Made by a program: the position numbers and the translations under genes
Shown here: in pieces, positions 1 to 64,000 of the stretch
How the letters are laid out: each line of letters starts with the position of its first letter
How positions within the stretch are numbered: the stretch's first letter is position 1
Notes under the pieces: generated by a model
The model's database searches: none
Told to the model about the DNA's origin: nothing
What the model saw: the letters and a program-made list of their open reading frames with translations, nothing else
Source of the DNA: Promethearchaeota archaeon
Lineage (GTDB): Archaea; Asgardarchaeota; Lokiarchaeia; Sigyniarchaeales; SOKP01
Reading direction: 5' to 3'
DNA length: 64,000 nucleotides
Assembly: GCA_019058245.1 (NCBI GenBank)
Contig: JAHPZJ010000027.1
Span: 10,344 to 74,343 of the forward strand

Positions 1-406
1 CATCATTCATTGAAGGATCGTCAATATCTCCCTTTTCTTCAGCAAATTCTTTTATTGTTAAAATATCTTTACTATTTATATCAAAAATATTTTGGATATC
101 TTCTTTGTGTTTGTTTGTTAAGGTAAGAATTAAATCAGCATCCTTTATATATTCATGATGCCTCTTTAAATCAATTGACAAGGCACTATCTGATAATTTA
201 ATTCCAACTTCTTCCATAACTAGTTTTGCATCCATGGAAATTGTCATTCCATCTCTGGCATTGGGAGCAATACCCCCAGAATTCACTTTAATTTCAAAAT
301 TCATTTTTTTGAAAAAATCTCTTAAAAATCCTTCTGCCATTCTTGATCTAGCAGTATTTACAGAACATACTACCAAAATAGAGTGATAAGGGAATTTATT
401 AATCAT
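1..406 (-). CDS. low-molecular-weight protein-tyrosine phosphatase / ArsC-like (C-terminus runs off the window)
   Basis: Not in the ORF track because no stop lies in the window. Reverse-strand ATG at 406. Translation MINKFPYHSILVVCSVNTARSRMAEGF... has the CX5R(S) P-loop (C-SVNTA-R-S) and a later DDP motif typical of LMW-PTPs. Confidence 0.7.
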   Translation of the reverse strand, partial: MINKFPYHSILVVCSVNTARSRMAEGFLRDFFKKMNFEIKVNSGGIAPNARDGMTISMDAKLVMEEVGIKLSDSALSIDLKRHHEYIKDADLILTLTNKHKEDIQNIFDINSKDILTIKEFAEEKGDIDDPSMND

Positions 407-445
407 TATGATGTTAAAAAGAAAGATTAAAAATAACTGTTATTA

Positions 446-1135
446 TTATCTGAAACTATCAATATCCGCAAATTTGATACCTAATTTCTTCATATTACTA
501 AGAGCATTATTTATATTGCCTTCTGGTAAATCAACTCCCCGTGTTAAACGATCTATGAAATATACTTCATAACCAAACTCAAGACCGTCCATCGCTGTAT
601 AGTAGCAACAGTAATCTAGAGCTAAGCCACATATAAAAATTCGCTGAATATTTTTTGAGTTTAGATATTTTCTCAGACCTGTTTCAGTTTTCTTATCATT
701 ATCCCGAAATCCAGAATAACTATCAACCTTGTGACGTATACCTTTTTGAATAATCTTATTTGCTAATTGTGTATTTAGATCTTTATGAAATTTTGCCCCA
801 TTAGTACCTTGTACACAGTGATCGGGCCATAAAACTGGACCAATGGCTCCATTTTTCGATATATATTCATCCCCTGGTTTTTTCCCTTCGTGATTACTAG
901 CAAATGATAAATGATTTTTTGGATGCCAATCTTGAGTTAATACAATGATGGCCTTATTATCTTTAAATTTTTTAGCGAGATTATTAATATCATCAATTAT
1001 TAAGTCTCCCTCATTAACTGCTAATGTTCCTCCGGGAATAAAATCATTTTGAATATCAATAATTATTAAAGCATCCTTATTATTAATTTGAATATTTTTT
1101 TCATACTTGTTTTGCATTTCAATAATCGCTTTCAA
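446..1135 (-). CDS. pncA: nicotinamidase/pyrazinamidase (isochorismatase-family hydrolase)
   Basis: 229-aa ORF with ALIIIDIQNDF, a DWHP..H metal-site region and the ICGLALDYCC catalytic-Cys motif. Confidence 0.75.
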   Translation of the reverse strand: MKAIIEMQNKYEKNIQINNKDALIIIDIQNDFIPGGTLAVNEGDLIIDDINNLAKKFKDNKAIIVLTQDWHPKNHLSFASNHEGKKPGDEYISKNGAIGPVLWPDHCVQGTNGAKFHKDLNTQLANKIIQKGIRHKVDSYSGFRDNDKKTETGLRKYLNSKNIQRIFICGLALDYCCYYTAMDGLEFGYEVYFIDRLTRGVDLPEGNINNALSNMKKLGIKFADIDSFR

Positions 1136-1171
1136 TAATTTAATATAATATGATGTATGGGCTAATAGTAA

Positions 1172-1858
1172 TTAAATGCTTTTGTGAAAAAGATAATAAG
1201 CATTAACTAAGTACCATAATAAAATGGAAAAAATTACTATCCATTCATAAATCGGCATTATTGTGTATATAGCACGACCAAATGAATAACATATCTCTGG
1301 AAAATAATTACAAAAATTTGTTATGAAAAATGGTATCAAATAAGAAATAAAAATCCCAGCAATTATAAAATTAAAATACATAATAGATTTTGAAAATTTA
1401 GAATTTTTTAACATTAAATATCCAAAAAGAGTGCAAGTAATAGCCCCACCAATCCAACTTAGAAGTGCCAGCGAACCATGTAAGTTACTAATGAACTCGT
1501 TTACACCAGTAAAAATTCCGGTTAATGCAGCACTTATTGATGTAAAGATCCCCACTGCAACTGTTAATTTTCTTAAATTTTCATTAATATTTTCATCTTT
1601 CAATACTCTTCCAAGATAAATAATAAAAAGAATGGCAATAATATTAGAGATTATATTTCCTAATCTCAAAAAAATTCCCCCTGTTCTATGACCTAATACG
1701 CTTATTGATTTTTCCCACATTACATAGTCTCCCATTAAACAAGATATTACAAGTGCCAAAATATCTCCGGTAAACCCAATTATAAATGTTAGGAAACCAA
1801 AGTTTTCTCCCGATATTAAATTGTATATTTTGTCAAAAAACTCATTTATTTTCTTCAT
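1172..1858 (-). CDS. polytopic membrane protein (DUF998-like), tandem paralogue of 1944..2594
   Basis: 228-aa hydrophobic ORF with about 6 TM segments. It shares the GD(I/L)xA motif, the HG.(S/I)A motif and the LWYL C-terminus with its neighbour. Confidence 0.55.
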   Translation of the reverse strand: MKKINEFFDKIYNLISGENFGFLTFIIGFTGDILALVISCLMGDYVMWEKSISVLGHRTGGIFLRLGNIISNIIAILFIIYLGRVLKDENINENLRKLTVAVGIFTSISAALTGIFTGVNEFISNLHGSLALLSWIGGAITCTLFGYLMLKNSKFSKSIMYFNFIIAGIFISYLIPFFITNFCNYFPEICYSFGRAIYTIMPIYEWIVIFSILLWYLVNAYYLFHKSI

Positions 1859-1943
1859 AATGATCTTTCTCCCTTTATAACTTTAAAATGTTTATCTAAT
1901 GGCTTAAAAATTATAATAGTAAAAATATCAAGCTAATAAATTT

Positions 1944-2594
1944 TTAAATTTTTTTATGAATAACATAAATTGATATAATCAAATACCATAAAATTAGCGA
2001 TAAAGTATTCAACCATTCCAAACTGGGTAATATAATCATTAAAAATCTCAATACTGGAAATAAATGTAATATAAAGAAAACTAACATTATACTCAAGGTA
2101 AAGGTTGTAAATAGACCACAATATCCTAAGTATTTTGAATAATTTGATGAATCAATTATTAAAGAATTATAAAGACTAATATATAATAAACCAGATATCC
2201 AAGTGGTTACAGCACTAATTCCATGAATGTATGCAATTATGAGATTAGAACCACAAAAAACACCTAATATCATAAAACTTGTACAGGAAATTATTCCTGA
2301 AATTTTAGCACACATTCTAACATTATCATTGACTTCTTCTTCATTAAATGTTTTTTCAAGATAAATCAAAAATATAAATGCAAAAAAACCCGAAATTACT
2401 GTACCTGATTGAAAAAACAGCCAACCTGGTCCTAAACATAATGAACTTACGGCTCTCCGTAGTGGATTATATTCAGGATACATTAAATATGCAACTAAAT
2501 CACCTATCCCTCCAAAAATAATAGATAATAATCCATATACTCCAAATGATATTTTCTGTAAAGATTTATTGATATTTATTCTGAACTTTACCAT
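1944..2594 (-). CDS. polytopic membrane protein (DUF998-like), tandem paralogue of 1172..1858
   Basis: 216-aa hydrophobic ORF with the same architecture and C-terminal LILWYL..IHKKI motif as its neighbour. Confidence 0.55.
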   Translation of the reverse strand: MVKFRININKSLQKISFGVYGLLSIIFGGIGDLVAYLMYPEYNPLRRAVSSLCLGPGWLFFQSGTVISGFFAFIFLIYLEKTFNEEEVNDNVRMCAKISGIISCTSFMILGVFCGSNLIIAYIHGISAVTTWISGLLYISLYNSLIIDSSNYSKYLGYCGLFTTFTLSIMLVFFILHLFPVLRFLMIILPSLEWLNTLSLILWYLIISIYVIHKKI

Positions 2595-2751
2595 TTCAAA
2601 ATGCTCCTATATTTACTTAAAAGATAATTCTATAGGTTAATTATAAATATCTTTTTGTTATTTGGAAATTAATTTAAGACTTTAAAAAGTAAAACTACTT
2701 ATAAATCCATTTATATTTCAAATTAGAGCTGTTCAGAATATTGAAAACAAG

Positions 2752-3885
2752 TTATTTAGGTAAACAGACTATAAAAGTTGATCCTTTGTTTATACCTTGA
2801 GATTTTACAATTATTTTACCCTTATGCAATTGAACTATTTCTTTCGAAATATATAAACCCAAACCTGCACCTTCAGTATTAGTTTCCAAATTATTATCAA
2901 ATCTATTGATTTTACTAAACTTCTTAAACAATTGTCCTTTCTCTTTGTTTGTTAATCCAATACCAGTATCCTTGACTGAGATTTCTATGTTTTCTTTTTT
3001 AACATTTAAGTTAATAAAAATTGTACCATTAGAGGGCGTAAATTTTAATGCATTAGATATCAGATTAATTATAACTTGCTCTAATCTAATTCGATCAATG
3101 CTCAAAATACACTTTTGAGGTACATCTACTTTGATATTAATTTTTCTTTTATGTGCTCTAAGTTTTAAATCATTAACGCAATCTTGTATTAATTCAACAA
3201 GATCTTCATCTTTCAAGTCTAATTGCAATTCATCTGATTCTAATTTAGATATATCAAGCAGATTATCAATCAAAAGGCTTAATTTTTGGCTTCCCCTATA
3301 TATTATTTCAAGGTAATTTAATTCATTCTCTCTAAATTGTTCTTTGAAATTTTTTAAGAGAAATTGGGATGCCGCATAAACAGAGTTCAATGGAGTTTTG
3401 AGTTCATGAGATGCTTTCATTATCAATTCGCTTTTTATTTGACTTAATTCTTCTAATTTTTTATATTCTTCAAGATGAATACTTTCAGACTTCTTACGTT
3501 CAGATATATCTCGGGAGATTATAACTGCTTTAGTAATTCCACCTGTATCAATAAATTTCTTCCCTTTATGTTCAAACCAGATATAATGTCCATCTTTATG
3601 CATCAGTCTCATTTCATTTCTACTTTCCCCATATTTAAAAATATTTCTTATTGTTTTAGTGGCTATTTTCAAATCATCAGGATGTATGTTAAGAAGTGGG
3701 TTCTTTCCAATTAACTCTTCTCTTAAATAGCCCAAACTATCAAAAACTGCTTTCTCATTAATATATTCATGCTCTAATTTATCATTTAAAATTGTAATTA
3801 AGTCATTAGCATTATCTAAAATCATTTTATATTTTTTCTCTGAATTACTTAATAGTTCTTCATTTGTCATAAATCCATTAAACAC
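2752..3885 (-). CDS. PAS-domain sensor histidine kinase
   Basis: N-terminal PAS-like segment, H-box SHELKTPLNS, N-box LISNALKFT, and G-boxes DTGIGL and GAGLGLYISKEIV. Confidence 0.85.
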   Translation of the reverse strand: MFNGFMTNEELLSNSEKKYKMILDNANDLITILNDKLEHEYINEKAVFDSLGYLREELIGKNPLLNIHPDDLKIATKTIRNIFKYGESRNEMRLMHKDGHYIWFEHKGKKFIDTGGITKAVIISRDISERKKSESIHLEEYKKLEELSQIKSELIMKASHELKTPLNSVYAASQFLLKNFKEQFRENELNYLEIIYRGSQKLSLLIDNLLDISKLESDELQLDLKDEDLVELIQDCVNDLKLRAHKRKINIKVDVPQKCILSIDRIRLEQVIINLISNALKFTPSNGTIFINLNVKKENIEISVKDTGIGLTNKEKGQLFKKFSKINRFDNNLETNTEGAGLGLYISKEIVQLHKGKIIVKSQGINKGSTFIVCLPK

Positions 3886-4194
3886 TTTTATTTCCTCATC
3901 TTAGCCTTTTCTATTATAGATTTTTTATTTTCATTAAATTTCTGATAAATTTTCTATATTTATCCTGTTAAAGAAAAAATTTCAGGACCTCGTCAAATCA
4001 GTATTCATCTAATGTAAATAATATGGAATACAAGGTAACTTATAGTTATATTTTTATGGAGATTGTCTATTTGTACTATATACTGATACGAAATAAGTTC
4101 TCGGATTAGTTAACAAAAAGATTTAATTTGTTATCTAATTTATGATATTTATAATAACAATAATACCCAAAAATTACAGATTCTATTATTATAG

Positions 4195-4296
4195 GCGCTC
4201 GTAGTATAGTGGTCAGTATGCTAGGTTCCCAACCTCGCGACCCGGGAAGTCATTTCATTTCGAGGTTACTCGGGATTTCAATTCCCGGCGGGCGCA
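4195..4296 (+). tRNA. tRNA-Gly(CCC) with an insertion of about 30 nt (about 4247..4276) in the T-arm
   Basis: Acceptor GCGCUCG/CGGGCGC plus A73; D-arm GUAU-AGUGGUCA-GUAU; anticodon arm CUAGG-UUCCCAA-CCUCG. T-arm CCGGG...UUCAAUU-CCCGG becomes canonical only after removing 4247..4276. Confidence 0.7.
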
Positions 4297-4395
4297 CTCT
4301 TTAAACTTTTTGAAAAACTCAATTTCAAATAAAAGTTAAGAATCTATTTTCATTTATTGACCTTCTTAAGAAGATATGTAGATTTACGAATAAGC

Positions 4396-4650
4396 TTAGT
4401 TACCTAGACTTTTAAGAAAATTAATTGAGGGGAAGGAACTAGTTTCAATTTCCTCACATAAATCAGATACTTTACCGAATAATGATGCTGCTTTTTTAAA
4501 ACTTCCATCTTTCTTATAATCTTCAGCTTCAGGCATCTTAATCATTTTAATAAGAAGTGGTTTAAATAATTCAAGTATTTCATATACATTTTCTAATATC
4601 TTTTTAGTTAAATATATTTTATTGTTAATTTCATCTTCTTTTATAGACAT
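4396..4650 (-). CDS. hypothetical protein
   Basis: 84-aa ORF only; no recognisable motif. Confidence 0.35.
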   Translation of the reverse strand: MSIKEDEINNKIYLTKKILENVYEILELFKPLLIKMIKMPEAEDYKKDGSFKKAASLFGKVSDLCEEIETSSFPSINFLKSLGN

Positions 4651-5040
4651 ATCGACTTTTCTCGGTTTTATTTATATCTTTTTAATTAAATAAAATTTAA
4701 TATGTATCTACTTAAATCTTTTGGTTTTTTTTTTTAAATTTGTATATTTACATACAAATAAATCTTAGATTTTTTTTCAAACCTTTTTTGTAGCAAAAAA
4801 GATTCATTGATTTTAATTTTTGGGATAAATTTTTGTGATTTTAAGTAAAAATTATATTTTACTTATCATGGATTTTTATCACTATTTTTATTATTTGTAA
4901 ATTTTGTGAGTACAAAATCAAGTAAGATTGAATTACCTCAAAACTTTCTTTATTTATAAAAATTCTATAAAATTTATCTTTTCTTCAAATTATAAATCTT
5001 AGAATCTAAATTAATGATGAAATGATTCAAATATTTTACT

Positions 5041-5685
5041 TTACTGGATTTTTTTTATCTTTTTTAGAAGATCACGCATATGAAGGTTCCCCATCCCAAA
5101 TTTAACTTGAAAAGCAAACATTAAAACTAAATTAAATTTTTTTCCATCAAAAGCAATAATATTTGAGATGAATTTTTCGTTATTTTCTAATTCGAGATAC
5201 ATTTTTTTAACACGAATAAGGTTTTTCTCATTTCGAACTTCAAATTCTCTAATTGTATTGAATAATGTTGTTTGAGGCAAAGATGAATATAATACTTTTC
5301 CCTCTATTGTAAAAAATCCTGAACCAATAATTTCTTTATCATCGACACATTCTCGTAATAATTTGATAATATTTTGGAAAATCGGTGAGGAAGTAAAATC
5401 TTCTGTATCATACGTATCATCGCTACTTTCATAGAACTCCATTTTAGAAAACTCAAAATCAACAGTTTGATATCCTCTTACTTTAAAATTTTTGTCTACA
5501 AAAGCCTGAAAACTATGTTCACAACATAAATTTGAAGGAATTGATATTGTAGTTAATTGTTTACTTTGATCAATAACTTTCTTAGGAATCCTCAAATGTT
5601 TATTAGTCGAACATTGTGGACATCTAATCATAATTTCCTGTAAATCAATTTTGTTATTTTGTTTTATATCCTCTTGAGCACTCAT
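5041..5685 (-). CDS. hypothetical protein with N-terminal CxxC...CC zinc-ribbon-like motif
   Basis: 214-aa ORF with RCPQCSTNKH...LCCEHSF at the N-terminus. The C-terminal half (IIGSGFFTIEGKVLYSSLP...) loosely resembles a roadblock-type fold; this is inference. Confidence 0.5.
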   Translation of the reverse strand: MSAQEDIKQNNKIDLQEIMIRCPQCSTNKHLRIPKKVIDQSKQLTTISIPSNLCCEHSFQAFVDKNFKVRGYQTVDFEFSKMEFYESSDDTYDTEDFTSSPIFQNIIKLLRECVDDKEIIGSGFFTIEGKVLYSSLPQTTLFNTIREFEVRNEKNLIRVKKMYLELENNEKFISNIIAFDGKKFNLVLMFAFQVKFGMGNLHMRDLLKKIKKIQ

Positions 5686-6171
5686 TTTTTCCCCTAATTA
5701 TTTTTAAAATAAGTAATTATAATTTTGATTTTAATATTAAAAATATTCTTTCTCCTCTTTTTAATTATTCATAAAACAACTTTAAAAAAATTATAGAGTT
5801 GTATTAAAATTTTTTTAATGTGTAAAATCAATATACTGCATACTTTTTTATATTCAAAAGTACACATATTATCTATTTTTTTAGAGTTATTTAATTTTTT
5901 GTCATACATTATCTTTCCATAAAATTTAATAATCTTGAATATAAAAAAAAAGTTTGATTAAGAAGATTTGATTCGGAGGAGTACAACTTTTATTGTAAAA
6001 AATAGATTTATATATTCCTTCTAATATATTTTTTTTAGTTCAAAATAAAGTTAGGTATATAACAAATAACAGAAATAATTAGTTTTTTACAACAATAATT
6101 AGTTCTTCTGATATATATGAAAAGAATTCTCTTAAATAATAACTCTACAAAAATATTAATATGAATCTAAT

Positions 6172-6990
6172 ATGATCGCTATGAACACCACTCGAAATCC
6201 AGATCAATCTAATAAAAAATTGCATATGCTCGGTTATGGGTTATTAAATATTTCAGATCTCAAGTCTGGTGGAAAACTTAATGTGACTTTTCAATATGGT
6301 ATAGGGGTATCGCTAATTCAAAATATTTTCGAATTATATAAAAATGAAATTGTCAGCAAAAAACAGGGAAATTCTATTGTTCCTTTAGAAGAATTTACAA
6401 TTTATATTCAGTATTTTAAAAATGGAGAAGAAAACATATCTGTAATAATATATATGGAAGAAAAGGAACCAAACGTACCTGTAAATTATCCAAAATTATA
6501 CTTTTTGTCGAAAAAAATCAATAAACAAATTCTTTCTGGGACACCCATACCAAAACTAAGAGATATTTTTAAATCTGAGATTGAGATTCCAAAATCTGAT
6601 GGGGTTATAGCAATATTCATTATTGGATCCACTGGAAGTCCATTTGTTTCAAAGATTAATAAAAGTCGTTCAAGTATAGCTGAGCATGAAGTTCACATAG
6701 GTGGATTTATTTCAGCTTTATTATCATTTTCAAATACAATTATCGGTGAGGAAACTGGCGCCAAGCTTAAAGAGATTAATTTTGGAAACCAACAATTTTA
6801 CGTCATATCAAAGAGTAATGTTATTTTTGCCTTTTTAGTTGAAAATATGAATTCATTACTTCAAAGATATATGTATCTTCTCACGGATGAATTTCTTTTC
6901 GATTTCCGCGACTATATAAAGGATTTTAATGGGGATGTTACTCCATTTAATGAATTCGAAAAGAAAATAAATCAATATTTTATAATTTAA
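6172..6990 (+). CDS. hypothetical protein; C-terminal domain paralogous to 62473..62862
   Basis: 272-aa ORF ending 18 nt before cheW. The C-terminal segment HIGGFISALLSFSNTI...LKEINFGNQQFYV...FNEFEKKI aligns by eye with LFGGLMSALNTIAETL...FQLSNMRFAI...FDDFEKEI of 62473..62862. Confidence 0.55.
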   Translation: MIAMNTTRNPDQSNKKLHMLGYGLLNISDLKSGGKLNVTFQYGIGVSLIQNIFELYKNEIVSKKQGNSIVPLEEFTIYIQYFKNGEENISVIIYMEEKEPNVPVNYPKLYFLSKKINKQILSGTPIPKLRDIFKSEIEIPKSDGVIAIFIIGSTGSPFVSKINKSRSSIAEHEVHIGGFISALLSFSNTIIGEETGAKLKEINFGNQQFYVISKSNVIFAFLVENMNSLLQRYMYLLTDEFLFDFRDYIKDFNGDVTPFNEFEKKINQYFII

Positions 6991-7008
6991 AAAAAGGTTA
7001 TCAAAAAA

Positions 7009-7542
7009 ATGAGTCAAAAACAAGAATATGAAGGAATAAATCAAGTGTCTATCCTCTCCTTCCAGATTGGATGGGAAGAGTTCTGCATTGATTTGAATGA
7101 TGTTAAGGAAATAATTCAAGCAGGGTTAGTAAGAAAATTGCCTAAAAGCTTAGATTACATAGATGGAATCTATAATTATAGAGGAGAAATTATTCATGTA
7201 ATTAACTTAAAGAAAAAACTAGAATTGGATCAATCTCTATTATATCAATCTCGAAATTCCTCATATAAACAAGATTTGAAATCTACGAAGAAATTCATCA
7301 TCATCCTAAAGATTGATAACAATTTAATTGGGGTTTATACAGATTCTATCCTTAGTATCGATCATATAAACCCTTCTGAGATAATAGGATTAAGTCCAAT
7401 CTTTCAGACCAGTGTTGCTATTGATTATATTAAAGGAATTATTAAATTCGAAGAAAGACCAAGAATTCTGCTTGATTTAAGTAAAATTTTCAATGATATT
7501 GATAAATTTAGAATTAAGCAAGATTTATCATCTTTAACATAA
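7009..7542 (+). CDS. cheW: chemotaxis coupling protein CheW
   Basis: 177-aa single CheW-like domain (SFQIGWEEFCIDLNDVKEI..., GIYNYRGEIIHVINLKK). Confidence 0.9.
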   Translation: MSQKQEYEGINQVSILSFQIGWEEFCIDLNDVKEIIQAGLVRKLPKSLDYIDGIYNYRGEIIHVINLKKKLELDQSLLYQSRNSSYKQDLKSTKKFIIILKIDNNLIGVYTDSILSIDHINPSEIIGLSPIFQTSVAIDYIKGIIKFEERPRILLDLSKIFNDIDKFRIKQDLSSLT

Positions 7543-7569
7543 AATCAAATAAAAATAGGAGTTGATAAT

Positions 7570-7956
7570 ATGGTAAAAAATGAAAAAAAGAAGGTTCTAA
7601 TAGTAGATGATGCTCAGTTTACGCGTAACATGCTTAAAAACATAATTAATAAAATTGAACAAATTGAAGTTGTAGGTGAAGCTTCAAATGGAGTAGAAGC
7701 AATCTCCTTATATAAAAAATTAAATCCAGACTTAGTTACTATGGATTTAGTAATGCCAGAAAAGGGTGGTATTGAAGCAACAGAGGAGATTCTGAAAATA
7801 AACCCAAAAGCAATAATTATTGTGGTTTCTGCACTAGGTCAAGAAGCTTTAGTTCTTGAAGCAGCAAAAAAAGGGGCAAAAGATTTCATTCAGAAGCCCT
7901 TCAAGAATGAGCAAATCTTAGAGGTAATGAACCGAATACTAAAATCTGGCGAGTAA
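7570..7956 (+). CDS. cheY: chemotaxis response regulator CheY
   Basis: 128-aa receiver domain with VLIVDD, DLVTMDLVMP and KPF; AGGAG lies upstream. Confidence 0.9.
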   Translation: MVKNEKKKVLIVDDAQFTRNMLKNIINKIEQIEVVGEASNGVEAISLYKKLNPDLVTMDLVMPEKGGIEATEEILKINPKAIIIVVSALGQEALVLEAAKKGAKDFIQKPFKNEQILEVMNRILKSGE

Positions 7957-8041
7957 ACTCACCAAGAAGAGTATTATGAATGCAATCATCAAATAAATAT
8001 AAAAAAAAGGAATTAAAATAATAAGGATATAAGGTGATTAT

Positions 8042-10117
8042 GTGTCATCTAAAGACGATATAAAACTTTTTATAAGTGAAGCTGAGGATTTGATTCAGAA
8101 GACGGAGGATGAAATTCTAACTCTGGAAGAAAATCCTAATAATTCTAAACCGATTAAAGAACTCTTCTTCACATTTCATACATTAAAGGGATTAACCGCA
8201 ATGGTTGGCTTTGACAATTTATCTAAGTTCTGCCATCATTTTGAATCATTTTTAGATAATGCTCAGAAGAATAAAGTTTCTAAAACGAAAAGAGATAATT
8301 TCATAGACATGCTATTTGAGAGTCTTGATGTGTTAAAAAATGTCTTAAATCAGGTAAAAAAAGGAGATATGAAAGATATTGATGCAAATTTTGTTGAAGA
8401 TATAAAAAATAGCTTTGAAAGTTTTGAAACTGAAGAATATGATATCACCTTTATTGAAGCTTTAAATTTAGAAGAAATTTCTAAATTACTTAATCAGAAT
8501 CAAAATAAATCATTCAAGATTTATATTCGTCTTGAAGACACCTGTGTTTTTAAAAAAGTAAGATTATTCATTATCTTTAGAGCATTAAATGAAAATGGTA
8601 AAATATGTTGGACTAATCCTGTTCCTGAGGAGTTAGAAAGAGCAACAATCAGAAATGATTTTGAAATATACTTTATCACTAAAAATAATAAAGAGAATAT
8701 TTTCCAGATTTTAGATGAGATCTTAGAAATAGAAAACATTGTTATTACACCAATAAAATCTGAAGAATTCAAGAATACAATTGCCGATCTCAAGGGAAAA
8801 TGGGAACTTCAAAAATCAGCTTCAATAAGTGATGATATAATTATTGAAGATTATGATGAAGAAGTTGATGTTGAAGAAATTGAGAGAGTTTCTCATATTA
8901 CAGAGGGTTATACAGATGGTACTGTTAAAATTATGAGTGTTAAAGTTAATATTGAATATCTAGAGGAACTAATGAATTATTTCGGAGAGTTGGTAATAAT
9001 GAAAAATCATATTAGTCAACTTTTAAAAGAAAAAGAAGATAGAACACTAGCAAGATTAATCGATAAAATGGATAAACCCTTTTTAGATATTCAAGAAATT
9101 CTTTTTAAATTAAAATTAGTTAGAGTTGAATCAACTTTCAGAAAATATAAACGCTTAGTTCGTGATGTGGCAAATGAAACAGGGAAAAAAATAAGACTAA
9201 TTTTAGAAGGAACTAATGTTGAAATCGATAGAAAAATTTTAGAAGAAATTAATTCTCCTCTAGTTCATTTACTTAGAAATGCAATTTATCATGGTATTGA
9301 ACCACCAAAAGAACGAATTAAAAAAGGTAAAGATGAATTTGGAATCTTAAAACTAAGAACATATAGAAGAGCAGGATCAATTTTTATAGAGGTCCAAGAT
9401 GATGGTGCTGGTATTAATTATGATAAAATAAGAGAACAGGTTGTGAATAAAGGATATTATGATATAGATGAGGCCAAAGAATTAACCAAAGAAGATTTAA
9501 ATCACTTTATTCTTTTACCTGGGTTTTCTACACTCTCGGATGCAGACCTTATTTCAGGGAGAGGTATGGGGTTGGCTATTGTAGCCGAGAGAATTAAGGA
9601 ATTGGGTGGTGATTTTAGCATCCATTCAGAAAAAGATATAGGTACGAAATTTACATTAGACGTACCCTTTACGAGGGCAATATTAAGAGCTCAATTAATC
9701 CAAATAGCTGATGATTTATTTGCAATTCCAACTGAAAATATAAAACAAATATATTTTTACAATCCTAACCAAGTTGAATACATTGAGGGAGAACAATATT
9801 ATAAAATAGATTCAAAAATAGTACCTTTAATTCATTTAAGTGACCATTTAAATATGGTAAATGAAAGTGAGACGAATTCTCATAAAAAAATCGCTATATG
9901 GTGCCAAAAAGATGAAGAAAATTCAGCAGTATTTGTTGCTGATAAACAACTTCAACAGTTGGATGTAGTTGTTAAACCTTTTAAATCTAATTTTTCTGAC
10001 TCTCGTGATATATTAGGTTCTACAATTACAGGTGAAGGAATTATTTGCCTAATAATTGATGTGTTGAGCATTATTACCTCTAAAACAAATGAAAAAATAA
10101 TTTCTAATTTAACATAA
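8042..10117 (+). CDS. cheA: chemotaxis histidine kinase CheA
   Basis: HPt (FHTLKG), N-box HLLRNAIYHGIE, G-boxes DDGAGI and GRGMGL, and a C-terminal CheW-like domain. GTG start follows AGGTGAT. Confidence 0.95.
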   Translation: MSSKDDIKLFISEAEDLIQKTEDEILTLEENPNNSKPIKELFFTFHTLKGLTAMVGFDNLSKFCHHFESFLDNAQKNKVSKTKRDNFIDMLFESLDVLKNVLNQVKKGDMKDIDANFVEDIKNSFESFETEEYDITFIEALNLEEISKLLNQNQNKSFKIYIRLEDTCVFKKVRLFIIFRALNENGKICWTNPVPEELERATIRNDFEIYFITKNNKENIFQILDEILEIENIVITPIKSEEFKNTIADLKGKWELQKSASISDDIIIEDYDEEVDVEEIERVSHITEGYTDGTVKIMSVKVNIEYLEELMNYFGELVIMKNHISQLLKEKEDRTLARLIDKMDKPFLDIQEILFKLKLVRVESTFRKYKRLVRDVANETGKKIRLILEGTNVEIDRKILEEINSPLVHLLRNAIYHGIEPPKERIKKGKDEFGILKLRTYRRAGSIFIEVQDDGAGINYDKIREQVVNKGYYDIDEAKELTKEDLNHFILLPGFSTLSDADLISGRGMGLAIVAERIKELGGDFSIHSEKDIGTKFTLDVPFTRAILRAQLIQIADDLFAIPTENIKQIYFYNPNQVEYIEGEQYYKIDSKIVPLIHLSDHLNMVNESETNSHKKIAIWCQKDEENSAVFVADKQLQQLDVVVKPFKSNFSDSRDILGSTITGEGIICLIIDVLSIITSKTNEKIISNLT

Positions 10118-10171
10118 TTTTTTAAGAAGAATTAAAGTATCAAAAGAAGATAAACTTGGAGGAAACATAAT

Positions 10172-12199
10172 ATGGGTTTTAAAAAAATTGATATTGACGA
10201 ATTAAAAACAAAAGCAAGCCCAACTTTTCTTGGTATACCTATCAGGGAAGGAGGTAAACTTATCCAAAAAAGCTATAGAGAAAAAAAAATTGAATCAAGT
10301 TACATGGGAACAAGCTCAGAAGTATTGATATTAAATGAAGAATTTTTGGAATATGATTATCAAAACGATGGAACAAGAAAAGGAGTTATAGGTAATGGAA
10401 ATATTTCAATTTTCAATAATTCTATTAAAGATAGAATCTGGGATGCAAATTTACAATTTTCTGGCTCACAGTTTAATAACCAGAAAGCCGAAAATAATCT
10501 TAATTTAGGTGTCTTTGAACCTAATTCAAATAAAGTATTGAAATATGAAATTATAAATTCTGAGGATTTGCCGGATTTAATAAATGTAACTGAAAGTATT
10601 GATAACCTTAATGAAGATATTGGAATCTTTAGAAATAGTTATGAGGATTTAGAATTAAGTAATCATGAAATCTTGGAAAAAAGTCAGGATAAAAATTATT
10701 TATTGTTATGGGGAAAAGAGAATAAGGTAAAATTTACAATTAACATTGCTAACGTATCATCATATACACTTGTTAATATTAAGTTTAAAAAATTATTTGC
10801 AAATGTTTTTTACGATTTGGAATTTAAGTGCGAAAAAAGTAAGGAATTTAAAGTTATTAGAAATTCTATAGAAAGTTCATTAAATAATATTAATCCAGGT
10901 GAAAGTATTGATATAGTTATTTATGCAAAAGTATTTCCCAAAAAGAAAGAAAATATCAAAACAGGAAATATTGAATTAACATTTAACTTATCAAATAGAG
11001 TAATTTCCGGAGTAACAATCGATCATTTCTCAGCATATTCTCATGCGATGCATGCCATTAAAAAAACGGAAAAGATTCACGAACCTAATAACTGGAAATG
11101 TTCTCTTATATTCGAAAACTTAAGTGATTTTTCATTAAAATTGAAATCTATCCAAATATTTGATAAAAATAAAAAAAATAAAATTCTGGATTTAGATTCT
11201 AGAACACTAAGAAAACAAGTAGTCAATCCTCATGGTAAATATAAAACAGATTCTTTTTATTTTGTTGATGAAAAGGAGCCAATATTTTCAAGAAAAGTTG
11301 AATATTCTATTGGTTACAAGACTGAAAAGAATTCAATGATTACTTCCAGATATGAAGATAATTTCTTTGTCATTGCTCATTCAACAACAAAAAAGAAATT
11401 ATCAGACGAAGAGATTAAATCATTTGAAGAGGCTTCAGTACATTCCCAAATAACAATCAGTAATCAAGGGACGATACCAATCAGGGGTCTACAAATTATA
11501 GAAAAAATACCTGAAGATTTTTTACCTACAGGAAATATTTCAGATTATACATTAAGTAAATCCTCGGGTAAATTAATAATTGATGATCTTGAATTAAAAA
11601 TAAAGCCTGATGATGAAGATTCTTCTCATGAACACACCATAGAATTAAATATCAATTTAAAAACCAGTAGTTTAAATTCAGTAATTGATGTGGATAATTT
11701 CTTAGAGTTAAAGTATCCTCTTAAAGCAGTAAACCCAGATTATAAAAGAGATTATAATTTTCCACTTAGAGTTTATATCTTTTACTCAAAATATAAGGAT
11801 TCTGATCGAAAAGAGTATTACATGATATCGGAAGATCTTTCTGATATGGATAAATCTAAAATAAGAATTACTCATAAAAGAAGAAAAGTTACTATTGGAA
11901 AACAGATTTATCCAGGAAGGAGCGCTAATGAATTTGCTATTTATATTATCGCAAAAAATGGTTCAAATATGAAAATGAATGATATAAATATTACAGATTC
12001 TTTTCCAGATTCATTTGAAATGATCTCCTCAAATGCAGAATATAAGCTCACTAAATCAAAGAAAAATGCTGAACAAAAAATATCCTTTACAGTTGATACT
12101 CTTTTACCTTACCAAGAAAAAGAGATAATGTATTATTTAAAAAATATAACTGAAAAAGAGATAAAATCATCAGAATTAGAGTCATTTTTTGTTGGATAA
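10172..12199 (+). CDS. hypothetical 675-aa protein inside the che operon
   Basis: Long ORF with a GGAGG SD and no signal peptide or TM segment. Repeated segments (INIANVSSYTLVNIKF, ITISNQGTIPIRGLQII, YIIAKNGSNMKMNDINITDSFP) resemble CARDB/DUF11-type beta-sandwich strands; this is inference. Confidence 0.65.
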   Translation: MGFKKIDIDELKTKASPTFLGIPIREGGKLIQKSYREKKIESSYMGTSSEVLILNEEFLEYDYQNDGTRKGVIGNGNISIFNNSIKDRIWDANLQFSGSQFNNQKAENNLNLGVFEPNSNKVLKYEIINSEDLPDLINVTESIDNLNEDIGIFRNSYEDLELSNHEILEKSQDKNYLLLWGKENKVKFTINIANVSSYTLVNIKFKKLFANVFYDLEFKCEKSKEFKVIRNSIESSLNNINPGESIDIVIYAKVFPKKKENIKTGNIELTFNLSNRVISGVTIDHFSAYSHAMHAIKKTEKIHEPNNWKCSLIFENLSDFSLKLKSIQIFDKNKKNKILDLDSRTLRKQVVNPHGKYKTDSFYFVDEKEPIFSRKVEYSIGYKTEKNSMITSRYEDNFFVIAHSTTKKKLSDEEIKSFEEASVHSQITISNQGTIPIRGLQIIEKIPEDFLPTGNISDYTLSKSSGKLIIDDLELKIKPDDEDSSHEHTIELNINLKTSSLNSVIDVDNFLELKYPLKAVNPDYKRDYNFPLRVYIFYSKYKDSDRKEYYMISEDLSDMDKSKIRITHKRRKVTIGKQIYPGRSANEFAIYIIAKNGSNMKMNDINITDSFPDSFEMISSNAEYKLTKSKKNAEQKISFTVDTLLPYQEKEIMYYLKNITEKEIKSSELESFFVG

Positions 12200-12237
12200 T
12201 AAAAAAATAATTAAGATAAAAATTAGGAGGAAGAAAT

Positions 12238-13080
12238 ATGAAACTACAATATTATGAAATGATGGATGATAAATCTAAAAAATATTTATTATATCTCATC
12301 GAACAAGTCTTGCCCCAATTCACTGTAAGTGAACTTAAACTTTTTTTGGAAGATTTTTCTAATAACCTTAAAAATGGAAAAAAGTCTTCAAAATCAGCTA
12401 AAAATTATGTTGAAATAGGAAATGATGCAGGAAAATTAGCTGATTTATCAAACTTAACCATAGAAGAGTTAAAATTAATGTTCCAAATTTATATAAGCCG
12501 AGAAAAAAATGATAAATTTAGTATTAAGTGGCGGTTTTATCAATATCTTAAATACATGTTAGATTTAGACCTAAAATCAGTTAAAGTTAACCAAGATCTT
12601 AATCCAGACTCATTAATTGATTTGATTGTTGAAACCGTAGAAAAAGAAGTAATTCTTATATTATGTTATGATGTTTTAAGTATAGACATTTATAATAAAG
12701 CTATAATTAAGATAAATGAATTTGCAAAGGAAGAAAATTTAATTCCTGATAGAATTATTTTTGCTGTGGGTAAATCATTTCGTAATATACCAATTGATAT
12801 ACCTATAAAAATTATCAACAAGGAGCTTATACCTGAATTATGGATTGAATGGATTGAAGAGAACTGTCCCTTCAATAGAGAAGATTTAATTATTGTAAAT
12901 GATAGAGAACTAAAACTCGCGGGTTTTAACTTTACTAATATAGAGGATATGCTGAATTATATATTTAGATATTCCAATGGTGGGCAAATTACCATATATA
13001 GACAGGTCGATTTTTTTACAGAAGTTGATGAGGATGAACCCGAATTGGAATTAATTTGGAAAGGAATTATGTTAAAATAA
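12238..13080 (+). CDS. hypothetical 280-aa protein inside the che operon
   Basis: ORF with an AGGAGG SD and no recognisable motif. It is not CheR, because no SAM-binding motif is present. Confidence 0.6.
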   Translation: MKLQYYEMMDDKSKKYLLYLIEQVLPQFTVSELKLFLEDFSNNLKNGKKSSKSAKNYVEIGNDAGKLADLSNLTIEELKLMFQIYISREKNDKFSIKWRFYQYLKYMLDLDLKSVKVNQDLNPDSLIDLIVETVEKEVILILCYDVLSIDIYNKAIIKINEFAKEENLIPDRIIFAVGKSFRNIPIDIPIKIINKELIPELWIEWIEENCPFNREDLIIVNDRELKLAGFNFTNIEDMLNYIFRYSNGGQITIYRQVDFFTEVDEDEPELELIWKGIMLK

Positions 13081-13121
13081 AAATTAAACAGAAAAAATAG
13101 GAGAAAAAAGAGGTCAACAAT

Positions 13122-15113
13122 ATGTTAGAAACTGAATTTCAAAATAACGAATTTAAAGATACAATAAACGTAGTAATTATTCAAGTTCTTGATGAAAGAT
13201 ATCTTATAGAAGTTAAAAATATAAAGGAAATTTATGTTCCAGGGGATAATATCATTCCCGTTCCTTTAACAGATAAATCCATACTTGGTATTATTAATAT
13301 AAGAGGAGAAATTTATTCAATTATCTCATTAAGACATAATATATCTGATGATAATGATATTGATTATGGTTTATCTAACACATCACGGATTTTACTATTA
13401 GAATATGAAGACTTAAAAATAGCTTTATTAGTAGATTCCGTAATTGGCGTTAAAAATATTCCCCTTTCAATCTTCAAAAAACAAGGTACTATTGTAAAAA
13501 CAAGTATTGATTTCAGATTGATAAAATTAACTGGAATTTTTCAGGATGAAGCACTTATATTATTAGACCTACAAGCTTTAATTCAACCTTATTTGAAATC
13601 TCAGGTTAAGAAAGTAGAGAAAAAGATAGAACAAAAACCTAAAGTCCTTGAACGTGCTAAAATCCACCCTAAAGTGAAGCCAAAAACAACACCAGAACCT
13701 AGCAGCATTGAATCAGCTGTTATAATCCCTCAAAAAACACCATCTGAAATGCAGCTGACTAAGATTCCAGTAGAAAAAAAACGAAAACAAGTATCATTAT
13801 CGAATGAACAGCAAGATATTCTTAGAGAGATTGGTAATATAGGAACTGGAAACGCTGTTACAGCTTTATCACGACTAGTTAAAAAGAAAATAGATGTTAC
13901 TCTCACAGATGTAGGTATTATACCTTTAAATGAATTACCAAAACAATTTGGTGGTGCTAAAGAGAAAGTATGCGGGATTTTTTGTCATATAGATAAACCA
14001 TCTCAAGCAACTATTTTAAATATTTTTGAAATGCAACCACTAATGAAATTGATAGCACAATTAGCGGGGCCTCAATCTAAGATAGATCCTAAAAAGGTGA
14101 AATCTAAAAAAGATCTTGATGATTTTGCTATTTCCACTATTGTAGAGATGGGTAATATTATGGCAGGGCATTATGCCTCTGCATTAGCTGATTTATTAGA
14201 AACAAAAATGCTGATTGATATTCCGGAATTTACAATGAGTAAAGCTGGAGAAATTGGAGAATTTCTTTCTAAAGAATTAGAATCTATTGCGGAGTATTTT
14301 ATTATAATAAAAACTTCAGTAAACGTAGCGGATTTGAAACTGACAGGTATGTTCTTCTTTATCCCTGATCTTGAAACGTTAAAGACATTTTTCAATAAAT
14401 TAGGTATTGAACATGATATACCTGTCAAGATAATGACAACTAAAAGAGCAACTGAAATCCCAAGTATCGATAAGATAAAGCTTTCAGAAGTGCAAAGAGA
14501 TGCGTTACAAGAAGTCGGAAATATTGGTGCTGGAAATGCCGCTAACGCCTTAGCTCAAATGATTAACAAAAGAGTAGATATAAATATTCCATCAGTAGAG
14601 ATGGTTGAATTGGATGAGTATGCAAATACTATGAGTAATAAAAATGAGACCCTTTTGGTCGCTTGGAGTAATGTTACTGGTAAAACTCGAGCTACTGTCC
14701 TGACATTGTTTAATATAAAAGATGCTATTGATATAACCTCAATAATAGTAGATGATAGAGATAAAAAACAAATCGATCTTAGAAAAAAAATTAGTAAAGC
14801 GTCTGATTTTCCTGAGCTTTATCATAGTGCAATATCTGAACTAGGGCATATATTAGGTAGCCATTATGTAAGTGCAATTGGGGATTTATTAGGTATAAGA
14901 TTAATGACAGAACCTCCAGATATGAGCGTGGACACGGGACGTCAATTATTTAAAATTTTAAAAGAGGAAATTGGATTACTAAAAAAATTATCACTGGTTA
15001 TTACTACAAATGTGATTATCACAGACATTAAAGTTACTGGTACTTTCTTGTTCATTCCCAACTTAGAAACATTACAAGAATTATTGGAGGCACTTTTAAA
15101 GTTTTATTCTTAA
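13122..15113 (+). CDS. CheW-CheC-CheC fusion protein (CheY-P phosphatase-like)
   Basis: The N-terminal CheW-like domain (IIQVLDERYLIEVKNIKEI..GIINIRGEIYSIISL) is followed by a Lys/Pro-rich linker. Two CheC-type modules follow, carrying ExxN sites: REIGNIGTGNAVTALS, VEMGNIMAGHYASALA, QEVGNIGAGNAANALA, and a degenerate SELGHILGSHYVSAI. Confidence 0.8.
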   Translation: MLETEFQNNEFKDTINVVIIQVLDERYLIEVKNIKEIYVPGDNIIPVPLTDKSILGIINIRGEIYSIISLRHNISDDNDIDYGLSNTSRILLLEYEDLKIALLVDSVIGVKNIPLSIFKKQGTIVKTSIDFRLIKLTGIFQDEALILLDLQALIQPYLKSQVKKVEKKIEQKPKVLERAKIHPKVKPKTTPEPSSIESAVIIPQKTPSEMQLTKIPVEKKRKQVSLSNEQQDILREIGNIGTGNAVTALSRLVKKKIDVTLTDVGIIPLNELPKQFGGAKEKVCGIFCHIDKPSQATILNIFEMQPLMKLIAQLAGPQSKIDPKKVKSKKDLDDFAISTIVEMGNIMAGHYASALADLLETKMLIDIPEFTMSKAGEIGEFLSKELESIAEYFIIIKTSVNVADLKLTGMFFFIPDLETLKTFFNKLGIEHDIPVKIMTTKRATEIPSIDKIKLSEVQRDALQEVGNIGAGNAANALAQMINKRVDINIPSVEMVELDEYANTMSNKNETLLVAWSNVTGKTRATVLTLFNIKDAIDITSIIVDDRDKKQIDLRKKISKASDFPELYHSAISELGHILGSHYVSAIGDLLGIRLMTEPPDMSVDTGRQLFKILKEEIGLLKKLSLVITTNVIITDIKVTGTFLFIPNLETLQELLEALLKFYS

Positions 15114-15234
15114 ATTAATCATTAAGAATTATTTTTATCTCAATTTTATTCTAAAATTTCAAAATCGAATGAAGAAGATTTATATTTAAAATAAATCTAA
15201 ATAGAATATTAAAAATTATAGATAGGGATTAAAT

Positions 15235-15789
15235 ATGTTAAAAAGCGGTTATTACGACTTTATTTATGAAGTACAAGGTGAAACACTTAAACTAAGGCCC
15301 GAGAAGATGTTTGATCCCAATTGCGTGTATTTAATAGTAGATAAGGAGTTAAAACTTATTTGGATCTGGGCGGGTAGTCATTCTCGATTATTTCATCGAT
15401 ATATGGCAGCTAATTTTGCAGGAAAACTCAAGACAAAAAAGAAATTTTATAATTTTAAATATGAAGTCGTTAAAGAAGGTATTGAACCTCCTGAATTTCA
15501 TATAATATACAAAGAGATTAAAGAACAAAATTCTACTATAACCTATCCTGGGCAATCTAGATATATTGTTAAACAAACTCAAGCCCCAAGTAGTTATGGG
15601 GGAACTTCATCTTTAGATACAAGTTTAGAATCTAAAATAATTCTAGATGGTCGAGAATTATCAAAATCTGTCAAATCTCGTATTAAAAAAATTTTATCTG
15701 AGATAAAAGAAATTCAATCACATATAACTTATTCAATTAATCATATCCAACAACGTTTTGCCGAAATTGAAAAATTATTAGAAAATTAG
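15235..15789 (+). CDS. gelsolin-like domain protein with C-terminal coiled coil
   Basis: The N-terminal 95 aa follow the gelsolin-repeat pattern: CVYLIVDKELKLIWIWAGSHS...AANFAGKL...EVVKEGIEPPEF. Compare the remembered gelsolin G1 pattern AYVILKT..LHYWLGNECS...QHREVQGFESATF. Confidence 0.6.
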   Translation: MLKSGYYDFIYEVQGETLKLRPEKMFDPNCVYLIVDKELKLIWIWAGSHSRLFHRYMAANFAGKLKTKKKFYNFKYEVVKEGIEPPEFHIIYKEIKEQNSTITYPGQSRYIVKQTQAPSSYGGTSSLDTSLESKIILDGRELSKSVKSRIKKILSEIKEIQSHITYSINHIQQRFAEIEKLLEN

Positions 15790-16062
15790 AGTGTTTAGAA
15801 ACGATAAGAATTAAGGATATTAGATTTGATTCGAATTATTTAAAACTGCTAACGTACCTATTAATTAATAATATTGAATTTACTTCTGATTATAATAGAA
15901 GAAATATTGTCAAAAGAAGAATCAGTTATTGAATTATTGAAAGGAGGTAAAAGTCAAGAGAATTGTTAATTTTAGGAAAAATAGAGTAAAAAATTTAATC
16001 AGAATATAATTAAAAACTTAAAGTTTGTTATAATCATATGTAATTGAAAAAAGAGGGCTCAA

Positions 16063-17205
16063 ATGTCGATTAAGGTTCTTTTAGCGGAAGATTCAAGCTA
16101 TCAGAGAAAGCTAATAACTGATATGCTATTATCAAGCAAGGAGATTTCTAAAGTAGAAGTTGCTAAAAATGGAAAAGAAGCTATTAAAAAAATTGAGTCA
16201 GTAAATCCAGATGTTTTAATTTTAGATTTAATAATGCCTAAAATAGACGGAATAACGGTGTTCAAATTCCTTTCAGAACATTATCCAATACCTACAATAA
16301 TATTTACAGCTAAATCTCCAGAAACATTAGATGATTCTGTTCAAGCTTTACTTTTAGGAGCATTTGATTTTATTGTAAAACCAAAAGGACTATGGAAAGA
16401 AGAACTCCCCAAATTAAAAGAAAAATTAATTTTTAGTACGCTTTATGCGAGTAAAATAAAAAAGACCTATGAAAAACGAAATTTATTAATAAAGAAATCT
16501 TTCGAGAAACCTCTTAATTTGATAACTGAACAATATCAAATAATTAAAAAGCCTAAACCAAAGATTGAAAAAGCTCTGAAAATAACACCCTTACTTGAAG
16601 GTAAATTAACACCCAATGCAATAGTTATAGGAACTAGTACTGGTGGTCCTAGAACCTTAAAAACAATATTAAAAGATATTCCAAAAGATTTTTCATCACC
16701 AATTTTAATGGTTCAACATTTAGATGAATTCTTTATGAAAGAATTCTCAAAATCATTAAATCAGGTCAGTAAAATTGAAGTTAAAATTCCTGTTAATGGG
16801 GAAAAAATTCTTCCAGGAATTGCTTATCTTAGTCCAGGAGAAAAACATATGGAAGTTGCCCAAAGAAACAAGATACAATACATTAAAATACTTGATGGGG
16901 AGCCTGTTAATTTTTGTAAGCCTTCGGTGGATGTTTTATTCCTTTCAGCAGCAAAAGTATATAAGGATCGAATTTTGGGGATCTTACTAACAGGTTTAGG
17001 ACAAGATGGTGCAGCTGGTTTAGAAGCAATTAAAAAAGGAGGAGGCCAAACAATTGCAGAATCAGAACAAACATGTGTGGTATATGGTATGCCTAAAGCG
17101 GCGGTAAAGAGAGGAGCTGCAAATTTAATCTTACCTAATTACCAAATTAAAGAACATATGTTAAAATTTGCTAGAAAAAATAAGGGTAATCCAATATATT
17201 CATAA
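16063..17205 (+). CDS. cheB: chemotaxis methylesterase/deamidase CheB (REC + esterase)
   Basis: Receiver domain (VLLAEDS, DVLILDLIMP) plus an esterase domain with GTSTGGP, MVQHL and GQDGAAGL. Confidence 0.9.
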   Translation: MSIKVLLAEDSSYQRKLITDMLLSSKEISKVEVAKNGKEAIKKIESVNPDVLILDLIMPKIDGITVFKFLSEHYPIPTIIFTAKSPETLDDSVQALLLGAFDFIVKPKGLWKEELPKLKEKLIFSTLYASKIKKTYEKRNLLIKKSFEKPLNLITEQYQIIKKPKPKIEKALKITPLLEGKLTPNAIVIGTSTGGPRTLKTILKDIPKDFSSPILMVQHLDEFFMKEFSKSLNQVSKIEVKIPVNGEKILPGIAYLSPGEKHMEVAQRNKIQYIKILDGEPVNFCKPSVDVLFLSAAKVYKDRILGILLTGLGQDGAAGLEAIKKGGGQTIAESEQTCVVYGMPKAAVKRGAANLILPNYQIKEHMLKFARKNKGNPIYS

Positions 17206-17226
17206 GGTTATAACCAAAACTTTAAG

Positions 17227-17775
17227 GTGAAAAAGATAAAACCCCATGGATGTATTGAAAAACCAAACACTGATGGAAAAATTATCTTACCAATAGGGCA
17301 TTATGCTATTGTAAATTGTAGAAATAAACCAAATAATATTTATACAAAAATATCAATTTATGGATTAGGGTCTTGTATTGCTCTGATACTTTTTGATAGT
17401 AAAAATAAAGTAAGTGGAATGTCTCATATATTACTTCCAAAATGTCAACTAAACAAAAAAATTGAATATCCTCACAAATATGCTGATCTCTCAGCAAATC
17501 TGTTACTTCAAGAATTATTAAACCGTGGAGCAATTAAGAAAAATATAAAAGCTGTGATTGTTGGGGGTTCAAAGATTTTTGAATTAGATGAAAATGGTAT
17601 AGGGATTAATAATATCAAAGCAATTAAAAATGAATTAAAAAAATTAGAAATTAAGATTATAGGAGAAAATACAGGAGGATCTGAAGGAAGAGTTGTCATA
17701 TTTGACACTAAAGATTTCTCAGTCTATGTTAGATTAACAAGAGAATCAAATCTTCAAAAAATAAAGTATTCATGA
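17227..17775 (+). CDS. cheD: chemoreceptor glutamine deamidase CheD
   Basis: 182 aa with GLGSCIALILFD and SHILLP motifs; GTG start. Confidence 0.85.
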   Translation: MKKIKPHGCIEKPNTDGKIILPIGHYAIVNCRNKPNNIYTKISIYGLGSCIALILFDSKNKVSGMSHILLPKCQLNKKIEYPHKYADLSANLLLQELLNRGAIKKNIKAVIVGGSKIFELDENGIGINNIKAIKNELKKLEIKIIGENTGGSEGRVVIFDTKDFSVYVRLTRESNLQKIKYS

Positions 17776-17816
17776 TATAATAATTTTAAAAAGATTTAAA
17801 ATTGAGAGGATTAAAA

Positions 17817-18470
17817 ATGAAAAAGCCAATTGATATAAAATTAACACAAGAACAATTAGACATTTTAAAAGAATTAGGTAATATCGGTTCTGGGCATGCA
17901 ATAACAGCACTTTCCAAATTACTTAATATTAAAATCGATGTTTCATTGACATCCATAGATATTGTTCCTTTTTGGAAAGTTCCCGAACTATTTAATAAGT
18001 CTGCAATTGATATGGTTGGAATCTATTCTAAGATTCCCTTTAAATCAGATTTAGCAATTATCCAATTATTTACAAAAGTATCGATAGTAAGTCTAATCAA
18101 TATTTTATCTGATAATGACAAAATTATGGTTGATGATATAAAAACTATTGATGATTTGGATGATTTTTCAGTAAGTATTATAAGTGAAATTGGAAATATC
18201 TTATCTGGTCATTATACTAATGCTTTAGCTGATATGCTATCAATTAAACTGGTACCAAATGTTCCAAAAATCGCATTAGATTCTTTGAATGCTATTTTAG
18301 AAACCTTAATTGCTAAATTTTCTCAATTGTCAGATTATATGATTTTAATAAATACAAAATTAATAGTTTTAGATGTAAATATAGAAGGTATAATCTGTCT
18401 TATCCCTTCAATCAATATCTTAAAAAATCTATTTAATATTCTAAACTTAAAATACGATCTAAATCTCTAG
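17817..18470 (+). CDS. cheC: CheY-P phosphatase CheC
   Basis: Two ExxN sites (LKELGNIGSGHAITALS and ISEIGNILSGHYTNALA). The ORF track starts at TTG 17802; the ATG at 17817 follows GAGAGGA and is preferred. Confidence 0.85.
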   Translation: MKKPIDIKLTQEQLDILKELGNIGSGHAITALSKLLNIKIDVSLTSIDIVPFWKVPELFNKSAIDMVGIYSKIPFKSDLAIIQLFTKVSIVSLINILSDNDKIMVDDIKTIDDLDDFSVSIISEIGNILSGHYTNALADMLSIKLVPNVPKIALDSLNAILETLIAKFSQLSDYMILINTKLIVLDVNIEGIICLIPSINILKNLFNILNLKYDLNL

Positions 18471-18611
18471 GAAAGATATTTGATGATATGTACAAATAAA
18501 CAAGCTTAATTTATTTTCAGTGAAATTTTATTTTTGGGTTTTAGTAACATATATATTTTCTAACTTTACTATTTATTAGAATAATTAATTAAATATAATT
18601 AGGAGAGTTAT

Positions 18612-19970
18612 TTGACGATTGATGTGGTTATTGCTGATGACAGCGCATTTTTAAGAAAAAATATAGCAAATATTCTAAAAGAACATGATTCAATTGATAT
18701 TACTGGATTTGCGAAGGATGGAGAAGAAGCTGTTAAACTTGTTAAAGAAATTAGCCCAGATGTCTTAGTTTTAGATTTAGTAATGCCTAAAATGAATGGA
18801 TTGGATGCATTCAAACTAATAATGGAGGAAAATCCCACGCCTACTGTTGTCCTTTCAGCTATTAGTCCAAAAAAACTGGACTCTTCCATTCAAGCTCTTT
18901 TAATGGGTGCTTTTGATTATATCATAAAACCAGGGGGTATTGGAGCAAAACCATTGCCAAGATTTCGTGAAGAATTACTCGCTAAAGTATTGTTAGCGTC
19001 TCAATCACAAATTAAAAAAATATTCAGAAAAGGAGAAATTATATTAAAAAAAGGAAGATCTCTCCGCCAGGAGATGGTTAATCGAATTTTTGATTTTGGA
19101 CAATATCTTAACAGATTAGAACCTATTCAAGAAATTGAGGAAGAACAAAAATACGATTCTTTCGAAATTATGAAGGTTAAGGCAATCCTCAAGGATGAAA
19201 CTAAGGGTAAATTAGCAGAGTCAGCATCGAGTGAAGAAATTAATAAGGCAATAATAAGTACATCAGAAACAAGTGAAGAAAGGATAGAACAGATATCAAG
19301 AAAATCAGCATTACTAAAAAAATCAACAAATGCACAATTTAAAAAGAGTAAAACAGTAAATATTCCTGATCTCTCCCCTATTAAAGGAACTACAATAAGT
19401 TCAAATATAATTGTTATAGGTGCTAGCGTTGGAGGACCTAGAACAATAACAACAATATTAAAAGAAATTCCAAGAAATTTTAAGGCACCAATCTTAATCG
19501 TTCAGCATTTATCTTCTCATTTTACAGATGCTTTTGCAGATAATTTAGATATGGAATGTGAACTCAAAATAAAAGTAGCTAATAATGGAGATTATATTAA
19601 ACCTGGTTATGTTTATCTTGCCCCTGGAGATGTGCATATGGAAATCTCTGTTGAAAATAATACACCTCTAATCAAAGTTTATAAAGGAAGTCCTGTTAAC
19701 TTTTGCATGCCTTCTATAGATGTATTATTTTTTTCAGCAGCAAAAGTTTATAGAAATCATGCTATGGGAATAATTCTAACTGGAATGGGCTCAGATGGTG
19801 TAGAAGGTCTGGGAGCAATTAAAAGAGTGGGTGGAAAGACAATAGCAGAAGATAAAAGTACTTCTATACTTTATGCTATGCCAAAATTTGCCTCTGAGAA
19901 AGGATATGCTAAACTTGTATTACCAAATTATAATATAAAAGATGAAATGATAAAATTCATTGGAAATTAG
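18612..19970 (+). CDS. cheB: second CheB paralogue with a long inter-domain linker
   Basis: Receiver domain (VVIADDS, DVLVLDLVMP), a long charged Ser/Glu/Lys-rich linker, then an esterase domain with GASVGGP, IVQHL and GSDGVEGL. TTG start follows AGGAG. Confidence 0.85.
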   Translation: MTIDVVIADDSAFLRKNIANILKEHDSIDITGFAKDGEEAVKLVKEISPDVLVLDLVMPKMNGLDAFKLIMEENPTPTVVLSAISPKKLDSSIQALLMGAFDYIIKPGGIGAKPLPRFREELLAKVLLASQSQIKKIFRKGEIILKKGRSLRQEMVNRIFDFGQYLNRLEPIQEIEEEQKYDSFEIMKVKAILKDETKGKLAESASSEEINKAIISTSETSEERIEQISRKSALLKKSTNAQFKKSKTVNIPDLSPIKGTTISSNIIVIGASVGGPRTITTILKEIPRNFKAPILIVQHLSSHFTDAFADNLDMECELKIKVANNGDYIKPGYVYLAPGDVHMEISVENNTPLIKVYKGSPVNFCMPSIDVLFFSAAKVYRNHAMGIILTGMGSDGVEGLGAIKRVGGKTIAEDKSTSILYAMPKFASEKGYAKLVLPNYNIKDEMIKFIGN

Positions 19971-19999
19971 AAAAAAATAATAATAGTTAATTTTTAGTT

Positions 20000-22183
20000 T
20001 TACCACGAAATGCCCTTTAAAAATTTGATATCCTGGATCAATCTTTGAGATTCATGTTTTGGAACCTCCATATACGCAAAAAATTCATTTTGCCAAAATG
20101 CTCTTCCAGAAGAAATACTACGTATCTCTTCAGTAAATTTTATAGAATTTCTAACTGATAATAATATTTCAATTATTGCTTGATATTCATTATCTTGATC
20201 AATAGTTTTAATTTTAGCCGAATATTTTGATAGTAGGGAAATTACATTTTTAATATAATTTGGGGGAAGTTGGATAATTGTGTGATATATTGGTTCCAAT
20301 AAAATTAGTTCTGCTTCAGTCAAACCTCTTTTTATAGCATCATAAAACATAGCAGATATTTCAGTAAACAAACTCTCATGGGCGATATTTTCAAAACTTA
20401 AACTTTCAATTATTAATTTAATTTCTGTGAGTTTTTCTGAACATATTGGACCATTTAAATGAATATTTTCAAATATCTCAAGAATCATATTTTTGAAAAA
20501 ATCATCTGATTCTCCCTTATAAATTATTATATTTTGATCAAAATCACATTTCCAGAAATATTCAATTTCTTCCTCACTAAGTAAAGTTTTTTCCTTCAAT
20601 ATTTCTTTTAATTTGCTAATAGGTTTAATTGTTTTATAATCAATATTTCGAAAAAACCTTAAAGTCTTGTTATCTAATCTTTCAATCTTTATTTTAAGGG
20701 AACCTTTACCATTTGGCGAAGTAACAGAAATTAAGGAAGAATTCAAACGACAAGATTCTTTAAAAACTGCTCGAGGTTCTGATATTGAAAGATTTACACC
20801 CTTCTTACCTATTTCATTAGCAGAAACTTCAAGATGTAGTGGTCCCATTCCACTCAATAAAAATTCACCATTTTCCTCATTTACTTCAAATTTTAAATTT
20901 GGATCCTCTACTAATAGATTTTCAATTAATTCTTTCATTTTATCTAAATCTCTTAAATACTCTGGTTCAATAGAAACCGTCATTACAGGATTAGTAATAT
21001 ATTTCACACTTTCGAATGGCACCATTTCGTCAATACTGTTGCTATCTATTATGGTTTCACTACTCTTTATATTTTTAAGACCTTCTATAGCTACTATATT
21101 ACCAACAGGTACTTTTTCTGCTTGTTCCCTTCTTTGACCCATAAAAATAGCAATTCGTTGAATTCTCTCATATCTATTTTCATTTAAAAGAAAAATTTCC
21201 TTTCTATTCGTACAGCTACCTGAAAATATTCTTCCAGTGGATATTAAACCATGTTTGTCTACTTGAACTTTACTTAAATATACAATTAATGGACCATTAG
21301 GATCACAATTAACCATTGCCTTTCCTAATTTAGAATTAATATCTCCATCCCATATTTTTTTAATTCTATATTTTTGTGCTTCTATAGGATTTGGTAAATG
21401 ATCAACAACCATTTCCAATATGGCTTTATGAATTGGAAAAAATGTGGCCAAATCCGCGTAAGTTTTTTTAGAATAGGTCTCTTTCTTATATCTTTCTCTA
21501 ATATCTTTAAATTTTAAGCTACTTTTTTCTAGAATACTTAATGTAAAACCCCATTTATGAAGTGCCGACCCAAAAGCAACATTACCACCAAGAGGCGAAA
21601 CTTTCCATCTTTTATTAAAAGGATGTGTAGCATATCTTTCTATAAGATCGTTGAATGATTTGATAATTCTTACATATTTCTTTCTTATATCCTCATCGGA
21701 AAGTTTCAATTCTCTTATTAAACGATCAACTTTATTAATAAATAGTATAGGCTTAACACCCTCTTGTAAAGCTTGTTTAATGACTGTTTCAGATTGACTA
21801 ATTACTTCTTCAACGGCATCAACCACCACCACTACGCCATCTACCAATCTAAGAGCTCTAGTTACTTTTCCACTGAAGTCTAAATGACCTGGAGTATCTA
21901 CTAAATTAACAAGAAAAGGATCATACCCTTCTAATGATTTCTCATAGTATAAAGATATGTTTGCAGACTTCATAGTTATGCCTCGTCTTTGTTCTTCATC
22001 AAGAAAATCTAAAGCACGGGCTTCTCCTGCTAAATCTGAGGATAGAAAACCCGCTTCGCTTAGTAGAGAATCAGAGAGTGTTGTTTTTCCATGATCTATA
22101 TGACCAACTAAACCAAAATTTCTAATATTTTGAGTTTTTTCCATAAGATTCAGTATTTCCGCAATTTCTTTTCTGCGAGGCAT
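20000..22183 (-). CDS. elongation factor 2 paralogue (aEF-2-like GTPase without a recognisable diphthamide motif)
   Basis: 727 aa with G1 GHIDHGKT, G3 DTPGH, G4 NKVD and aEF-2-like domain order. The domain IV tip reads ENIAHESLFTEISAMFYDAI where canonical aEF-2 has H-R-G-x-x-Q. Confidence 0.85.
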   Translation of the reverse strand: MPRRKEIAEILNLMEKTQNIRNFGLVGHIDHGKTTLSDSLLSEAGFLSSDLAGEARALDFLDEEQRRGITMKSANISLYYEKSLEGYDPFLVNLVDTPGHLDFSGKVTRALRLVDGVVVVVDAVEEVISQSETVIKQALQEGVKPILFINKVDRLIRELKLSDEDIRKKYVRIIKSFNDLIERYATHPFNKRWKVSPLGGNVAFGSALHKWGFTLSILEKSSLKFKDIRERYKKETYSKKTYADLATFFPIHKAILEMVVDHLPNPIEAQKYRIKKIWDGDINSKLGKAMVNCDPNGPLIVYLSKVQVDKHGLISTGRIFSGSCTNRKEIFLLNENRYERIQRIAIFMGQRREQAEKVPVGNIVAIEGLKNIKSSETIIDSNSIDEMVPFESVKYITNPVMTVSIEPEYLRDLDKMKELIENLLVEDPNLKFEVNEENGEFLLSGMGPLHLEVSANEIGKKGVNLSISEPRAVFKESCRLNSSLISVTSPNGKGSLKIKIERLDNKTLRFFRNIDYKTIKPISKLKEILKEKTLLSEEEIEYFWKCDFDQNIIIYKGESDDFFKNMILEIFENIHLNGPICSEKLTEIKLIIESLSFENIAHESLFTEISAMFYDAIKRGLTEAELILLEPIYHTIIQLPPNYIKNVISLLSKYSAKIKTIDQDNEYQAIIEILLSVRNSIKFTEEIRSISSGRAFWQNEFFAYMEVPKHESQRLIQDIKFLKGISW

Positions 22184-22391
22184 GGTTCAACTAATTTATT
22201 ATCTATAATTGTATTTAAAATTATAATTATTCTGATTAAAATTTTAGGATTTCCAAGAAATTAAATTAGCGGGAAATGATTTTTCTCACTACTCAAGATC
22301 TTCTTCATTTAATTGATTTTTTCATAATCAATCTCAGTTGGGTCAGATAGGTCAATGAAAAACTCATTTCCCTAAGTTAATAAAGTAAGAG

Positions 22392-23024
22392 TTATAATTT
22401 AACTTCTCCATCAATTCTGACTATTCTTCCGGCAATGCTCAATTTCCCATCACAGAATAGTTCTATAGCTTTTGGAAATACTTTATGTTCCCATTTTAAT
22501 ATTCTAGGCCCTAATGTTTCTTTTGTATCTGTATCATAAACAGGTACACATTTCTGCATTATAATCGGACCATGATCTTCATGATTGTCAACAAAATGGA
22601 CAGTTACTCCAGAAACTTTAACTCCATAGGCTAAAGTATCTTCGTGGGCATGCATACCTTTGAAACTTGGAAGTAGAGCAGGGTGAATATTCATTATATT
22701 CCCTTTATAATGATTTATGAACATTTCACTGACAAAACGCATGTAACCAACTAGTACAATAAGCTCACATTTGTAATTATCTATTACATTGATCATTTTC
22801 TGGTCATATTCTTCTCTAGATCCTCGATCTTTATCTGATTCAATCAAAACATATGGAATCTTATGGTTTTTAGCTCTTTCTATACAATAGGCTCCTGCTT
22901 TATTGCAAATAAGTACTTCTACTGTGGCCTTATCTTTTAAAATCCCGGTTTCACATGCATTAACTATTGCTTCAAAATTAGAACCTGAACCAGAAGCAAT
23001 AGCACCTACTTTAATTTTTCTCAT
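22392..23024 (-). CDS. purN: phosphoribosylglycinamide formyltransferase
   Basis: 210 aa with GSGSNFEAI, NIHPALLPSFKG and the HFVDNHEDHGPII motif. Confidence 0.9.
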   Translation of the reverse strand: MRKIKVGAIASGSGSNFEAIVNACETGILKDKATVEVLICNKAGAYCIERAKNHKIPYVLIESDKDRGSREEYDQKMINVIDNYKCELIVLVGYMRFVSEMFINHYKGNIMNIHPALLPSFKGMHAHEDTLAYGVKVSGVTVHFVDNHEDHGPIIMQKCVPVYDTDTKETLGPRILKWEHKVFPKAIELFCDGKLSIAGRIVRIDGEVKL

Positions 23025-23452
23025 AATTCAATTTAGTCTATCTTCACAAAAAAATATATCCAAATAATTAAAAATTATCAAATGGAAAAAAGATACAATA
23101 TAATAATACAATAATTATTTTAGTTTTATTATAATGATAATGTTTTTATTTGATTGCACCATATCTATCCTAGAAATTTAGTAATATTTCATTCTAAAAA
23201 TTATTCTCTTTCGAAAAAAATATTATTCCGTGAGAGAATACGATACTATTTATTTAAAATAAGCATTTACAAATAACAAAACCATATCTATATAAAAATT
23301 AAATTTCAATTGTTATTATTGAACACGTAACTACATAATTATATTTAAATCAAAAACCCCAAAAAATATGGATAAAAATCTAAATCTTACGATTTAACCA
23401 TACTATTAAAAACGTATTTAGAAATATTAATTAACTAGCGTATTGAAGATTT

Positions 23453-25363
23453 ATGAGTTTTGAAAGTGAATTGAAACGAATCAAGGATGAAATTGTCCAG
23501 AACCTTCCACCAGAAATAAGAGTCAAGAAGATTGAGTTTGAAGGACCTGAGATAGCTGTTTATTCTGAAAATTCAGACGTAGATGCAATTGAAAGCTCAA
23601 CTATTTTAAAAGATTTAGCAAAAACAATGCGAAAAAGAGTTGTTTTTCGATGGAATGTTGATAAACGCAAAGATCCTGTTGAAACAGAAAGTTATATTAG
23701 AAATTTAGTAGCTGAAGATGCAGAAATTTCTAATATTGAATTTGATCATACCAGAGGAGAAGTAATAATAGAATCTGGGAAACCTGGACTCGTTATTGGT
23801 AAAAAAGGAGTTAATCTAAAAGAAATCAGGACTAACACATATTGGCAACCTAAAACTATAAGAACACCACCATTAACCTCAAGAACAATTCAATTAATAA
23901 GAGGAATGCTTTCAAAAGAACGTCAAACTCAAAAGGATATTCTTTTAAGAATCGGTAAAAGAATTCATAGACCTGCTCTTTTTAAAAACTTAAACATTAG
24001 GTTAAGTGCCTTAGGTGGTTTTAGAGAAGTAGGGAGATCTTGCATATTAATGCAAACAAGGGATAGTAATGTACTACTAGATTGTGGATTGAATGTTGGG
24101 AATATCAATGATAGATTTCCATACTTTGATGTTCCTGAATTTTCATTAAGAGATCTTGATGCTGTTATTATATCACATGCTCATATGGATCATTGTGGCC
24201 TTGTTCCATTTCTATACAAATATGGTTATCGTGGACCTATTTATTCCACATTACCAACACGAAATCTATCAACAATGCATCAATTAGATTTCATTCAAGT
24301 TTGTGAAAAGGAAGGCGTTCCATCACCGTATTCGAAAAGGGATGTAAAATCAACAGTCCTTCATACAATCCCACTTTCATGGGGGAAAGTAACCGATATT
24401 GCACCAGATATAAAATTAACACTTCACAATTCTGGGCATATATTAGGATCATCAATGGTACATTTGCATTTTGGAAAAGGGGACTATAATTTTGTTTATA
24501 CAGGAGATTTTAAATTTCAAAAAACAAGATTATTAGAGAAAGCTGCTGTGAAATTCCCTAGAGTAGAAAGCCTATTAATTGAAGCCACTTATGGTGGTCC
24601 TCAAGATAGAATTCCTAGTAGACAAGAATCTGAAAAAGAACTCAAACAAATATTAAACTCTACCCTTAAAAGAGGTGGAAAAATTTTAGTTCCAGTTTTA
24701 GCTGTAGGTAGAGCTCAAGAATTGTTAATAGTCTTGGAAGAATATATTTCGAAAGGCTTTATTGATAAAGTACCAATCTTTATAGATGGATTGATAAGTG
24801 AAGCAACCGCAATTCATACTGCTAATCCTGATTTTCTTAGTAGCGATTTAAGAGAAAAAATCTTACATCAAGGAAAGAATCCATTTCTAAGTGATTACTT
24901 TGAAACAGTTTCAGCTCAAGAGGAAAGATTAGATATTATAAAAGGTGGACCATGTATAATCATGGCAACTAGTGGAATGCTTATTGGAGGGCCATCTGTG
25001 CAATATTTAAAAGGATTAGCTAATGATGCAAAAAATTCATTGGTTTTTGTATCCTATCAAGTTTCAGGTACACTAGGGAGTCGAATTCAGCGTGGATTTC
25101 GAGAATTTCAGTATGTTGATGCTAAAGGACGAACCCAACTCGTAAGATTGAACTTAAAAGTATTTACTCTTGAAGGTTTCAGTGGTCATTCATCTCGTAG
25201 TCAAATATCTCAATTTTTGAGAAGAATTCAACCACGACCTAAAACAATTATAGTAAACCATGGGGAAGAAAGTAAGTGTATCAGTCTATCGACAATGATA
25301 CATAAGAAACTCAGAAAGAGTACAAAGAGCCCGAAGAATCTTGAAACTGTATTCTTAAAATAA
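23453..25363 (+). CDS. archaeal CPSF1-type KH / beta-CASP ribonuclease
   Basis: 636 aa with N-terminal KH segments (VIGKKGVNLKEI), metallo-beta-lactamase motif HAHMDHCG and a beta-CASP region. Confidence 0.9.
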   Translation: MSFESELKRIKDEIVQNLPPEIRVKKIEFEGPEIAVYSENSDVDAIESSTILKDLAKTMRKRVVFRWNVDKRKDPVETESYIRNLVAEDAEISNIEFDHTRGEVIIESGKPGLVIGKKGVNLKEIRTNTYWQPKTIRTPPLTSRTIQLIRGMLSKERQTQKDILLRIGKRIHRPALFKNLNIRLSALGGFREVGRSCILMQTRDSNVLLDCGLNVGNINDRFPYFDVPEFSLRDLDAVIISHAHMDHCGLVPFLYKYGYRGPIYSTLPTRNLSTMHQLDFIQVCEKEGVPSPYSKRDVKSTVLHTIPLSWGKVTDIAPDIKLTLHNSGHILGSSMVHLHFGKGDYNFVYTGDFKFQKTRLLEKAAVKFPRVESLLIEATYGGPQDRIPSRQESEKELKQILNSTLKRGGKILVPVLAVGRAQELLIVLEEYISKGFIDKVPIFIDGLISEATAIHTANPDFLSSDLREKILHQGKNPFLSDYFETVSAQEERLDIIKGGPCIIMATSGMLIGGPSVQYLKGLANDAKNSLVFVSYQVSGTLGSRIQRGFREFQYVDAKGRTQLVRLNLKVFTLEGFSGHSSRSQISQFLRRIQPRPKTIIVNHGEESKCISLSTMIHKKLRKSTKSPKNLETVFLK

Positions 25364-25559
25364 GCGTGATTAGTGAACTGGAAAAATTGATGCCCTAAAA
25401 TTAATCGATTGTTTATTTACATAAAAATATCGAATAATCAGGACATTAAAAATAATAAACTCATAATCTATTATTATTCTTTTGTCAATTTTTCGGAGAA
25501 AAAATAATTTTTTTAAATAGCATTAATTACTCTTTTTAAATAGTATTTTGTGGTAATCT

Positions 25560-26501
25560 TTGAATTTAAAAGACATTCATATTAAAAATCATTTGGTAAC
25601 TATTTTTAGACATATTATACAAATTATCGCTTTTATTCTTATTAATTATCTGATTTTGGAATTTATCTTTAAAATTAATTTAAAGGCTTTAGAGAACTTT
25701 TTTAGAATACTACCAATTTTGAATTCTCCCCGAAATCCACTTTCAAAGGGCGCTGGAATTACAGAATATATTTTCTTTTCATTTACAGAAGGGATTATAC
25801 CAGTCTTTTTAATTGGAATTTTTATCCTAATCATTCTATTTACAAACAGATTCTTTTGTGGGTGGATTTGCCCCATAGGTACCATTCAAGACGCGTGTGC
25901 TGCGATACCAACTAATAAAAAGACTTTAAAGATTAGTACTCATAATTCTTTACTAAAACTTAAATATATAGTTATAATCATTTTAGTGATTCTTCTTATT
26001 CCATTAGCTCTTACTAAAGAGACGAATATAACCTACTATTTAGAATTTAGAGCCAGTATAGGAGATTTTGGGGATAAACCATTATCTTATTTCTCACTTT
26101 CTGAATATATTTTTTATTTCTTTCCAAATATAGCAATAAATGTCTTTCAAACTGCCAGTTTAGGACCTCTTTTTAAAAATTTTTTAGTTTTCTTTCTGAC
26201 AATCTTCTATTTAATTATTATAGTTTTATCAGTTTGGTATCCACGAATATACTGTAGATATATTTGTCCATTTGCAGCATTATCTTCTACTATTAGTTCT
26301 TATTCATTCCTTAAATTGTCAAGAAGCCCTGTAAGATGTTTAGGAAGAACAGAGTGTGGTGTTTGTGAAAAAGTTTGCCCAAAACAAATAAGGATACTAG
26401 ATGAACCCTTTGAATTCTTTACAGGAAAAGGCGAGTGTAATTATTGTCTAAAATGCAAAGAAGTGTGTCCACATGATGCGATAAATATTAAATTTGGATG
26501 A
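25560..26501 (+). CDS. membrane-bound 4Fe-4S ferredoxin-type protein (NapH/NosR-like)
   Basis: Several TM segments, with FFCGWICPIGT, CRYICPFAA, CGVCEKVCP and CNYCLKCKEVCP motifs. TTG start. Confidence 0.6.
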   Translation: MNLKDIHIKNHLVTIFRHIIQIIAFILINYLILEFIFKINLKALENFFRILPILNSPRNPLSKGAGITEYIFFSFTEGIIPVFLIGIFILIILFTNRFFCGWICPIGTIQDACAAIPTNKKTLKISTHNSLLKLKYIVIIILVILLIPLALTKETNITYYLEFRASIGDFGDKPLSYFSLSEYIFYFFPNIAINVFQTASLGPLFKNFLVFFLTIFYLIIIVLSVWYPRIYCRYICPFAALSSTISSYSFLKLSRSPVRCLGRTECGVCEKVCPKQIRILDEPFEFFTGKGECNYCLKCKEVCPHDAINIKFG

Positions 26502-26597
26502 AAAATGCGATAAATTTTAATATTGAAGTGATATAATCTTCTTAAGATTCAATTCTTTCATATATCACTCTTATTTTTAATATAAATACATAATCAT

Positions 26598-27815
26598 ATG
26601 GTTTTTAAAGTCATGGATAAACGAACAATTAAACTTTTGCAGACACGAATGAAAAGGGATGTGAATGTAGGAATTCATGGTATATTAGATTCAGAAGCTA
26701 GCAGATATTATAAAGAAGAAAGTGAAGAAATAAGACCTCCATTCTTTAGAGATGTTGATAGAATAGTTCATTCCAAAGCTTATGCCCGTTATATTGATAA
26801 ATCTCAAGTATTTTTCGATATTAATAATGCAAACATCACTCATCGCTCATTACATGTTCATATTGTTTCAAGGATTGCTCGTCAGATAGGAAGAGTTTTA
26901 AGATTAAATACCGATCTAATAGAAGCAATTTCATTGGGGCATGATATTGGACATGCCCCATTTGGACATCTGGGTGAAGATATTTTAAATGAAATAAGCA
27001 AAAACTATAAAATTGGGTCTTTTACTCATAATGCACAGGGAATTAGATGGCTTTCATATCTTGAAAAAAGAAATCCAGAACGTCCTGCTAATGGACTTAA
27101 TTTAACATTGCAGGTTCTCGATGGGATATTATGTCATGATGGTGAAGTTAATGAGCAAAAATTAAAACCTATAAAAAGAAATGGAAAGTCTTGGGAAGAT
27201 CATTTCAAAGAATATGAGGACTGTTTTAATGAGAATAAAATTAAGAGAATACCTATGACTTATGAAGCTATAGTAACTCGGTTCAGTGATACTATCAGCT
27301 ATATAGGCAGAGATATTGAAGATGCAATTTTATTGAAATTAGTTTCTCGAGACCAAATTCCTAAATATTGCAAAAAAATTCTCGGAGATACAAATGCAAA
27401 AATAATAGATACTTTAATAACTGATTTACTGAACTTTAGTTTAGATAATGATATAATCGGTTATAGTGATGAAATTTTTCAAGCGCTAAAAGACCTGAAA
27501 ACATTTAATTATGAAAATATATATATTAGAAGAGATTTAGAAGAGACATCCTCTACAAGGACATACTTAGATGAATTAAAAGAAAAATTTTTCCTTATTT
27601 TCGAAAGATCATTAATAGATTTAGAGGAGGGAAATTATGAAGCACCCATCTTTAAAGACCATATTGAATATATTGATGATAAAAATTATTCTACATATTA
27701 TTTTCCACTTAAAGATGATAAAAAGCTAACTCTAATAACAAGAGATTATATTGCAGGGATGTCTGATAAATACTTTAATGAGATATTTAGCCAGTTTCAT
27801 AAAAAAGTAATTTAA
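26598..27815 (+). CDS. HD-domain dNTP triphosphohydrolase-like protein (dGTPase family)
   Basis: 405 aa with RSLHVHIVSRIARQIG and GHDIGHAPFGH motifs. Confidence 0.75.
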   Translation: MVFKVMDKRTIKLLQTRMKRDVNVGIHGILDSEASRYYKEESEEIRPPFFRDVDRIVHSKAYARYIDKSQVFFDINNANITHRSLHVHIVSRIARQIGRVLRLNTDLIEAISLGHDIGHAPFGHLGEDILNEISKNYKIGSFTHNAQGIRWLSYLEKRNPERPANGLNLTLQVLDGILCHDGEVNEQKLKPIKRNGKSWEDHFKEYEDCFNENKIKRIPMTYEAIVTRFSDTISYIGRDIEDAILLKLVSRDQIPKYCKKILGDTNAKIIDTLITDLLNFSLDNDIIGYSDEIFQALKDLKTFNYENIYIRRDLEETSSTRTYLDELKEKFFLIFERSLIDLEEGNYEAPIFKDHIEYIDDKNYSTYYFPLKDDKKLTLITRDYIAGMSDKYFNEIFSQFHKKVI

Positions 27816-27925
27816 TTAATTTTACTTTTTTAATTCATATTTTCCCCATATACATCCCAATTTTTCTTTTATTCAAATTTGATTATATTATACTTATATC
27901 ATAATGTATTTAATAATAAAAGGGT

Positions 27926-28066
27926 GGATTACACTAGGAGGATTATTGTAAAAAAGTATTTTCAGTTTATACGGGGTTTTTTTTTTCAGTCACACGGGGT
28001 TTTAAAAACTAGTTTTTTTTAAACTGATCTCTTTTTAAAATCCTCCAAAACAAGTGTGTGTAATCC
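27926..28066. repeat. nested imperfect inverted repeat enclosing a tandem direct repeat (MITE-like or structured RNA)
   Basis: GGATTACAC (27926..27934) pairs with GTGTAATCC (28058..28066). GGAGGATT (27937..27944) pairs with AATCCTCC (28039..28046). TCAGTTT (27962..27968) pairs with AAACTGA (28021..28027). The core holds two copies of TTTCAGT-N3/4-ACGGGGTTTT and the palindrome AAAAACTAGTTTTT. Confidence 0.6.
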
Positions 28067-28297
28067 AAGTAAATTAATATTGATCTTAATAAATAAATCT
28101 ATCTTATTTGACAAAAAAATAAAAATAAAAAAATAGTTATAATTTACAAGCTTTTTAATAATATTCTTATGAATTAAGATGTTGCTATCATGATATTAAT
28201 TCGATTCATAAGTTATTTTACCAAATTTTAATTGTTAGATAAATAATTAGGATCCTTTAGATTTCTAAATAATTCATATTAAAGATTTTATTTTACT

Positions 28298-29080
28298 TTA
28301 TATCATTAAATTTCTGACTTTTAAACATTTTCGGAATATATAAATATAAATTAATACGAAAATTATATCTGTAATTAAATTACCTATTCGATATATAAGC
28401 AATGAATTATTGATGTATCTCAAAAAATCAATAGTATTACTAATAAATTCAGATATTGTATTTAGAAAGCTAATTATTCCCAATATCGACATAACATATA
28501 AAACACAAGCGGAAGATGTATTTATCTTAAAATCAAACCATTTCACTCCATCTGTCGTATTGTTCAAATGAGATTTTCTAAATTTTAGACAACAAACTAA
28601 TGAATATAAATAAAACCCTAAAACAATCGATGGTATCAGGAAAAACAGTAAAATTGAAAAAATATCAGAGGGAATAATAGTTAAAGTAAAATCGAAAATA
28701 TAGATAAATATTATAGAGCAGATACTTATAATACCAATCGTGGTTCTAATAAATATAATTAAAGTAGAGGTGCTATTTAATTCAAATCTAAAAAATTTTG
28801 TTTTATTACTATTCTCATCTGTAAGAGGCTCCATCTTCTTTCTATCTCTTTTTGAGAATAATAAGCATTTATATATTGTATATCCATCAATCAGAGCAAA
28901 AAAGATTGCTTCAATTAAAATCAATATAATTGGCATAAGAAAAATAAATATTCCCGGTAAATCTATGAACCTATTCAAGCTAAAAATTATTATATAAATT
29001 GTTCCATAAATCCCTGCAAAAAAACTAATTAATCCAAATAATGACATAAAGAAAAGAACAGTGGCAGAAGTTCTGTTCAT
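28298..29080 (-). CDS. repeat-module membrane protein (modules 2-4), in frame with 29111..29440
   Basis: 260 aa with three copies of a two-TM module that starts [FW]F.F.(L/I)N.(T)S and ends with a Cys-Leu motif. Confidence 0.6.
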   Translation of the reverse strand: MNRTSATVLFFMSLFGLISFFAGIYGTIYIIIFSLNRFIDLPGIFIFLMPIILILIEAIFFALIDGYTIYKCLLFSKRDRKKMEPLTDENSNKTKFFRFELNSTSTLIIFIRTTIGIISICSIIFIYIFDFTLTIIPSDIFSILLFFLIPSIVLGFYLYSLVCCLKFRKSHLNNTTDGVKWFDFKINTSSACVLYVMSILGIISFLNTISEFISNTIDFLRYINNSLLIYRIGNLITDIIFVLIYIYIFRKCLKVRNLMI

Positions 29081-29110
29081 ACTAAATCCAAACCAATCTA
29101 TAGAATTATT

Positions 29111-29440
29111 TTAATCAATTAAATACTTATCTCTCGTTATTAAACAAGAAAATAAAGTATAAACCATTATTGATAGTTGTATCAAATAGAGGATACTACC
29201 AATTAAAGTAATTATTAAATCGTTGATTGGAGGTATTGGTTGCATGTCGATAAAATCAAGGATATAATTATAACCGGTTGATATTGAAGAAATTAGAAAT
29301 GCTATAACTAAATAAAAGAGAATTACTGTAGAAGTCTGGTCTAAACTAAATCCAAAAAACTTTAACTCTTCATTTCTCTGATCATCCACGGATATCACCT
29401 TATCTATGAAAAGTAAATATATGTATTTAAAATTAATCAA
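29111..29440 (-). CDS. membrane protein carrying module 1 of the same repeat
   Basis: 109 aa. KFFGFSLDQTSTVILFY plus two TM segments plus SCLITR. The TAA at 29111..29113 is in frame with the downstream ORF. Confidence 0.55.
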   Translation of the reverse strand: MINFKYIYLLFIDKVISVDDQRNEELKFFGFSLDQTSTVILFYLVIAFLISSISTGYNYILDFIDMQPIPPINDLIITLIGSILYLIQLSIMVYTLFSCLITRDKYLID

Positions 29441-29504
29441 TATAGGTTTAGATTTAAAAATTGAGAAAGTTTTTTAGAATTATCAACTTATTAATAATTA
29501 AATC

Positions 29505-29606
29505 AGCCCAGTGGTGTAGCGGTCAAGCATCGGGGGCCCTGATAAGTCTAAACGTCTAGGATCTTGGAGATACCCCTGAACCACGGTTCGAATCCGTGCT
29601 GGGCTA
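29505..29606 (+). tRNA. intron-containing tRNA, probably tRNA-Gln(CUG)
   Basis: Acceptor AGCCCAG/CUGGGCU (A1:U72) plus A73; D-arm GUGU-AGCGGUCAA-GCAU; anticodon stem GGGGG/CCCCU; T-arm CACGG-UUCGAAU-CCGUG. 36 nt lie between the anticodon-stem halves. A canonical 37/38 intron (29543..29571) gives the loop CCCUGAA. Confidence 0.8.
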
Positions 29607-29649
29607 TTTTTATACTGGTATTCTTTGTTATCTACTTATATTTATATAA

Positions 29650-30411
29650 TTGAATTTTCTTATTCTTAATTACAAACTAAGGAAAATGATAGAAATGTTA
29701 ATTGATCCAAAAGTAAATAAATTGATAATCTTTAATGGTGGCGGTGGTATTGTTGAAAGACAGATTAAACTATCCTTAAATCAAGGTTTAAATAAATTTG
29801 AGATTGCCAATGTACCCGCTTCATTTGATCCTAATTCTGCAGATATCCAATTAGAATTTATTAATCCAGGAGATAAAGATTCAATCACCTTACAGCAAAC
29901 AATTGTATCACTTCCAGATAGAAATACTTCTCAGCAGATTATAGACCGAGAAAAATCCGCAGCAACCAGTATTATTTCATATGCTATTGATTTTACGCGT
30001 GAATTAAGAGAAAAAGTTTCTAATATATGTGAAGCAAGTTCTTATAGAACATTTGCGGATATGAAGGGTGTATTTGATTTTATAATAAGTGCTTCAAAAG
30101 TGGGTGAAATAATTGTAAAGATAATATATTTCATTGCAGATCTCCGTATTAAATGGCAAACTACATTGCAAGTTGATATAAAAAATGATGGCAAAAATGC
30201 TCAAATCGAAGGATTTCTCGTTGTGGATAATCAAACAGGATTTTCTTATGAAAATGTAGAACTTGGTTTTGCAATTTTCGAGTTACCGAGTACTGACATG
30301 GAGATACAATATGATAATTTTGGTGAAGCCGAAGAAGAAATGGCTCAACAGGCGATTTCGAGCCTATCAAAACAAAAAAGAACTCAACGAATGAGGAATT
30401 TAATGCTCTGA
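29650..30411 (+). CDS. hypothetical protein
   Basis: 253-aa ORF from a TTG start; ATG codons 11-15 codons further in are alternatives. No firm motif. Confidence 0.5.
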   Translation: MNFLILNYKLRKMIEMLIDPKVNKLIIFNGGGGIVERQIKLSLNQGLNKFEIANVPASFDPNSADIQLEFINPGDKDSITLQQTIVSLPDRNTSQQIIDREKSAATSIISYAIDFTRELREKVSNICEASSYRTFADMKGVFDFIISASKVGEIIVKIIYFIADLRIKWQTTLQVDIKNDGKNAQIEGFLVVDNQTGFSYENVELGFAIFELPSTDMEIQYDNFGEAEEEMAQQAISSLSKQKRTQRMRNLML

Positions 30412-30412
30412 G

Positions 30413-31102
30413 GTGAAAAAAGTGAAAGCTAATGTACCTACTCGTAAAAAAATAAAGCTTAATTGGTTTAAATCGAATTGTGCATTGAATATTGAGCGCA
30501 AGATTGCAATTGAATATAATACCAATTCAGTAACTTATAATAAAATAACTTGGGATGTTTTAGTTCAATATGTTCTCACAAAAGAGGGAGATCCTAAAGA
30601 AATTCCTGCAAATTCCCCAATGACGCTCTACAAGGGAGGCTTACCTTTCCTTTTCTTATCAACTTCAGTAACAATTGGGAATAAAATAATCTCAGAGGAA
30701 CTGATTGATTCAGATATTACTGTTGACGATGATATTATAAATGTTGATGAAGGAGAAGATAAAGTCACCTACGAAGATGCTCGGGATCCTAAAGAGCATA
30801 TTGAGGTAAGAACTCGACTTGATAAAATTACAAGGAAAATTACTATTGAAAACAAACTAGACAATGAAATAGATTTAGAACTTAATTTCAAACAAACAAA
30901 AGATGTTTCTTTTATAAAATCACAACCTGAACCATCAAAAGTCGAAGAACCTAATTATAATTATAATATAAAAATACCTTCAGAGCAAAAAGGCAGTGTA
31001 ATCTTAGATCTTCAAGCAAAAATTGTGAAAAGAGTTACAAGAATTAAACCAGAATATTTAAAATTAGAAGAAAATAGAATTAATAGGTTTAAAGATAAAT
31101 AA
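30413..31102 (+). CDS. hypothetical protein, translationally coupled to 29650..30411
   Basis: 229-aa ORF. GAGGTGA overlaps the upstream TGA; GTG starts are possible at 30413 or 30422. Confidence 0.5.
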   Translation: MKKVKANVPTRKKIKLNWFKSNCALNIERKIAIEYNTNSVTYNKITWDVLVQYVLTKEGDPKEIPANSPMTLYKGGLPFLFLSTSVTIGNKIISEELIDSDITVDDDIINVDEGEDKVTYEDARDPKEHIEVRTRLDKITRKITIENKLDNEIDLELNFKQTKDVSFIKSQPEPSKVEEPNYNYNIKIPSEQKGSVILDLQAKIVKRVTRIKPEYLKLEENRINRFKDK

Positions 31103-31285
31103 CTAATTTTTTTTATTTTAAGCAAAAAAATTTTGATATTTTAGGTTGTCCCTAGTACATTGGGATTTTTTTTCTATATTTGATATCTATTAAAATTCAA
31201 AAGTATAGGTATAAAACATTTAAAATTACAAATGTATTTTTATTACATAATTAAAACTTAAATTAATATAAAAAGTAGAAGTCCA

Positions 31286-31537
31286 ATGAAACTGGAACGT
31301 ATTAAAATTGAAAAAAAAAGATTTCTTACCCTTACGGTTATCTTCATAATAGCAGGGTCAATTCTTCTTGTTTTATCTGGTATTTGGGTTGTATCATGAG
31401 GTGAAATCGTGTATTCTTACGAATATTTAATGATTCCCGCAATAATATGCTATGTGGGGGCAATTGCTTTTTTTATAGTATATTTAATAGTAGTTATAAT
31501 GCAATTTCGAATGAAAAGAATAAATCAAGCAAATTAA
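31286..31537 (+). CDS. candidate small membrane selenoprotein, copy A (UGA at 31397..31399 read as Sec)
   Basis: ATG 31286 to TAA 31537 is open except for one TGA. There are two predicted TM helices. The post-TGA frame is conserved with copy B (PAIIC[YF]VGAI), and a SECIS-like element lies 48 nt downstream. Confidence 0.55.
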
Positions 31538-31584
31538 AAATTATATCGAGAAAATGAGTATATATAAGATCTAACTTGAGAAAA

Positions 31585-31637
31585 ATGATTTCTATAAAAA
31601 AATTTTAGTTATAGGATGATTATCCCCGCAAGGGACT
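31585..31637 (+). promoter_or_regulatory. SECIS-like 3' stem-loop, copy A
   Basis: AUGAU, then an 8-bp helix (31590..31597 with 31609..31616) with an A-rich loop, then UGAU, then the hairpin UCCC-CGCAA-GGGA. It is near-identical to 32052..32102. Confidence 0.5.
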
Positions 31638-31774
31638 CAAGTTTTTTTATTTATATTTATAATGAATCATAAAAAAATAATCAAGAATTTCACACACTAA
31701 TATTAAAAAGAAAAAACTGATTTATATAGAATAATTATATAATAAATTAATCAACATTTAAAGGGAAAGATTCA

Positions 31775-31990
31775 ATGAAATATAGCACAAGTAGAGAAAT
31801 ATTTTCTGGATTTACGGTTTTCTTTGTAATTATCGGTATATGTCTTCTTTTATTATCTGGTCTTATGGCTTGAGGAACACAAGTATTTCCATACGCGTGG
31901 GTTCCAGCAATTATATGTTTTGTTGGTGCGATAATTTCCTATGATTCATATAAAAAAGTAGTAAAACAAGATTCTCGAAATAAAAAATAA
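31775..31990 (+). CDS. candidate small membrane selenoprotein, copy B (UGA at 31871..31873 read as Sec)
   Basis: ATG 31775 to TAA 31990 is open except for one TGA at the position homologous to copy A. No in-frame ATG/GTG/TTG follows the TGA. A SECIS-like element lies 62 nt downstream. Confidence 0.55.
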
Positions 31991-32051
31991 ATTATGTTCC
32001 TAAAGAATATACTGATAAACTCTGTTTAATTGTCATCATTAATCCAAAAAA

Positions 32052-32102
32052 ATGATTCCTATAAAAAAATCTTAGTTGTAGGATGATTATCCCCGCAAGG
32101 GA
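32052..32102 (+). promoter_or_regulatory. SECIS-like 3' stem-loop, copy B
   Basis: AUGAU, then an 8-bp helix (32057..32064 with 32076..32083), then UGAU, then the hairpin UCCC-CGCAA-GGGA (32090..32102). Confidence 0.5.
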
Positions 32103-32120
32103 TTTGGATTACATATTTTT

Positions 32121-32480
32121 TTAACCAGTTCTTTTGATTATATGATATCCAAATTTGGACTTTACTGGTTGTGAAATCTCACCTATCTTCAAATTCGTGC
32201 ATGCATTCCAGAACTCCGGAACCATATCTCCTTTAGCAAATTCACCTAAATTACCACCTCTTTTCTTACTCGAACATGTGGAATATTGGTTTGCCAATTG
32301 CTCAAATTTTTCACCTGCCTTTAAATCCTCATAAATCTCTTGAGCTTTAGTAAATTTTTCTACTAAGATGTGACTTGCTTTAATTTTTCCTCCACGAATG
32401 GGATTCCCTCCTGTTTTTGAGCCTCCTCCTTTTGATTGTGATCCTTTTTGAAATCCCTTTCCATATTTATTTTTTCCCAT
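32121..32480 (-). CDS. parvulin-type peptidyl-prolyl isomerase with Gly/Lys-rich N-terminal tail (Par14-like)
   Basis: 119 aa. The tail MGKNKYGKGFQKGSQSKGGGSKTGGNPIRGGK is followed by a PpiC domain (ASHILV, GGNLGEF, FGYHIIKR). Confidence 0.85.
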   Translation of the reverse strand: MGKNKYGKGFQKGSQSKGGGSKTGGNPIRGGKIKASHILVEKFTKAQEIYEDLKAGEKFEQLANQYSTCSSKKRGGNLGEFAKGDMVPEFWNACTNLKIGEISQPVKSKFGYHIIKRTG

Positions 32481-32559
32481 ATAAATTCACTATAATTGAA
32501 TAAATTTAGTTAAAAATTTCTGATATACTTTTTATAAGTCAAAAAATAAGTTAAATAGA

Positions 32560-32976
32560 TTAATTGATTATGAGATACCTGAAATTCTTAATCTCTTCAA
32601 TGCTGTTTATTTCGACAACAAGTCTTTGGAATCCTTGAAGAGTTCCATCATAAACCATGAATGTGATAAAATTATTATTAACAAAATTTTGGTTTTTACT
32701 TACTATTTCTTCTTTATACTCATTTTCAATTCGGTTTAGTTTCTTTTGAACATAATGATCATTTGGAGCAACTATAATCATATTACCAATTATATTTTTT
32801 GTGATTGGGAGTAACTCGCTAGATGAATCGAGACTAGAGGATATATCCTCTGTTGACATTAAGCGTAATAAAGCATCTCGGATTAATTTAGACTTATTAT
32901 CATAATGATTTTTTGAAACAAGCTTATTTATGAACTTTTTAAGACTCTCGTTAATACTAATACTTATAATGGGCAA
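32560..32976 (-). CDS. NikR-family ribbon-helix-helix regulator (metal ligands not evident)
   Basis: 138 aa. The N-terminal RHH (IISISINESL...NKSKLIRDALLRL) resembles the NikR GYxNRSEAIRDLLR region. The C-terminal ACT-like part lacks the His cluster. Confidence 0.55.
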   Translation of the reverse strand: MPIISISINESLKKFINKLVSKNHYDNKSKLIRDALLRLMSTEDISSSLDSSSELLPITKNIIGNMIIVAPNDHYVQKKLNRIENEYKEEIVSKNQNFVNNNFITFMVYDGTLQGFQRLVVEINSIEEIKNFRYLIIN

Positions 32977-33051
32977 GTTTTTTCCTCTTTATTTCCTATT
33001 TAATATTAATACTAGATAAACAGATTTATAAATTTTTTTTACAAAATAGTC

Positions 33052-35424
33052 TTATAATTTAATAGATCTCGCAATAACAGTTCTGAAATTTTCGACATCA
33101 TTAACTAATTTATCAGCGTCTTCATCGTTAATCTTATCATCTTTACCGTATTTATTCAATTGAGTAAGCCAAAACTCAATTCTACCAAGAATAGCTTCTT
33201 TTTCACCTAGTACTTTTCGCAGTCGTACAAAAGTATCATGTAATTTGTTTCTTATATTTTGAGCTTTCCATCTCAACATACAATAATCAGAAATTTCTGC
33301 CAAATTTTGGGTTATCGCCATTACATCAATAGTTTTTTCTCGTTCCTCTGATTTAATCTTCCGTATTATATTTATTTCCTCAAATAAAAGCTCTATTATC
33401 TTAGCAAGGAAGCCAGTAAGTTGACCTGAATGGTTACACCAAACTCTAACCTCTAAAGACTGATTTACCTCAGATACATAAACTCGTGTTACAATTCTTC
33501 CACCACCAACCTTTGCTTCGGAACAATGCCAACTTTCTGCTTCATATTTTCCTTTCGCATCACTACCTTCATGAGAAGTGACTGTACTTACTTCAAAACG
33601 CTTTATTGTTCTTACTGCCGCTCTAAATGCTAAGCGGGGGTCTAAATCAGCAATTAAAAATGCTCGAGCATCATTAGGAAGATCTGCAATAGCTATTTGG
33701 ATATCTTCAATTGTAGCTAAACAAGAAACTACCAAAGGACATTTTATTTGCACTTCTTTTTTTCTTATATGGACAGTTTTTTTGTCTCCTGATGCCGTTT
33801 TGTAGATTACATCACCACCAATATTCGATATCCCACATTCTTTTGGTTCTAAATAGAAATCAACACCTCTAGAATTTTTAGCTTCGATAACTGGTATATT
33901 TATTAGATGATCCTTCGCTTTATAACTAGTTGGTACATCTAAGAGTACTTTAACTGAATTAATTGTCATACTACCTTGATTACGGATGACTACTTTAAAG
34001 TGTAATTGACCTCCAATAAAATCATATTCACGAACTACTTCAATTTTCCCACCATCAGTAGGTTCTTTAGTAATTTTCTGTGTTGATTGATCTTTTACTT
34101 CCATTGGTACACTATAAGCCACAAATGTTCTCTTTGACATATCAATATATCCATCAATATCACCGCGAGCAATAATCTGAGCTAAATTTTCTTCAATGCT
34201 TGATTCAGTTACTCCTAATCTATTAGCTAATTCTCTTAAAGGCATAGTTCTATATGCTCTTGCAAGTTCTTTTATTTTCTTCTCCATATATTTATTTGTC
34301 ATAAATTCTCTTCTTTGTGTAAAGATTCCTTTGATAGAACCTGTTTTTATAAGTTCATGAAGGCTTTTTCTTGCTAATTCTACAGCAATTTTTAATTTTG
34401 TGGCTAGTTTTGAAAGCTCAAATAATCCTGTCTCTTTAGAATAGTTTTTAATATCTTGATAAATTTGATCTGCTGTAATGATTTCATTTCCACGATCTGC
34501 AAAAAATCCGTTAATGGATTTTGTTCTCATTATGTTTACACAAAATGACTTTACAAGTTCCGTTGGAATGTGAAAATTATTTGCAAGTTGTTTTAAGGAG
34601 ACCCTACCTTTAGATTTTACTTCTTTTATCAAATTATCTAGGATATATTTTTGAGTATAATACGTCTCTTTATCTAATGAGAAAGATCCTTTTATTTGGA
34701 ATTGATTAATTAATTTATAAATTACTTTTATAGCTATATCAGAACTCATATCAAGCATTATTCCTAAATCTGCTACCTTAACTGAACCTTCACTCTGAAA
34801 CTTTGCTAATACTTTTTTCCGTATTTCGGTAGAGATATAATAAAACATCTGATTTTTTTGATCAATAATTCCATAGATTCTTTCTTCTTCTATATATTTA
34901 TTGATGAATTTAACCATCTGTTCGGCTGAGATATTAAATGAATTCATAATTGTTGAAAAGTTAATTATCGGGGCTCTTTTTAATAGATCCAAGAAACATT
35001 TAGGACATACTTCCCTTCCTATAATATGTCTTAATTTCTTACTACATAATGTCATTTTACTTCCTTTCATAAGGCCATATCTTATCGCTTCTCTTGCTAA
35101 TTTCTCTTTTGATGGAAAAAATAAACCTGGGGTTTTTAGATATGAATTCCAAGCTTCTGGACAATCAGTATTAGTACATTCTAAATAATATTGACCTGAA
35201 GATAACCTTTCCAATCTTAAAAGATGCTTACAAACAGGACATTCACTATTATCTACAACGGTACATTTATAGTTTCTTTCTATTGCCTTTACTTTTGAAT
35301 AGAAGAGATTGTGTTTTCGACACTCATGAGTTTCTGTGGTTGCTATATGATTAATACAGAAACTGGAATTACATTTTTCACACGTAAAGTCGATTCTTTC
35401 GCTTTCACAAAATAAACATTTCAT
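33052..35424 (-). CDS. large multidomain protein: AN1-like zinc finger, further CxxC ribbons, four winged-helix-like repeats, beta-sandwich-like C-terminal region
   Basis: 790 aa. C3-x2-C6-x8-C15-x2-C18-x4-C23-x2-H26-x6-H33-x-C35 is close to the AN1 pattern. Four segments of about 60 aa repeat, each ending ...G(S/D)I(K/D)G(I/Y/F)F. Confidence 0.55.
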   Translation of the reverse strand: MKCLFCESERIDFTCEKCNSSFCINHIATTETHECRKHNLFYSKVKAIERNYKCTVVDNSECPVCKHLLRLERLSSGQYYLECTNTDCPEAWNSYLKTPGLFFPSKEKLAREAIRYGLMKGSKMTLCSKKLRHIIGREVCPKCFLDLLKRAPIINFSTIMNSFNISAEQMVKFINKYIEEERIYGIIDQKNQMFYYISTEIRKKVLAKFQSEGSVKVADLGIMLDMSSDIAIKVIYKLINQFQIKGSFSLDKETYYTQKYILDNLIKEVKSKGRVSLKQLANNFHIPTELVKSFCVNIMRTKSINGFFADRGNEIITADQIYQDIKNYSKETGLFELSKLATKLKIAVELARKSLHELIKTGSIKGIFTQRREFMTNKYMEKKIKELARAYRTMPLRELANRLGVTESSIEENLAQIIARGDIDGYIDMSKRTFVAYSVPMEVKDQSTQKITKEPTDGGKIEVVREYDFIGGQLHFKVVIRNQGSMTINSVKVLLDVPTSYKAKDHLINIPVIEAKNSRGVDFYLEPKECGISNIGGDVIYKTASGDKKTVHIRKKEVQIKCPLVVSCLATIEDIQIAIADLPNDARAFLIADLDPRLAFRAAVRTIKRFEVSTVTSHEGSDAKGKYEAESWHCSEAKVGGGRIVTRVYVSEVNQSLEVRVWCNHSGQLTGFLAKIIELLFEEINIIRKIKSEEREKTIDVMAITQNLAEISDYCMLRWKAQNIRNKLHDTFVRLRKVLGEKEAILGRIEFWLTQLNKYGKDDKINDEDADKLVNDVENFRTVIARSIKL

Positions 35425-35584
35425 AGTTTGAAATATAATTTTAATTTTTGAATCTATATTATATTTAAAAAAATTCTAATTTAATATTTTATTGGGAGAC
35501 CAATTTTATTTTTTTAATATCATTGGAATTTTATATAGGATTTTAATTTTTGCATTATAATGTGAGAATTATTTCTGAAATAAA

Positions 35585-36316
35585 CTAAAAAGAAGATTCT
35601 GGGAATATATAAACCCCTAAAAATGATAAGATCATAATTATAGTATTAACTAATATTATAATAATTAACATAGTTAATATTATCCAATTCCTTTTGGATG
35701 GAGCAGATTTCATAATTTGAGATGTTCCATGCTTAGCTAAAGCTAAGGGAAATAATCCGATAAATGTACCTAATGAAAAATAAAACACAGTAAAAATTCC
35801 ATCAATAAACCCCAACCAACCACTTAACGAAAATGCTAAACATTGAGAATAAATGAAAAGCTCAAAAATACATGGAGCAAATCCTGCTAATATCCCAAAT
35901 AAATAAGGAGTCTTGTTTTTTTCCCAATTAAATTCAAATATTTCATCTTTTCTTTTTGAATGAGGCATATAACCCTTGCTTGCATAAATAAATAACAAAA
36001 TAAATCCTGCAAACATGGATGTTAATGCTCCAAAAAAATAGATTACATTTTTTGGTATTTCATGTATTCCTGGTATCAAGAGACGAGGAATAAAACTAAT
36101 TAAAATAGTAATGCTGGCAATTAACATATTAGAGGTCATTAATCCTAAGCCATAAAGTACTAAGATAATGAGACTTTTTTTAGGAGTTTTCGAGATCCCA
36201 AATGACCAAAAGAAAAATATTGCTTTATCTTCACAAGGCATTAAAGTATGGAATATTCCTATAATAAAAGCGGGAGCAAAAATTAGTAATAATGGCTGAG
36301 GATTAAATTCTAACAT
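35585..36316 (-). CDS. polytopic membrane protein (DsbD_2/UreH-like, putative transporter)
   Basis: 243 aa with about 6 TM segments. GIFHTLMPCEDKA and FAPCIFELF motifs; the assignment is weak. Confidence 0.4.
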   Translation of the reverse strand: MLEFNPQPLLLIFAPAFIIGIFHTLMPCEDKAIFFFWSFGISKTPKKSLIILVLYGLGLMTSNMLIASITILISFIPRLLIPGIHEIPKNVIYFFGALTSMFAGFILLFIYASKGYMPHSKRKDEIFEFNWEKNKTPYLFGILAGFAPCIFELFIYSQCLAFSLSGWLGFIDGIFTVFYFSLGTFIGLFPLALAKHGTSQIMKSAPSKRNWIILTMLIIIILVNTIIMILSFLGVYIFPESSF

Positions 36317-36390
36317 TTTTGTTTTAAATTTTAATTTAATGATAAAATATCGGATTTTTTTATCTGTTTATATATCTTCAATTATTATAT

Positions 36391-37686
36391 TTAGAATTTA
36401 TTATTAATTTTAGGCGTATTTCTTATTAAACAAGATTTACAAATGCTATAAAAAATTAATAACAAAAAAACAGTACTCGCAAAATTAAAAGGAAACCATC
36501 TTTGTGTAAGAACCCATATTCCAAAAAATGCTAAATCAAAGAAATTCAAGAAGAAAAAACTAGGTTTATTAAATTTTCTAGTTAAATCTGAATTTTTAGG
36601 TAAATTAAATATGATGATTATCAAAAGTGGTGTTAGGATCAGAATGTGATGATCCCAAGAATCGAAATATCCCAAAAGCATAATTAAAATACCAAAAGTA
36701 TATCCATAAATTAAATCATTATCCTCAAATCTTCTAACCAAATAAGTTATAAATCCTATTCCACCTAAAATAAAAAGAATAACTAGAAAAATTGGTAATT
36801 GAAAACTTAATAACTGTTCTTGTGAAAAACCTATAACTATAAGAAAGTTTTGAATTAATTTAGTTATACTAAATGAATGATTCACAATAACAGTATCCTC
36901 TCCAGTAAGATTTACATTTAAAAACCCATGCAATAATTCAGGATGTATGAAAAATATGAAGAAATTTAACGATACTGGAATTAGAAAACCAACCAAACGA
37001 ATAATTGACTTAATAAATTTAATTTCAAATTTCTTTTGCTCTAAGTCAAAATGAACCAACATTAAAAAGGGGAGCAAAAAGATAGTAATAGGTTTAAATA
37101 ATATGCTAATCCCTAAAATAATACTTGCTATAAAATTATGTTTAGTATCTTCATATTTTAGGAAGAGAAAAAGCGATATTAAAATTAAGAGTGTAATATA
37201 TAAATTAATTTGTCCCAAAATGTAATTAAATAGGTTAGGTAATCCAATTAGGAACAAACTAACATATAATACAATTCTTTTATCCCCTTGTTCATGGTCT
37301 TCTCTTCTAATAAGAACAATTAATTTATAGAGAACTAAAAAGATTAAAATATTTAATATTAGATTAATGAGTGTGAATACTATGAATCCTAAATCAAAAC
37401 CCATTAAATAAAAAGGGACAAAAAAAAGAGCAGATATTGGAAAATATCTAAATGGCCAACGACTATAATTATTTTTGTTGTATAATTCATTCACATTGTT
37501 AATAAAAACTTTCCCTCCTTCATAATAAACTAAAAAATCATTTTGATCTCTCAAAAAAACCAGAGTTAAAATTAGCGCTAATATAAAGTAAAAAATGTGA
37601 ATTATTACAGCATATCGAAAGATCTTGAATTCCCATAATTCCCTAAATCTTCTTTTTATTATACTCATATGAGTTTTCATAATCAA
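36391..37686 (-). CDS. GT-C type membrane glycosyltransferase-like protein (DUF2029/GT87-like), paralogue of 38452..39726
   Basis: 431-aa polytopic protein with FRYFPISALFFVPF and GQINLYITLLIL motifs. It aligns along its whole length with 38452..39726. Confidence 0.5.
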   Translation of the reverse strand: MIMKTHMSIIKRRFRELWEFKIFRYAVIIHIFYFILALILTLVFLRDQNDFLVYYEGGKVFINNVNELYNKNNYSRWPFRYFPISALFFVPFYLMGFDLGFIVFTLINLILNILIFLVLYKLIVLIRREDHEQGDKRIVLYVSLFLIGLPNLFNYILGQINLYITLLILISLFLFLKYEDTKHNFIASIILGISILFKPITIFLLPFLMLVHFDLEQKKFEIKFIKSIIRLVGFLIPVSLNFFIFFIHPELLHGFLNVNLTGEDTVIVNHSFSITKLIQNFLIVIGFSQEQLLSFQLPIFLVILFILGGIGFITYLVRRFEDNDLIYGYTFGILIMLLGYFDSWDHHILILTPLLIIIIFNLPKNSDLTRKFNKPSFFFLNFFDLAFFGIWVLTQRWFPFNFASTVFLLLIFYSICKSCLIRNTPKINNKF

Positions 37687-37696
37687 TCTCTATTAT

Positions 37697-38455
37697 TTAT
37701 TCTCTATTTCTAGAAAATACCCATTTTTTCTTTTTTATTATAATTATTGTTAATGCTAAAAGGAATAAAAAAACCAATCCAATCAATGTAGGTACGACAT
37801 AAACAGGTAAATAATCTAAATTAATATCTAAAATTACATGATAATCCCCTATATAAAGTTTATAAGAATCTAGTATTCCTTGATCATTATAGATAGCGAT
37901 AATTTTAATATCTTTTGAGGGAACTCCATTTGATATTGCATTTTCTCTAATCTCAACATTTAAAGTAGGTAAAACTCTATTATCTACATCATACCAATTA
38001 TTAAGACTTAATTCTCCCATGTATTCTCCTACAGGAATAGGAAACCAAAATGGTACAAGAGAAGAATACTCAGAAAAATTCAATATTTGAGAGTAATCAT
38101 TAGGATTGGAATAATAGGTTATTTCAGAATCATTATCTTTTACACCCCAATTGTCCTTATTATTCCATCTCCATATACTAAAATTTAAACTTATGAATAC
38201 CTCATCAGATTCAATATTATTAATTCTCCATTTCATACTTTTACCTTGACTCATGTTTTCGAAAATTCCTGAATCATCCCATCCTTCACCAAAAATACTA
38301 GTTATTTGCCTTTCATTACATACTTTACATTTCCATATTAATTCTTGATCGTTTTGTATCCCTATACTATAAGCAGCAACACTAATATGCAAAATTCCAA
38401 TATATAATAGTAATAAAATGAGAGTAAAGTTCAATAGAATAACCTTCCTCTTCAA
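37697..38455 (-). CDS. secreted protein with C-terminal membrane anchor
   Basis: 252 aa with an N-terminal signal-like hydrophobic stretch, several N-x-S/T sequons and a C-terminal TM plus KKKK. The 4-nt overlap with the upstream gene reads ATGA on the coding (minus) strand. Confidence 0.55.
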   Translation of the reverse strand: MKRKVILLNFTLILLLLYIGILHISVAAYSIGIQNDQELIWKCKVCNERQITSIFGEGWDDSGIFENMSQGKSMKWRINNIESDEVFISLNFSIWRWNNKDNWGVKDNDSEITYYSNPNDYSQILNFSEYSSLVPFWFPIPVGEYMGELSLNNWYDVDNRVLPTLNVEIRENAISNGVPSKDIKIIAIYNDQGILDSYKLYIGDYHVILDINLDYLPVYVVPTLIGLVFLFLLALTIIIIKKKKWVFSRNRE

Positions 38456-39726
38456 TATTTTTCAACTCCCATTCTTTTTTTTCCTTTATACTTTCGTAAA
38501 CAGTATTTACATATTCCATAGAATGATAAAATCAAAAAGAACGTAGCTGCAATATTATATGGAAATAATGGATATATAAGGTACCAAACACCTACAAAAG
38601 CAAGATCAAAAAAACTAAAGAAAAATAGACTTAATTTTATTGAACCAGTTATTTCAGAGTAACGAGGCATGTTAAAAATAATTAATATTAAGATAGGTGT
38701 TAAATTAAGTAAATGGTGATCCCATGAATCAAAATAAGTTAGCAACATAATTATAATTCCAAAAGCATAACCATATATAATAGAATCCTTTTCTAATCGA
38801 TTTATTATAAAAACGATGAATCCTAATCCTCCAACTATGCTAATTACAACTAAAAATATAAAAATTTGATTAAATGGAATATTGTAAAAATAACAGAAGT
38901 TAATAATTATTTTAGTTATACTGAAAGAAAAGTTTAGAGCAATTGGATTATTACCTGTAAAATTAGTATTTAGGAATCCTTCCCATATACCAGGGACTAG
39001 CAAAAATATAATGAAATTAAATAAAACAGGTATAATAACTCCTATTATTCGAATTGCACTTTTAAAAAAGTCGAATTTTAACCTTTTATTCTCTAAATCA
39101 ATATTAAATATGATTAAAAATGGTATCAAGAAAAAAGCAGTTGGTTTAATAATAATACTTATTCCTAGAATAATGCTTCCAATCAATTGCCATTTAAAAT
39201 CTTTATATTTGAGAAAAATATAGAGAGATAATAGGATAAGAAGGGTGATATACAAGTTTATTTGACCATATATATAATTTAATACATGTGGTAGGCCCAT
39301 CAAGTAAATAGAGATATATAAAATGACTCTTTTATCGTCCTTTTCATGATCTTCATTTCTGATTAACAAAATTATTTTGAAAAGAAAAATACAAATCAGA
39401 AAGTTAAGGAATAAATTACAAATATTAAAAAATATAAATCCAACTTGAAAATTCAAAAGAGAAAATGGAATAAAAAATAATGCAGATAATGGTAGATATC
39501 TAAAATCCCATAAATAATATGTTTGATTGTAAAGATTCTCAATATCATTGAGAAATATCTTACCTACATTATAAAATATTATAAAATCATTTTTTTCTTG
39601 ATTAAAGGCAAAAAAAAGTATGATTGAAAGAATAAAATAAAAACTATGAAGTATTAAGGCATATCTAAATACTTTGTGTTCCCAAAGTTCTTTAATTCTA
39701 TGGATGCTTCTGAAAATTAAATTCAT
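38452..39726 (-). CDS. GT-C type membrane glycosyltransferase-like protein, paralogue of 36391..37686
   Basis: 424-aa polytopic protein with FRYLPLSALFFIPF and GQINLYITLLIL motifs. Confidence 0.5.
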   Translation of the reverse strand: MNLIFRSIHRIKELWEHKVFRYALILHSFYFILSIILFFAFNQEKNDFIIFYNVGKIFLNDIENLYNQTYYLWDFRYLPLSALFFIPFSLLNFQVGFIFFNICNLFLNFLICIFLFKIILLIRNEDHEKDDKRVILYISIYLMGLPHVLNYIYGQINLYITLLILLSLYIFLKYKDFKWQLIGSIILGISIIIKPTAFFLIPFLIIFNIDLENKRLKFDFFKSAIRIIGVIIPVLFNFIIFLLVPGIWEGFLNTNFTGNNPIALNFSFSITKIIINFCYFYNIPFNQIFIFLVVISIVGGLGFIVFIINRLEKDSIIYGYAFGIIIMLLTYFDSWDHHLLNLTPILILIIFNMPRYSEITGSIKLSLFFFSFFDLAFVGVWYLIYPLFPYNIAATFFLILSFYGICKYCLRKYKGKKRMGVEKY

Positions 39727-39874
39727 TGAGCTATTTTCAAATATTTATTTTTATTTTAAATTGTTAAATTAAATTACTTTAATTATAAATTAAAATATTT
39801 AATATTTTATATTAAAAAGCTCTTTCAATATATCTTGGTTATAAAAATAGTTTTCATAATAAAGGAAAGTATCC

Positions 39875-40969
39875 TCATTTTTTTCTATTTATCGAGAATT
39901 CTTTCTGAAAAAAACCTGATTCAATAATTTTCTTTTTCTTTTCACTGAAATCTGAAAGGATTTCAAATGGATAATAAATATTTTTTTCTTCTTGATATTT
40001 TAATATCCTTTTTCTAGTTAAATATATCGAGTATTTGGAAATATCACACCCTATCCATCTCCTCTTTAATTTTTCAGCTATTAATAATGTCGTACCAGAA
40101 CCACAAAAAAAATCAGCAACTAAGTCTCCTTCATTGGAGCCTATTTTAATGATTCTTTCAAGTAATTTATGATGTTTTTGAGTAGGAAAACCAGTATATT
40201 CTTTTGAAGCAGGTTGTAAACAAGGAATTTTCCACACGTCATCCATCTTTTTGTCTGTAACAATTCTGTAGATTACATGTCCATTCTCATCTTTCGCATT
40301 TTTTAAAACACCATTTACCATCTTTCTTTTTAATTGTTTTTGAGGTTTTTTTCGAGCTATTCTAATTTGATTAAAAGTATAGTTATTAGATTTTGAATAT
40401 ACTAAAATTGTATCATAAGCTCTTGGTAGGTTTTTTTTTCCAGCAGAATATTTGTTATAATAATACCAAATAATATTATTGATAAATCTATTCTTACCAA
40501 AAATATCATCTAATATTAATCGAATATAGTGATTCGCATGCCAGTCTGAATGGATAAAAATTAAACCCGTTTTTGATAAAATTTTCTTGAATAAAATTAT
40601 TCTATCATACAGCATTTGTAAATAAGAATCTAAATCTCTATCCCAATGGTCATAATATGCAATAGAATCATAATGATTATCTTTTTCTTTTATTTTAATG
40701 TGGTAATTAGTACCAGAGAAGAAAGGGGGATCAATGTAAATTAAATCTATTTTTTCTTTGAAATTGTTTAATAAATAATATAAAACCTTTAAGTTGTCTC
40801 CCCAAAAAATCTTATTTATCCAGATTTTAGAGCGGTTAAAATTCTCTCTATTTTCATTAAAATTAGCTCTATGATATTCAAAATATTTAAAAAAATCAGG
40901 ATGAAATTCTTTTTGCTCTCCTAATTTAAAATTATTAACTTTTTTATTTTCCCAAATTAATTTTACCAT
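39875..40969 (-). CDS. DNA methyltransferase (beta-class N6-adenine/N4-cytosine)
   Basis: Motif IV DLIYIDPPF lies N-terminal to motif I DFFCGSGTT. No endonuclease is recognisable nearby. Confidence 0.8.
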   Translation of the reverse strand: MVKLIWENKKVNNFKLGEQKEFHPDFFKYFEYHRANFNENRENFNRSKIWINKIFWGDNLKVLYYLLNNFKEKIDLIYIDPPFFSGTNYHIKIKEKDNHYDSIAYYDHWDRDLDSYLQMLYDRIILFKKILSKTGLIFIHSDWHANHYIRLILDDIFGKNRFINNIIWYYYNKYSAGKKNLPRAYDTILVYSKSNNYTFNQIRIARKKPQKQLKRKMVNGVLKNAKDENGHVIYRIVTDKKMDDVWKIPCLQPASKEYTGFPTQKHHKLLERIIKIGSNEGDLVADFFCGSGTTLLIAEKLKRRWIGCDISKYSIYLTRKRILKYQEEKNIYYPFEILSDFSEKKKKIIESGFFQKEFSINRKK

Positions 40970-41003
40970 TCTTATAATAAAAAGAAGTTATCTTATTAAT
41001 CTC

Positions 41004-41732
41004 CTATTTGTTTTGTTCTAAGAGATTATCAAATTCTCTATCTGAAAGAAATCCTTTATGGATCATAATCTCTTTTACTTTTTCAATAAGTTGAGGTGCT
41101 ACTTTAGCTTCTGCGATTGTTTCCTCAAGTGAAGCAATATTTTGCTTTAGATCTTTAATTTCTTTTTCTTTAGTTTCTCGTTCCTCTTTTAGACTTTCAG
41201 TTTCTACATATTTATCTGAAACTGATTTTTGTAATTCCTTTTTAATACTCTCAATCTCATTTTCTCGTTGTATCAGATCTGCTTTAATATCTTCATTTTC
41301 TTTTTCTAATTTAGATTTAGTTTTATTTTCCTCCTTTTCTAAAACTTCAATCTTTATATTAGCCTCTTTTAATTTATTTTCCAATTCTTCAACTTTAGAA
41401 TTAGTTTCAGTTACTTTCTTTTCTAAATCCACTTTTGACGATTTCAATTTATTAATTTCAGCATCACCATAAAGCTTCTCTTCTTTTGCTCTTTCATAAT
41501 TTTTATTTATCTCCATAAATTTATTATTTAATTCTTCAAGTTTTTTACTTGTTTCAGTTAAATCTTCTTTAGTCCTCTTAAACTCACTTGAAATTTTTTC
41601 TAAATCTTTTGTTTTTTGAGTTAATTGCTTTTCTAAACTATTAATCTTTGCTCTAAGATCTAGCAAAATTTTGCCCTCAATAGCAAGCTTCTTTTCTGGT
41701 TTTTCTTCTGCTTTTGCCCAATCAATTGAAAT
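41004..41732 (-). CDS. coiled-coil protein, paralogue of 41888..42616 (start extended to a conserved ATT; ORF-track TTG start is at 41666)
   Basis: Heptad-rich Glu/Lys sequence with a C-terminal KGFLSDREFDNLLE motif. The 22 codons upstream of the TTG are conserved at protein level with the paralogue. Confidence 0.5.
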   Translation of the reverse strand: MSIDWAKAEEKPEKKLAIEGKILLDLRAKINSLEKQLTQKTKDLEKISSEFKRTKEDLTETSKKLEELNNKFMEINKNYERAKEEKLYGDAEINKLKSSKVDLEKKVTETNSKVEELENKLKEANIKIEVLEKEENKTKSKLEKENEDIKADLIQRENEIESIKKELQKSVSDKYVETESLKEERETKEKEIKDLKQNIASLEETIAEAKVAPQLIEKVKEIMIHKGFLSDREFDNLLEQNK

Positions 41733-41887
41733 TTCTCTTCCACCTTTACAATTTTTTGATAATTTTTATTTTTTTGATAATTGTAATTTTGTATTATAAT
41801 ATATTTGTTTACTTAAAATTGATTATATATAAGATATACATCACAATATTTAATATAAATTTGAGAAAATGAAGTATAAATAATTTT

Positions 41888-42616
41888 TTAATCTTCAATT
41901 TCTTCTAATAATGGTTCAAGCTCTTTATCAGATAAAAATCCTTTTATCTCTAATATATTTTTAATTTTAGTTATTATTTTTGATGCATTTATGATTTTTG
42001 ATACTTTAATTTTATAATCTTGCAGTTTTTGAATCTGCTCTTCCATATTTTTTTTTTCCAAATTTAATTTTGTTTTTAGATTTTCAATATCTTTGTTTTT
42101 ATTATCTATCTCACTCTTAAATTCTTGAATTTGTTTATCCTTGCTTAGAAGCTCTTTTGTTTTATTTAATATCTCTTCTTCCTTAATTTGAATTTCTCTA
42201 TCCTTATTTAGGATTTTTTGTTCGTGATTAGTTGAACTTTCTACCAGGTAATTTAATTGATCCTCAAGATTTGAAACTTTTGCTAACGTATCAGTAAATT
42301 TCTCATTCAAATTTGACTTTTCCTCTTTCAATTTAGCAAATTTGATATCTAAGAGTAGCTTTTCTTCCTTGACTTGGTCCAAAGATTTTCTAGCAGAAGA
42401 TCTTCTTTCCGTTAGTTCTGTCAGACTAATTTCTCGACCACTTAATTTTTCTTTAGTTATTTTTAATTCATTTTGAGTTTTTTCTAGTTTTTTTTTATTT
42501 TTCTCCAATTCTATCTCTAATTCCTTTATGTTCGCTCTGAGTTCTAGTAAAAATTTTCCTTCAATGGAGAATTTCTTTTCCGGTTTTTCCTCAGCTTTAA
42601 CCCAGTCGATTGAAAT
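41888..42616 (-). CDS. coiled-coil protein, paralogue of 41004..41732 (start extended to a conserved ATT; ORF-track TTG start is at 42508)
   Basis: Same architecture, with a C-terminal KGFLSDKELEPLLE motif. Conserved ISIDWVKAEEKPEKK lies upstream of the called start. Confidence 0.5.
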   Translation of the reverse strand: MSIDWVKAEEKPEKKFSIEGKFLLELRANIKELEIELEKNKKKLEKTQNELKITKEKLSGREISLTELTERRSSARKSLDQVKEEKLLLDIKFAKLKEEKSNLNEKFTDTLAKVSNLEDQLNYLVESSTNHEQKILNKDREIQIKEEEILNKTKELLSKDKQIQEFKSEIDNKNKDIENLKTKLNLEKKNMEEQIQKLQDYKIKVSKIINASKIITKIKNILEIKGFLSDKELEPLLEEIED

Positions 42617-42742
42617 TTTTATATCACCTTTTAAACCTAATTTTTGAGAATATTTAAACTATCTATAATCTTTTATAAAAAACAATTTTTTTAATTTAAA
42701 AAAATTGAATCATTTAAAGAATAGTGTTTAATCTTAAATTTA

Positions 42743-43543
42743 ATGGTTAAAATAACGTTTGGGACTGCTGGCTTTTTCTATCAAGACTGGATAGGTTCAT
42801 TTTATCCTAAAAGATTAGACAATTCACAATTTTTAAGATATTTATCAAAATACTTCAATATTGTCGAAATTAATTCAACATTTTATAATTTACCATCTGC
42901 AGAAATGTTAATTAACTGGTATAATCTTGTGCCAGAAAGATTTCGTTTTATAATCAAAATATGGCAAAAAATAACTCATAATCTTAATGATCCCGAAATT
43001 GATTATAGAATCAATGAATTTTTCAGTAGATTAAGCCTTTTAAAGGGAAAAATTTTTGGTTTCCTTTTACAATTTCCTCCCTGGTTTAAATATACTCCCA
43101 CTCACTTTAATCAATTAATATCTTTAATCAAAAATGTTCCACCTCAATATAAATACATAATCGAATTAAGACATAATTCTTGGTTTGATAAGGATTATCT
43201 ACTTGAAATTATTGATGGTCATAATATAATACTTGGAACTACATACATGCCAGAAATTTTGCCCTACTATATGCAAAATCAAAAATTCTATTATATTAGG
43301 TTGATAGGAGATAGAACTCTTACAAAATTTAATCGAATTCAAAGAAGCCAAAAAGATAGTTATAAAGACTTGTTCAAGAATATTCAAAACATATTAAAAG
43401 ATAAAAATATATATGAAATATTTATCATTGTCAATAACCACTTCCAAGGACATGCTCCTGAGTCAATTAATTTAATACAACAAAAGCTTGGTTTATCTTA
43501 TCATAATTTTAATAACCAAAAGAATATATTTGACTTCATCTAA
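42743..43543 (+). CDS. DUF72 family protein
   Basis: 266 aa with FGTAGFFYQDWIGSFYP and INSTFYNLP motifs. Confidence 0.8.
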   Translation: MVKITFGTAGFFYQDWIGSFYPKRLDNSQFLRYLSKYFNIVEINSTFYNLPSAEMLINWYNLVPERFRFIIKIWQKITHNLNDPEIDYRINEFFSRLSLLKGKIFGFLLQFPPWFKYTPTHFNQLISLIKNVPPQYKYIIELRHNSWFDKDYLLEIIDGHNIILGTTYMPEILPYYMQNQKFYYIRLIGDRTLTKFNRIQRSQKDSYKDLFKNIQNILKDKNIYEIFIIVNNHFQGHAPESINLIQQKLGLSYHNFNNQKNIFDFI

Positions 43544-43610
43544 TAATATTCTTTTAATTCTTAATCTTGAATAAGAAACCTTTAAATATATTTGATTTAA
43601 CTATTTTTTT

Positions 43611-44873
43611 ATGGAATTTATTGATAATTTAAAGAAATTAGGTAAGGACTGGAGATTATTAGTCATAGTAATTTGGATGCTAGTCGGAATTGCTTTAATT
43701 CCCATTCGCGATCCTCCTATTGTTTCTTTAATCGGTATAATAATATATTTCCCTTTTTTAGTTTTTTTGATGTATTTATTTTTACTTTCACTGGTTTCTA
43801 AGAAAAACATATTTGAATACCCCACTTGGAAAATAATATTACTTTTAGTATTATCATTACCGATTATGTTGCTAATTTCAATAATACTAATAGCATTATT
43901 TTTAATTTCAGTTATAACTTATTTCTTTTTTACATCTTGGTTTATTTTATATGGGTGTTTTTTAACAGGGAAGAGTGTCGACAATCAGTTATCTAAGACT
44001 CCCAAAGCAAAACCATTTATAAGAACACTTATTTTTATTGGAGGTTTAGGTGGATCTCTAGCGTTATTATATTTTTTTCAAATTATACCTACAATAATAG
44101 ATCTCTCGGTAATAACGGACATCTCTATTGATTTTCCCTGGTATTTAGATGGTGTTTTTATACTTATTGGAGCAATATTAGTTGGATTCGGGATTACTGT
44201 TATCATTTACAAATTTAAAAAGGTTTTTAATGGCTGGTTTGGAATATTTGCACTCCTAGTTACATTTTATACATTATTTCTCGCACTTAAGATCCATCTT
44301 TATGGTGCTGAAACAGAACCTAAAGGATATGAAGATATTTGGGCGTATTTTACATTAATAATTCCAGATATGATTATTATCTTTTATTCTTTGAGCATGC
44401 TTATGGGATCTCAAGCAGAATTATTAAGCAAGAGACTTAAAAGATTTGGACTTGATACCGTGATAATCTGGTTAATATTATCAAAAGTTACTTATGAATT
44501 TATACATTATTTTCCATATGATGAATTAAGTATTTTTAAGATTCCTTTAATTCAATGGTTTGCTGAGAATATAGATAATGATTTTATTAACTATATTAAG
44601 AATATTGCAGTTTTGGCCTTTTTTGTATTATTATTGATTATTATAGGAATCTATGAAATTCGAAAATATTCTATAGAACAATTAAATCTATCAAAATTAC
44701 CTGAAGACGAAATTAAAGAAACTTTACCTTTACTACCTACTACTGAAGACCAGACTTCTCCTTATGAAGAATCTGATCAAATTTCAGAGGAGCGTAAAAT
44801 AAGTGAGAATAATGAAACATTAAGTAATGCTAGAGAAGACTCTGAAAATGACTATACTGATGAAATTGGATAA
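43611..44873 (+). CDS. polytopic membrane protein with acidic C-terminal tail
   Basis: 420-aa hydrophobic ORF; no family recognised. Confidence 0.55.
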   Translation: MEFIDNLKKLGKDWRLLVIVIWMLVGIALIPIRDPPIVSLIGIIIYFPFLVFLMYLFLLSLVSKKNIFEYPTWKIILLLVLSLPIMLLISIILIALFLISVITYFFFTSWFILYGCFLTGKSVDNQLSKTPKAKPFIRTLIFIGGLGGSLALLYFFQIIPTIIDLSVITDISIDFPWYLDGVFILIGAILVGFGITVIIYKFKKVFNGWFGIFALLVTFYTLFLALKIHLYGAETEPKGYEDIWAYFTLIIPDMIIIFYSLSMLMGSQAELLSKRLKRFGLDTVIIWLILSKVTYEFIHYFPYDELSIFKIPLIQWFAENIDNDFINYIKNIAVLAFFVLLLIIIGIYEIRKYSIEQLNLSKLPEDEIKETLPLLPTTEDQTSPYEESDQISEERKISENNETLSNAREDSENDYTDEIG

Positions 44874-45030
44874 ATTTTTTTAAACTATAAGTTATTTTTT
44901 ATTTCTAAAAGTTCTTTTTTCCTTTATATCGCTAATTCAGAATAAATCAAAAATCTCTCATAGATTAATAGTTTAATAAATAGTTTTATTAAAGACTAAT
45001 TCAAAAATTATCATACGTAATCTATAATCC

Positions 45031-45558
45031 GTGTTTGATATGAGTGATTTTGAAACTAATTCTGAGGAAATCTTTCTTAAGAAATTTGAAAAGTTAGCTT
45101 TAAATATTGAAAAATTGACAGATGAAATTTCAAATATGAAGAGAAAATTAGATAAGAATTATAAAATTAATAGAACTTTCGGTTTAAAATCTGTCAGAAA
45201 TTCTGAACCCTTAAATTTTGCAAGAGATGTCATGGGAATTGGAAGTCCTACTAAAAGATATCTTCTCTCATTGAGAGCAATAACTGAAGAATGGAAAGGG
45301 AGAAAGAATGACATTCTGATTACAATTAGACAGCAAGAGAAAGAAACTCATATGGATTTGAAAGCTCTTGGGATTAGAATTTCAATAAGTGATGTTAAAA
45401 ATATTCGTGTCTTATCGAAACAAATTCTCTCATTATTGTATATCTCATGTGAATTACAGGGACTCGCCATTAACGAGATTTTAAGAGAAATCCTAACAGA
45501 AATAAATGAAGAAGGAACAAAAATGCTTCAAGAAATTAGACAAAAAATGTTATTTTAA
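45031..45558 (+). CDS. hypothetical protein
   Basis: 175-aa ORF with a GTG start; no motif. Confidence 0.45.
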   Translation: MFDMSDFETNSEEIFLKKFEKLALNIEKLTDEISNMKRKLDKNYKINRTFGLKSVRNSEPLNFARDVMGIGSPTKRYLLSLRAITEEWKGRKNDILITIRQQEKETHMDLKALGIRISISDVKNIRVLSKQILSLLYISCELQGLAINEILREILTEINEEGTKMLQEIRQKMLF

Positions 45559-45781
45559 GATTTCCTCAAATCATACAGAGATTAATCCTCTCCTCTCTGA
45601 GAAAACTTAGTAATTATATTTACATTTTACTTAAAAAGGTTCGTGAAACAAGAATTTCACGATCAAAAATTAGCAACTCTATTATTATTGTATCTTTAAA
45701 AAGCATAAATATTATATTTTGTTCAAATCAAGGATTATTCATTAGAATTTAAATAAAATAAAAAAAAAGAGGGAGTATAAT

Positions 45782-46579
45782 ATGGAATATAAAGAAATTA
45801 TTTTTCAAAAAAAGAATAGAATTGCCTCTATAACCATTAATCGACCTCAGCGATATAATGCTTGCAATCTCCGCACTGTTTATGAGTTAATCGATGCATT
45901 CGACCAATGCTGGGATAATGAAATTGGTGTTATTATTTTTACTGGAATAGGAGAAAAAGCCTTTTGTACTGGTGGAGATCAAACAACACGCGAGAAGGGT
46001 GGGTATGAGGGGGAATTACTATTACCACTTGAAGTTGGTTGGCAACGTGTAACAAATTTAATCCGTACCTTACCTAAACCTGTTATTGCTCGAGTTAATG
46101 GTTATGCGATTGGCGGTGGTCATGTTTGGCATGTAAATTGTGATCTCAGTATTGCAGCTGAGCATGCACAATTTGGACAAGCAGGACCACGTGTGGGGTC
46201 ATTTGATCCAGGATATGGAACGGGAGATTTAATGCGTGCAGTAGGGATAAAACGTGCAAAAGAGATTTGGTATTTATGTCGCCGTTATACAGCACACCAA
46301 GCTTTACAAATGGGGCTTGTGAATTCTGTTGTTCCTTATGAAAAATTAGATGAAGAAATAGATCAATGGTGTCAAGAATTATTGGAAAAAAGTCCTATAG
46401 CTTTAAAAATGTTAAAATATGCCTTTTTAGCTGAAACTGATGGAGTAACAGGTATTACTCAACTGGGTGTTGGCGGGCTTTCTCTATATTATGGTACTGA
46501 TGAAGCTGTAGAAGGAAAGAATGCTTTTATAGAAAAACGAAAAGCCGATTTTAATCAATTTAGAAAGAAACAGTCATAA
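45782..46579 (+). CDS. MenB-family crotonase (1,4-dihydroxy-2-naphthoyl-CoA synthase / BadI-like)
   Basis: 265 aa with ITINRPQRYNA, AFCTGGDQTTREKGGY, GYAIGGGHVWHVNCDL and FGQAGPRVGSFD. It is visibly more G+C-rich than its surroundings. Confidence 0.8.
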   Translation: MEYKEIIFQKKNRIASITINRPQRYNACNLRTVYELIDAFDQCWDNEIGVIIFTGIGEKAFCTGGDQTTREKGGYEGELLLPLEVGWQRVTNLIRTLPKPVIARVNGYAIGGGHVWHVNCDLSIAAEHAQFGQAGPRVGSFDPGYGTGDLMRAVGIKRAKEIWYLCRRYTAHQALQMGLVNSVVPYEKLDEEIDQWCQELLEKSPIALKMLKYAFLAETDGVTGITQLGVGGLSLYYGTDEAVEGKNAFIEKRKADFNQFRKKQS

Positions 46580-46586
46580 TTGAGAA

Positions 46587-48335
46587 TTATTTCTCTATTA
46601 GGATAAGCTTATTTTCATCCAATATAATTTTATTCTTATTTAAGGGACTAAGGTTATAAGTATTTTTCATTGTATTAACAATTAGATTTCCAATAAACCT
46701 AAGCTTAAGTGTATTAAATAAATCATTAATCATTTGTAGATCTTGGGGAATTGAGACTCCAAAAAAGGGATTTAAAAATAAGTATATACTTGCACAAATT
46801 ATCATCCCTATGATCAAACTTATCGTACCATCAAATGGAAAGATTAATAGAATGAAGAATAAAATCAATAAATTAGGAATCAATCTATATAATTGAAAGT
46901 TATATTTAATTTCTAATTTTTTTTTGAGTTGAAATAAAATATAAGGTAATAAAAAAAGTGAAGAAATAATCATAACAATCCCTATTCCTAGTATCTTAAA
47001 AAGGAAAATAAAAAACGGAGTAGTTGCAATTATTATTAATAAAGTTATTCCAAAACCTTTAGCAGCTACGTCGGCATTTCCCGAGCCTATTAGAGCATTT
47101 CCAAATAATGTTGCATATCCATAGATAAATTGCCCTGAAATAATAAGAATGAATAAAGTTTGAGCCATATTGAATTGATCTTTATTAAAAACCCCATTTT
47201 CTATAAAAAAGCCTCTATGTAAGTAAAATAATATTTCCCCAGAAAGAGCAATCATTGCAGTCATAAAACCTAATGCTAAAATACTCGAGATTCGTGTAGA
47301 AGCATTTATAGACTCCTCTATGGTCTCATGATTATCTTTTACATTTGCTTCAGCTATTTCAATATTTAATGGAGCAGAATAATAAAGAATTACCGATTTT
47401 ACAGCACCATAAGTTAACAAAACAGTCAATAAACTCAAACCAAATCCTTGTGTTGAAGGATCGGTAAAAACTGCTAGGTAGATTGCAGCAAAAAAAAATA
47501 AAATATCTTCAAAAAATCTAGAGTTTTGAATATTCGTTATCATAGAATACACCGAATTTTTCATATAATCCCATATTTGATGTTTTTTAATCAAATTTCT
47601 GTATTTTGAGGGTGCTTTCTTTCTCATAGCTTGAGATGTTAGATGCGACTTCAAAATCTCAAATATAGAATAAGGTGCTAATCGTATAAAAAAATAAATT
47701 AAGAGAATTAAGGTAATTATATTGAAACATGGATAAAATGCAAATAAAGAAGGATTCAGATTAAATGATATGAAAATATATGCAAATATTAATAAAAATA
47801 TTCCATTAAATATTGATGTAAAAGCAATTATATCATATCTATTTCTAATTTCAATTCCAATTTGAAACATTAATGTACCATAAATCAAAAAAGTAGAGAA
47901 ACCAGAAGCAAAGATACATTCTCTTAATAATATATTTGTTAAAAAAAACCAAAAAATAAAAGGAATAATTATCATAATTAATCCTAATCCTAATCCAATT
48001 AATAATAATAGCTTGGAGTAAGTAGTAGCTTTCAATCGTCCAAATTCCTCATCAATAACAAATGCAGCTTTAATTTCCGCGATAAAATATCTAGAAATCC
48101 CAATTCCAATTAAACTAACAATCCCATTAATAGCTGTTGTTAATCCAAAATATTGTAACCCATCCCAACCTGTACCTAATATTACAAAAATCCAAATACA
48201 AGCTGCATTAATTAATGAAAAGAACATATTAAGAGATCCAGAAGTGACTGCTCGCGAACTACCTTCTTTTGCAAAAAAATTATGTTCTCTTATGAATTCA
48301 ATTTGGAATTTTTCTTTTTCTGGTTTTTTTTCCAT
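46587..48335 (-). CDS. polytopic membrane protein (MOP/Wzx-type flippase-like)
   Basis: 582 aa with about 14 TM segments; the assignment rests on topology only. Confidence 0.4.
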   Translation of the reverse strand: MEKKPEKEKFQIEFIREHNFFAKEGSSRAVTSGSLNMFFSLINAACIWIFVILGTGWDGLQYFGLTTAINGIVSLIGIGISRYFIAEIKAAFVIDEEFGRLKATTYSKLLLLIGLGLGLIMIIIPFIFWFFLTNILLRECIFASGFSTFLIYGTLMFQIGIEIRNRYDIIAFTSIFNGIFLLIFAYIFISFNLNPSLFAFYPCFNIITLILLIYFFIRLAPYSIFEILKSHLTSQAMRKKAPSKYRNLIKKHQIWDYMKNSVYSMITNIQNSRFFEDILFFFAAIYLAVFTDPSTQGFGLSLLTVLLTYGAVKSVILYYSAPLNIEIAEANVKDNHETIEESINASTRISSILALGFMTAMIALSGEILFYLHRGFFIENGVFNKDQFNMAQTLFILIISGQFIYGYATLFGNALIGSGNADVAAKGFGITLLIIIATTPFFIFLFKILGIGIVMIISSLFLLPYILFQLKKKLEIKYNFQLYRLIPNLLILFFILLIFPFDGTISLIIGMIICASIYLFLNPFFGVSIPQDLQMINDLFNTLKLRFIGNLIVNTMKNTYNLSPLNKNKIILDENKLILIEK

Positions 48336-48519
48336 ATATGGAGTATACTCTAAACTAATTATTGATATTGAATTAAAGGGATGTAAAAAAGTTTTAGAAA
48401 TTAAAAAACTAAAGAGTAAATCTCATATTAAAAATTTTTATTCATCGAATAATAAAACATATTTTTATGAAAGCTTTTTTAATCAGCATAATTAAAATTC
48501 AAAAATTTATATCATAAAA

Positions 48520-48693
48520 ATGAATAAAGAAGAAATCATATGTGCGAATTGTGGAGAAAATACATCCAATGAATTATATGAATGTATCGAATGTTATAAT
48601 CAAATATGTGAAGAATGTGCTAATATCTGCAAGAAATGTGGAAATTATTTATGTGATGGTTGTTATCATGAACATAAGAAGAATTGTAGATAA
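48520..48693 (+). CDS. small Cys-rich zinc-finger protein (57 aa), not in the ORF track
   Basis: MNKEEIICANCGENTSNELYECIECYNQICEECANICKKCGNYLCDGCYHEHKKNCR has five CxxC pairs. Its TAA is immediately followed by the ATG of the next gene. Confidence 0.5.
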   Translation: MNKEEIICANCGENTSNELYECIECYNQICEECANICKKCGNYLCDGCYHEHKKNCR

Positions 48694-49098
48694 ATGAAAG
48701 GCTCTTATATCTTAGTTATATTTTTTGGAACAGGAAAAGAGATTAGAATTGGTGCTCTTGGAAAGATTTTTTTTTCTAATGGGTATTATTGTTATATAGG
48801 ATCTGGTATGGGGAATATTGGATCTTCTACATTATTGAACAGAGTAAAAAGACATATTCTAAACCAGAGTGAAAAAAAAATCCATTGGCATATAGATTAT
48901 ATGTTAGCAGATACAGCTTCCATAATAACTAAAATCTACTTAATCCCTTCAATTGAACGATTAGAATGCATTATTGCTCAAGAACTATCTAATTATTCTG
49001 ATGATTTTATAAAAAATTTTGGCTCTTCTGACTGTAACTGTGAAAGTCATTTGTTCTATTTTAAGAACTTCACAAAATTAAGTAAATTATTGCGATAA
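48694..49098 (+). CDS. DUF123 / GIY-YIG-like (Uri superfamily) protein
   Basis: 134 aa with GYYCYIGSG, RVKRH and HWHIDYM motifs. Confidence 0.7.
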   Translation: MKGSYILVIFFGTGKEIRIGALGKIFFSNGYYCYIGSGMGNIGSSTLLNRVKRHILNQSEKKIHWHIDYMLADTASIITKIYLIPSIERLECIIAQELSNYSDDFIKNFGSSDCNCESHLFYFKNFTKLSKLLR

Positions 49099-49484
49099 AT
49101 ATGGAAAAAAAAATAATATCAAAATTGCTCCTGAGCTATAAACAAGTATATACCAGTAAAGCCAAAATATATCTCCTTTTTGGGGTTCAGTTGGATGATA
49201 TGTAATAAGGATGAAAGCATCATTAATAAAGTGAGATAAAAAAGCAAATAAAATGGTAAATATAATATTAATCGGAAATATAAAAATCTTAAAACAAAAG
49301 ATCTGGATTAATTTACCAGTTAGAACATGAGTAGGTAAATTTATTATCTTCTGCTTTAGATAAAAAGATCATAATCCAGATAAAAATAATGATAATAAAA
49401 ATTCTTAAGTTTAGAAATAATTTTTTATTAGTACATATTATTTAAAACAAAAGAAGATAACTCAAATAATGAAAAATAGAGAGT

Positions 49485-50432
49485 GTGAAAATTATTATGG
49501 GAATGTTAGATGGAAAAGTAGCAATTATTACAGGTGCTGGTAGGGGATTAGGTCGTGAAGAAGCTTTACTTTTTGCCAAAGAAGGGTGTAATTTAGTTGT
49601 TAACGATTTAGGTGCAGGTTTTGATGGTAGTGGGGCTGAAACAAAGGTTGCTGATGAGATAGTAAAAGATTGCGAGAATTTGGGAGCAAAAGCTATAGCA
49701 AATTATGATTCCGTAACAGATTTCAATAAAGCTAAAGCCATGATCGACCAAGCAGTTTCTGAATTTGGGAAATTGGACATTCTTGTAAACAATGCAGGTA
49801 TTCTTAGAGATCGAATGCTTTTTAATATGACAGAGCAAGAATTTGATGATGTTGTTGCTGTACATCTAAAAGGTACTTTTAATATGACTCGTCATGCTGC
49901 TGCTTATTTTAGAACCACTGTTAAGGCAAATGAGTCACTTGGAAATTTCGGAAGAGTTATTAATACAGCATCTGATGCAGGTCTAACCGGGAATTTGGGG
50001 CAAACTAATTATGGAGCAGCAAAAGCCGGTATTGCAGCATTTACTATGAATGCTTCGATGGAACTAAAAAAGTATGCTACAGTTAATTGTATCGTTCCAT
50101 TAGCAAGAACTCGTTTAACTGTTGATGCAACTCCACAAACTGCTGAATTTATGAAGAAACTCGATAAATCAGGCTATGATATTTTTAATCCTGTTAATGT
50201 AGCACCTATGGTTGCATTTCTAGCATCAGATAAAGCTTCAAAAATCAATGGTGAAGTATTTAGAGTTGTAGGAGATCGTATTATGTTATTCCAAGGATGG
50301 CATACTGTTCATCAAATTAACAATGATCATAAGCCATTTACCCCTCAATTGATAGCGGAAAGAATTAACGAATTAATAAAAGCAGCACCCAAAAAAGAAA
50401 ATTTATTTGGTCTTTTAGGAGATCTGGTTTAG
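49485..50432 (+). CDS. short-chain dehydrogenase of the MFE-2/HSD17B4 type (3-hydroxyacyl-CoA dehydrogenase-like)
   Basis: [39 protein letters not shown] and NYGAAKAG motifs. It aligns by eye along its whole length with the remembered N-terminal domain of HSD17B4. The ATG at 49497 is a likely true start. Confidence 0.8.
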
Positions 50433-50498
50433 CAATATTTTAAATTTCTTTTTTTCTTTAATTTTTTTTTTTTTCTATAAGTGATTTGTGTGAAATAT

Positions 50499-50777
50499 TT
50501 ATTCCAAATTATGAGTTATTTCTCTGAAAATATGATAAATAAGCATAATAATTCTATCAAAATCTTTTTCAGATATATTAGAGTTATTGTTTTCCAGTTT
50601 GTTTAACAAAAACTCTAATTTATCTAATCCATTTTTGAGATATGAAATTTCTTGTTTATTTCTTGTTCTTTCAAATCGAGTTTTTAAAAAAATTATCTCA
50701 CTTAAAAGCATTTTTACCATCTTTACTTTTCTTAGTTGAATAATATTATCATACGACCACAAAACTATTTTACTCAT
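50499..50777 (-). CDS. hypothetical protein
   Basis: 92-aa ORF only. Confidence 0.35.
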   Translation of the reverse strand: MSKIVLWSYDNIIQLRKVKMVKMLLSEIIFLKTRFERTRNKQEISYLKNGLDKLEFLLNKLENNNSNISEKDFDRIIMLIYHIFREITHNLE

Positions 50778-51003
50778 TTTTAAACCTCTAAAGTGATATT
50801 TTTCCTAAATTATAATAAATAAAAAGTGAATAAATGTCTTAAAGAGACCAATATTTAAGATTCAATTTATTATTAAAATTTTAAATAATCTTAAACTTAC
50901 ATTTAAAAAAAATTTAAGAATTTGGATTTAGTATTAAATGAAAAGAAAGCGCTATGATTATATGTAATCTAATTTATTTCTCTCTTTGTTTACACTCTTT
51001 TAA

Positions 51004-51474
51004 TCATTTTTCCTCAATTAAATCTTTATAGAAGTCATCACTATACATATCTTCATCATCTTTTTCTCTTTTCATATCCAGATACATATAGTAAGCACTT
51101 ATTAAAGCCCCTCCAAGTAATCCAACAGGAATTCCTGTTAAGACGACATTTAAAAACCAAACTAAAAAAAAAACAATGTTAGGATAATAGATTAATGTAT
51201 CCAATAAAGAGATTAGGAACGCTGACATAATACCTCCAAATATTCCTACTATTATACCACATGATAATATTTTTTGATTCTTAGATCTATTTCTTAACGC
51301 ATAAAACACTCCAATAACAGTACCAATTAAAAATTGAAGATCATAAATAAGATATAAACGTACAAAAAAAGTATGAGTAGTTAAATAAGCTATAGCTGAG
51401 ACTATAACATTAAAACTTAAACCTAATTTAACATTGCGTTCTTGAAAATATTCAATAAAATTCAAAATATCCAC
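51004..51474 (-). CDS. small membrane protein
   Basis: 156 aa with about 4 TM segments and an acidic C-terminus. Confidence 0.5.
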   Translation of the reverse strand: MDILNFIEYFQERNVKLGLSFNVIVSAIAYLTTHTFFVRLYLIYDLQFLIGTVIGVFYALRNRSKNQKILSCGIIVGIFGGIMSAFLISLLDTLIYYPNIVFFLVWFLNVVLTGIPVGLLGGALISAYYMYLDMKREKDDEDMYSDDFYKDLIEEK

Positions 51475-51552
51475 TGAAATATTGATTTTTCAAAATAATG
51501 GAATTAAGAAAATGAAAAAACAATAATATAAGAAACTTTTCAAAATAAATTG

Positions 51553-52344
51553 TTATCTGTCAGCACCAGGTATGTCCTTACCTTTTGTTATTGCCTTTGT
51601 TATTCCTTTTTTTACTATTTTTGTAGGATCCACCAGATTTTTTAGACCCTGTACTGCGGCATCTCCTGCCTGTCCAAGAACATCACCACTAATTGTGCCT
51701 CCACCAATCAATTCTTCCGCAATAACTCCTACAGCTGGAGTTAATGCGGCAGATACAATTGTGGTAACTGCTGCTATGGCTACAAACTTTGCAATTTTTA
51801 GGGCAATTGGACTATCATTTCCTTTTTTAGCCTTTTCATCATCTCCTACAGCTTCTAAGGATCTTGTAAGCCCCTTTATTAATCTATTTAAAGCATCTTC
51901 CTTCTTCAATTTATTACCTTTATAATAAATACCATCCTTATAAGCAACCTCTAAGAATTTTGTTAAAGATTTATATTTTACAACTTTTTTATATCCATTC
52001 CAGCCCTCTTCTTGGAAATTTGTCAATATAGAAGTGCATGGTTTACCATTCTTTACATTGAATACATAGATTTTTGGCTCTTTTTTATCACTAAGATAAA
52101 TAGCTTCATAAATAAAATCTCCAATTTCTTCTTTATTACCTATTAATATCCTAAAATTAATTTTATCAGTATTACCTATCAAACCCTTAGAAAATTTTGC
52201 TAAAGCTACTTTTCCTTTTTTCGCTTTTTTTTCTTCCTCCATAACTGTGTCAGAACGTTTTTCTTCAAAATAATCATTTAGAACATCAAAAGCATCTTTA
52301 AATACCTTTTTAGCCTTATCAATCTCCTTTCCCATAAATTTCAC
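51553..52344 (-). CDS. hypothetical protein with Gly/Ala-rich hydrophobic C-terminal region
   Basis: 263-aa ORF; no family recognised. Confidence 0.5.
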   Translation of the reverse strand: MKFMGKEIDKAKKVFKDAFDVLNDYFEEKRSDTVMEEEKKAKKGKVALAKFSKGLIGNTDKINFRILIGNKEEIGDFIYEAIYLSDKKEPKIYVFNVKNGKPCTSILTNFQEEGWNGYKKVVKYKSLTKFLEVAYKDGIYYKGNKLKKEDALNRLIKGLTRSLEAVGDDEKAKKGNDSPIALKIAKFVAIAAVTTIVSAALTPAVGVIAEELIGGGTISGDVLGQAGDAAVQGLKNLVDPTKIVKKGITKAITKGKDIPGADR

Positions 52345-52633
52345 TTCACTTTAATAGATTTGGGTTACATTAAATATTAAAATCAAAATATTTATGTTTA
52401 TTTCTTTTGAAAAGCTTTATTAAGCAAAATAGTTAATGAAATCTAGTCATTTATATTGTAATTACTATATAAAATATTTTTATTTTCTGGAATTCATTCT
52501 TTTAAGATTTTTCTCATCAGATATTAAGAAAAATTTGATTTTTAAACAAGATTCCTATACTTAAATAATAATAAATCTTAAATAATAATTATAGAATTAA
52601 TCTTCTCAATAACATAAATGTAAATTGAGTTAA

Positions 52634-52987
52634 ATGAGTGAAAGAATAACTGAAATACTCGATAGTTTAAAGTCAATAAAAGGGGTACATGGTGCTGCTT
52701 TAATTGAGAAATTTGGCCTAATAAAAGGGAGTGCTCTGCCTGGTTGGGTTGATCCTGAAGCCGTTGCCGCAATGGTGACATTGATATTAAAGGCGAGCCA
52801 GAGAGCAACGAAAGAATTGGAACAGGGTCAATTTTTTAGTGCTATTATAGAATCTGAAAAAGGCAAAATCCTTTTTAGCGAAATTAAAGGAAATATTTTG
52901 ACTATAATTACCACTCGTGAAGCAAAATTAGGTATAATTAATTTAAAACTAGATGCTGCTAGTTCAGCATTAGGTGAATTGATTTAA
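52634..52987 (+). CDS. Roadblock/LC7 (MglB-like) domain protein
   Basis: 117 aa. ILDSLKSIKGVHGAALIEKFGLIKGSALP...ILTIITTREAKLGII follows the Robl_LC7 pattern. Confidence 0.7.
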   Translation: MSERITEILDSLKSIKGVHGAALIEKFGLIKGSALPGWVDPEAVAAMVTLILKASQRATKELEQGQFFSAIIESEKGKILFSEIKGNILTIITTREAKLGIINLKLDAASSALGELI

Positions 52988-53104
52988 TTTTTTTATTCTT
53001 TTTTTTTAAATAAGATATTAAAAAGTTTATTATCTTCTTCTCAAAATTCATTACTTAAGATTTAAAACTTAATAAAAATAAATATATTACAGTATAATAG
53101 AGAG

Positions 53105-54019
53105 GTGATTTATCTGGTATTTATAAATTTAGAAGGTAAATTTGATAATAATTATTATTTATTAGATGGTATGACTATGGGAACGCAGAAGTATCTTTCA
53201 ATTTATATCATAGAACATAATGGAATGCGATTAATGATTGATGTTGGAGAATCTTTCAAAATTCGTAAAATTTTAAAAAAACTCAAAGATATGGGATTAT
53301 ATCCAATCCATAAAATCTTATTAACTCATTCTCATTGGGATCATGCTCAAGGGCTTTCAAAAATAATTAGTTCTATGAAGGATTTGGATATTGAAATATT
53401 AGCTTCTGAAAATGCTATTGAGAATTTAAAGCATCCTGAAAATATGATTAAAGGATTTGAAAATATGGGTGATTTATATCCTTTTGATGAAGAGATTACT
53501 CCTTTGAAGGAAGGAGACATTATTGATATAAATGGATTAGAATTAGAAATAGTCAACTTATTTGGGCATACTAAGGATTCTATAGGGATTATTGATAAAA
53601 TCAATAAAAATATATTCGTGGGAGATGCAATTTTAGAGAGATTAGATCAAAATGCTTTTTTTGTACCTCTCATGCCCCCTGATTTTCATGAAGAAGAACT
53701 TCTGAAAACATTTAATAAATTACGAAATATGAAGGATGAGTTAAACTCTATCTCTTTAAGTCATTTTGGAGTATGGAAAGATAATCATTTTGAACAAATA
53801 TTAGATGAGATGGAATCTTTATACTTTAAAGTCAAGAACTCCTTAATTGAATGGTATATAGAAGATCCATCTATAGACTCTATAGTAAATAAATATTTTA
53901 GAAACTTTACACCTAATTCCAAAATTTGGAATGAGAAGGCATTTGTATTTATTATCGATATGATGCTAAATGGTTTAAAAATTTGTGGATTAATAAAAGA
54001 ACAACCTATCTCACACTGA
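53105..54019 (+). CDS. metallo-beta-lactamase fold hydrolase
   Basis: LLTHSHWDHAQG motif plus downstream His and Asp residues. GTG start. Confidence 0.8.
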   Translation: MIYLVFINLEGKFDNNYYLLDGMTMGTQKYLSIYIIEHNGMRLMIDVGESFKIRKILKKLKDMGLYPIHKILLTHSHWDHAQGLSKIISSMKDLDIEILASENAIENLKHPENMIKGFENMGDLYPFDEEITPLKEGDIIDINGLELEIVNLFGHTKDSIGIIDKINKNIFVGDAILERLDQNAFFVPLMPPDFHEEELLKTFNKLRNMKDELNSISLSHFGVWKDNHFEQILDEMESLYFKVKNSLIEWYIEDPSIDSIVNKYFRNFTPNSKIWNEKAFVFIIDMMLNGLKICGLIKEQPISH

Positions 54020-54032
54020 TCAAATTAATTTT

Positions 54033-55517
54033 TTAGTCAATTATTCCTTTTTTTTCTAATATTTTAAGTATAATATTTCTAGCAATGTGAGGATCTGCTT
54101 GTCCTTTAGTTTTTTGCATTATTTTTCCAATTAATGCTTCTTTTGCTTTTGGATTTACACGACAATCTTTTACAATATTTGGATTTTCTTCTATAACTTC
54201 ATTCCCTAATTTTATAAGAAAATTTTCATCAGAGATCCTTTTTTTACCTTTTATTTCAAGAATTTCTGAAATTGAAAAACCTTCTAACATATCTTCTATC
54301 ATAGTTTTTGCAATTTTGGTGGTAATTTTTCCTTCATTAATGTATCTGATAATATCAACTATTTGATGAGGGTGTAATTTTGTATCTTTTATTGTTTTAT
54401 TTTGTTCATTTAATACTCTTAAAATATCATTCATTAACCAATTACAATATTGTTTATATTCATTTGGTCCAAATGAAGCATCCGAATTTACCCCTTCCTC
54501 GTAGAAATCGGCTATATCTTTATCCAAAACTAAGTTATCTGAATCAAATTCTGACAAATCATATTCTCTTCTAAGTCTTAATGACCTTTCATTCGGCATT
54601 TCAGGCAAATCATCTTTAACTTGTTGTATAAAACGATTATCAATTTCTATTGGAACCAAATCCTCTTCAGGAAAATAACGATAATCTGCTTCAAATTCTT
54701 TAGTTCTTAAAGAGATTGTAATTCTTCTTTTATCATCCCAATGTCTTGTTTCCTGTATTAAATCTTTTCCTCTTTTAAGTAGGTTTTTTTGTCTTACAAT
54801 TTCATGTCTCAGAGCTCGTTCTACTTCTTTAAAACTATTGATATTTTTAACCTCACTACGCTCATGTCCTTTTATTGAGATATTTGCGTCAACTCTTACT
54901 GAGCCTTCAAGATCTAGTCTTGAGATTCCCGAATATTGAACTATTGATTTTAATTGCTTTAAAAATTCACGGGCTTCTTCAGGTGAACTCATAACAGGTT
55001 CAGTCACTATTTCTATTAATGTAACTCCCGATCTATTATAATCAACCAGTGTATAAGGTGAGGTTGCTATACTTCCTTTATGAACTAATCTTGCTGGGTC
55101 TTCTTCTAGATGAATTCGATTAAGAATTACATCTTTCTTATGGGAATTTAATTTAATAGTGATTTTTCCTCCATCCGCGAAAGCTTTTCCTCCTGCTTTA
55201 TTATATTGGCTAATTTGAAAGTTTTTAGACATATCCGGATAAAAATAATTCTTTCTAAAAAAATACATAGATTTATTTATTTCACAATTTAACGCAATCG
55301 CTAATCTAGTTGCAAAATTAATTGCTTTTTTATTTATCACTGGAAGAGATCCTGGCAATCCAATACAAACTGGACAAACATAAGTATTTGGATCTTTTCC
55401 ACGATAATCATTGCTACAGCTACAAAAGAGTTTTGTTTTGAGATTTGTTAATTGAATATGAACTTCTAAACCAATGATAACATCATTATTTTGAATACTC
55501 ATATTTAATTTCCTCAT
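54033..55517 (-). CDS. gatB: aspartyl/glutamyl-tRNA amidotransferase subunit B
   Basis: 494 aa with IGLEVHIQL and CPVCIGLPGSLPV motifs and a C-terminal YqeY-like tail. It overlaps gatA by 4 nt. Confidence 0.9.
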   Translation of the reverse strand: MRKLNMSIQNNDVIIGLEVHIQLTNLKTKLFCSCSNDYRGKDPNTYVCPVCIGLPGSLPVINKKAINFATRLAIALNCEINKSMYFFRKNYFYPDMSKNFQISQYNKAGGKAFADGGKITIKLNSHKKDVILNRIHLEEDPARLVHKGSIATSPYTLVDYNRSGVTLIEIVTEPVMSSPEEAREFLKQLKSIVQYSGISRLDLEGSVRVDANISIKGHERSEVKNINSFKEVERALRHEIVRQKNLLKRGKDLIQETRHWDDKRRITISLRTKEFEADYRYFPEEDLVPIEIDNRFIQQVKDDLPEMPNERSLRLRREYDLSEFDSDNLVLDKDIADFYEEGVNSDASFGPNEYKQYCNWLMNDILRVLNEQNKTIKDTKLHPHQIVDIIRYINEGKITTKIAKTMIEDMLEGFSISEILEIKGKKRISDENFLIKLGNEVIEENPNIVKDCRVNPKAKEALIGKIMQKTKGQADPHIARNIILKILEKKGIID

Positions 55518-56986
55518 TTAGTTACTGGTGCAATTTTACGATAGATATTTAATTCTTGTTCCAGCTGATAAGCAATGTTAAGAATTCCTTCCTCATCAAA
55601 ATAATCTCCAATTATTTGAAATCCTACTGGCATGTTATTACTATTAAATCCACATGGGATTGTTATTGCTGGAATACCTGCTAAATTGACAGGACAAGTT
55701 AAAATATCTGCGAGATACATCTGCAAAGGATCATTAATGAATTCTCCAATTTTAAAAGCTGTAGAAGGCATAGTAGGAGAAACAATGGCATCACAATTTT
55801 TAAAGGCTTCTATAAAATCATTTTTTATTAAAGTTCTAACTTTAAGAGCCTTAATATAGAACATATCATAATATCCCGCAGAAAGAGTATATGTTCCTAA
55901 AAAAATTCTTCTTCTCACTTCAGGACCAAAATTTTCATCTCTAGTCCTACTAAAAACGTCATAGACATCTCCTGAAAGATTTTTACTCATAATTCCATAT
56001 CTTAAACCATCATATCTCGCCAAATTTGAACTTGCTTCACTCATACAAATCAAATAATATGTGGCAACAGTATATTCTAAATGAGGTATTGAAACAGAAA
56101 TTATTTTTGCCCCTAATCCTTCTAATTTAGTAATAGCCTTTTTAACAACATTCTCTACTTCTTTATTAACTCCTTCTCCAAAGAATTCTTTTGGAACTCC
56201 TATAACTTTTTTATTTATTGGTTTATCTAATCCTTTAGTATATTTTTCAACTTTTTTATCTACTGAAGTAGAATCAAGGGGATCTTTGCCTGAAATTATT
56301 TCAAGCATTAAGGCGGAGTCATAAACGCACTTAGTAATTGTACCAATTTGATCTAATGAATTTGCAAAGGCTACTAACCCATACCTAGAGACTCTTCCAT
56401 AGGTTGGTTTTAATCCCACCTTTCCGCAAAATGAGGCTGGACAACGAATACTACCACCAGTATCACTTCCTAAAGCTAGTATTGCTTGTCCTGATGCGAT
56501 ACTAGCAGCACTACCACCACTCGATCCTCCTGGTACCCTTGTTATATCCCAAGGATTATAAGTAGGACCATAACAACTGTTTTCTGTAGAAGTACCCATA
56601 GCAAATTCATCCATATTTGTATTACCGATATGAATTGCTCCTTGATCCTCAATAAGACGTTCAATAACAAACGCATTATAAGGTGGTCGATAACCTTTCA
56701 ATATTTTTGAACAACAAGTTGTTGGAAAATCTTTAACACATATAAGATCTTTATTCGCTAGAGGTAAACCATACAAACCTCCAATTTTTTTACCGTTTTT
56801 TAGATCTTTATCAAGTAATTTTGCTTTATCTAAAGCTTTTTCTTTCGAGAAATTAACAAAAGAGTGTAATGAACCCTCTGTCTCCTCTATTCTTACAAAA
56901 CAACTTTCTAATAACTCTTGAACTGAGATATCCTTATTTTTTATCTTTTCAATTAATTCATATCCCATATATTCTAAGAGTTTCAT
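55514..56986 (-). CDS. gatA: aspartyl/glutamyl-tRNA amidotransferase subunit A
   Basis: 490 aa with the amidase signature GGSSGGSAASIA and GSDTGGSIR. Confidence 0.9.
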   Translation of the reverse strand: MKLLEYMGYELIEKIKNKDISVQELLESCFVRIEETEGSLHSFVNFSKEKALDKAKLLDKDLKNGKKIGGLYGLPLANKDLICVKDFPTTCCSKILKGYRPPYNAFVIERLIEDQGAIHIGNTNMDEFAMGTSTENSCYGPTYNPWDITRVPGGSSGGSAASIASGQAILALGSDTGGSIRCPASFCGKVGLKPTYGRVSRYGLVAFANSLDQIGTITKCVYDSALMLEIISGKDPLDSTSVDKKVEKYTKGLDKPINKKVIGVPKEFFGEGVNKEVENVVKKAITKLEGLGAKIISVSIPHLEYTVATYYLICMSEASSNLARYDGLRYGIMSKNLSGDVYDVFSRTRDENFGPEVRRRIFLGTYTLSAGYYDMFYIKALKVRTLIKNDFIEAFKNCDAIVSPTMPSTAFKIGEFINDPLQMYLADILTCPVNLAGIPAITIPCGFNSNNMPVGFQIIGDYFDEEGILNIAYQLEQELNIYRKIAPVTK

Positions 56987-57400
56987 ATAAATTAAGCCAA
57001 AATCTATTGCAAGTTTTATGATAAATAAAAAATAGAAAACAATTAATACTTAAGTATGAAAATCAACTTTAATTTCTTAGGGTGATTTTCTTAGCATAAT
57101 TAAGAAAAAAGATTTTCATATCTCATAATTAATTAAATATTGATTTTTTGTTCAATTATGTATGAAAATATAGAGAAAAATATTATTGTATACTATTAAT
57201 TTATCTAATTAATGGCTATATCCGTCTTTATATGTTATTACATCAATTTTTTCTTCCTTAGAAAATAAGTTCGGAAAAAACACCTATGTTATTAGAAAAA
57301 CAAGAGATTGAAAGAAAAGTTCTATCCATAGAATAAATTTTTTATAATTTAATCAATATTTTTTTTATATTATTAAGAAATTTAAGGATAAGATGTAAAT

Positions 57401-58702
57401 TTGATATTTAAATTCCATGATTATTTACCCGAAGAATTAAAGACAAAATATTTCGATTTTATACCAAATTATTACCCAAATGATAAGTTTTGTAAAGATT
57501 TATTAGAACAAATAAAAGCATCCTATAACAATTGTAGATACTATAAAGAAAGTCTCTGTAAAAATTTTAATTTTACAATACCTGAGGATTTATCAATTGA
57601 AGATTTAGAAACAATACCATATCTTCCAACAGATATTTATAAAAAATCAGAGGAACGGACAATGCAACTTTTAAAAGTACCTCTTGATAAAATTGCACTC
57701 TTTTCCTGCTCATCATCTACATCGGGTGATCCCTCAATAGTTCCTAGAACATTAGGGGATTTTGATCAATTGCAATATAATTCAATTAAAGTCTTTACAG
57801 AATTCTTTAAATGGAAGGATTATAAAGTTGGTTCTAAAAGAAGTGTTGCTTTTAATTTTGCCCCAGATCGCTTGTTTATGTCATTGATGGTGAGAAAGAA
57901 TGCTAAAGGATTTGAATTTATTGAAAAAACTCGCTATTTCACGGCTTGTATGAACAAACCTTGGGAATATTATGGGTATGAGGAATATTTAGTAAAAATG
58001 AAAATTTTAAAAACAATTTGGGCAATTATTTCGACTTTTTCAATAAAGGGGGGCTTTATTTTAGATGTAACAAAAATGTTAAAAATGATTAAAACAATTT
58101 TGAAAACTGCATATTGGAAAAAAATAGAAGTAAGTAAAATTATATTCGGTGGAAGCCCACTCTTAATGAATAATATGTTTGAGAAAAGATTATTAAAAGA
58201 AAATATATTTTATGACCTTGATGGAATATCCTTTGTTGGGTGTGGTGGTGGTGGTTGGGAGGGTGTTAAAGGTGAGGCAAAGTTAGATGCCGTAAATAAA
58301 GTTAAATTTATAGAAAATTATGAAAAAGTTTTTAACATTAAACCAAAATGTATTGCGGATATTTATGCATTTACAGAAGGACCAACACTTTTTGGAGGAC
58401 ATTGGTCTGAAAAATACCAGGATTTCTTATTACATTGTCCAGATACATCTAGGATAATTGTAAGAGATATTGAAAAATTAGAACCTGTTAATGAGGGGAT
58501 GGAAGGTTTATTAGAAGTAATTACACCATATGGCGTAAATGGTACTATAAATCAAGCAGTTCTAATTGATGATATTGTAGAGCTCATTTCAAAAGATAGG
58601 TGCCCGGAGTGTGGTTATCAAGGTGCTACATTTAGAATTTTGGGACGGTTAAAAAATCTTCAAGGTAGAAGTTGTTCATCTATTATTAACTGGATTTATT
58701 AA
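57401..58702 (+). CDS. adenylate-forming enzyme-like protein (LuxE/PaaK-like), tentative
   Basis: 433 aa with SCSSSTSGDPSIVPRT, which resembles the SSGTTG P-loop region, and a C-terminal CPECG. TTG start. Confidence 0.4.
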   Translation: MIFKFHDYLPEELKTKYFDFIPNYYPNDKFCKDLLEQIKASYNNCRYYKESLCKNFNFTIPEDLSIEDLETIPYLPTDIYKKSEERTMQLLKVPLDKIALFSCSSSTSGDPSIVPRTLGDFDQLQYNSIKVFTEFFKWKDYKVGSKRSVAFNFAPDRLFMSLMVRKNAKGFEFIEKTRYFTACMNKPWEYYGYEEYLVKMKILKTIWAIISTFSIKGGFILDVTKMLKMIKTILKTAYWKKIEVSKIIFGGSPLLMNNMFEKRLLKENIFYDLDGISFVGCGGGGWEGVKGEAKLDAVNKVKFIENYEKVFNIKPKCIADIYAFTEGPTLFGGHWSEKYQDFLLHCPDTSRIIVRDIEKLEPVNEGMEGLLEVITPYGVNGTINQAVLIDDIVELISKDRCPECGYQGATFRILGRLKNLQGRSCSSIINWIY

Positions 58703-58978
58703 TGTTTCTTAATAATTTTCTTGTTATTTATTTTCTTATTTTAGGATCTTTTGATGTTGATATTAGAACCTTATAGGCAATAAAAATGAGTATATTAATC
58801 AAGTGGATTACTATATTCAATCACCTTGATTTGTTTAAGTTTGAAAAAAGATCTAAGAGATTAAAAGAAGTCTATAGAATAGTGCTGAGAAAGACAAATT
58901 TGGCTATGAGACAATCAAATTTAAAATTTTGGGAACACATTTATAAGTTCTGAACTACAACTTCCTTTATCATTTTTC

Positions 58979-60280
58979 TTAGGGCGTCTTCCTTGTTAGA
59001 GTACGAGGAAACGGTATAGCATCTTTAATATTATCTATTCCACATAGCCACATAACAACCCTTTCAACTCCTACGCCATAACCAGAATGGGGAACACTAC
59101 CATAGCGTCTTAATTCAAAATACCACTCATAATTTTCAGGATTTTCACCGTCAGATTCTATTCTTCTCATCATATCATCAATTAATAAAGAACGTTCTGA
59201 TCCCCCTACAATTTCACAATATCCTTCTGGTGCTAGCATATCAAAACATAGCGCTTCTTTAGGATTGTCATTACTAGGTGGTTTGTAAAACCCCATGATC
59301 TCTATAGGATAATGAGTTACTACAACAGGAACCTTAAAATGATCTGCTATCTTTGCTTCTTCAATGGTTCTTAAATCCTTACCCCAAGGAACATTCATAT
59401 TGTATTTAGAATTGAGAATTTCTAAGGCTTCCGAATATTTAATAGTAGGATATTCTGCTTCAGCATAATGCTCTAGTAATTTAATATCTCTTTCTAAAAT
59501 TTCTAATTCTTTTCTATTATGTTGTAAAACTTGCTTAACAATAAATCTAATCTCATCCTTCGCAACATCGGTAACCTCATCTAATTGCATCCAAGCAGCT
59601 TCCATTTCTGCCATCCAAAATTCTGATAAATGTCTTGAAGTTTTAGATTTTTCAGCTCTGAAAGTTGGTCCCATATTATATATTTTCCCTAATGAAAAAA
59701 TACCTGCTTCAGCATATAATTGCCATGTTTGGCTAAGATATATTATATCATTGAAATATTTTACTTCAAATAAGGTAGCTCCTCCCTCAGATTGGCTAGG
59801 CTGAAAAATTGGGGCATCAAACTCATAAAATCCATTACTTCTAAAAAATTCATGGATCGCTCCAACAATAGTATGTCGTACTTTTAAAATAGCATTTAAT
59901 TTTCTGGATCTTAACCATAAATGTCTATTATCGTATAATAATTCTGGAGATTGGTGTTCTGTAATTGGAAACGGTTCAGCAATTTGAATTATTTCCAAAT
60001 CTGAAACTGAAACTTCGTAACCTGTAGGTGCTCTATCATCTTTCTTTAATTCACCTGATACTTTTACGGAAGATTCAATTGTTAGTTTTTCAGCCATTTC
60101 AAAGATCTCTGGATTCTTAGCTTTAGAAACAACACACTGAATTATATCTGATTCATCTCTTAATACAATGAAAATAAATTTATTCGATTTTCGTTCTCTG
60201 TAAATCCAACCTCTCAAATTTACCTTCACTGTGCCTTTCTGAAGAGCTTCATCAATTGTTGTGTATTTTAAATTTCTCAT
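58979..60280 (-). CDS. asnS: asparaginyl-tRNA synthetase
   Basis: 433 aa, class IIb. FRAEKSKTSRHLSEFWMAEME, GGSERS and YEWYFELRRYGSVPHSGYGVGVERV, ending in PFPR. Confidence 0.8.
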   Translation of the reverse strand: MRNLKYTTIDEALQKGTVKVNLRGWIYRERKSNKFIFIVLRDESDIIQCVVSKAKNPEIFEMAEKLTIESSVKVSGELKKDDRAPTGYEVSVSDLEIIQIAEPFPITEHQSPELLYDNRHLWLRSRKLNAILKVRHTIVGAIHEFFRSNGFYEFDAPIFQPSQSEGGATLFEVKYFNDIIYLSQTWQLYAEAGIFSLGKIYNMGPTFRAEKSKTSRHLSEFWMAEMEAAWMQLDEVTDVAKDEIRFIVKQVLQHNRKELEILERDIKLLEHYAEAEYPTIKYSEALEILNSKYNMNVPWGKDLRTIEEAKIADHFKVPVVVTHYPIEIMGFYKPPSNDNPKEALCFDMLAPEGYCEIVGGSERSLLIDDMMRRIESDGENPENYEWYFELRRYGSVPHSGYGVGVERVVMWLCGIDNIKDAIPFPRTLTRKTP

Positions 60281-60383
60281 TGTTAGATATACGATTATCT
60301 ATATATATTTACATTGTATATTCAAAATTTATAACTAAATTAATAGGAGATATCTAAAAAATTTGACTGTAATATTAAAAAAT

Positions 60384-61169
60384 CTATTCTTCTTCTTGTT
60401 TCTTGAGAAGATATTTGGAGAAAATATTCATGTAAAGACACTCTTCTGGGCTCATCTCCGGAGTTAGCTGAGGATTATCTGTAAATACTACATTACTATT
60501 CCTAATTATAACTACTGGTGTTTGTTGATCAGCTTCACTTAATAGAAATTGAGCAGCACTCGCAAGATCATCCGCTATTGCTCTCATTGTTATTTCCATA
60601 GGTCTTTTGAAAAGATCAGGATTCCCACGTAAATCCTCAACAGGTTCAAATCCAGCTGTTGCTATAGCTATTCCAATAGTCCCTTTTCTAAGGGGTTGAA
60701 CTCTAGAATCTGCAATAATTACACCAAAATTATTAACTTTAAATTCTTTCTTTAAATGTCTCCAATAAGACCAAACCACTTCATTTAAATCTTTTGGTAA
60801 CAACACAACATTTCCTATACCCGCATTTGATTGATCAATTCCGGCATTAGCTATTAAAAAGTCATTAATTTTTGCTAAAATAACATGCCTCATCCCTCCA
60901 AGAATCATAGAGGATTCTTGCAAAATTAATTCGACAAATCTCTCATCCATATCATATTCTTTTGCTAACATTTTAGCTCTTTTTGACACTTTTTCTACTT
61001 CAGATAAATTAATTACCCTTCCCTGAGATGTAGCAATTACTTTTTCAGCAATTACAATGATATCTCCTTCGATGATTGATTTTCCTTGATCCTTAATAGT
61101 GTGAATAATAATTTCTAATAAAGGATCTCGTTTTTTAATGAGGGGTAGCTTTATTGAAAATAATTCCAT
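60384..61169 (-). CDS. CofE-like gamma-glutamyl ligase (F420-0:L-glutamate ligase family)
   Basis: 261 aa with GDIIVIAEKVIATSQGRV and IANAGIDQSN motifs. Confidence 0.75.
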   Translation of the reverse strand: MELFSIKLPLIKKRDPLLEIIIHTIKDQGKSIIEGDIIVIAEKVIATSQGRVINLSEVEKVSKRAKMLAKEYDMDERFVELILQESSMILGGMRHVILAKINDFLIANAGIDQSNAGIGNVVLLPKDLNEVVWSYWRHLKKEFKVNNFGVIIADSRVQPLRKGTIGIAIATAGFEPVEDLRGNPDLFKRPMEITMRAIADDLASAAQFLLSEADQQTPVVIIRNSNVVFTDNPQLTPEMSPEECLYMNIFSKYLLKKQEEE

Positions 61170-61226
61170 AGCAGATAATAGAATAATACTTATTTGATAT
61201 ATTTTTTTCCAATTAATAGATAAGCA

Positions 61227-62090
61227 ATGAAGAAGATATACTCAAAATTATTTAATTTTTTAGAAATCGGTGATGATTTACCCACTATAATAGTTGGGGT
61301 TATAAATCTAAGCCCTGAATCATTTTATAAAGGTTCAGTTTATTTAGAACCTGAGAAAATTAAAAATGCTGCTTTAGATATGATAGAAAATGGCGCTCAG
61401 ATTCTTGATATTGGGGGACGTTCTACTGCCCCTTGGTCTGAGAAAATTACGATAGAAGAAGAAATAAATCGCATAAAAACTGCTATGGAATCCGTATGTA
61501 ACGTTATTCCAGATAATATAATAATATCAGTGGATACTCAATACAGTAAAGTTGCTGAAGTTGCTTTTGAAATTGCTGATAAAAAAAACAAAAGAATAAT
61601 TATCAACGATGTAAGTTGTTTAAAAACAGATCCTTCTTTAGAAGATTATATAATTGCTAAAGATCTTCCAATTATTATAATGGCATCAAAAAAAATTCCT
61701 GGAGATCTATGTACTATTGAGGAAATTTCAGAAGAATTCAAAAATATTATTATATCTCTAAAAAATAAGGGTTATGATGATAATAAGATTATACTGGATC
61801 CTGGAATTGGCCATTGGATTGAAAAAAAAACTCATATATACGATTTAAAGATAATAGGACACTTATCTAAACTTAAAGAATTAGGAAAACCAATATTGGT
61901 TGCAATATCTAGAAAATCCTTTATAGGAACGACTCTAAATATACCTGAACCTGAAAAAAGATTAGATGGAACGCTTGCAGCAACTGCAATTGCAATTTTT
62001 AATGGTGCGCATTTAGTGCGAACTCATGATGTTAATATACAACTTTTAGACTTTGTTAAAATGGCAGAAGAACTTCGAAAAAATAAGTAA
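61227..62090 (+). CDS. folP: dihydropteroate synthase (pterin-binding domain)
   Basis: VGVINLSPESF, DIGGRSTAPW, SVDT, INDVS, DPGIGH, SRKSFIG and VRTHDV motifs. Confidence 0.85.
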   Translation: MKKIYSKLFNFLEIGDDLPTIIVGVINLSPESFYKGSVYLEPEKIKNAALDMIENGAQILDIGGRSTAPWSEKITIEEEINRIKTAMESVCNVIPDNIIISVDTQYSKVAEVAFEIADKKNKRIIINDVSCLKTDPSLEDYIIAKDLPIIIMASKKIPGDLCTIEEISEEFKNIIISLKNKGYDDNKIILDPGIGHWIEKKTHIYDLKIIGHLSKLKELGKPILVAISRKSFIGTTLNIPEPEKRLDGTLAATAIAIFNGAHLVRTHDVNIQLLDFVKMAEELRKNK

Positions 62091-62472
62091 CTTTGTTATT
62101 CTTACATTCTAAAACATTTAGTTAATTTGTGAATTTTATATATATTTACTTTTATCATATTAGTAATATATTAATATAGAAGATCTTATCTATTATAGAT
62201 TAATTTATAAAAAAATTGTATTTTTTTAGTTACCTAGTTAAACAAATCAATTGATTAAAAAAATGGGATTCGAAGGCTAATATGACCGTATTCCTAATAA
62301 TAACTCGATTTACCCTAATTTCCAGCTCACTTGAGTATTATCTCAGATTTTTCTTGCCTAAAGTATTAGCCAATGGAGTGAATAAAGTTAAAAACTAGTT
62401 AACTTTTTTTTAAATTAAAATTTTAAATTCCCAAATTCGGAGTGAGAACCTCTGGCGAAGATTTTTCAAGAT

Positions 62473-62862
62473 TTGTGGATTATGTCTGAAGAAGGAATTG
62501 TCTTATTCAGTCGCGTTTTTGATCCCAAGGTTGATGATCAATTATTTGGGGGACTAATGAGTGCTTTGAATACTATTGCAGAGACACTTTCTGAGGGAGG
62601 GTTATCCAATTTTCAATTAAGCAATATGCGATTTGCGATAATGAAAATGAATAATATCTTATTCATCGCAAATGCCTCACTTTCGATTAAAGATAAAAAA
62701 CTTAGAGAAGAAATACAAAAGATTGCCGAAAAATTTTTCGTAAAATATCCAAAGAATATAATTATGGATTGGGACAATGATATAAGCATATTCGATGATT
62801 TTGAAAAGGAGATCGAAAATACCTTGAAAAATCCTATGAAAAAATTCTGGAATGGATTTTAA
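62473..62862 (+). CDS. small protein paralogous to the C-terminal domain of 6172..6990
   Basis: 129 aa with GIVLFSRVF...LFGGLMSALNTIAETL...FDDFEKEI. TTG start; the ATG at 62482 is an alternative. Confidence 0.5.
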   Translation: MWIMSEEGIVLFSRVFDPKVDDQLFGGLMSALNTIAETLSEGGLSNFQLSNMRFAIMKMNNILFIANASLSIKDKKLREEIQKIAEKFFVKYPKNIIMDWDNDISIFDDFEKEIENTLKNPMKKFWNGF

Positions 62863-63185
62863 GTAAAAATTATTGATTAATTTAAGCAACTAGTCTCAAA
62901 TATTTATTTAAAACACGAATTTTATAAGAAATCTTCTTTGAAGAATATGACTTGTAGATTGAATATCTGCAAGAATTATGAATATTTAAGTAAAATCATA
63001 TTGATAAATGAACAAATCCTTTTATTTGGTCTAGATATTCCGAGATATCTTATTTTTGAGCGTTGAAAAACTGCACATATATTTAAATGCGTGGCTTTCC
63101 TTTATTTATATGTAGATCAATAAAATATCATGGTATTTTGAATATTTTTATGATTTAAAATTAAAATTTCAAAGCTAGTTCTCTC

Positions 63186-64000
63186 ATGCCTGGTAAACCT
63201 TCTAGTCAAGATTCTTATGCTGCAGACGATATTAAGGTGTTGAAAGGCCTTGAAGGTGTACGTAAGCGCCCAGCCATGTATATAGGTGACCAAGGTAAAC
63301 AGGGACTCCACCATCTTATATTTGAGGTTTTGGATAATTCTGTTGACGAAGCGATGGGAGGGTATGCTGATGAGATAAAAGTTACTCTTTATAATGATAA
63401 TTCAGTTCAAGTATTCGATAATGGACGCGGAATTCCAATTGATACGCACCCCGAATATAAAAAACCTGCTGTAGAAGTAATTATGGAATACTTACATTCT
63501 GGAGGCAAATTTGATAGTAAAAGTTATAAAGTCTCAGGTGGTTTACATGGTGTTGGATTATCAGTTGTTAATGCCTTGACAGATTGGATGGAAATTGAGG
63601 TTTGTCGAGATGGACAAAACTATACACAACGATTTTCAAAAGGGAAAAAAGCTTCAGAGCCAAAAGTGGTAGAATCTAACAATAAAGAGTCATATACAAA
63701 GATACACTTCTATCCTGATAAAGAGATTTTTGATTTCTTACCAAATGAACCTATTTTTAATGCTCATACCATTAGCAATAGAATGCGTGAATTAGCCTTT
63801 CTTACACCCCATACTAGGTTTGAACTTCATGATAAATTCAAAGATGAAAAAGAAGAATATCACTTTGAAGGTGGAATAACAGAATTTATTTCATATCTAA
63901 ATAAGGATAAACAACCATTACATAGTGATATAATCTATGTAAGTGATTCTGCTAAAGAGGAGGATGGTGAAACAATATTCGTAGACTTCGCGATGCAATA
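63186..64000 (+). CDS. gyrB: DNA gyrase subunit B (N-terminal part, runs off the window)
   Basis: Not in the ORF track because no stop lies in the window. ATG 63186; VLKGLEGVRKRPAMYIG, HHLIFEVLDNSVDEA, DNGRGIP and GGLHGVG (GHKL ATPase) motifs. Confidence 0.9.
   Translation, partial: MPGKPSSQDSYAADDIKVLKGLEGVRKRPAMYIGDQGKQGLHHLIFEVLDNSVDEAMGGYADEIKVTLYNDNSVQVFDNGRGIPIDTHPEYKKPAVEVIMEYLHSGGKFDSKSYKVSGGLHGVGLSVVNALTDWMEIEVCRDGQNYTQRFSKGKKASEPKVVESNNKESYTKIHFYPDKEIFDFLPNEPIFNAHTISNRMRELAFLTPHTRFELHDKFKDEKEEYHFEGGITEFISYLNKDKQPLHSDIIYVSDSAKEEDGETIFVDFAMQ

Follow-up and report, generated by a model that had tools for sequence, protein, structure and literature searches.

Two lokiSECIS elements behind tandem in-frame-UGA genes for candidate small membrane selenoproteins in an Asgard archaeon

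The 64,000-nt stretch of DNA analyzed here (the window; G+C content about 28%) contains two short tandem open reading frames, A and B, each with one in-frame UGA and each followed in its 3' untranslated region by a structured RNA element (Table 1). Elsewhere this genome uses UGA as a regular stop codon, which ends 9 of 49 long ORFs, and none of the ORFs identified as genes in the window is split by UGA; the same scan also flagged further short same-frame pairs around TGA.

Table 1. Positions of the two UGA-containing genes, their 3' elements and the adjoining gene within the window. CM R1 is the covariance model described in the text; its E-values are rough, the calibration having been shortened.
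Feature	Position	Strand	Sequence or remarks
ORF A	31286..31537	+	83 codons; in-frame UGA (Sec38) at 31397-31399; TAA at 31535-31537; Cys55 in PAIIC
SECIS A, three-way junction	31573..31643	+	CM R1 34.3 bits, E 7e-6
SECIS A, lower helix	31573-80 / 31636-43	+	AACUUGAG/CUCAAGUU
SECIS A, spacer between lower helix and AUGA		+	AAAA
SECIS A, AUGA	31585-31588	+	
SECIS A, upper stem, 5' strand	31589-31597	+	UUUCUAUAA
SECIS A, apical loop	31598-31608	+	11 nt; AAAAAUUUUAG
SECIS A, upper stem, 3' strand	31609-31617	+	UUAUAGGAU
SECIS A, GA	31618-31619	+	followed by UUA
SECIS A, mini-hairpin	31623-31635	+	UCCC-CGCAA-GGGA
T7 run after SECIS A	31642..31648	+	overlaps the last two pairs of the lower helix
ORF B	31775..31990	+	71 codons; in-frame UGA (Sec33) at 31871-31873; TAA at 31988-31990; Cys48 in PAIIC
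SECIS B, three-way junction	32041..32110	+	CM R1 43.5 bits, E 3e-8
SECIS B, lower helix	32041-48 / 32103-10	+	AAUCCAAA/UUUGGAUU
SECIS B, AUGA	32052-32055	+	
SECIS B, upper stem	32056-64 / 32076-84	+	
SECIS B, apical loop	32065-32075	+	11 nt; AAAAAUCUUAG
SECIS B, GA	32085-32086	+	
SECIS B, mini-hairpin	32090-32102	+	
T7 run after SECIS B	32116..32122	+	at the convergence of B and the parvulin gene (minus strand)
Parvulin (PPIC rotamase) gene	32121-32480	-	convergent with B

Several other genes characterize the surroundings of A and B. A chemotaxis cluster (7009-19970, plus strand) encodes CheW, CheY, CheA, a CheW-CheC fusion, two CheB proteins, CheD and CheC, and is followed by the genes for aEF-2 (20000-22183, minus strand) and aCPSF1/FttA (23453-25363, plus strand). 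A 790-aa protein encoded at 33052-35424 (minus strand) combines DDRGK, E3 UFM1-ligase, PCI and VPS28-like regions, a eukaryotic-signature (UFMylation-like) architecture that serves as an Asgard marker. At 35585-36316, on the strand opposite to A and B and 3.6 kb away from them, lies a gene for a DsbD_2/CcdA-type transmembrane thiol-disulfide electron-transfer protein; it is possible that this protein is a redox partner of the A and B products. A candidate tRNASec at 4195-4296 (plus strand) was rejected, being a tRNA-Gly with the anticodon CCC (Rfam, 37.1 bits) whose T-arm region contains an insertion of 37 nt and which ARAGORN misses; it is probably an archaeal tRNA interrupted by a non-canonical intron.

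Proteins of the window share 90%-identity clusters with metagenome-assembled genomes (MAGs) labeled Lokiarchaeota, Promethearchaeota or Lokiarchaeia, and together with the DDRGK/UFM1-ligase/PCI/VPS28 protein these clusters indicate an Asgard host, most likely of the Lokiarchaeia. Relatives of window proteins with more than 90% identity have been deposited under the conflicting labels Odin-, Thor-, Hod-, Loki- and Promethearchaeota, so that NCBI labels of MAGs in this group are unreliable; the "Odinarchaeota" label, for instance, would wrongly imply that a class reported to be without selenocysteine (Sec) uses it. One related MAG has counterparts at more than 90% amino-acid identity of the parvulin (MFW9989390.1, on a 5,385-bp contig), the CheA-type protein (MFW9988629.1, deposited as "CheW") and aCPSF1 (MFW9970774.1). 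The Lokiarchaeia clade is reported to use Sec (PMC11227280; PMC13188914).

The AUGA of element A begins 47-48 nt past the TAA of ORF A and that of element B 61 nt past the stop of ORF B, and the in-frame UGA codons lie 188 nt (A) and 181 nt (B) upstream of their elements, inside the range of 30-500 nt given in the literature for Asgard UGA-to-SECIS distances. In both copies AUGA and GA flank an upper helix of nine positions (eight standard pairs and one U.U), the apical loop opens with AAAAA, and the strands can adopt the antiparallel U.U / G.A / A.G / U.U arrangement. A 51-nt core (31585-31635 in A, 32052-32102 in B) is identical at 48 of 51 positions, and of its three substitutions one falls in the loop while the two in the stem are neutral for pairing (U.G to C-G and U-A to U.G, from A to B). 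The lower helix that encloses this core is wholly different in sequence between A and B and nevertheless keeps its pairing, a case of full covariation, whereas the flanks outside the core and lower helix cannot be aligned. Since the lower helix also encloses the G+C-rich mini-hairpin, the latter forms one arm inside a three-way junction and does not stand apart as a terminator hairpin. Folding energy by itself is undistinguished (z from -0.6 to -2.1), in line with the AU-rich composition of the RNA.

Much of this architecture had been proposed in the initial annotation of the sequence. Its coordinates and sequences for element A, including the start 48 nt after the TAA, are all correct, and so are the near-identical second copy behind B with three substitutions, the strong divergence of the coding regions (42% protein identity) and of the other flanks, the possible non-Watson-Crick quartet and the unpaired adenines that open the loop. 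The eight standard pairs of its 8-bp helix are present, but the helix is better described as nine positions with a U.U, and the lower helix had been overlooked; likewise, the 3' hairpin UCCC-CGCAA-GGGA was placed correctly in sequence and position but, as an arm of the junction, is not free-standing.

To which class these elements belong is made clear by comparison with lokiSECIS, defined by Mariotti et al. (2016, PMC4989117) as AUGA followed by a 9-bp stem with GA (or AA) after it, and an 11-nt loop that opens with five residues, mostly A, and closes with an ultraconserved G, which usually has an A before it. Elements A and B show each of these published features (AUGA/GA, a 9-position stem and an 11-nt loop of the form AAAAA..AG) and lie in the 3' UTR behind an ORF with an in-frame UGA, as lokiSECIS do, though farther from the stop codon than in genes for PrxL, an established Asgard selenoprotein. 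A strict lokiSECIS descriptor, applied to both strands, found two sites in the window, whereas 200 dinucleotide shuffles gave 0.01 on average; a weak descriptor match at 37668 (minus strand), with a 7-bp stem, is not reported by the covariance model and was rejected.

As references we used loci of the Asgard PrxL selenoprotein of the FFRGNWU type, whose proteins were taken from the supplement of Huang et al. (PMC11227280); truncated gene calls for them were found and the loci retrieved. Six distinct 3' ends (loci L008, L009, L010, L013, L039 and L041) were obtained, and all six contain AUGA, a stem of nine positions, an A-rich loop of 11-12 nt with GAG at its end, and GA followed by CA. A covariance model (CM R1) trained on these six Lokiarchaeia-type PrxL elements alone, with the window copies excluded, was run over the entire window on both strands with filters off, and matched exactly two sites, elements A and B (Table 1); the next-best match reached only 15.3 bits, at a similarly rough E of 0.4. 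In a model-guided joint alignment of the eight elements 95.5% of cells are paired and 13 of the 20 pairs show two-sided (compensatory) changes, pairing values attained by none of 500 shuffles, while slid controls were paired at 30-53%. RNAalifold, run independently, yields the same three helices.

Thus, the A and B elements are genuine lokiSECIS, a class already described and since broadened to "eSECIS-like type I" by Huang et al. (2024, PMC11227280), and a eukaryote-like SECIS in an archaeon, known since 2016, is not new here. The initial annotation had pointed to eukaryote-like SECIS elements reported for Lokiarchaeota, and this comparison fits both the published features and the two covariance-model sites. 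It had also stated that finding the element widely behind genes free of in-frame UGA would speak against a SECIS, and nothing of the kind is seen: the 64 kb hold two copies, both behind UGA-containing paralogs. The only new aspect of the RNA find is likely to be the genes that the two copies serve, a tandem of tiny membrane-protein genes absent from the seven Asgard selenoprotein families listed by Huang et al. (2024, PMC11227280).

The PrxL elements and those of the window share, besides the lokiSECIS hallmarks, the lower helix (AAUCCCAA/UUGGGAUU in PrxL, where the 5' strand corresponds to the final codons of the gene) and the three-way junction formed with the 3' mini-hairpin. They differ in that the PrxL elements overlap the stop codon or start at most 5 nt from it (six genes examined), whereas those of the window start about 47 and 61 nt past the stop, and in that the first stem position of the window elements is U.U, their spacer after GA is UUA (CA in PrxL) and their loop ends in UAG (GAG in PrxL). 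At two PrxL loci (L039:1557-1560 and L041:1551-1554) the UGA stop codon doubles as the UGA of the AUGA core, an overlap also noted in the literature for some PrxL genes. A T-rich run is found 3' of known PrxL SECIS elements as well.

In every lokiSECIS examined (six PrxL elements, A and B) a G+C-rich mini-hairpin lies 2-3 nt past the core GA, inside the lower helix; its loop in PrxL is GUGA, GUGU or GCAA. The main text of PMC4989117 and of PMC11227280, figures aside, does not describe this arm or the three-way junction. A second PrxL subfamily ("MKDKF...INUPFCRWH") was dropped as a lokiSECIS reference, since its 3' ends (L003:1765-1850, L004:1805-1890, L005:1778-1865 and L007:1805-1885) carry a different structure. 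This structure is a conserved three-way junction of the same topology, in which the outer helix is GAUUUGG/CCAAAUC, the hairpin has 9-11 bp and an A-rich loop that closes with GAG, and the mini-hairpin is AAGU-UAGCCAC-ACUU, with AAGUUAGCCAC invariant. It is devoid of the AUGA...GA quartet, and both the descriptor and CM R1 fail to match it; possibly it is a SECIS variant that lacks the core, or the true SECIS of these genes may lie elsewhere.

With the eukaryotic type I SECIS (RF00031, SECIS_1) the window elements have in common the AUGA...GA non-Watson-Crick quartet, the unpaired adenines at the opening of the loop, the 3'-UTR position and a distant upstream UGA as target, but their stem has only nine positions and the 3' mini-hairpin sits inside the internal loop. 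The Rfam SECIS families gave no match to them at the gathering threshold or at E<=10, where only snoRNA and miRNA noise appeared, and from this result and the 9-bp stem it follows that they are not, strictly speaking, members of the eukaryotic SECIS family. Of the eukaryote-type core proposed initially, the AUGA/GA motif therefore stands and membership in that family does not. The negative Rfam result agrees with reports that eukaryotic SECIS tools fail on lokiSECIS-type elements (PMC4989117, PMC11227280). Euryarchaeal SECIS elements (Methanococcales, Methanopyrus), recognized by a GAA_A bulge that separates the lower stem from a G+C-rich upper one (PMC11227280), share the 3'-UTR location and the purpose, but their core differs; the window elements have neither the GAA/A bulge, as first noted in the initial annotation, nor a G+C-rich upper stem. 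They are not archaeal C/D-box sRNAs either, given that the boxes are absent and no significant Rfam snoRNA match was obtained.

The genes upstream of the two elements are paralogs, with 42% amino-acid identity and aligned UGA codons (...LSGxxxxU-G...). The similarity extends to both sides of the UGA, with E 2e-5 for the N-terminal halves and 2e-9 for the C-terminal halves, and tblastn of A against B runs across the UGA in a single frame at about 1e-8, values that are possibly somewhat inflated since the proteins are short and hydrophobic. Conservation flanking the UGA is thus observed, on the paralogs only; no third paralog was found in the window by tblastn. Both proteins contain an invariant PAIIC.VGAI motif, two hydrophobic segments with the predicted Sec between them, positively charged N- and C-tails, and a conserved Cys 15-17 residues past the Sec. 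By the positive-inside rule, the charges suggest that both tails are cytoplasmic, in which case the Sec would lie where the first hydrophobic segment ends on the outer side, close to the conserved Cys of the second. The spacing of these two residues at the outer face suggests a membrane-surface selenol/thiol redox site or a chalcogen/metal-binding site, an assignment that is plausible but speculative.

Short membrane-anchored proteins with a single Sec are known from other systems, and the comparison is one of analogy only. In eukaryotic SELENOK and SELENOS the Sec lies near the cytosolic C-terminus, instead of between two hydrophobic segments as in A and B. The bacterial MerT-family selenoproteins, also short, membrane-anchored and with one Sec, couple it with Cys for metal handling (Haft, bioRxiv 10.1101/2022.07.06.499078). 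No sequence similarity of A or B to any family, including these, was detected.

Indeed, searches for relatives of the A and B proteins returned nothing that held up. No homologs were found in a word-indexed set of 5.8 billion protein clusters, and a 612-aa match to the C-terminal halves among 1.84 billion representatives proved spurious and repetitive, that set containing no true homolog. A peptide-motif scan of GTDB genomes gave four pattern matches, none of them confirmed, and Pfam, NCBIfam and PDB gave only sub-threshold compositional matches (such as DUF2269, whose 22 bits fall short of the cutoff of 28, and MAG0110). Neither the protein sets nor GTDB yielded a homolog from another organism with Sec or Cys at the aligned position, and thus no Sec/Cys pair, and A and B match none of the 11 archaeal selenoprotein families listed in PMC13188914. 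The sensitivity of such searches is low, as short UGA-split ORFs are seldom called as genes, and the motif scans used here were strict. The family may be restricted to its lineage, or it may be invisible because UGA-split micro-ORFs go uncalled.

At the DNA level, a pattern for this SECIS subtype matched twice in GTDB species representatives, 19 times in JGI metagenomes and not at all in IMG/VR. All of these matches were attributed to chance, given that none has a paired stem or is recognized by CM R1; the closest (L019 and L029) form six of nine pairs and lie in non-coding repetitive DNA. The contigs bearing the neighboring genes were all 100% identical to the window.

We consider it very probable that A and B are functional lokiSECIS elements that recode the upstream UGAs as Sec in tandem small membrane selenoproteins, and three other readings of the locus were weighed against this one. 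If the genes were decaying or non-functional, their SECIS elements being genuine but Sec no longer inserted, and only a 37-aa or 32-aa peptide produced or the locus silent, it would be understandable that no ortholog or Cys homolog was found in the databases searched, that the elements lie farther from the stop than in known PrxL genes, and that the Sec machinery (tRNASec, SelB, PSTK, SepSecS and SelD) is absent from the 64-kb window. However, both paralogs retain the start, the frame, the aligned UGA, the downstream PAIIC.VGAI and the stop, and both elements are intact with pair-preserving substitutions, a parallel intactness that would not be expected of two independent relics; we therefore regard decay as unlikely.

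The AUGA/GA core could form a kink-turn in an RNA with another role, such as an L7Ae-binding motif or a C/D-box-like sRNA, the ORF halves then being micro-peptides or non-coding, and weak snoRNA-like Rfam matches do occur nearby (E 0.9-8.5, all of them either encoded by the other strand or well short of threshold). This is very improbable, as no Rfam family reaches its threshold, the C box RUGAUGA and the D box CUGA are absent from 31570-31650 and 32040-32115, and the full 70-nt architecture, down to the loop sequence and mini-hairpin, is that of elements behind established selenoprotein genes. Least credible of all, and hardly to be entertained, is a generic intergenic repeat or terminator that came to lie behind both paralogs by duplication of the whole unit. 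A T-run does follow both copies, that behind SECIS A probably being an archaeal oligo-T terminator, and a tandem duplication would carry along any 3' element with its gene. In archaea, however, oligo-T suffices for transcription termination, which speaks against a terminator role for the structured element itself; furthermore, the coding regions (42% identity) and flanks have diverged while the core is retained at 48 of 51 positions and the lower helix has covaried, the element is absent from the many other gene ends of the window, and it is matched by a model built from known SECIS elements.

Under the favored reading of A and B as functional lokiSECIS, each 3'-UTR element would fold into the lower helix, the upper stem with its 11-nt loop and the short G+C-rich 3' mini-hairpin, and the AUGA/GA core that joins the upper stem would be able to form tandem sheared G.A pairs in a kink-turn-like geometry. 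On the mRNA, such an element would recruit an archaeal SelB/EFSec-like elongation factor bearing Sec-tRNASec, possibly through a putative kink-turn-binding adaptor, which we propose because no SBP2 is known in archaea from the literature. The in-frame UGA upstream would then be decoded as selenocysteine and not as a stop, and the products would be small paralogous membrane proteins, 83 aa long for A and 71 aa for B.

None of the 11 archaeal selenoprotein families counted in a 2026 review (PMC13188914) consists of small membrane proteins. It seems reasonably likely that A and B represent an unrecognized archaeal selenoprotein family, the twelfth and the first to be membrane-embedded, and that lokiSECIS is a three-way junction with a conserved 3' mini-hairpin. 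As to their origin, the 5' flank of element B, AAUCCAAAAAAAUGA, resembles the coding end of a PrxL gene, AAUCCCAAAAAAGAAUGA (L039), which suggests that A and B may have acquired their SECIS from the end of a PrxL gene; this likeness fits the proposal of Huang et al. (PMC11227280) that new selenoprotein genes gain their SECIS from selenoprotein genes already present. Among PrxL orthologs the upper stem is free to vary, whereas the cores of A and B are almost the same despite the 42% protein identity, suggesting that they evolved in concert or that the SECIS module was recently replaced.

Earlier surveys (Huang 2024, PMC11227280; Sun 2021) depend on known families or on Sec/Cys pairs, and a search that starts from the SECIS can bring to light selenoprotein genes that such homology-based surveys overlook. 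The candidate membrane selenoprotein would join a very short archaeal list. Moreover, two natural SECIS variants that differ minimally and share a three-way junction should be useful for studying recognition in the absence of SBP2, and how Asgard archaea recognize their SECIS elements without this protein is relevant to how the Sec system of eukaryotes arose.

Follow-up and report, generated by a model that had tools for sequence, protein, structure and literature searches.

In the text of Mariotti et al. 2016, the lokiSECIS is described as an AUGA, a 9-bp stem, an 11-nt loop, and then GA, located near the end of the coding sequence, with A as each of the first five loop nucleotides and, as the last, an ultraconserved G that mostly follows an A (PMC4989117). 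The same class also goes by the name Asgard type I eSECIS-like element, and the type I model given in the text of Huang et al. 2024 has a GA_[G/A]A core, a stem of 7-15 bp that tolerates at most 2 mismatches, and a loop of 8-20 nt, with GA or, rarely, AA on the 3' side of the stem (PMC11227280). According to the former text, archaea have no known SBP2 homolog (PMC4989117). The selenoprotein catalogues, as far as their text goes, comprise seven families for Asgard archaea and eleven for archaea, and a small membrane protein is none of them. The classical Lokiarchaeial selenoprotein pair is hdrA-vhuD, which has a single common SECIS.

We analyzed a 64,000-nt stretch of a Promethearchaeota archaeon contig (JAHPZJ010000027.1, positions 10,344-74,343; hereafter the window), in which two paralogous small ORFs, copy A and copy B, each contain an in-frame UGA and are each followed by a SECIS-like element. 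Coordinates are window positions unless a genome and contig are named, and the genes and elements are as follows.

31286..31537, + strand: copy A ORF, paralog of copy B, 83 codons, with UGA at codon 38 (31397-31399)
31573..31643, + strand: copy A, matching SECIS three-way junction, 94.9 bits against covariance model R1
31775..31990, + strand: copy B ORF of 71 codons with two predicted helices; codon 33 is an in-frame UGA
31871-31873, + strand: in-frame UGA of copy B, proposed Sec33, 178 nt upstream of the SECIS AUGA
32040-32111, + strand: SECIS copy B, whole three-way junction, 72 nt
32121..32480, - strand: convergent parvulin gene (PPIC rotamase; Pfam PF00639, E 8e-25)

Class assignment of the copy B element

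Each published lokiSECIS feature was found in copy B, whose parts are listed here.

32040-32048, + strand: P1 closing helix, 5' strand UAAUCCAAA, from the fold; all 8 modelled P1 pairs covary
32052-32087, + strand: SECIS copy B core
32052-32055, + strand: AUGA, 5' half of the predicted kink-turn-type core, a lokiSECIS feature invariant in 17/17 aligned sequences
32052-32056, + strand: AUGAU segment, read from the sequence
32056..32064, + strand: stem, 5' strand, the U of a U.U pair followed by UCCUAUAA (32057-32064)
32065-32075, + strand: 11-nt apical loop AAAAAUCUUAG, five A first and AG last
32076..32084, + strand: stem, 3' strand, UUGUAGGA (32076-32083) followed by the U of the U.U pair
32084-32087, + strand: UGAU segment, read from the sequence
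32085..32086, + strand: GA, 3' half of the core, invariant in the 17-sequence alignment
32090..32102, + strand: mini-hairpin P3, UCCC-CGCAA-GGGA, located 3' in the junction
32103..32111, + strand: P1 closing helix, 3' strand UUUGGAUUA, from the fold and covariation
32116-32122, + strand: T7 run, likely an archaeal oligo-T terminator for copy B

The AUGA lies directly 5' of the main stem and the GA directly 3' of it. The stem consists of U32056.U32084 plus eight standard pairs (32057-32064 with 32076-32083) and therefore agrees with both published definitions (9 bp, or 7-15 bp with no more than 2 mismatches). The loop AAAAAUCUUAG has the required 11 nt, beginning AAAAA and ending AG, and the element is located in a predicted 3' UTR, close behind a coding sequence with an in-frame UGA. 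Because every published feature is present, copy B is a member of a known RNA class. The likeness to the lokiSECIS further includes the proximity to the stop codon and the apparently Sec-using, Lokiarchaeia-type genome; the difference lies in the client gene, which is outside the seven Asgard (eleven archaeal) listed families. In the searchable text of the two descriptions there is no mention of a closing helix or a YGCAA mini-hairpin (PMC4989117, PMC11227280).

More distant SECIS types resemble the element in part. As in the eukaryotic SECIS (Rfam SECIS_1, type I), a 3' UTR location is combined with a quartet, AUGA...GA, that should fold into a kink-turn, with unpaired A residues that open the apical loop, and with a helix below the core, whereas the upper helix is shorter here (9 positions) and the lower junction has an extra mini-hairpin. 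With the euryarchaeal SECIS of Methanococcales, the element shares its predicted role as a UGA-recoding 3' UTR element and a host that apparently has the PSTK/SepSecS pathway, but it lacks GC-rich stems, and the GAA_A bulge that lies between such stems in that type is absent from 32040-32111. A search of 29300-32300 with the Rfam SECIS covariance models found nothing at an E value of up to 10, no SECIS family reached its Rfam gathering score anywhere in the window, and, chance-level minus-strand snoRNA matches aside, the element is covered by no other Rfam family. The sharing of one SECIS by the tandem hdrA-vhuD genes has a counterpart in a related genome (G029), where two tandem small UGA ORFs apparently use one downstream SECIS, located 303 nt and 24 nt 3' of their stops; in the window, by contrast, each paralog has its own SECIS and its own T-run. 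Judged from the sequence, copy B is very probably a functional SECIS of known kind that serves a small membrane selenoprotein family missing from the published lists. The element itself is thus one more well-supported example of an already described SECIS class.

Architecture and covariation

An earlier sequence-only reading had delineated a SECIS-like hairpin and a mini-hairpin at 32052-32102, about 62 nt beyond the copy B stop and 18 nt before that of the convergent parvulin gene. Direct reading of the sequence confirmed all of the segment coordinates, the spacing of ~61-62 nt (start +62) from the TAA at 31988-31990, and the 18 nt between 32102 and the parvulin stop codon (32121-32123). Its three substitutions relative to copy A were also found as described: U31591 to C32058 converts U.G to C-G and A31611 to G32078 converts A-U to G.U, both with retention of pairing, and T31604 to C32071 falls in the loop. 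That description did not contain the P1 closing helix. The 3' UTRs of copies A and B have diverged beyond a conserved block of ~55 nt, and the diverged flanks are complementary within each copy: AACUUGAG (31573-31580) pairs with CUCAAGUU (31636-31643) in copy A, and UAAUCCAAA with UUUGGAUUA in copy B, the latter giving 9 pairs. The P1 sequences of the two copies are wholly different, yet pairing is kept in both, and RNAfold yielded a P1-containing fold for copies A and B (z = -3.0 and -2.2). Since the diverged flanks pair as P1, we describe the element as a three-way junction in which P1 leads through an A-rich joiner to P2, the AUGA/GA hairpin, with P3 after it.

Covariance model R1 (79 positions) was built from 17 hand-picked elements. 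In a plain MAFFT alignment of these 17, 87.6% of cells pair and both sides change in 13/20 pairs; none of 500 shuffles reached the observed pairing. When 42 elements of the genus were aligned with R1, 88.6% of cells paired, with double changes in 18/20 pairs, and sliding the partners lowered pairing to 31-54%; this alignment is fitted to the model and hence favors pairing, but the independent 17-element MAFFT alignment agrees with it. Across the 42 elements, P2 is 97% paired and 8/8 of its pairs covary, as do 8/8 of the modelled P1 pairs. P3 aligned in 42/42 elements with 94.6% pairing, is nearly invariant except for its loop-closing pair (CG, UA, or UG), and is present behind hdrA-vhuD as well. 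A compensatory change was also observed in the copy B ortholog of the related genome G104, in which U32060-A32080 is replaced by A-U. With this comparative set, the Asgard SECIS fold, closing helix and mini-hairpin included, is strongly supported by covariation.

R1 also matched, at full length and 50.8 bits, the SECIS located 1 nt 3' of vhuD in the hdrA-vhuD pair of the source genome (G000), and both genes of that pair have an in-frame UGA within Cys-rich motifs. A strict pattern (AUGA, 8/8 pairs, AAAAA....AG, GA) occurred at 3 sites in this 3.09-Mb genome and a relaxed pattern at 6, compared with 0 matches in five first-order Markov simulated genomes. Copies matching R1 were present in 54/54 genomes of the genus, at 1-9 per genome, and at least one match was found in 135/161 genomes of the class, mostly of the same family and full length among the matches listed. 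The sequence-only reading was to be refuted if identical elements turned out to be generic intergenic repeats. We found instead ~6 copies in the genome, each examined copy lying directly 3' of an ORF with an in-frame TGA, and 1-9 copies per genome is the size of a selenoproteome rather than of a repeat family, so a generic repeat does not account for the element.

The taxonomic spread of the matches was uneven. Within family f1 (14 genera), nearly every genome gave full-length R1 matches, as did one genome of another family, and no R1 match was obtained for families f2-f4 of the same order among the 19 genomes listed. The f2-f4 lineages may be without Sec or may have a different SECIS form.

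Selenocysteine machinery genes found in the source genome

The source genome is a 3.09-Mb MAG of ~28% GC that is 76% complete and has intron-containing tRNAs. It encodes SepSecS (C14:82758-84059; 472.7 bits, above the curated cut-off) and a full-length PSTK-like protein (142.7 bits, below the curated cut-off of 290.5). A direct RF01852 scan of the genome returned just ordinary tRNA-Gly and tRNA-Ser and no tRNA-Sec; the gene for tRNA-Sec(UCA) was located by BLAST with the intron-less G029/G007 ortholog and lies at G000:C14:82523-82679, ~80 nt upstream of SepSecS. It carries two insertions of ~30 nt each, introns in the D-arm region and in the T-loop. After splicing, ARAGORN called the sequence tRNA-SeC(UCA), with the 9/4 fold (acceptor stem 9 bp, T stem 4 bp), and comparison of the G000 and G029 sequences revealed compensatory changes in the anticodon and T stems. 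The intron-less orthologs in G029 and G007 are 89 nt long and score 61.1 bits against RF01852. A tRNA-Sec with a 2.9-kb intron, called by ARAGORN when introns were allowed, was rejected as spurious. The selD gene was not found in the 76%-complete MAG, and the best match to TIGR00476 (selD) proved to be hypE, adjoining hypD. An intron-split tRNA-Sec such as this one can cause covariance-model scans to score a genome wrongly as lacking the Sec trait.

The SECIS-like character originally assigned to the element is borne out by its lokiSECIS features, the covariation among 42 elements, a model common to the hdrA-vhuD SECIS, and the Sec machinery genes found.

Proposed client genes

The copy B ORF reads MKYS...GLMA-UGA-GTQVFPYAWVPAIICFVGAI..., and the predicted peptide spanning Sec33 is ...GLMA-U-GTQVFPYAWVPAIICF.... 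The UGA of copy A aligns with that of copy B. After the copy B UGA, 38 codons stay open in DNA of 28% GC, the frame is conserved as well as open (PAIIC motif), and no in-frame start beyond the UGA yields an ORF of at least 30 aa. The G104 ortholog of copy B has kept the frame, the UGA, the open frame beyond it, and the SECIS. In a profile search of relatives, homologs were confined to the genus and nearly all had exactly one in-frame TGA; the UGA occupies a single alignment column in at least 28 divergent small ORFs from 20 genomes of the genus, ORFs upstream of R1 matches included. The 28 ORFs are built alike. A basic N-terminus precedes a hydrophobic helix and then the UGA, which in most cases has Gly as its next residue; a short loop leads into a second helix, and the C-terminus is basic as well. 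The AF2 model of copy B is a helix-loop-helix hairpin (H3-32 and H42-70; pLDDT 70) in which Sec33 ends helix 1. This coding evidence points to read-through of the UGA.

The small UGA ORFs often occur in tandem arrays of 3-5 genes. Such arrays, composed of small UGA membrane ORFs that mostly have their own SECIS, were observed at L048 (G007:C17), L049 (G029:C70), and L051 (G099:C99).

The residues that replace the proposed Sec were also compared. At a second site, one orthologous pair shows a Cys/Sec swap, FIIACVLL in G029 versus FIIAUVLL in G007. At the main UGA position, Cys was seen in none of the homologs, and two-helix relatives without a UGA have Ile in G096_1 and Ala in G096_2 (L050, L054) and Ala in P0004 (by eye). 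The absence of Cys at the main site is unusual for a redox selenoprotein. P0005, which has W at the UGA position, was rejected as a Trp homolog; its gene yields the protein only when TGA is read as W, and a SECIS lies downstream.

Database searches placed the copy B protein outside known families. Pfam gave only sub-threshold matches of the ORF to unrelated membrane families; no homology to SelD, FrhA/VhuU, HdrA, FrhD/VhuD, PrxL, AhpF-N-like, DsbA-like, FdhA, and other such families was found. A word-index search of 5.8 billion proteins detected no full-length homolog, and a profile search of 1.84 billion representatives returned nothing but small membrane proteins, among them one translation with TGA read as W. 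The new part would be the client: many tiny two-helix membrane-protein genes that appear to stand outside the published archaeal selenoprotein lists.

It is conceivable, although very unlikely in our estimation, that copy B is a decaying duplicate, a pseudogene that terminates at the UGA and keeps a non-functional relic of the SECIS of copy A. Orphan copies of the SECIS were indeed seen, an example being the copy A homolog of G024, of which ~20 codons are left with the SECIS kept, and the copy B sequences of G000 and G104 differ by 17 non-synonymous versus 3 synonymous changes, a small sample with too few differences to be informative. A relic would not be expected to match R1 at full length with 85.6 bits and 8/8 stem pairs intact, to have both of its stem substitutions relative to copy A preserve pairing, or to form 9 P1 pairs from a completely different sequence; nor does decay fit with the 38 open post-UGA codons at 28% GC or with a G104 ortholog in which the ORF, UGA, open frame, and SECIS are all retained, the last with a compensatory pair change.

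Taking copy B as a selenoprotein gene with its own SECIS, two aspects are potentially new: the family of client genes and the architecture as a three-way junction. The SECIS marks genes that are beyond the reach of homology-based surveys, and the family suggests that Asgard selenoproteomes are larger than reported and different in kind, with membrane-embedded proteins as opposed to soluble redox enzymes.

Proposed mechanism and alternative explanations

What was observed (the anatomy, the covarying pairs, the neighboring ORFs with a UGA, and genes of the Sec machinery) is consistent with a mechanism in which the insertion of Sec, the kink-turn geometry, and the protein partners are predicted features. 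In this mechanism, 32040-32111 would serve as the SECIS of the small membrane-protein gene 31775-31990, within its predicted 3' UTR. By analogy with the eukaryotic SECIS, AUGA and GA should come together in the core as tandem sheared G.A pairs, forming a kink-turn topped by the 9-position stem and the 11-nt A-rich loop; the proposed three-way junction would be completed by the variable closing helix P1 and, on the 3' flank, by the conserved 4-bp P3 with its YGCAA-type loop. During translation, the folded 3' UTR element would recruit the Sec-specific elongation factor carrying Sec-tRNA(Sec), either directly or via a SECIS-binding factor, and the UGA at 31871-31873 would then be decoded as selenocysteine instead of stop. 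Sec33 would be positioned at the end of the first helix, at the outer membrane face if, following the positive-inside rule, the basic termini lie in the cytoplasm.

A broader proposal, which we advance tentatively as a real possibility just short of an even chance, is that the true SECIS is the whole three-way junction, with P3 and P1 needed to dock an archaeal SECIS-binding factor, and that the main clients in the genus are hidden, rapidly diversifying, tandemly arrayed two-helix membrane selenoproteins in which Sec ends helix 1. If this is true, the published Asgard selenoproteomes, built by homology to known families, would be substantial undercounts. The closing helix and mini-hairpin could serve as handles for finding the archaeal SECIS-binding partner, which bears on the origin of the eukaryotic Sec system.

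The T7 run directly after P1 probably ends the transcript, which would place the SECIS at the very 3' end of the mRNA. Copy A is likewise followed by a T7 run (31642-31648), and with such a run after each copy, each gene is probably its own transcription unit ending just past the SECIS. Two nucleotides of the copy B T7 run also belong to the parvulin stop codon.

With the element filling the 130-nt gap between convergent stop codons, the sequence-only reading had offered a shared terminator hairpin as the main alternative. According to this explanation, to which we give even less credence than to a decaying duplicate, conservation would reflect a bidirectional terminator structure common to the small ORF and the parvulin gene, and the SECIS likeness would be incidental. 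The T7 run follows the element on the + strand, the A-runs at 32046-32052 and 32063-32069 correspond to U7 runs on the parvulin strand, and the convergent parvulin arrangement is conserved in four relatives (G024, G009, G006, and G104), all of which would suit a terminator. A scan of 31100-32600 for a bacterial-type hairpin with T-run, however, detected 0 intrinsic-terminator-like sites on either strand; archaeal termination requires oligo-T alone. Terminators are not characterized by an invariant AUGA/GA or an AAAAA..AG loop, and the hdrA-vhuD pair has a matching element without a convergent gene. Furthermore, a run of at least 5 T follows just 15/42 elements, and many elements lie in tandem arrays with the next gene directly after them, so termination cannot explain the conservation, and the alternative named in the earlier reading is not supported as its cause. 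Going by the gene arrangement, the parvulin 3' UTR must enter the SECIS complement; the parvulin mRNA may well end inside it, as an incidental by-product.

The least probable of the explanations considered is a kink-turn RNA with another role (an L7Ae-binding regulator or a C/D-box-like small RNA), beside which the UGA is read or terminated independently; AUGA...UGA motifs are indeed common to C/D-box and other kink-turn RNAs and weak Rfam snoRNA matches overlie the element (22.9 and 17.5 bits, E 2.5 and 7.8), but these matches are far below gathering scores and on the minus strand and were judged to be due to chance, D or D' boxes and guide regions are absent, each examined element lies directly 3' of an ORF with an in-frame UGA, known selenoprotein genes included, and the distribution tracks lineages with Sec machinery.

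Other candidate SECIS sites and neighboring loci

Further candidate sites, one behind an 87-codon ORF and two near a 166-codon ORF, came from the pattern search of the source genome. One additional full-length R1 match (52.1 bits) is located at G000:C13:146106-146184 on the minus strand; an 87-codon ORF encoding a small single-helix membrane protein ends 12 nt upstream of it and has an in-frame UGA in the motif GG-U-G-C (GGUGC). This ORF may encode another small membrane selenoprotein, one whose motif is of the UxC type. On the minus strand of G000:C10:57900-61000 (L089), a 166-codon ORF that matches no Pfam family contains two consecutive in-frame UGA codons (HAD-UU-ADV; HADUUADV), and a lokiSECIS-type hairpin lies 17 nt 3' of it. 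A near-identical second hairpin was found 1.8 kb away, beside an apparent truncated duplicate. The two C10 hairpins score weakly against R1 (21-24 bits) because their P3 differs.

The locus upstream of copy A also varies between relatives. At G024:C16 (L045), the copy A homolog is cut to its last ~20 codons and, with its SECIS kept, abuts an intron-containing tRNA gene. In the window, the tRNA at 29505-29606 is parted from copy A by ORFs 29650-30411 and 30413-31102, which are absent in G024; the difference suggests that DNA was inserted or deleted at this tRNA gene. The window tRNA contains an intron and reaches 40.2 bits against the Rfam tRNA model in a search of that region by itself; it is not listed by the gathering scan of the whole window, and ARAGORN with introns mislabels it as tRNA-Pyl(cta). 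Its G024 ortholog has an extra insertion in the T-loop.
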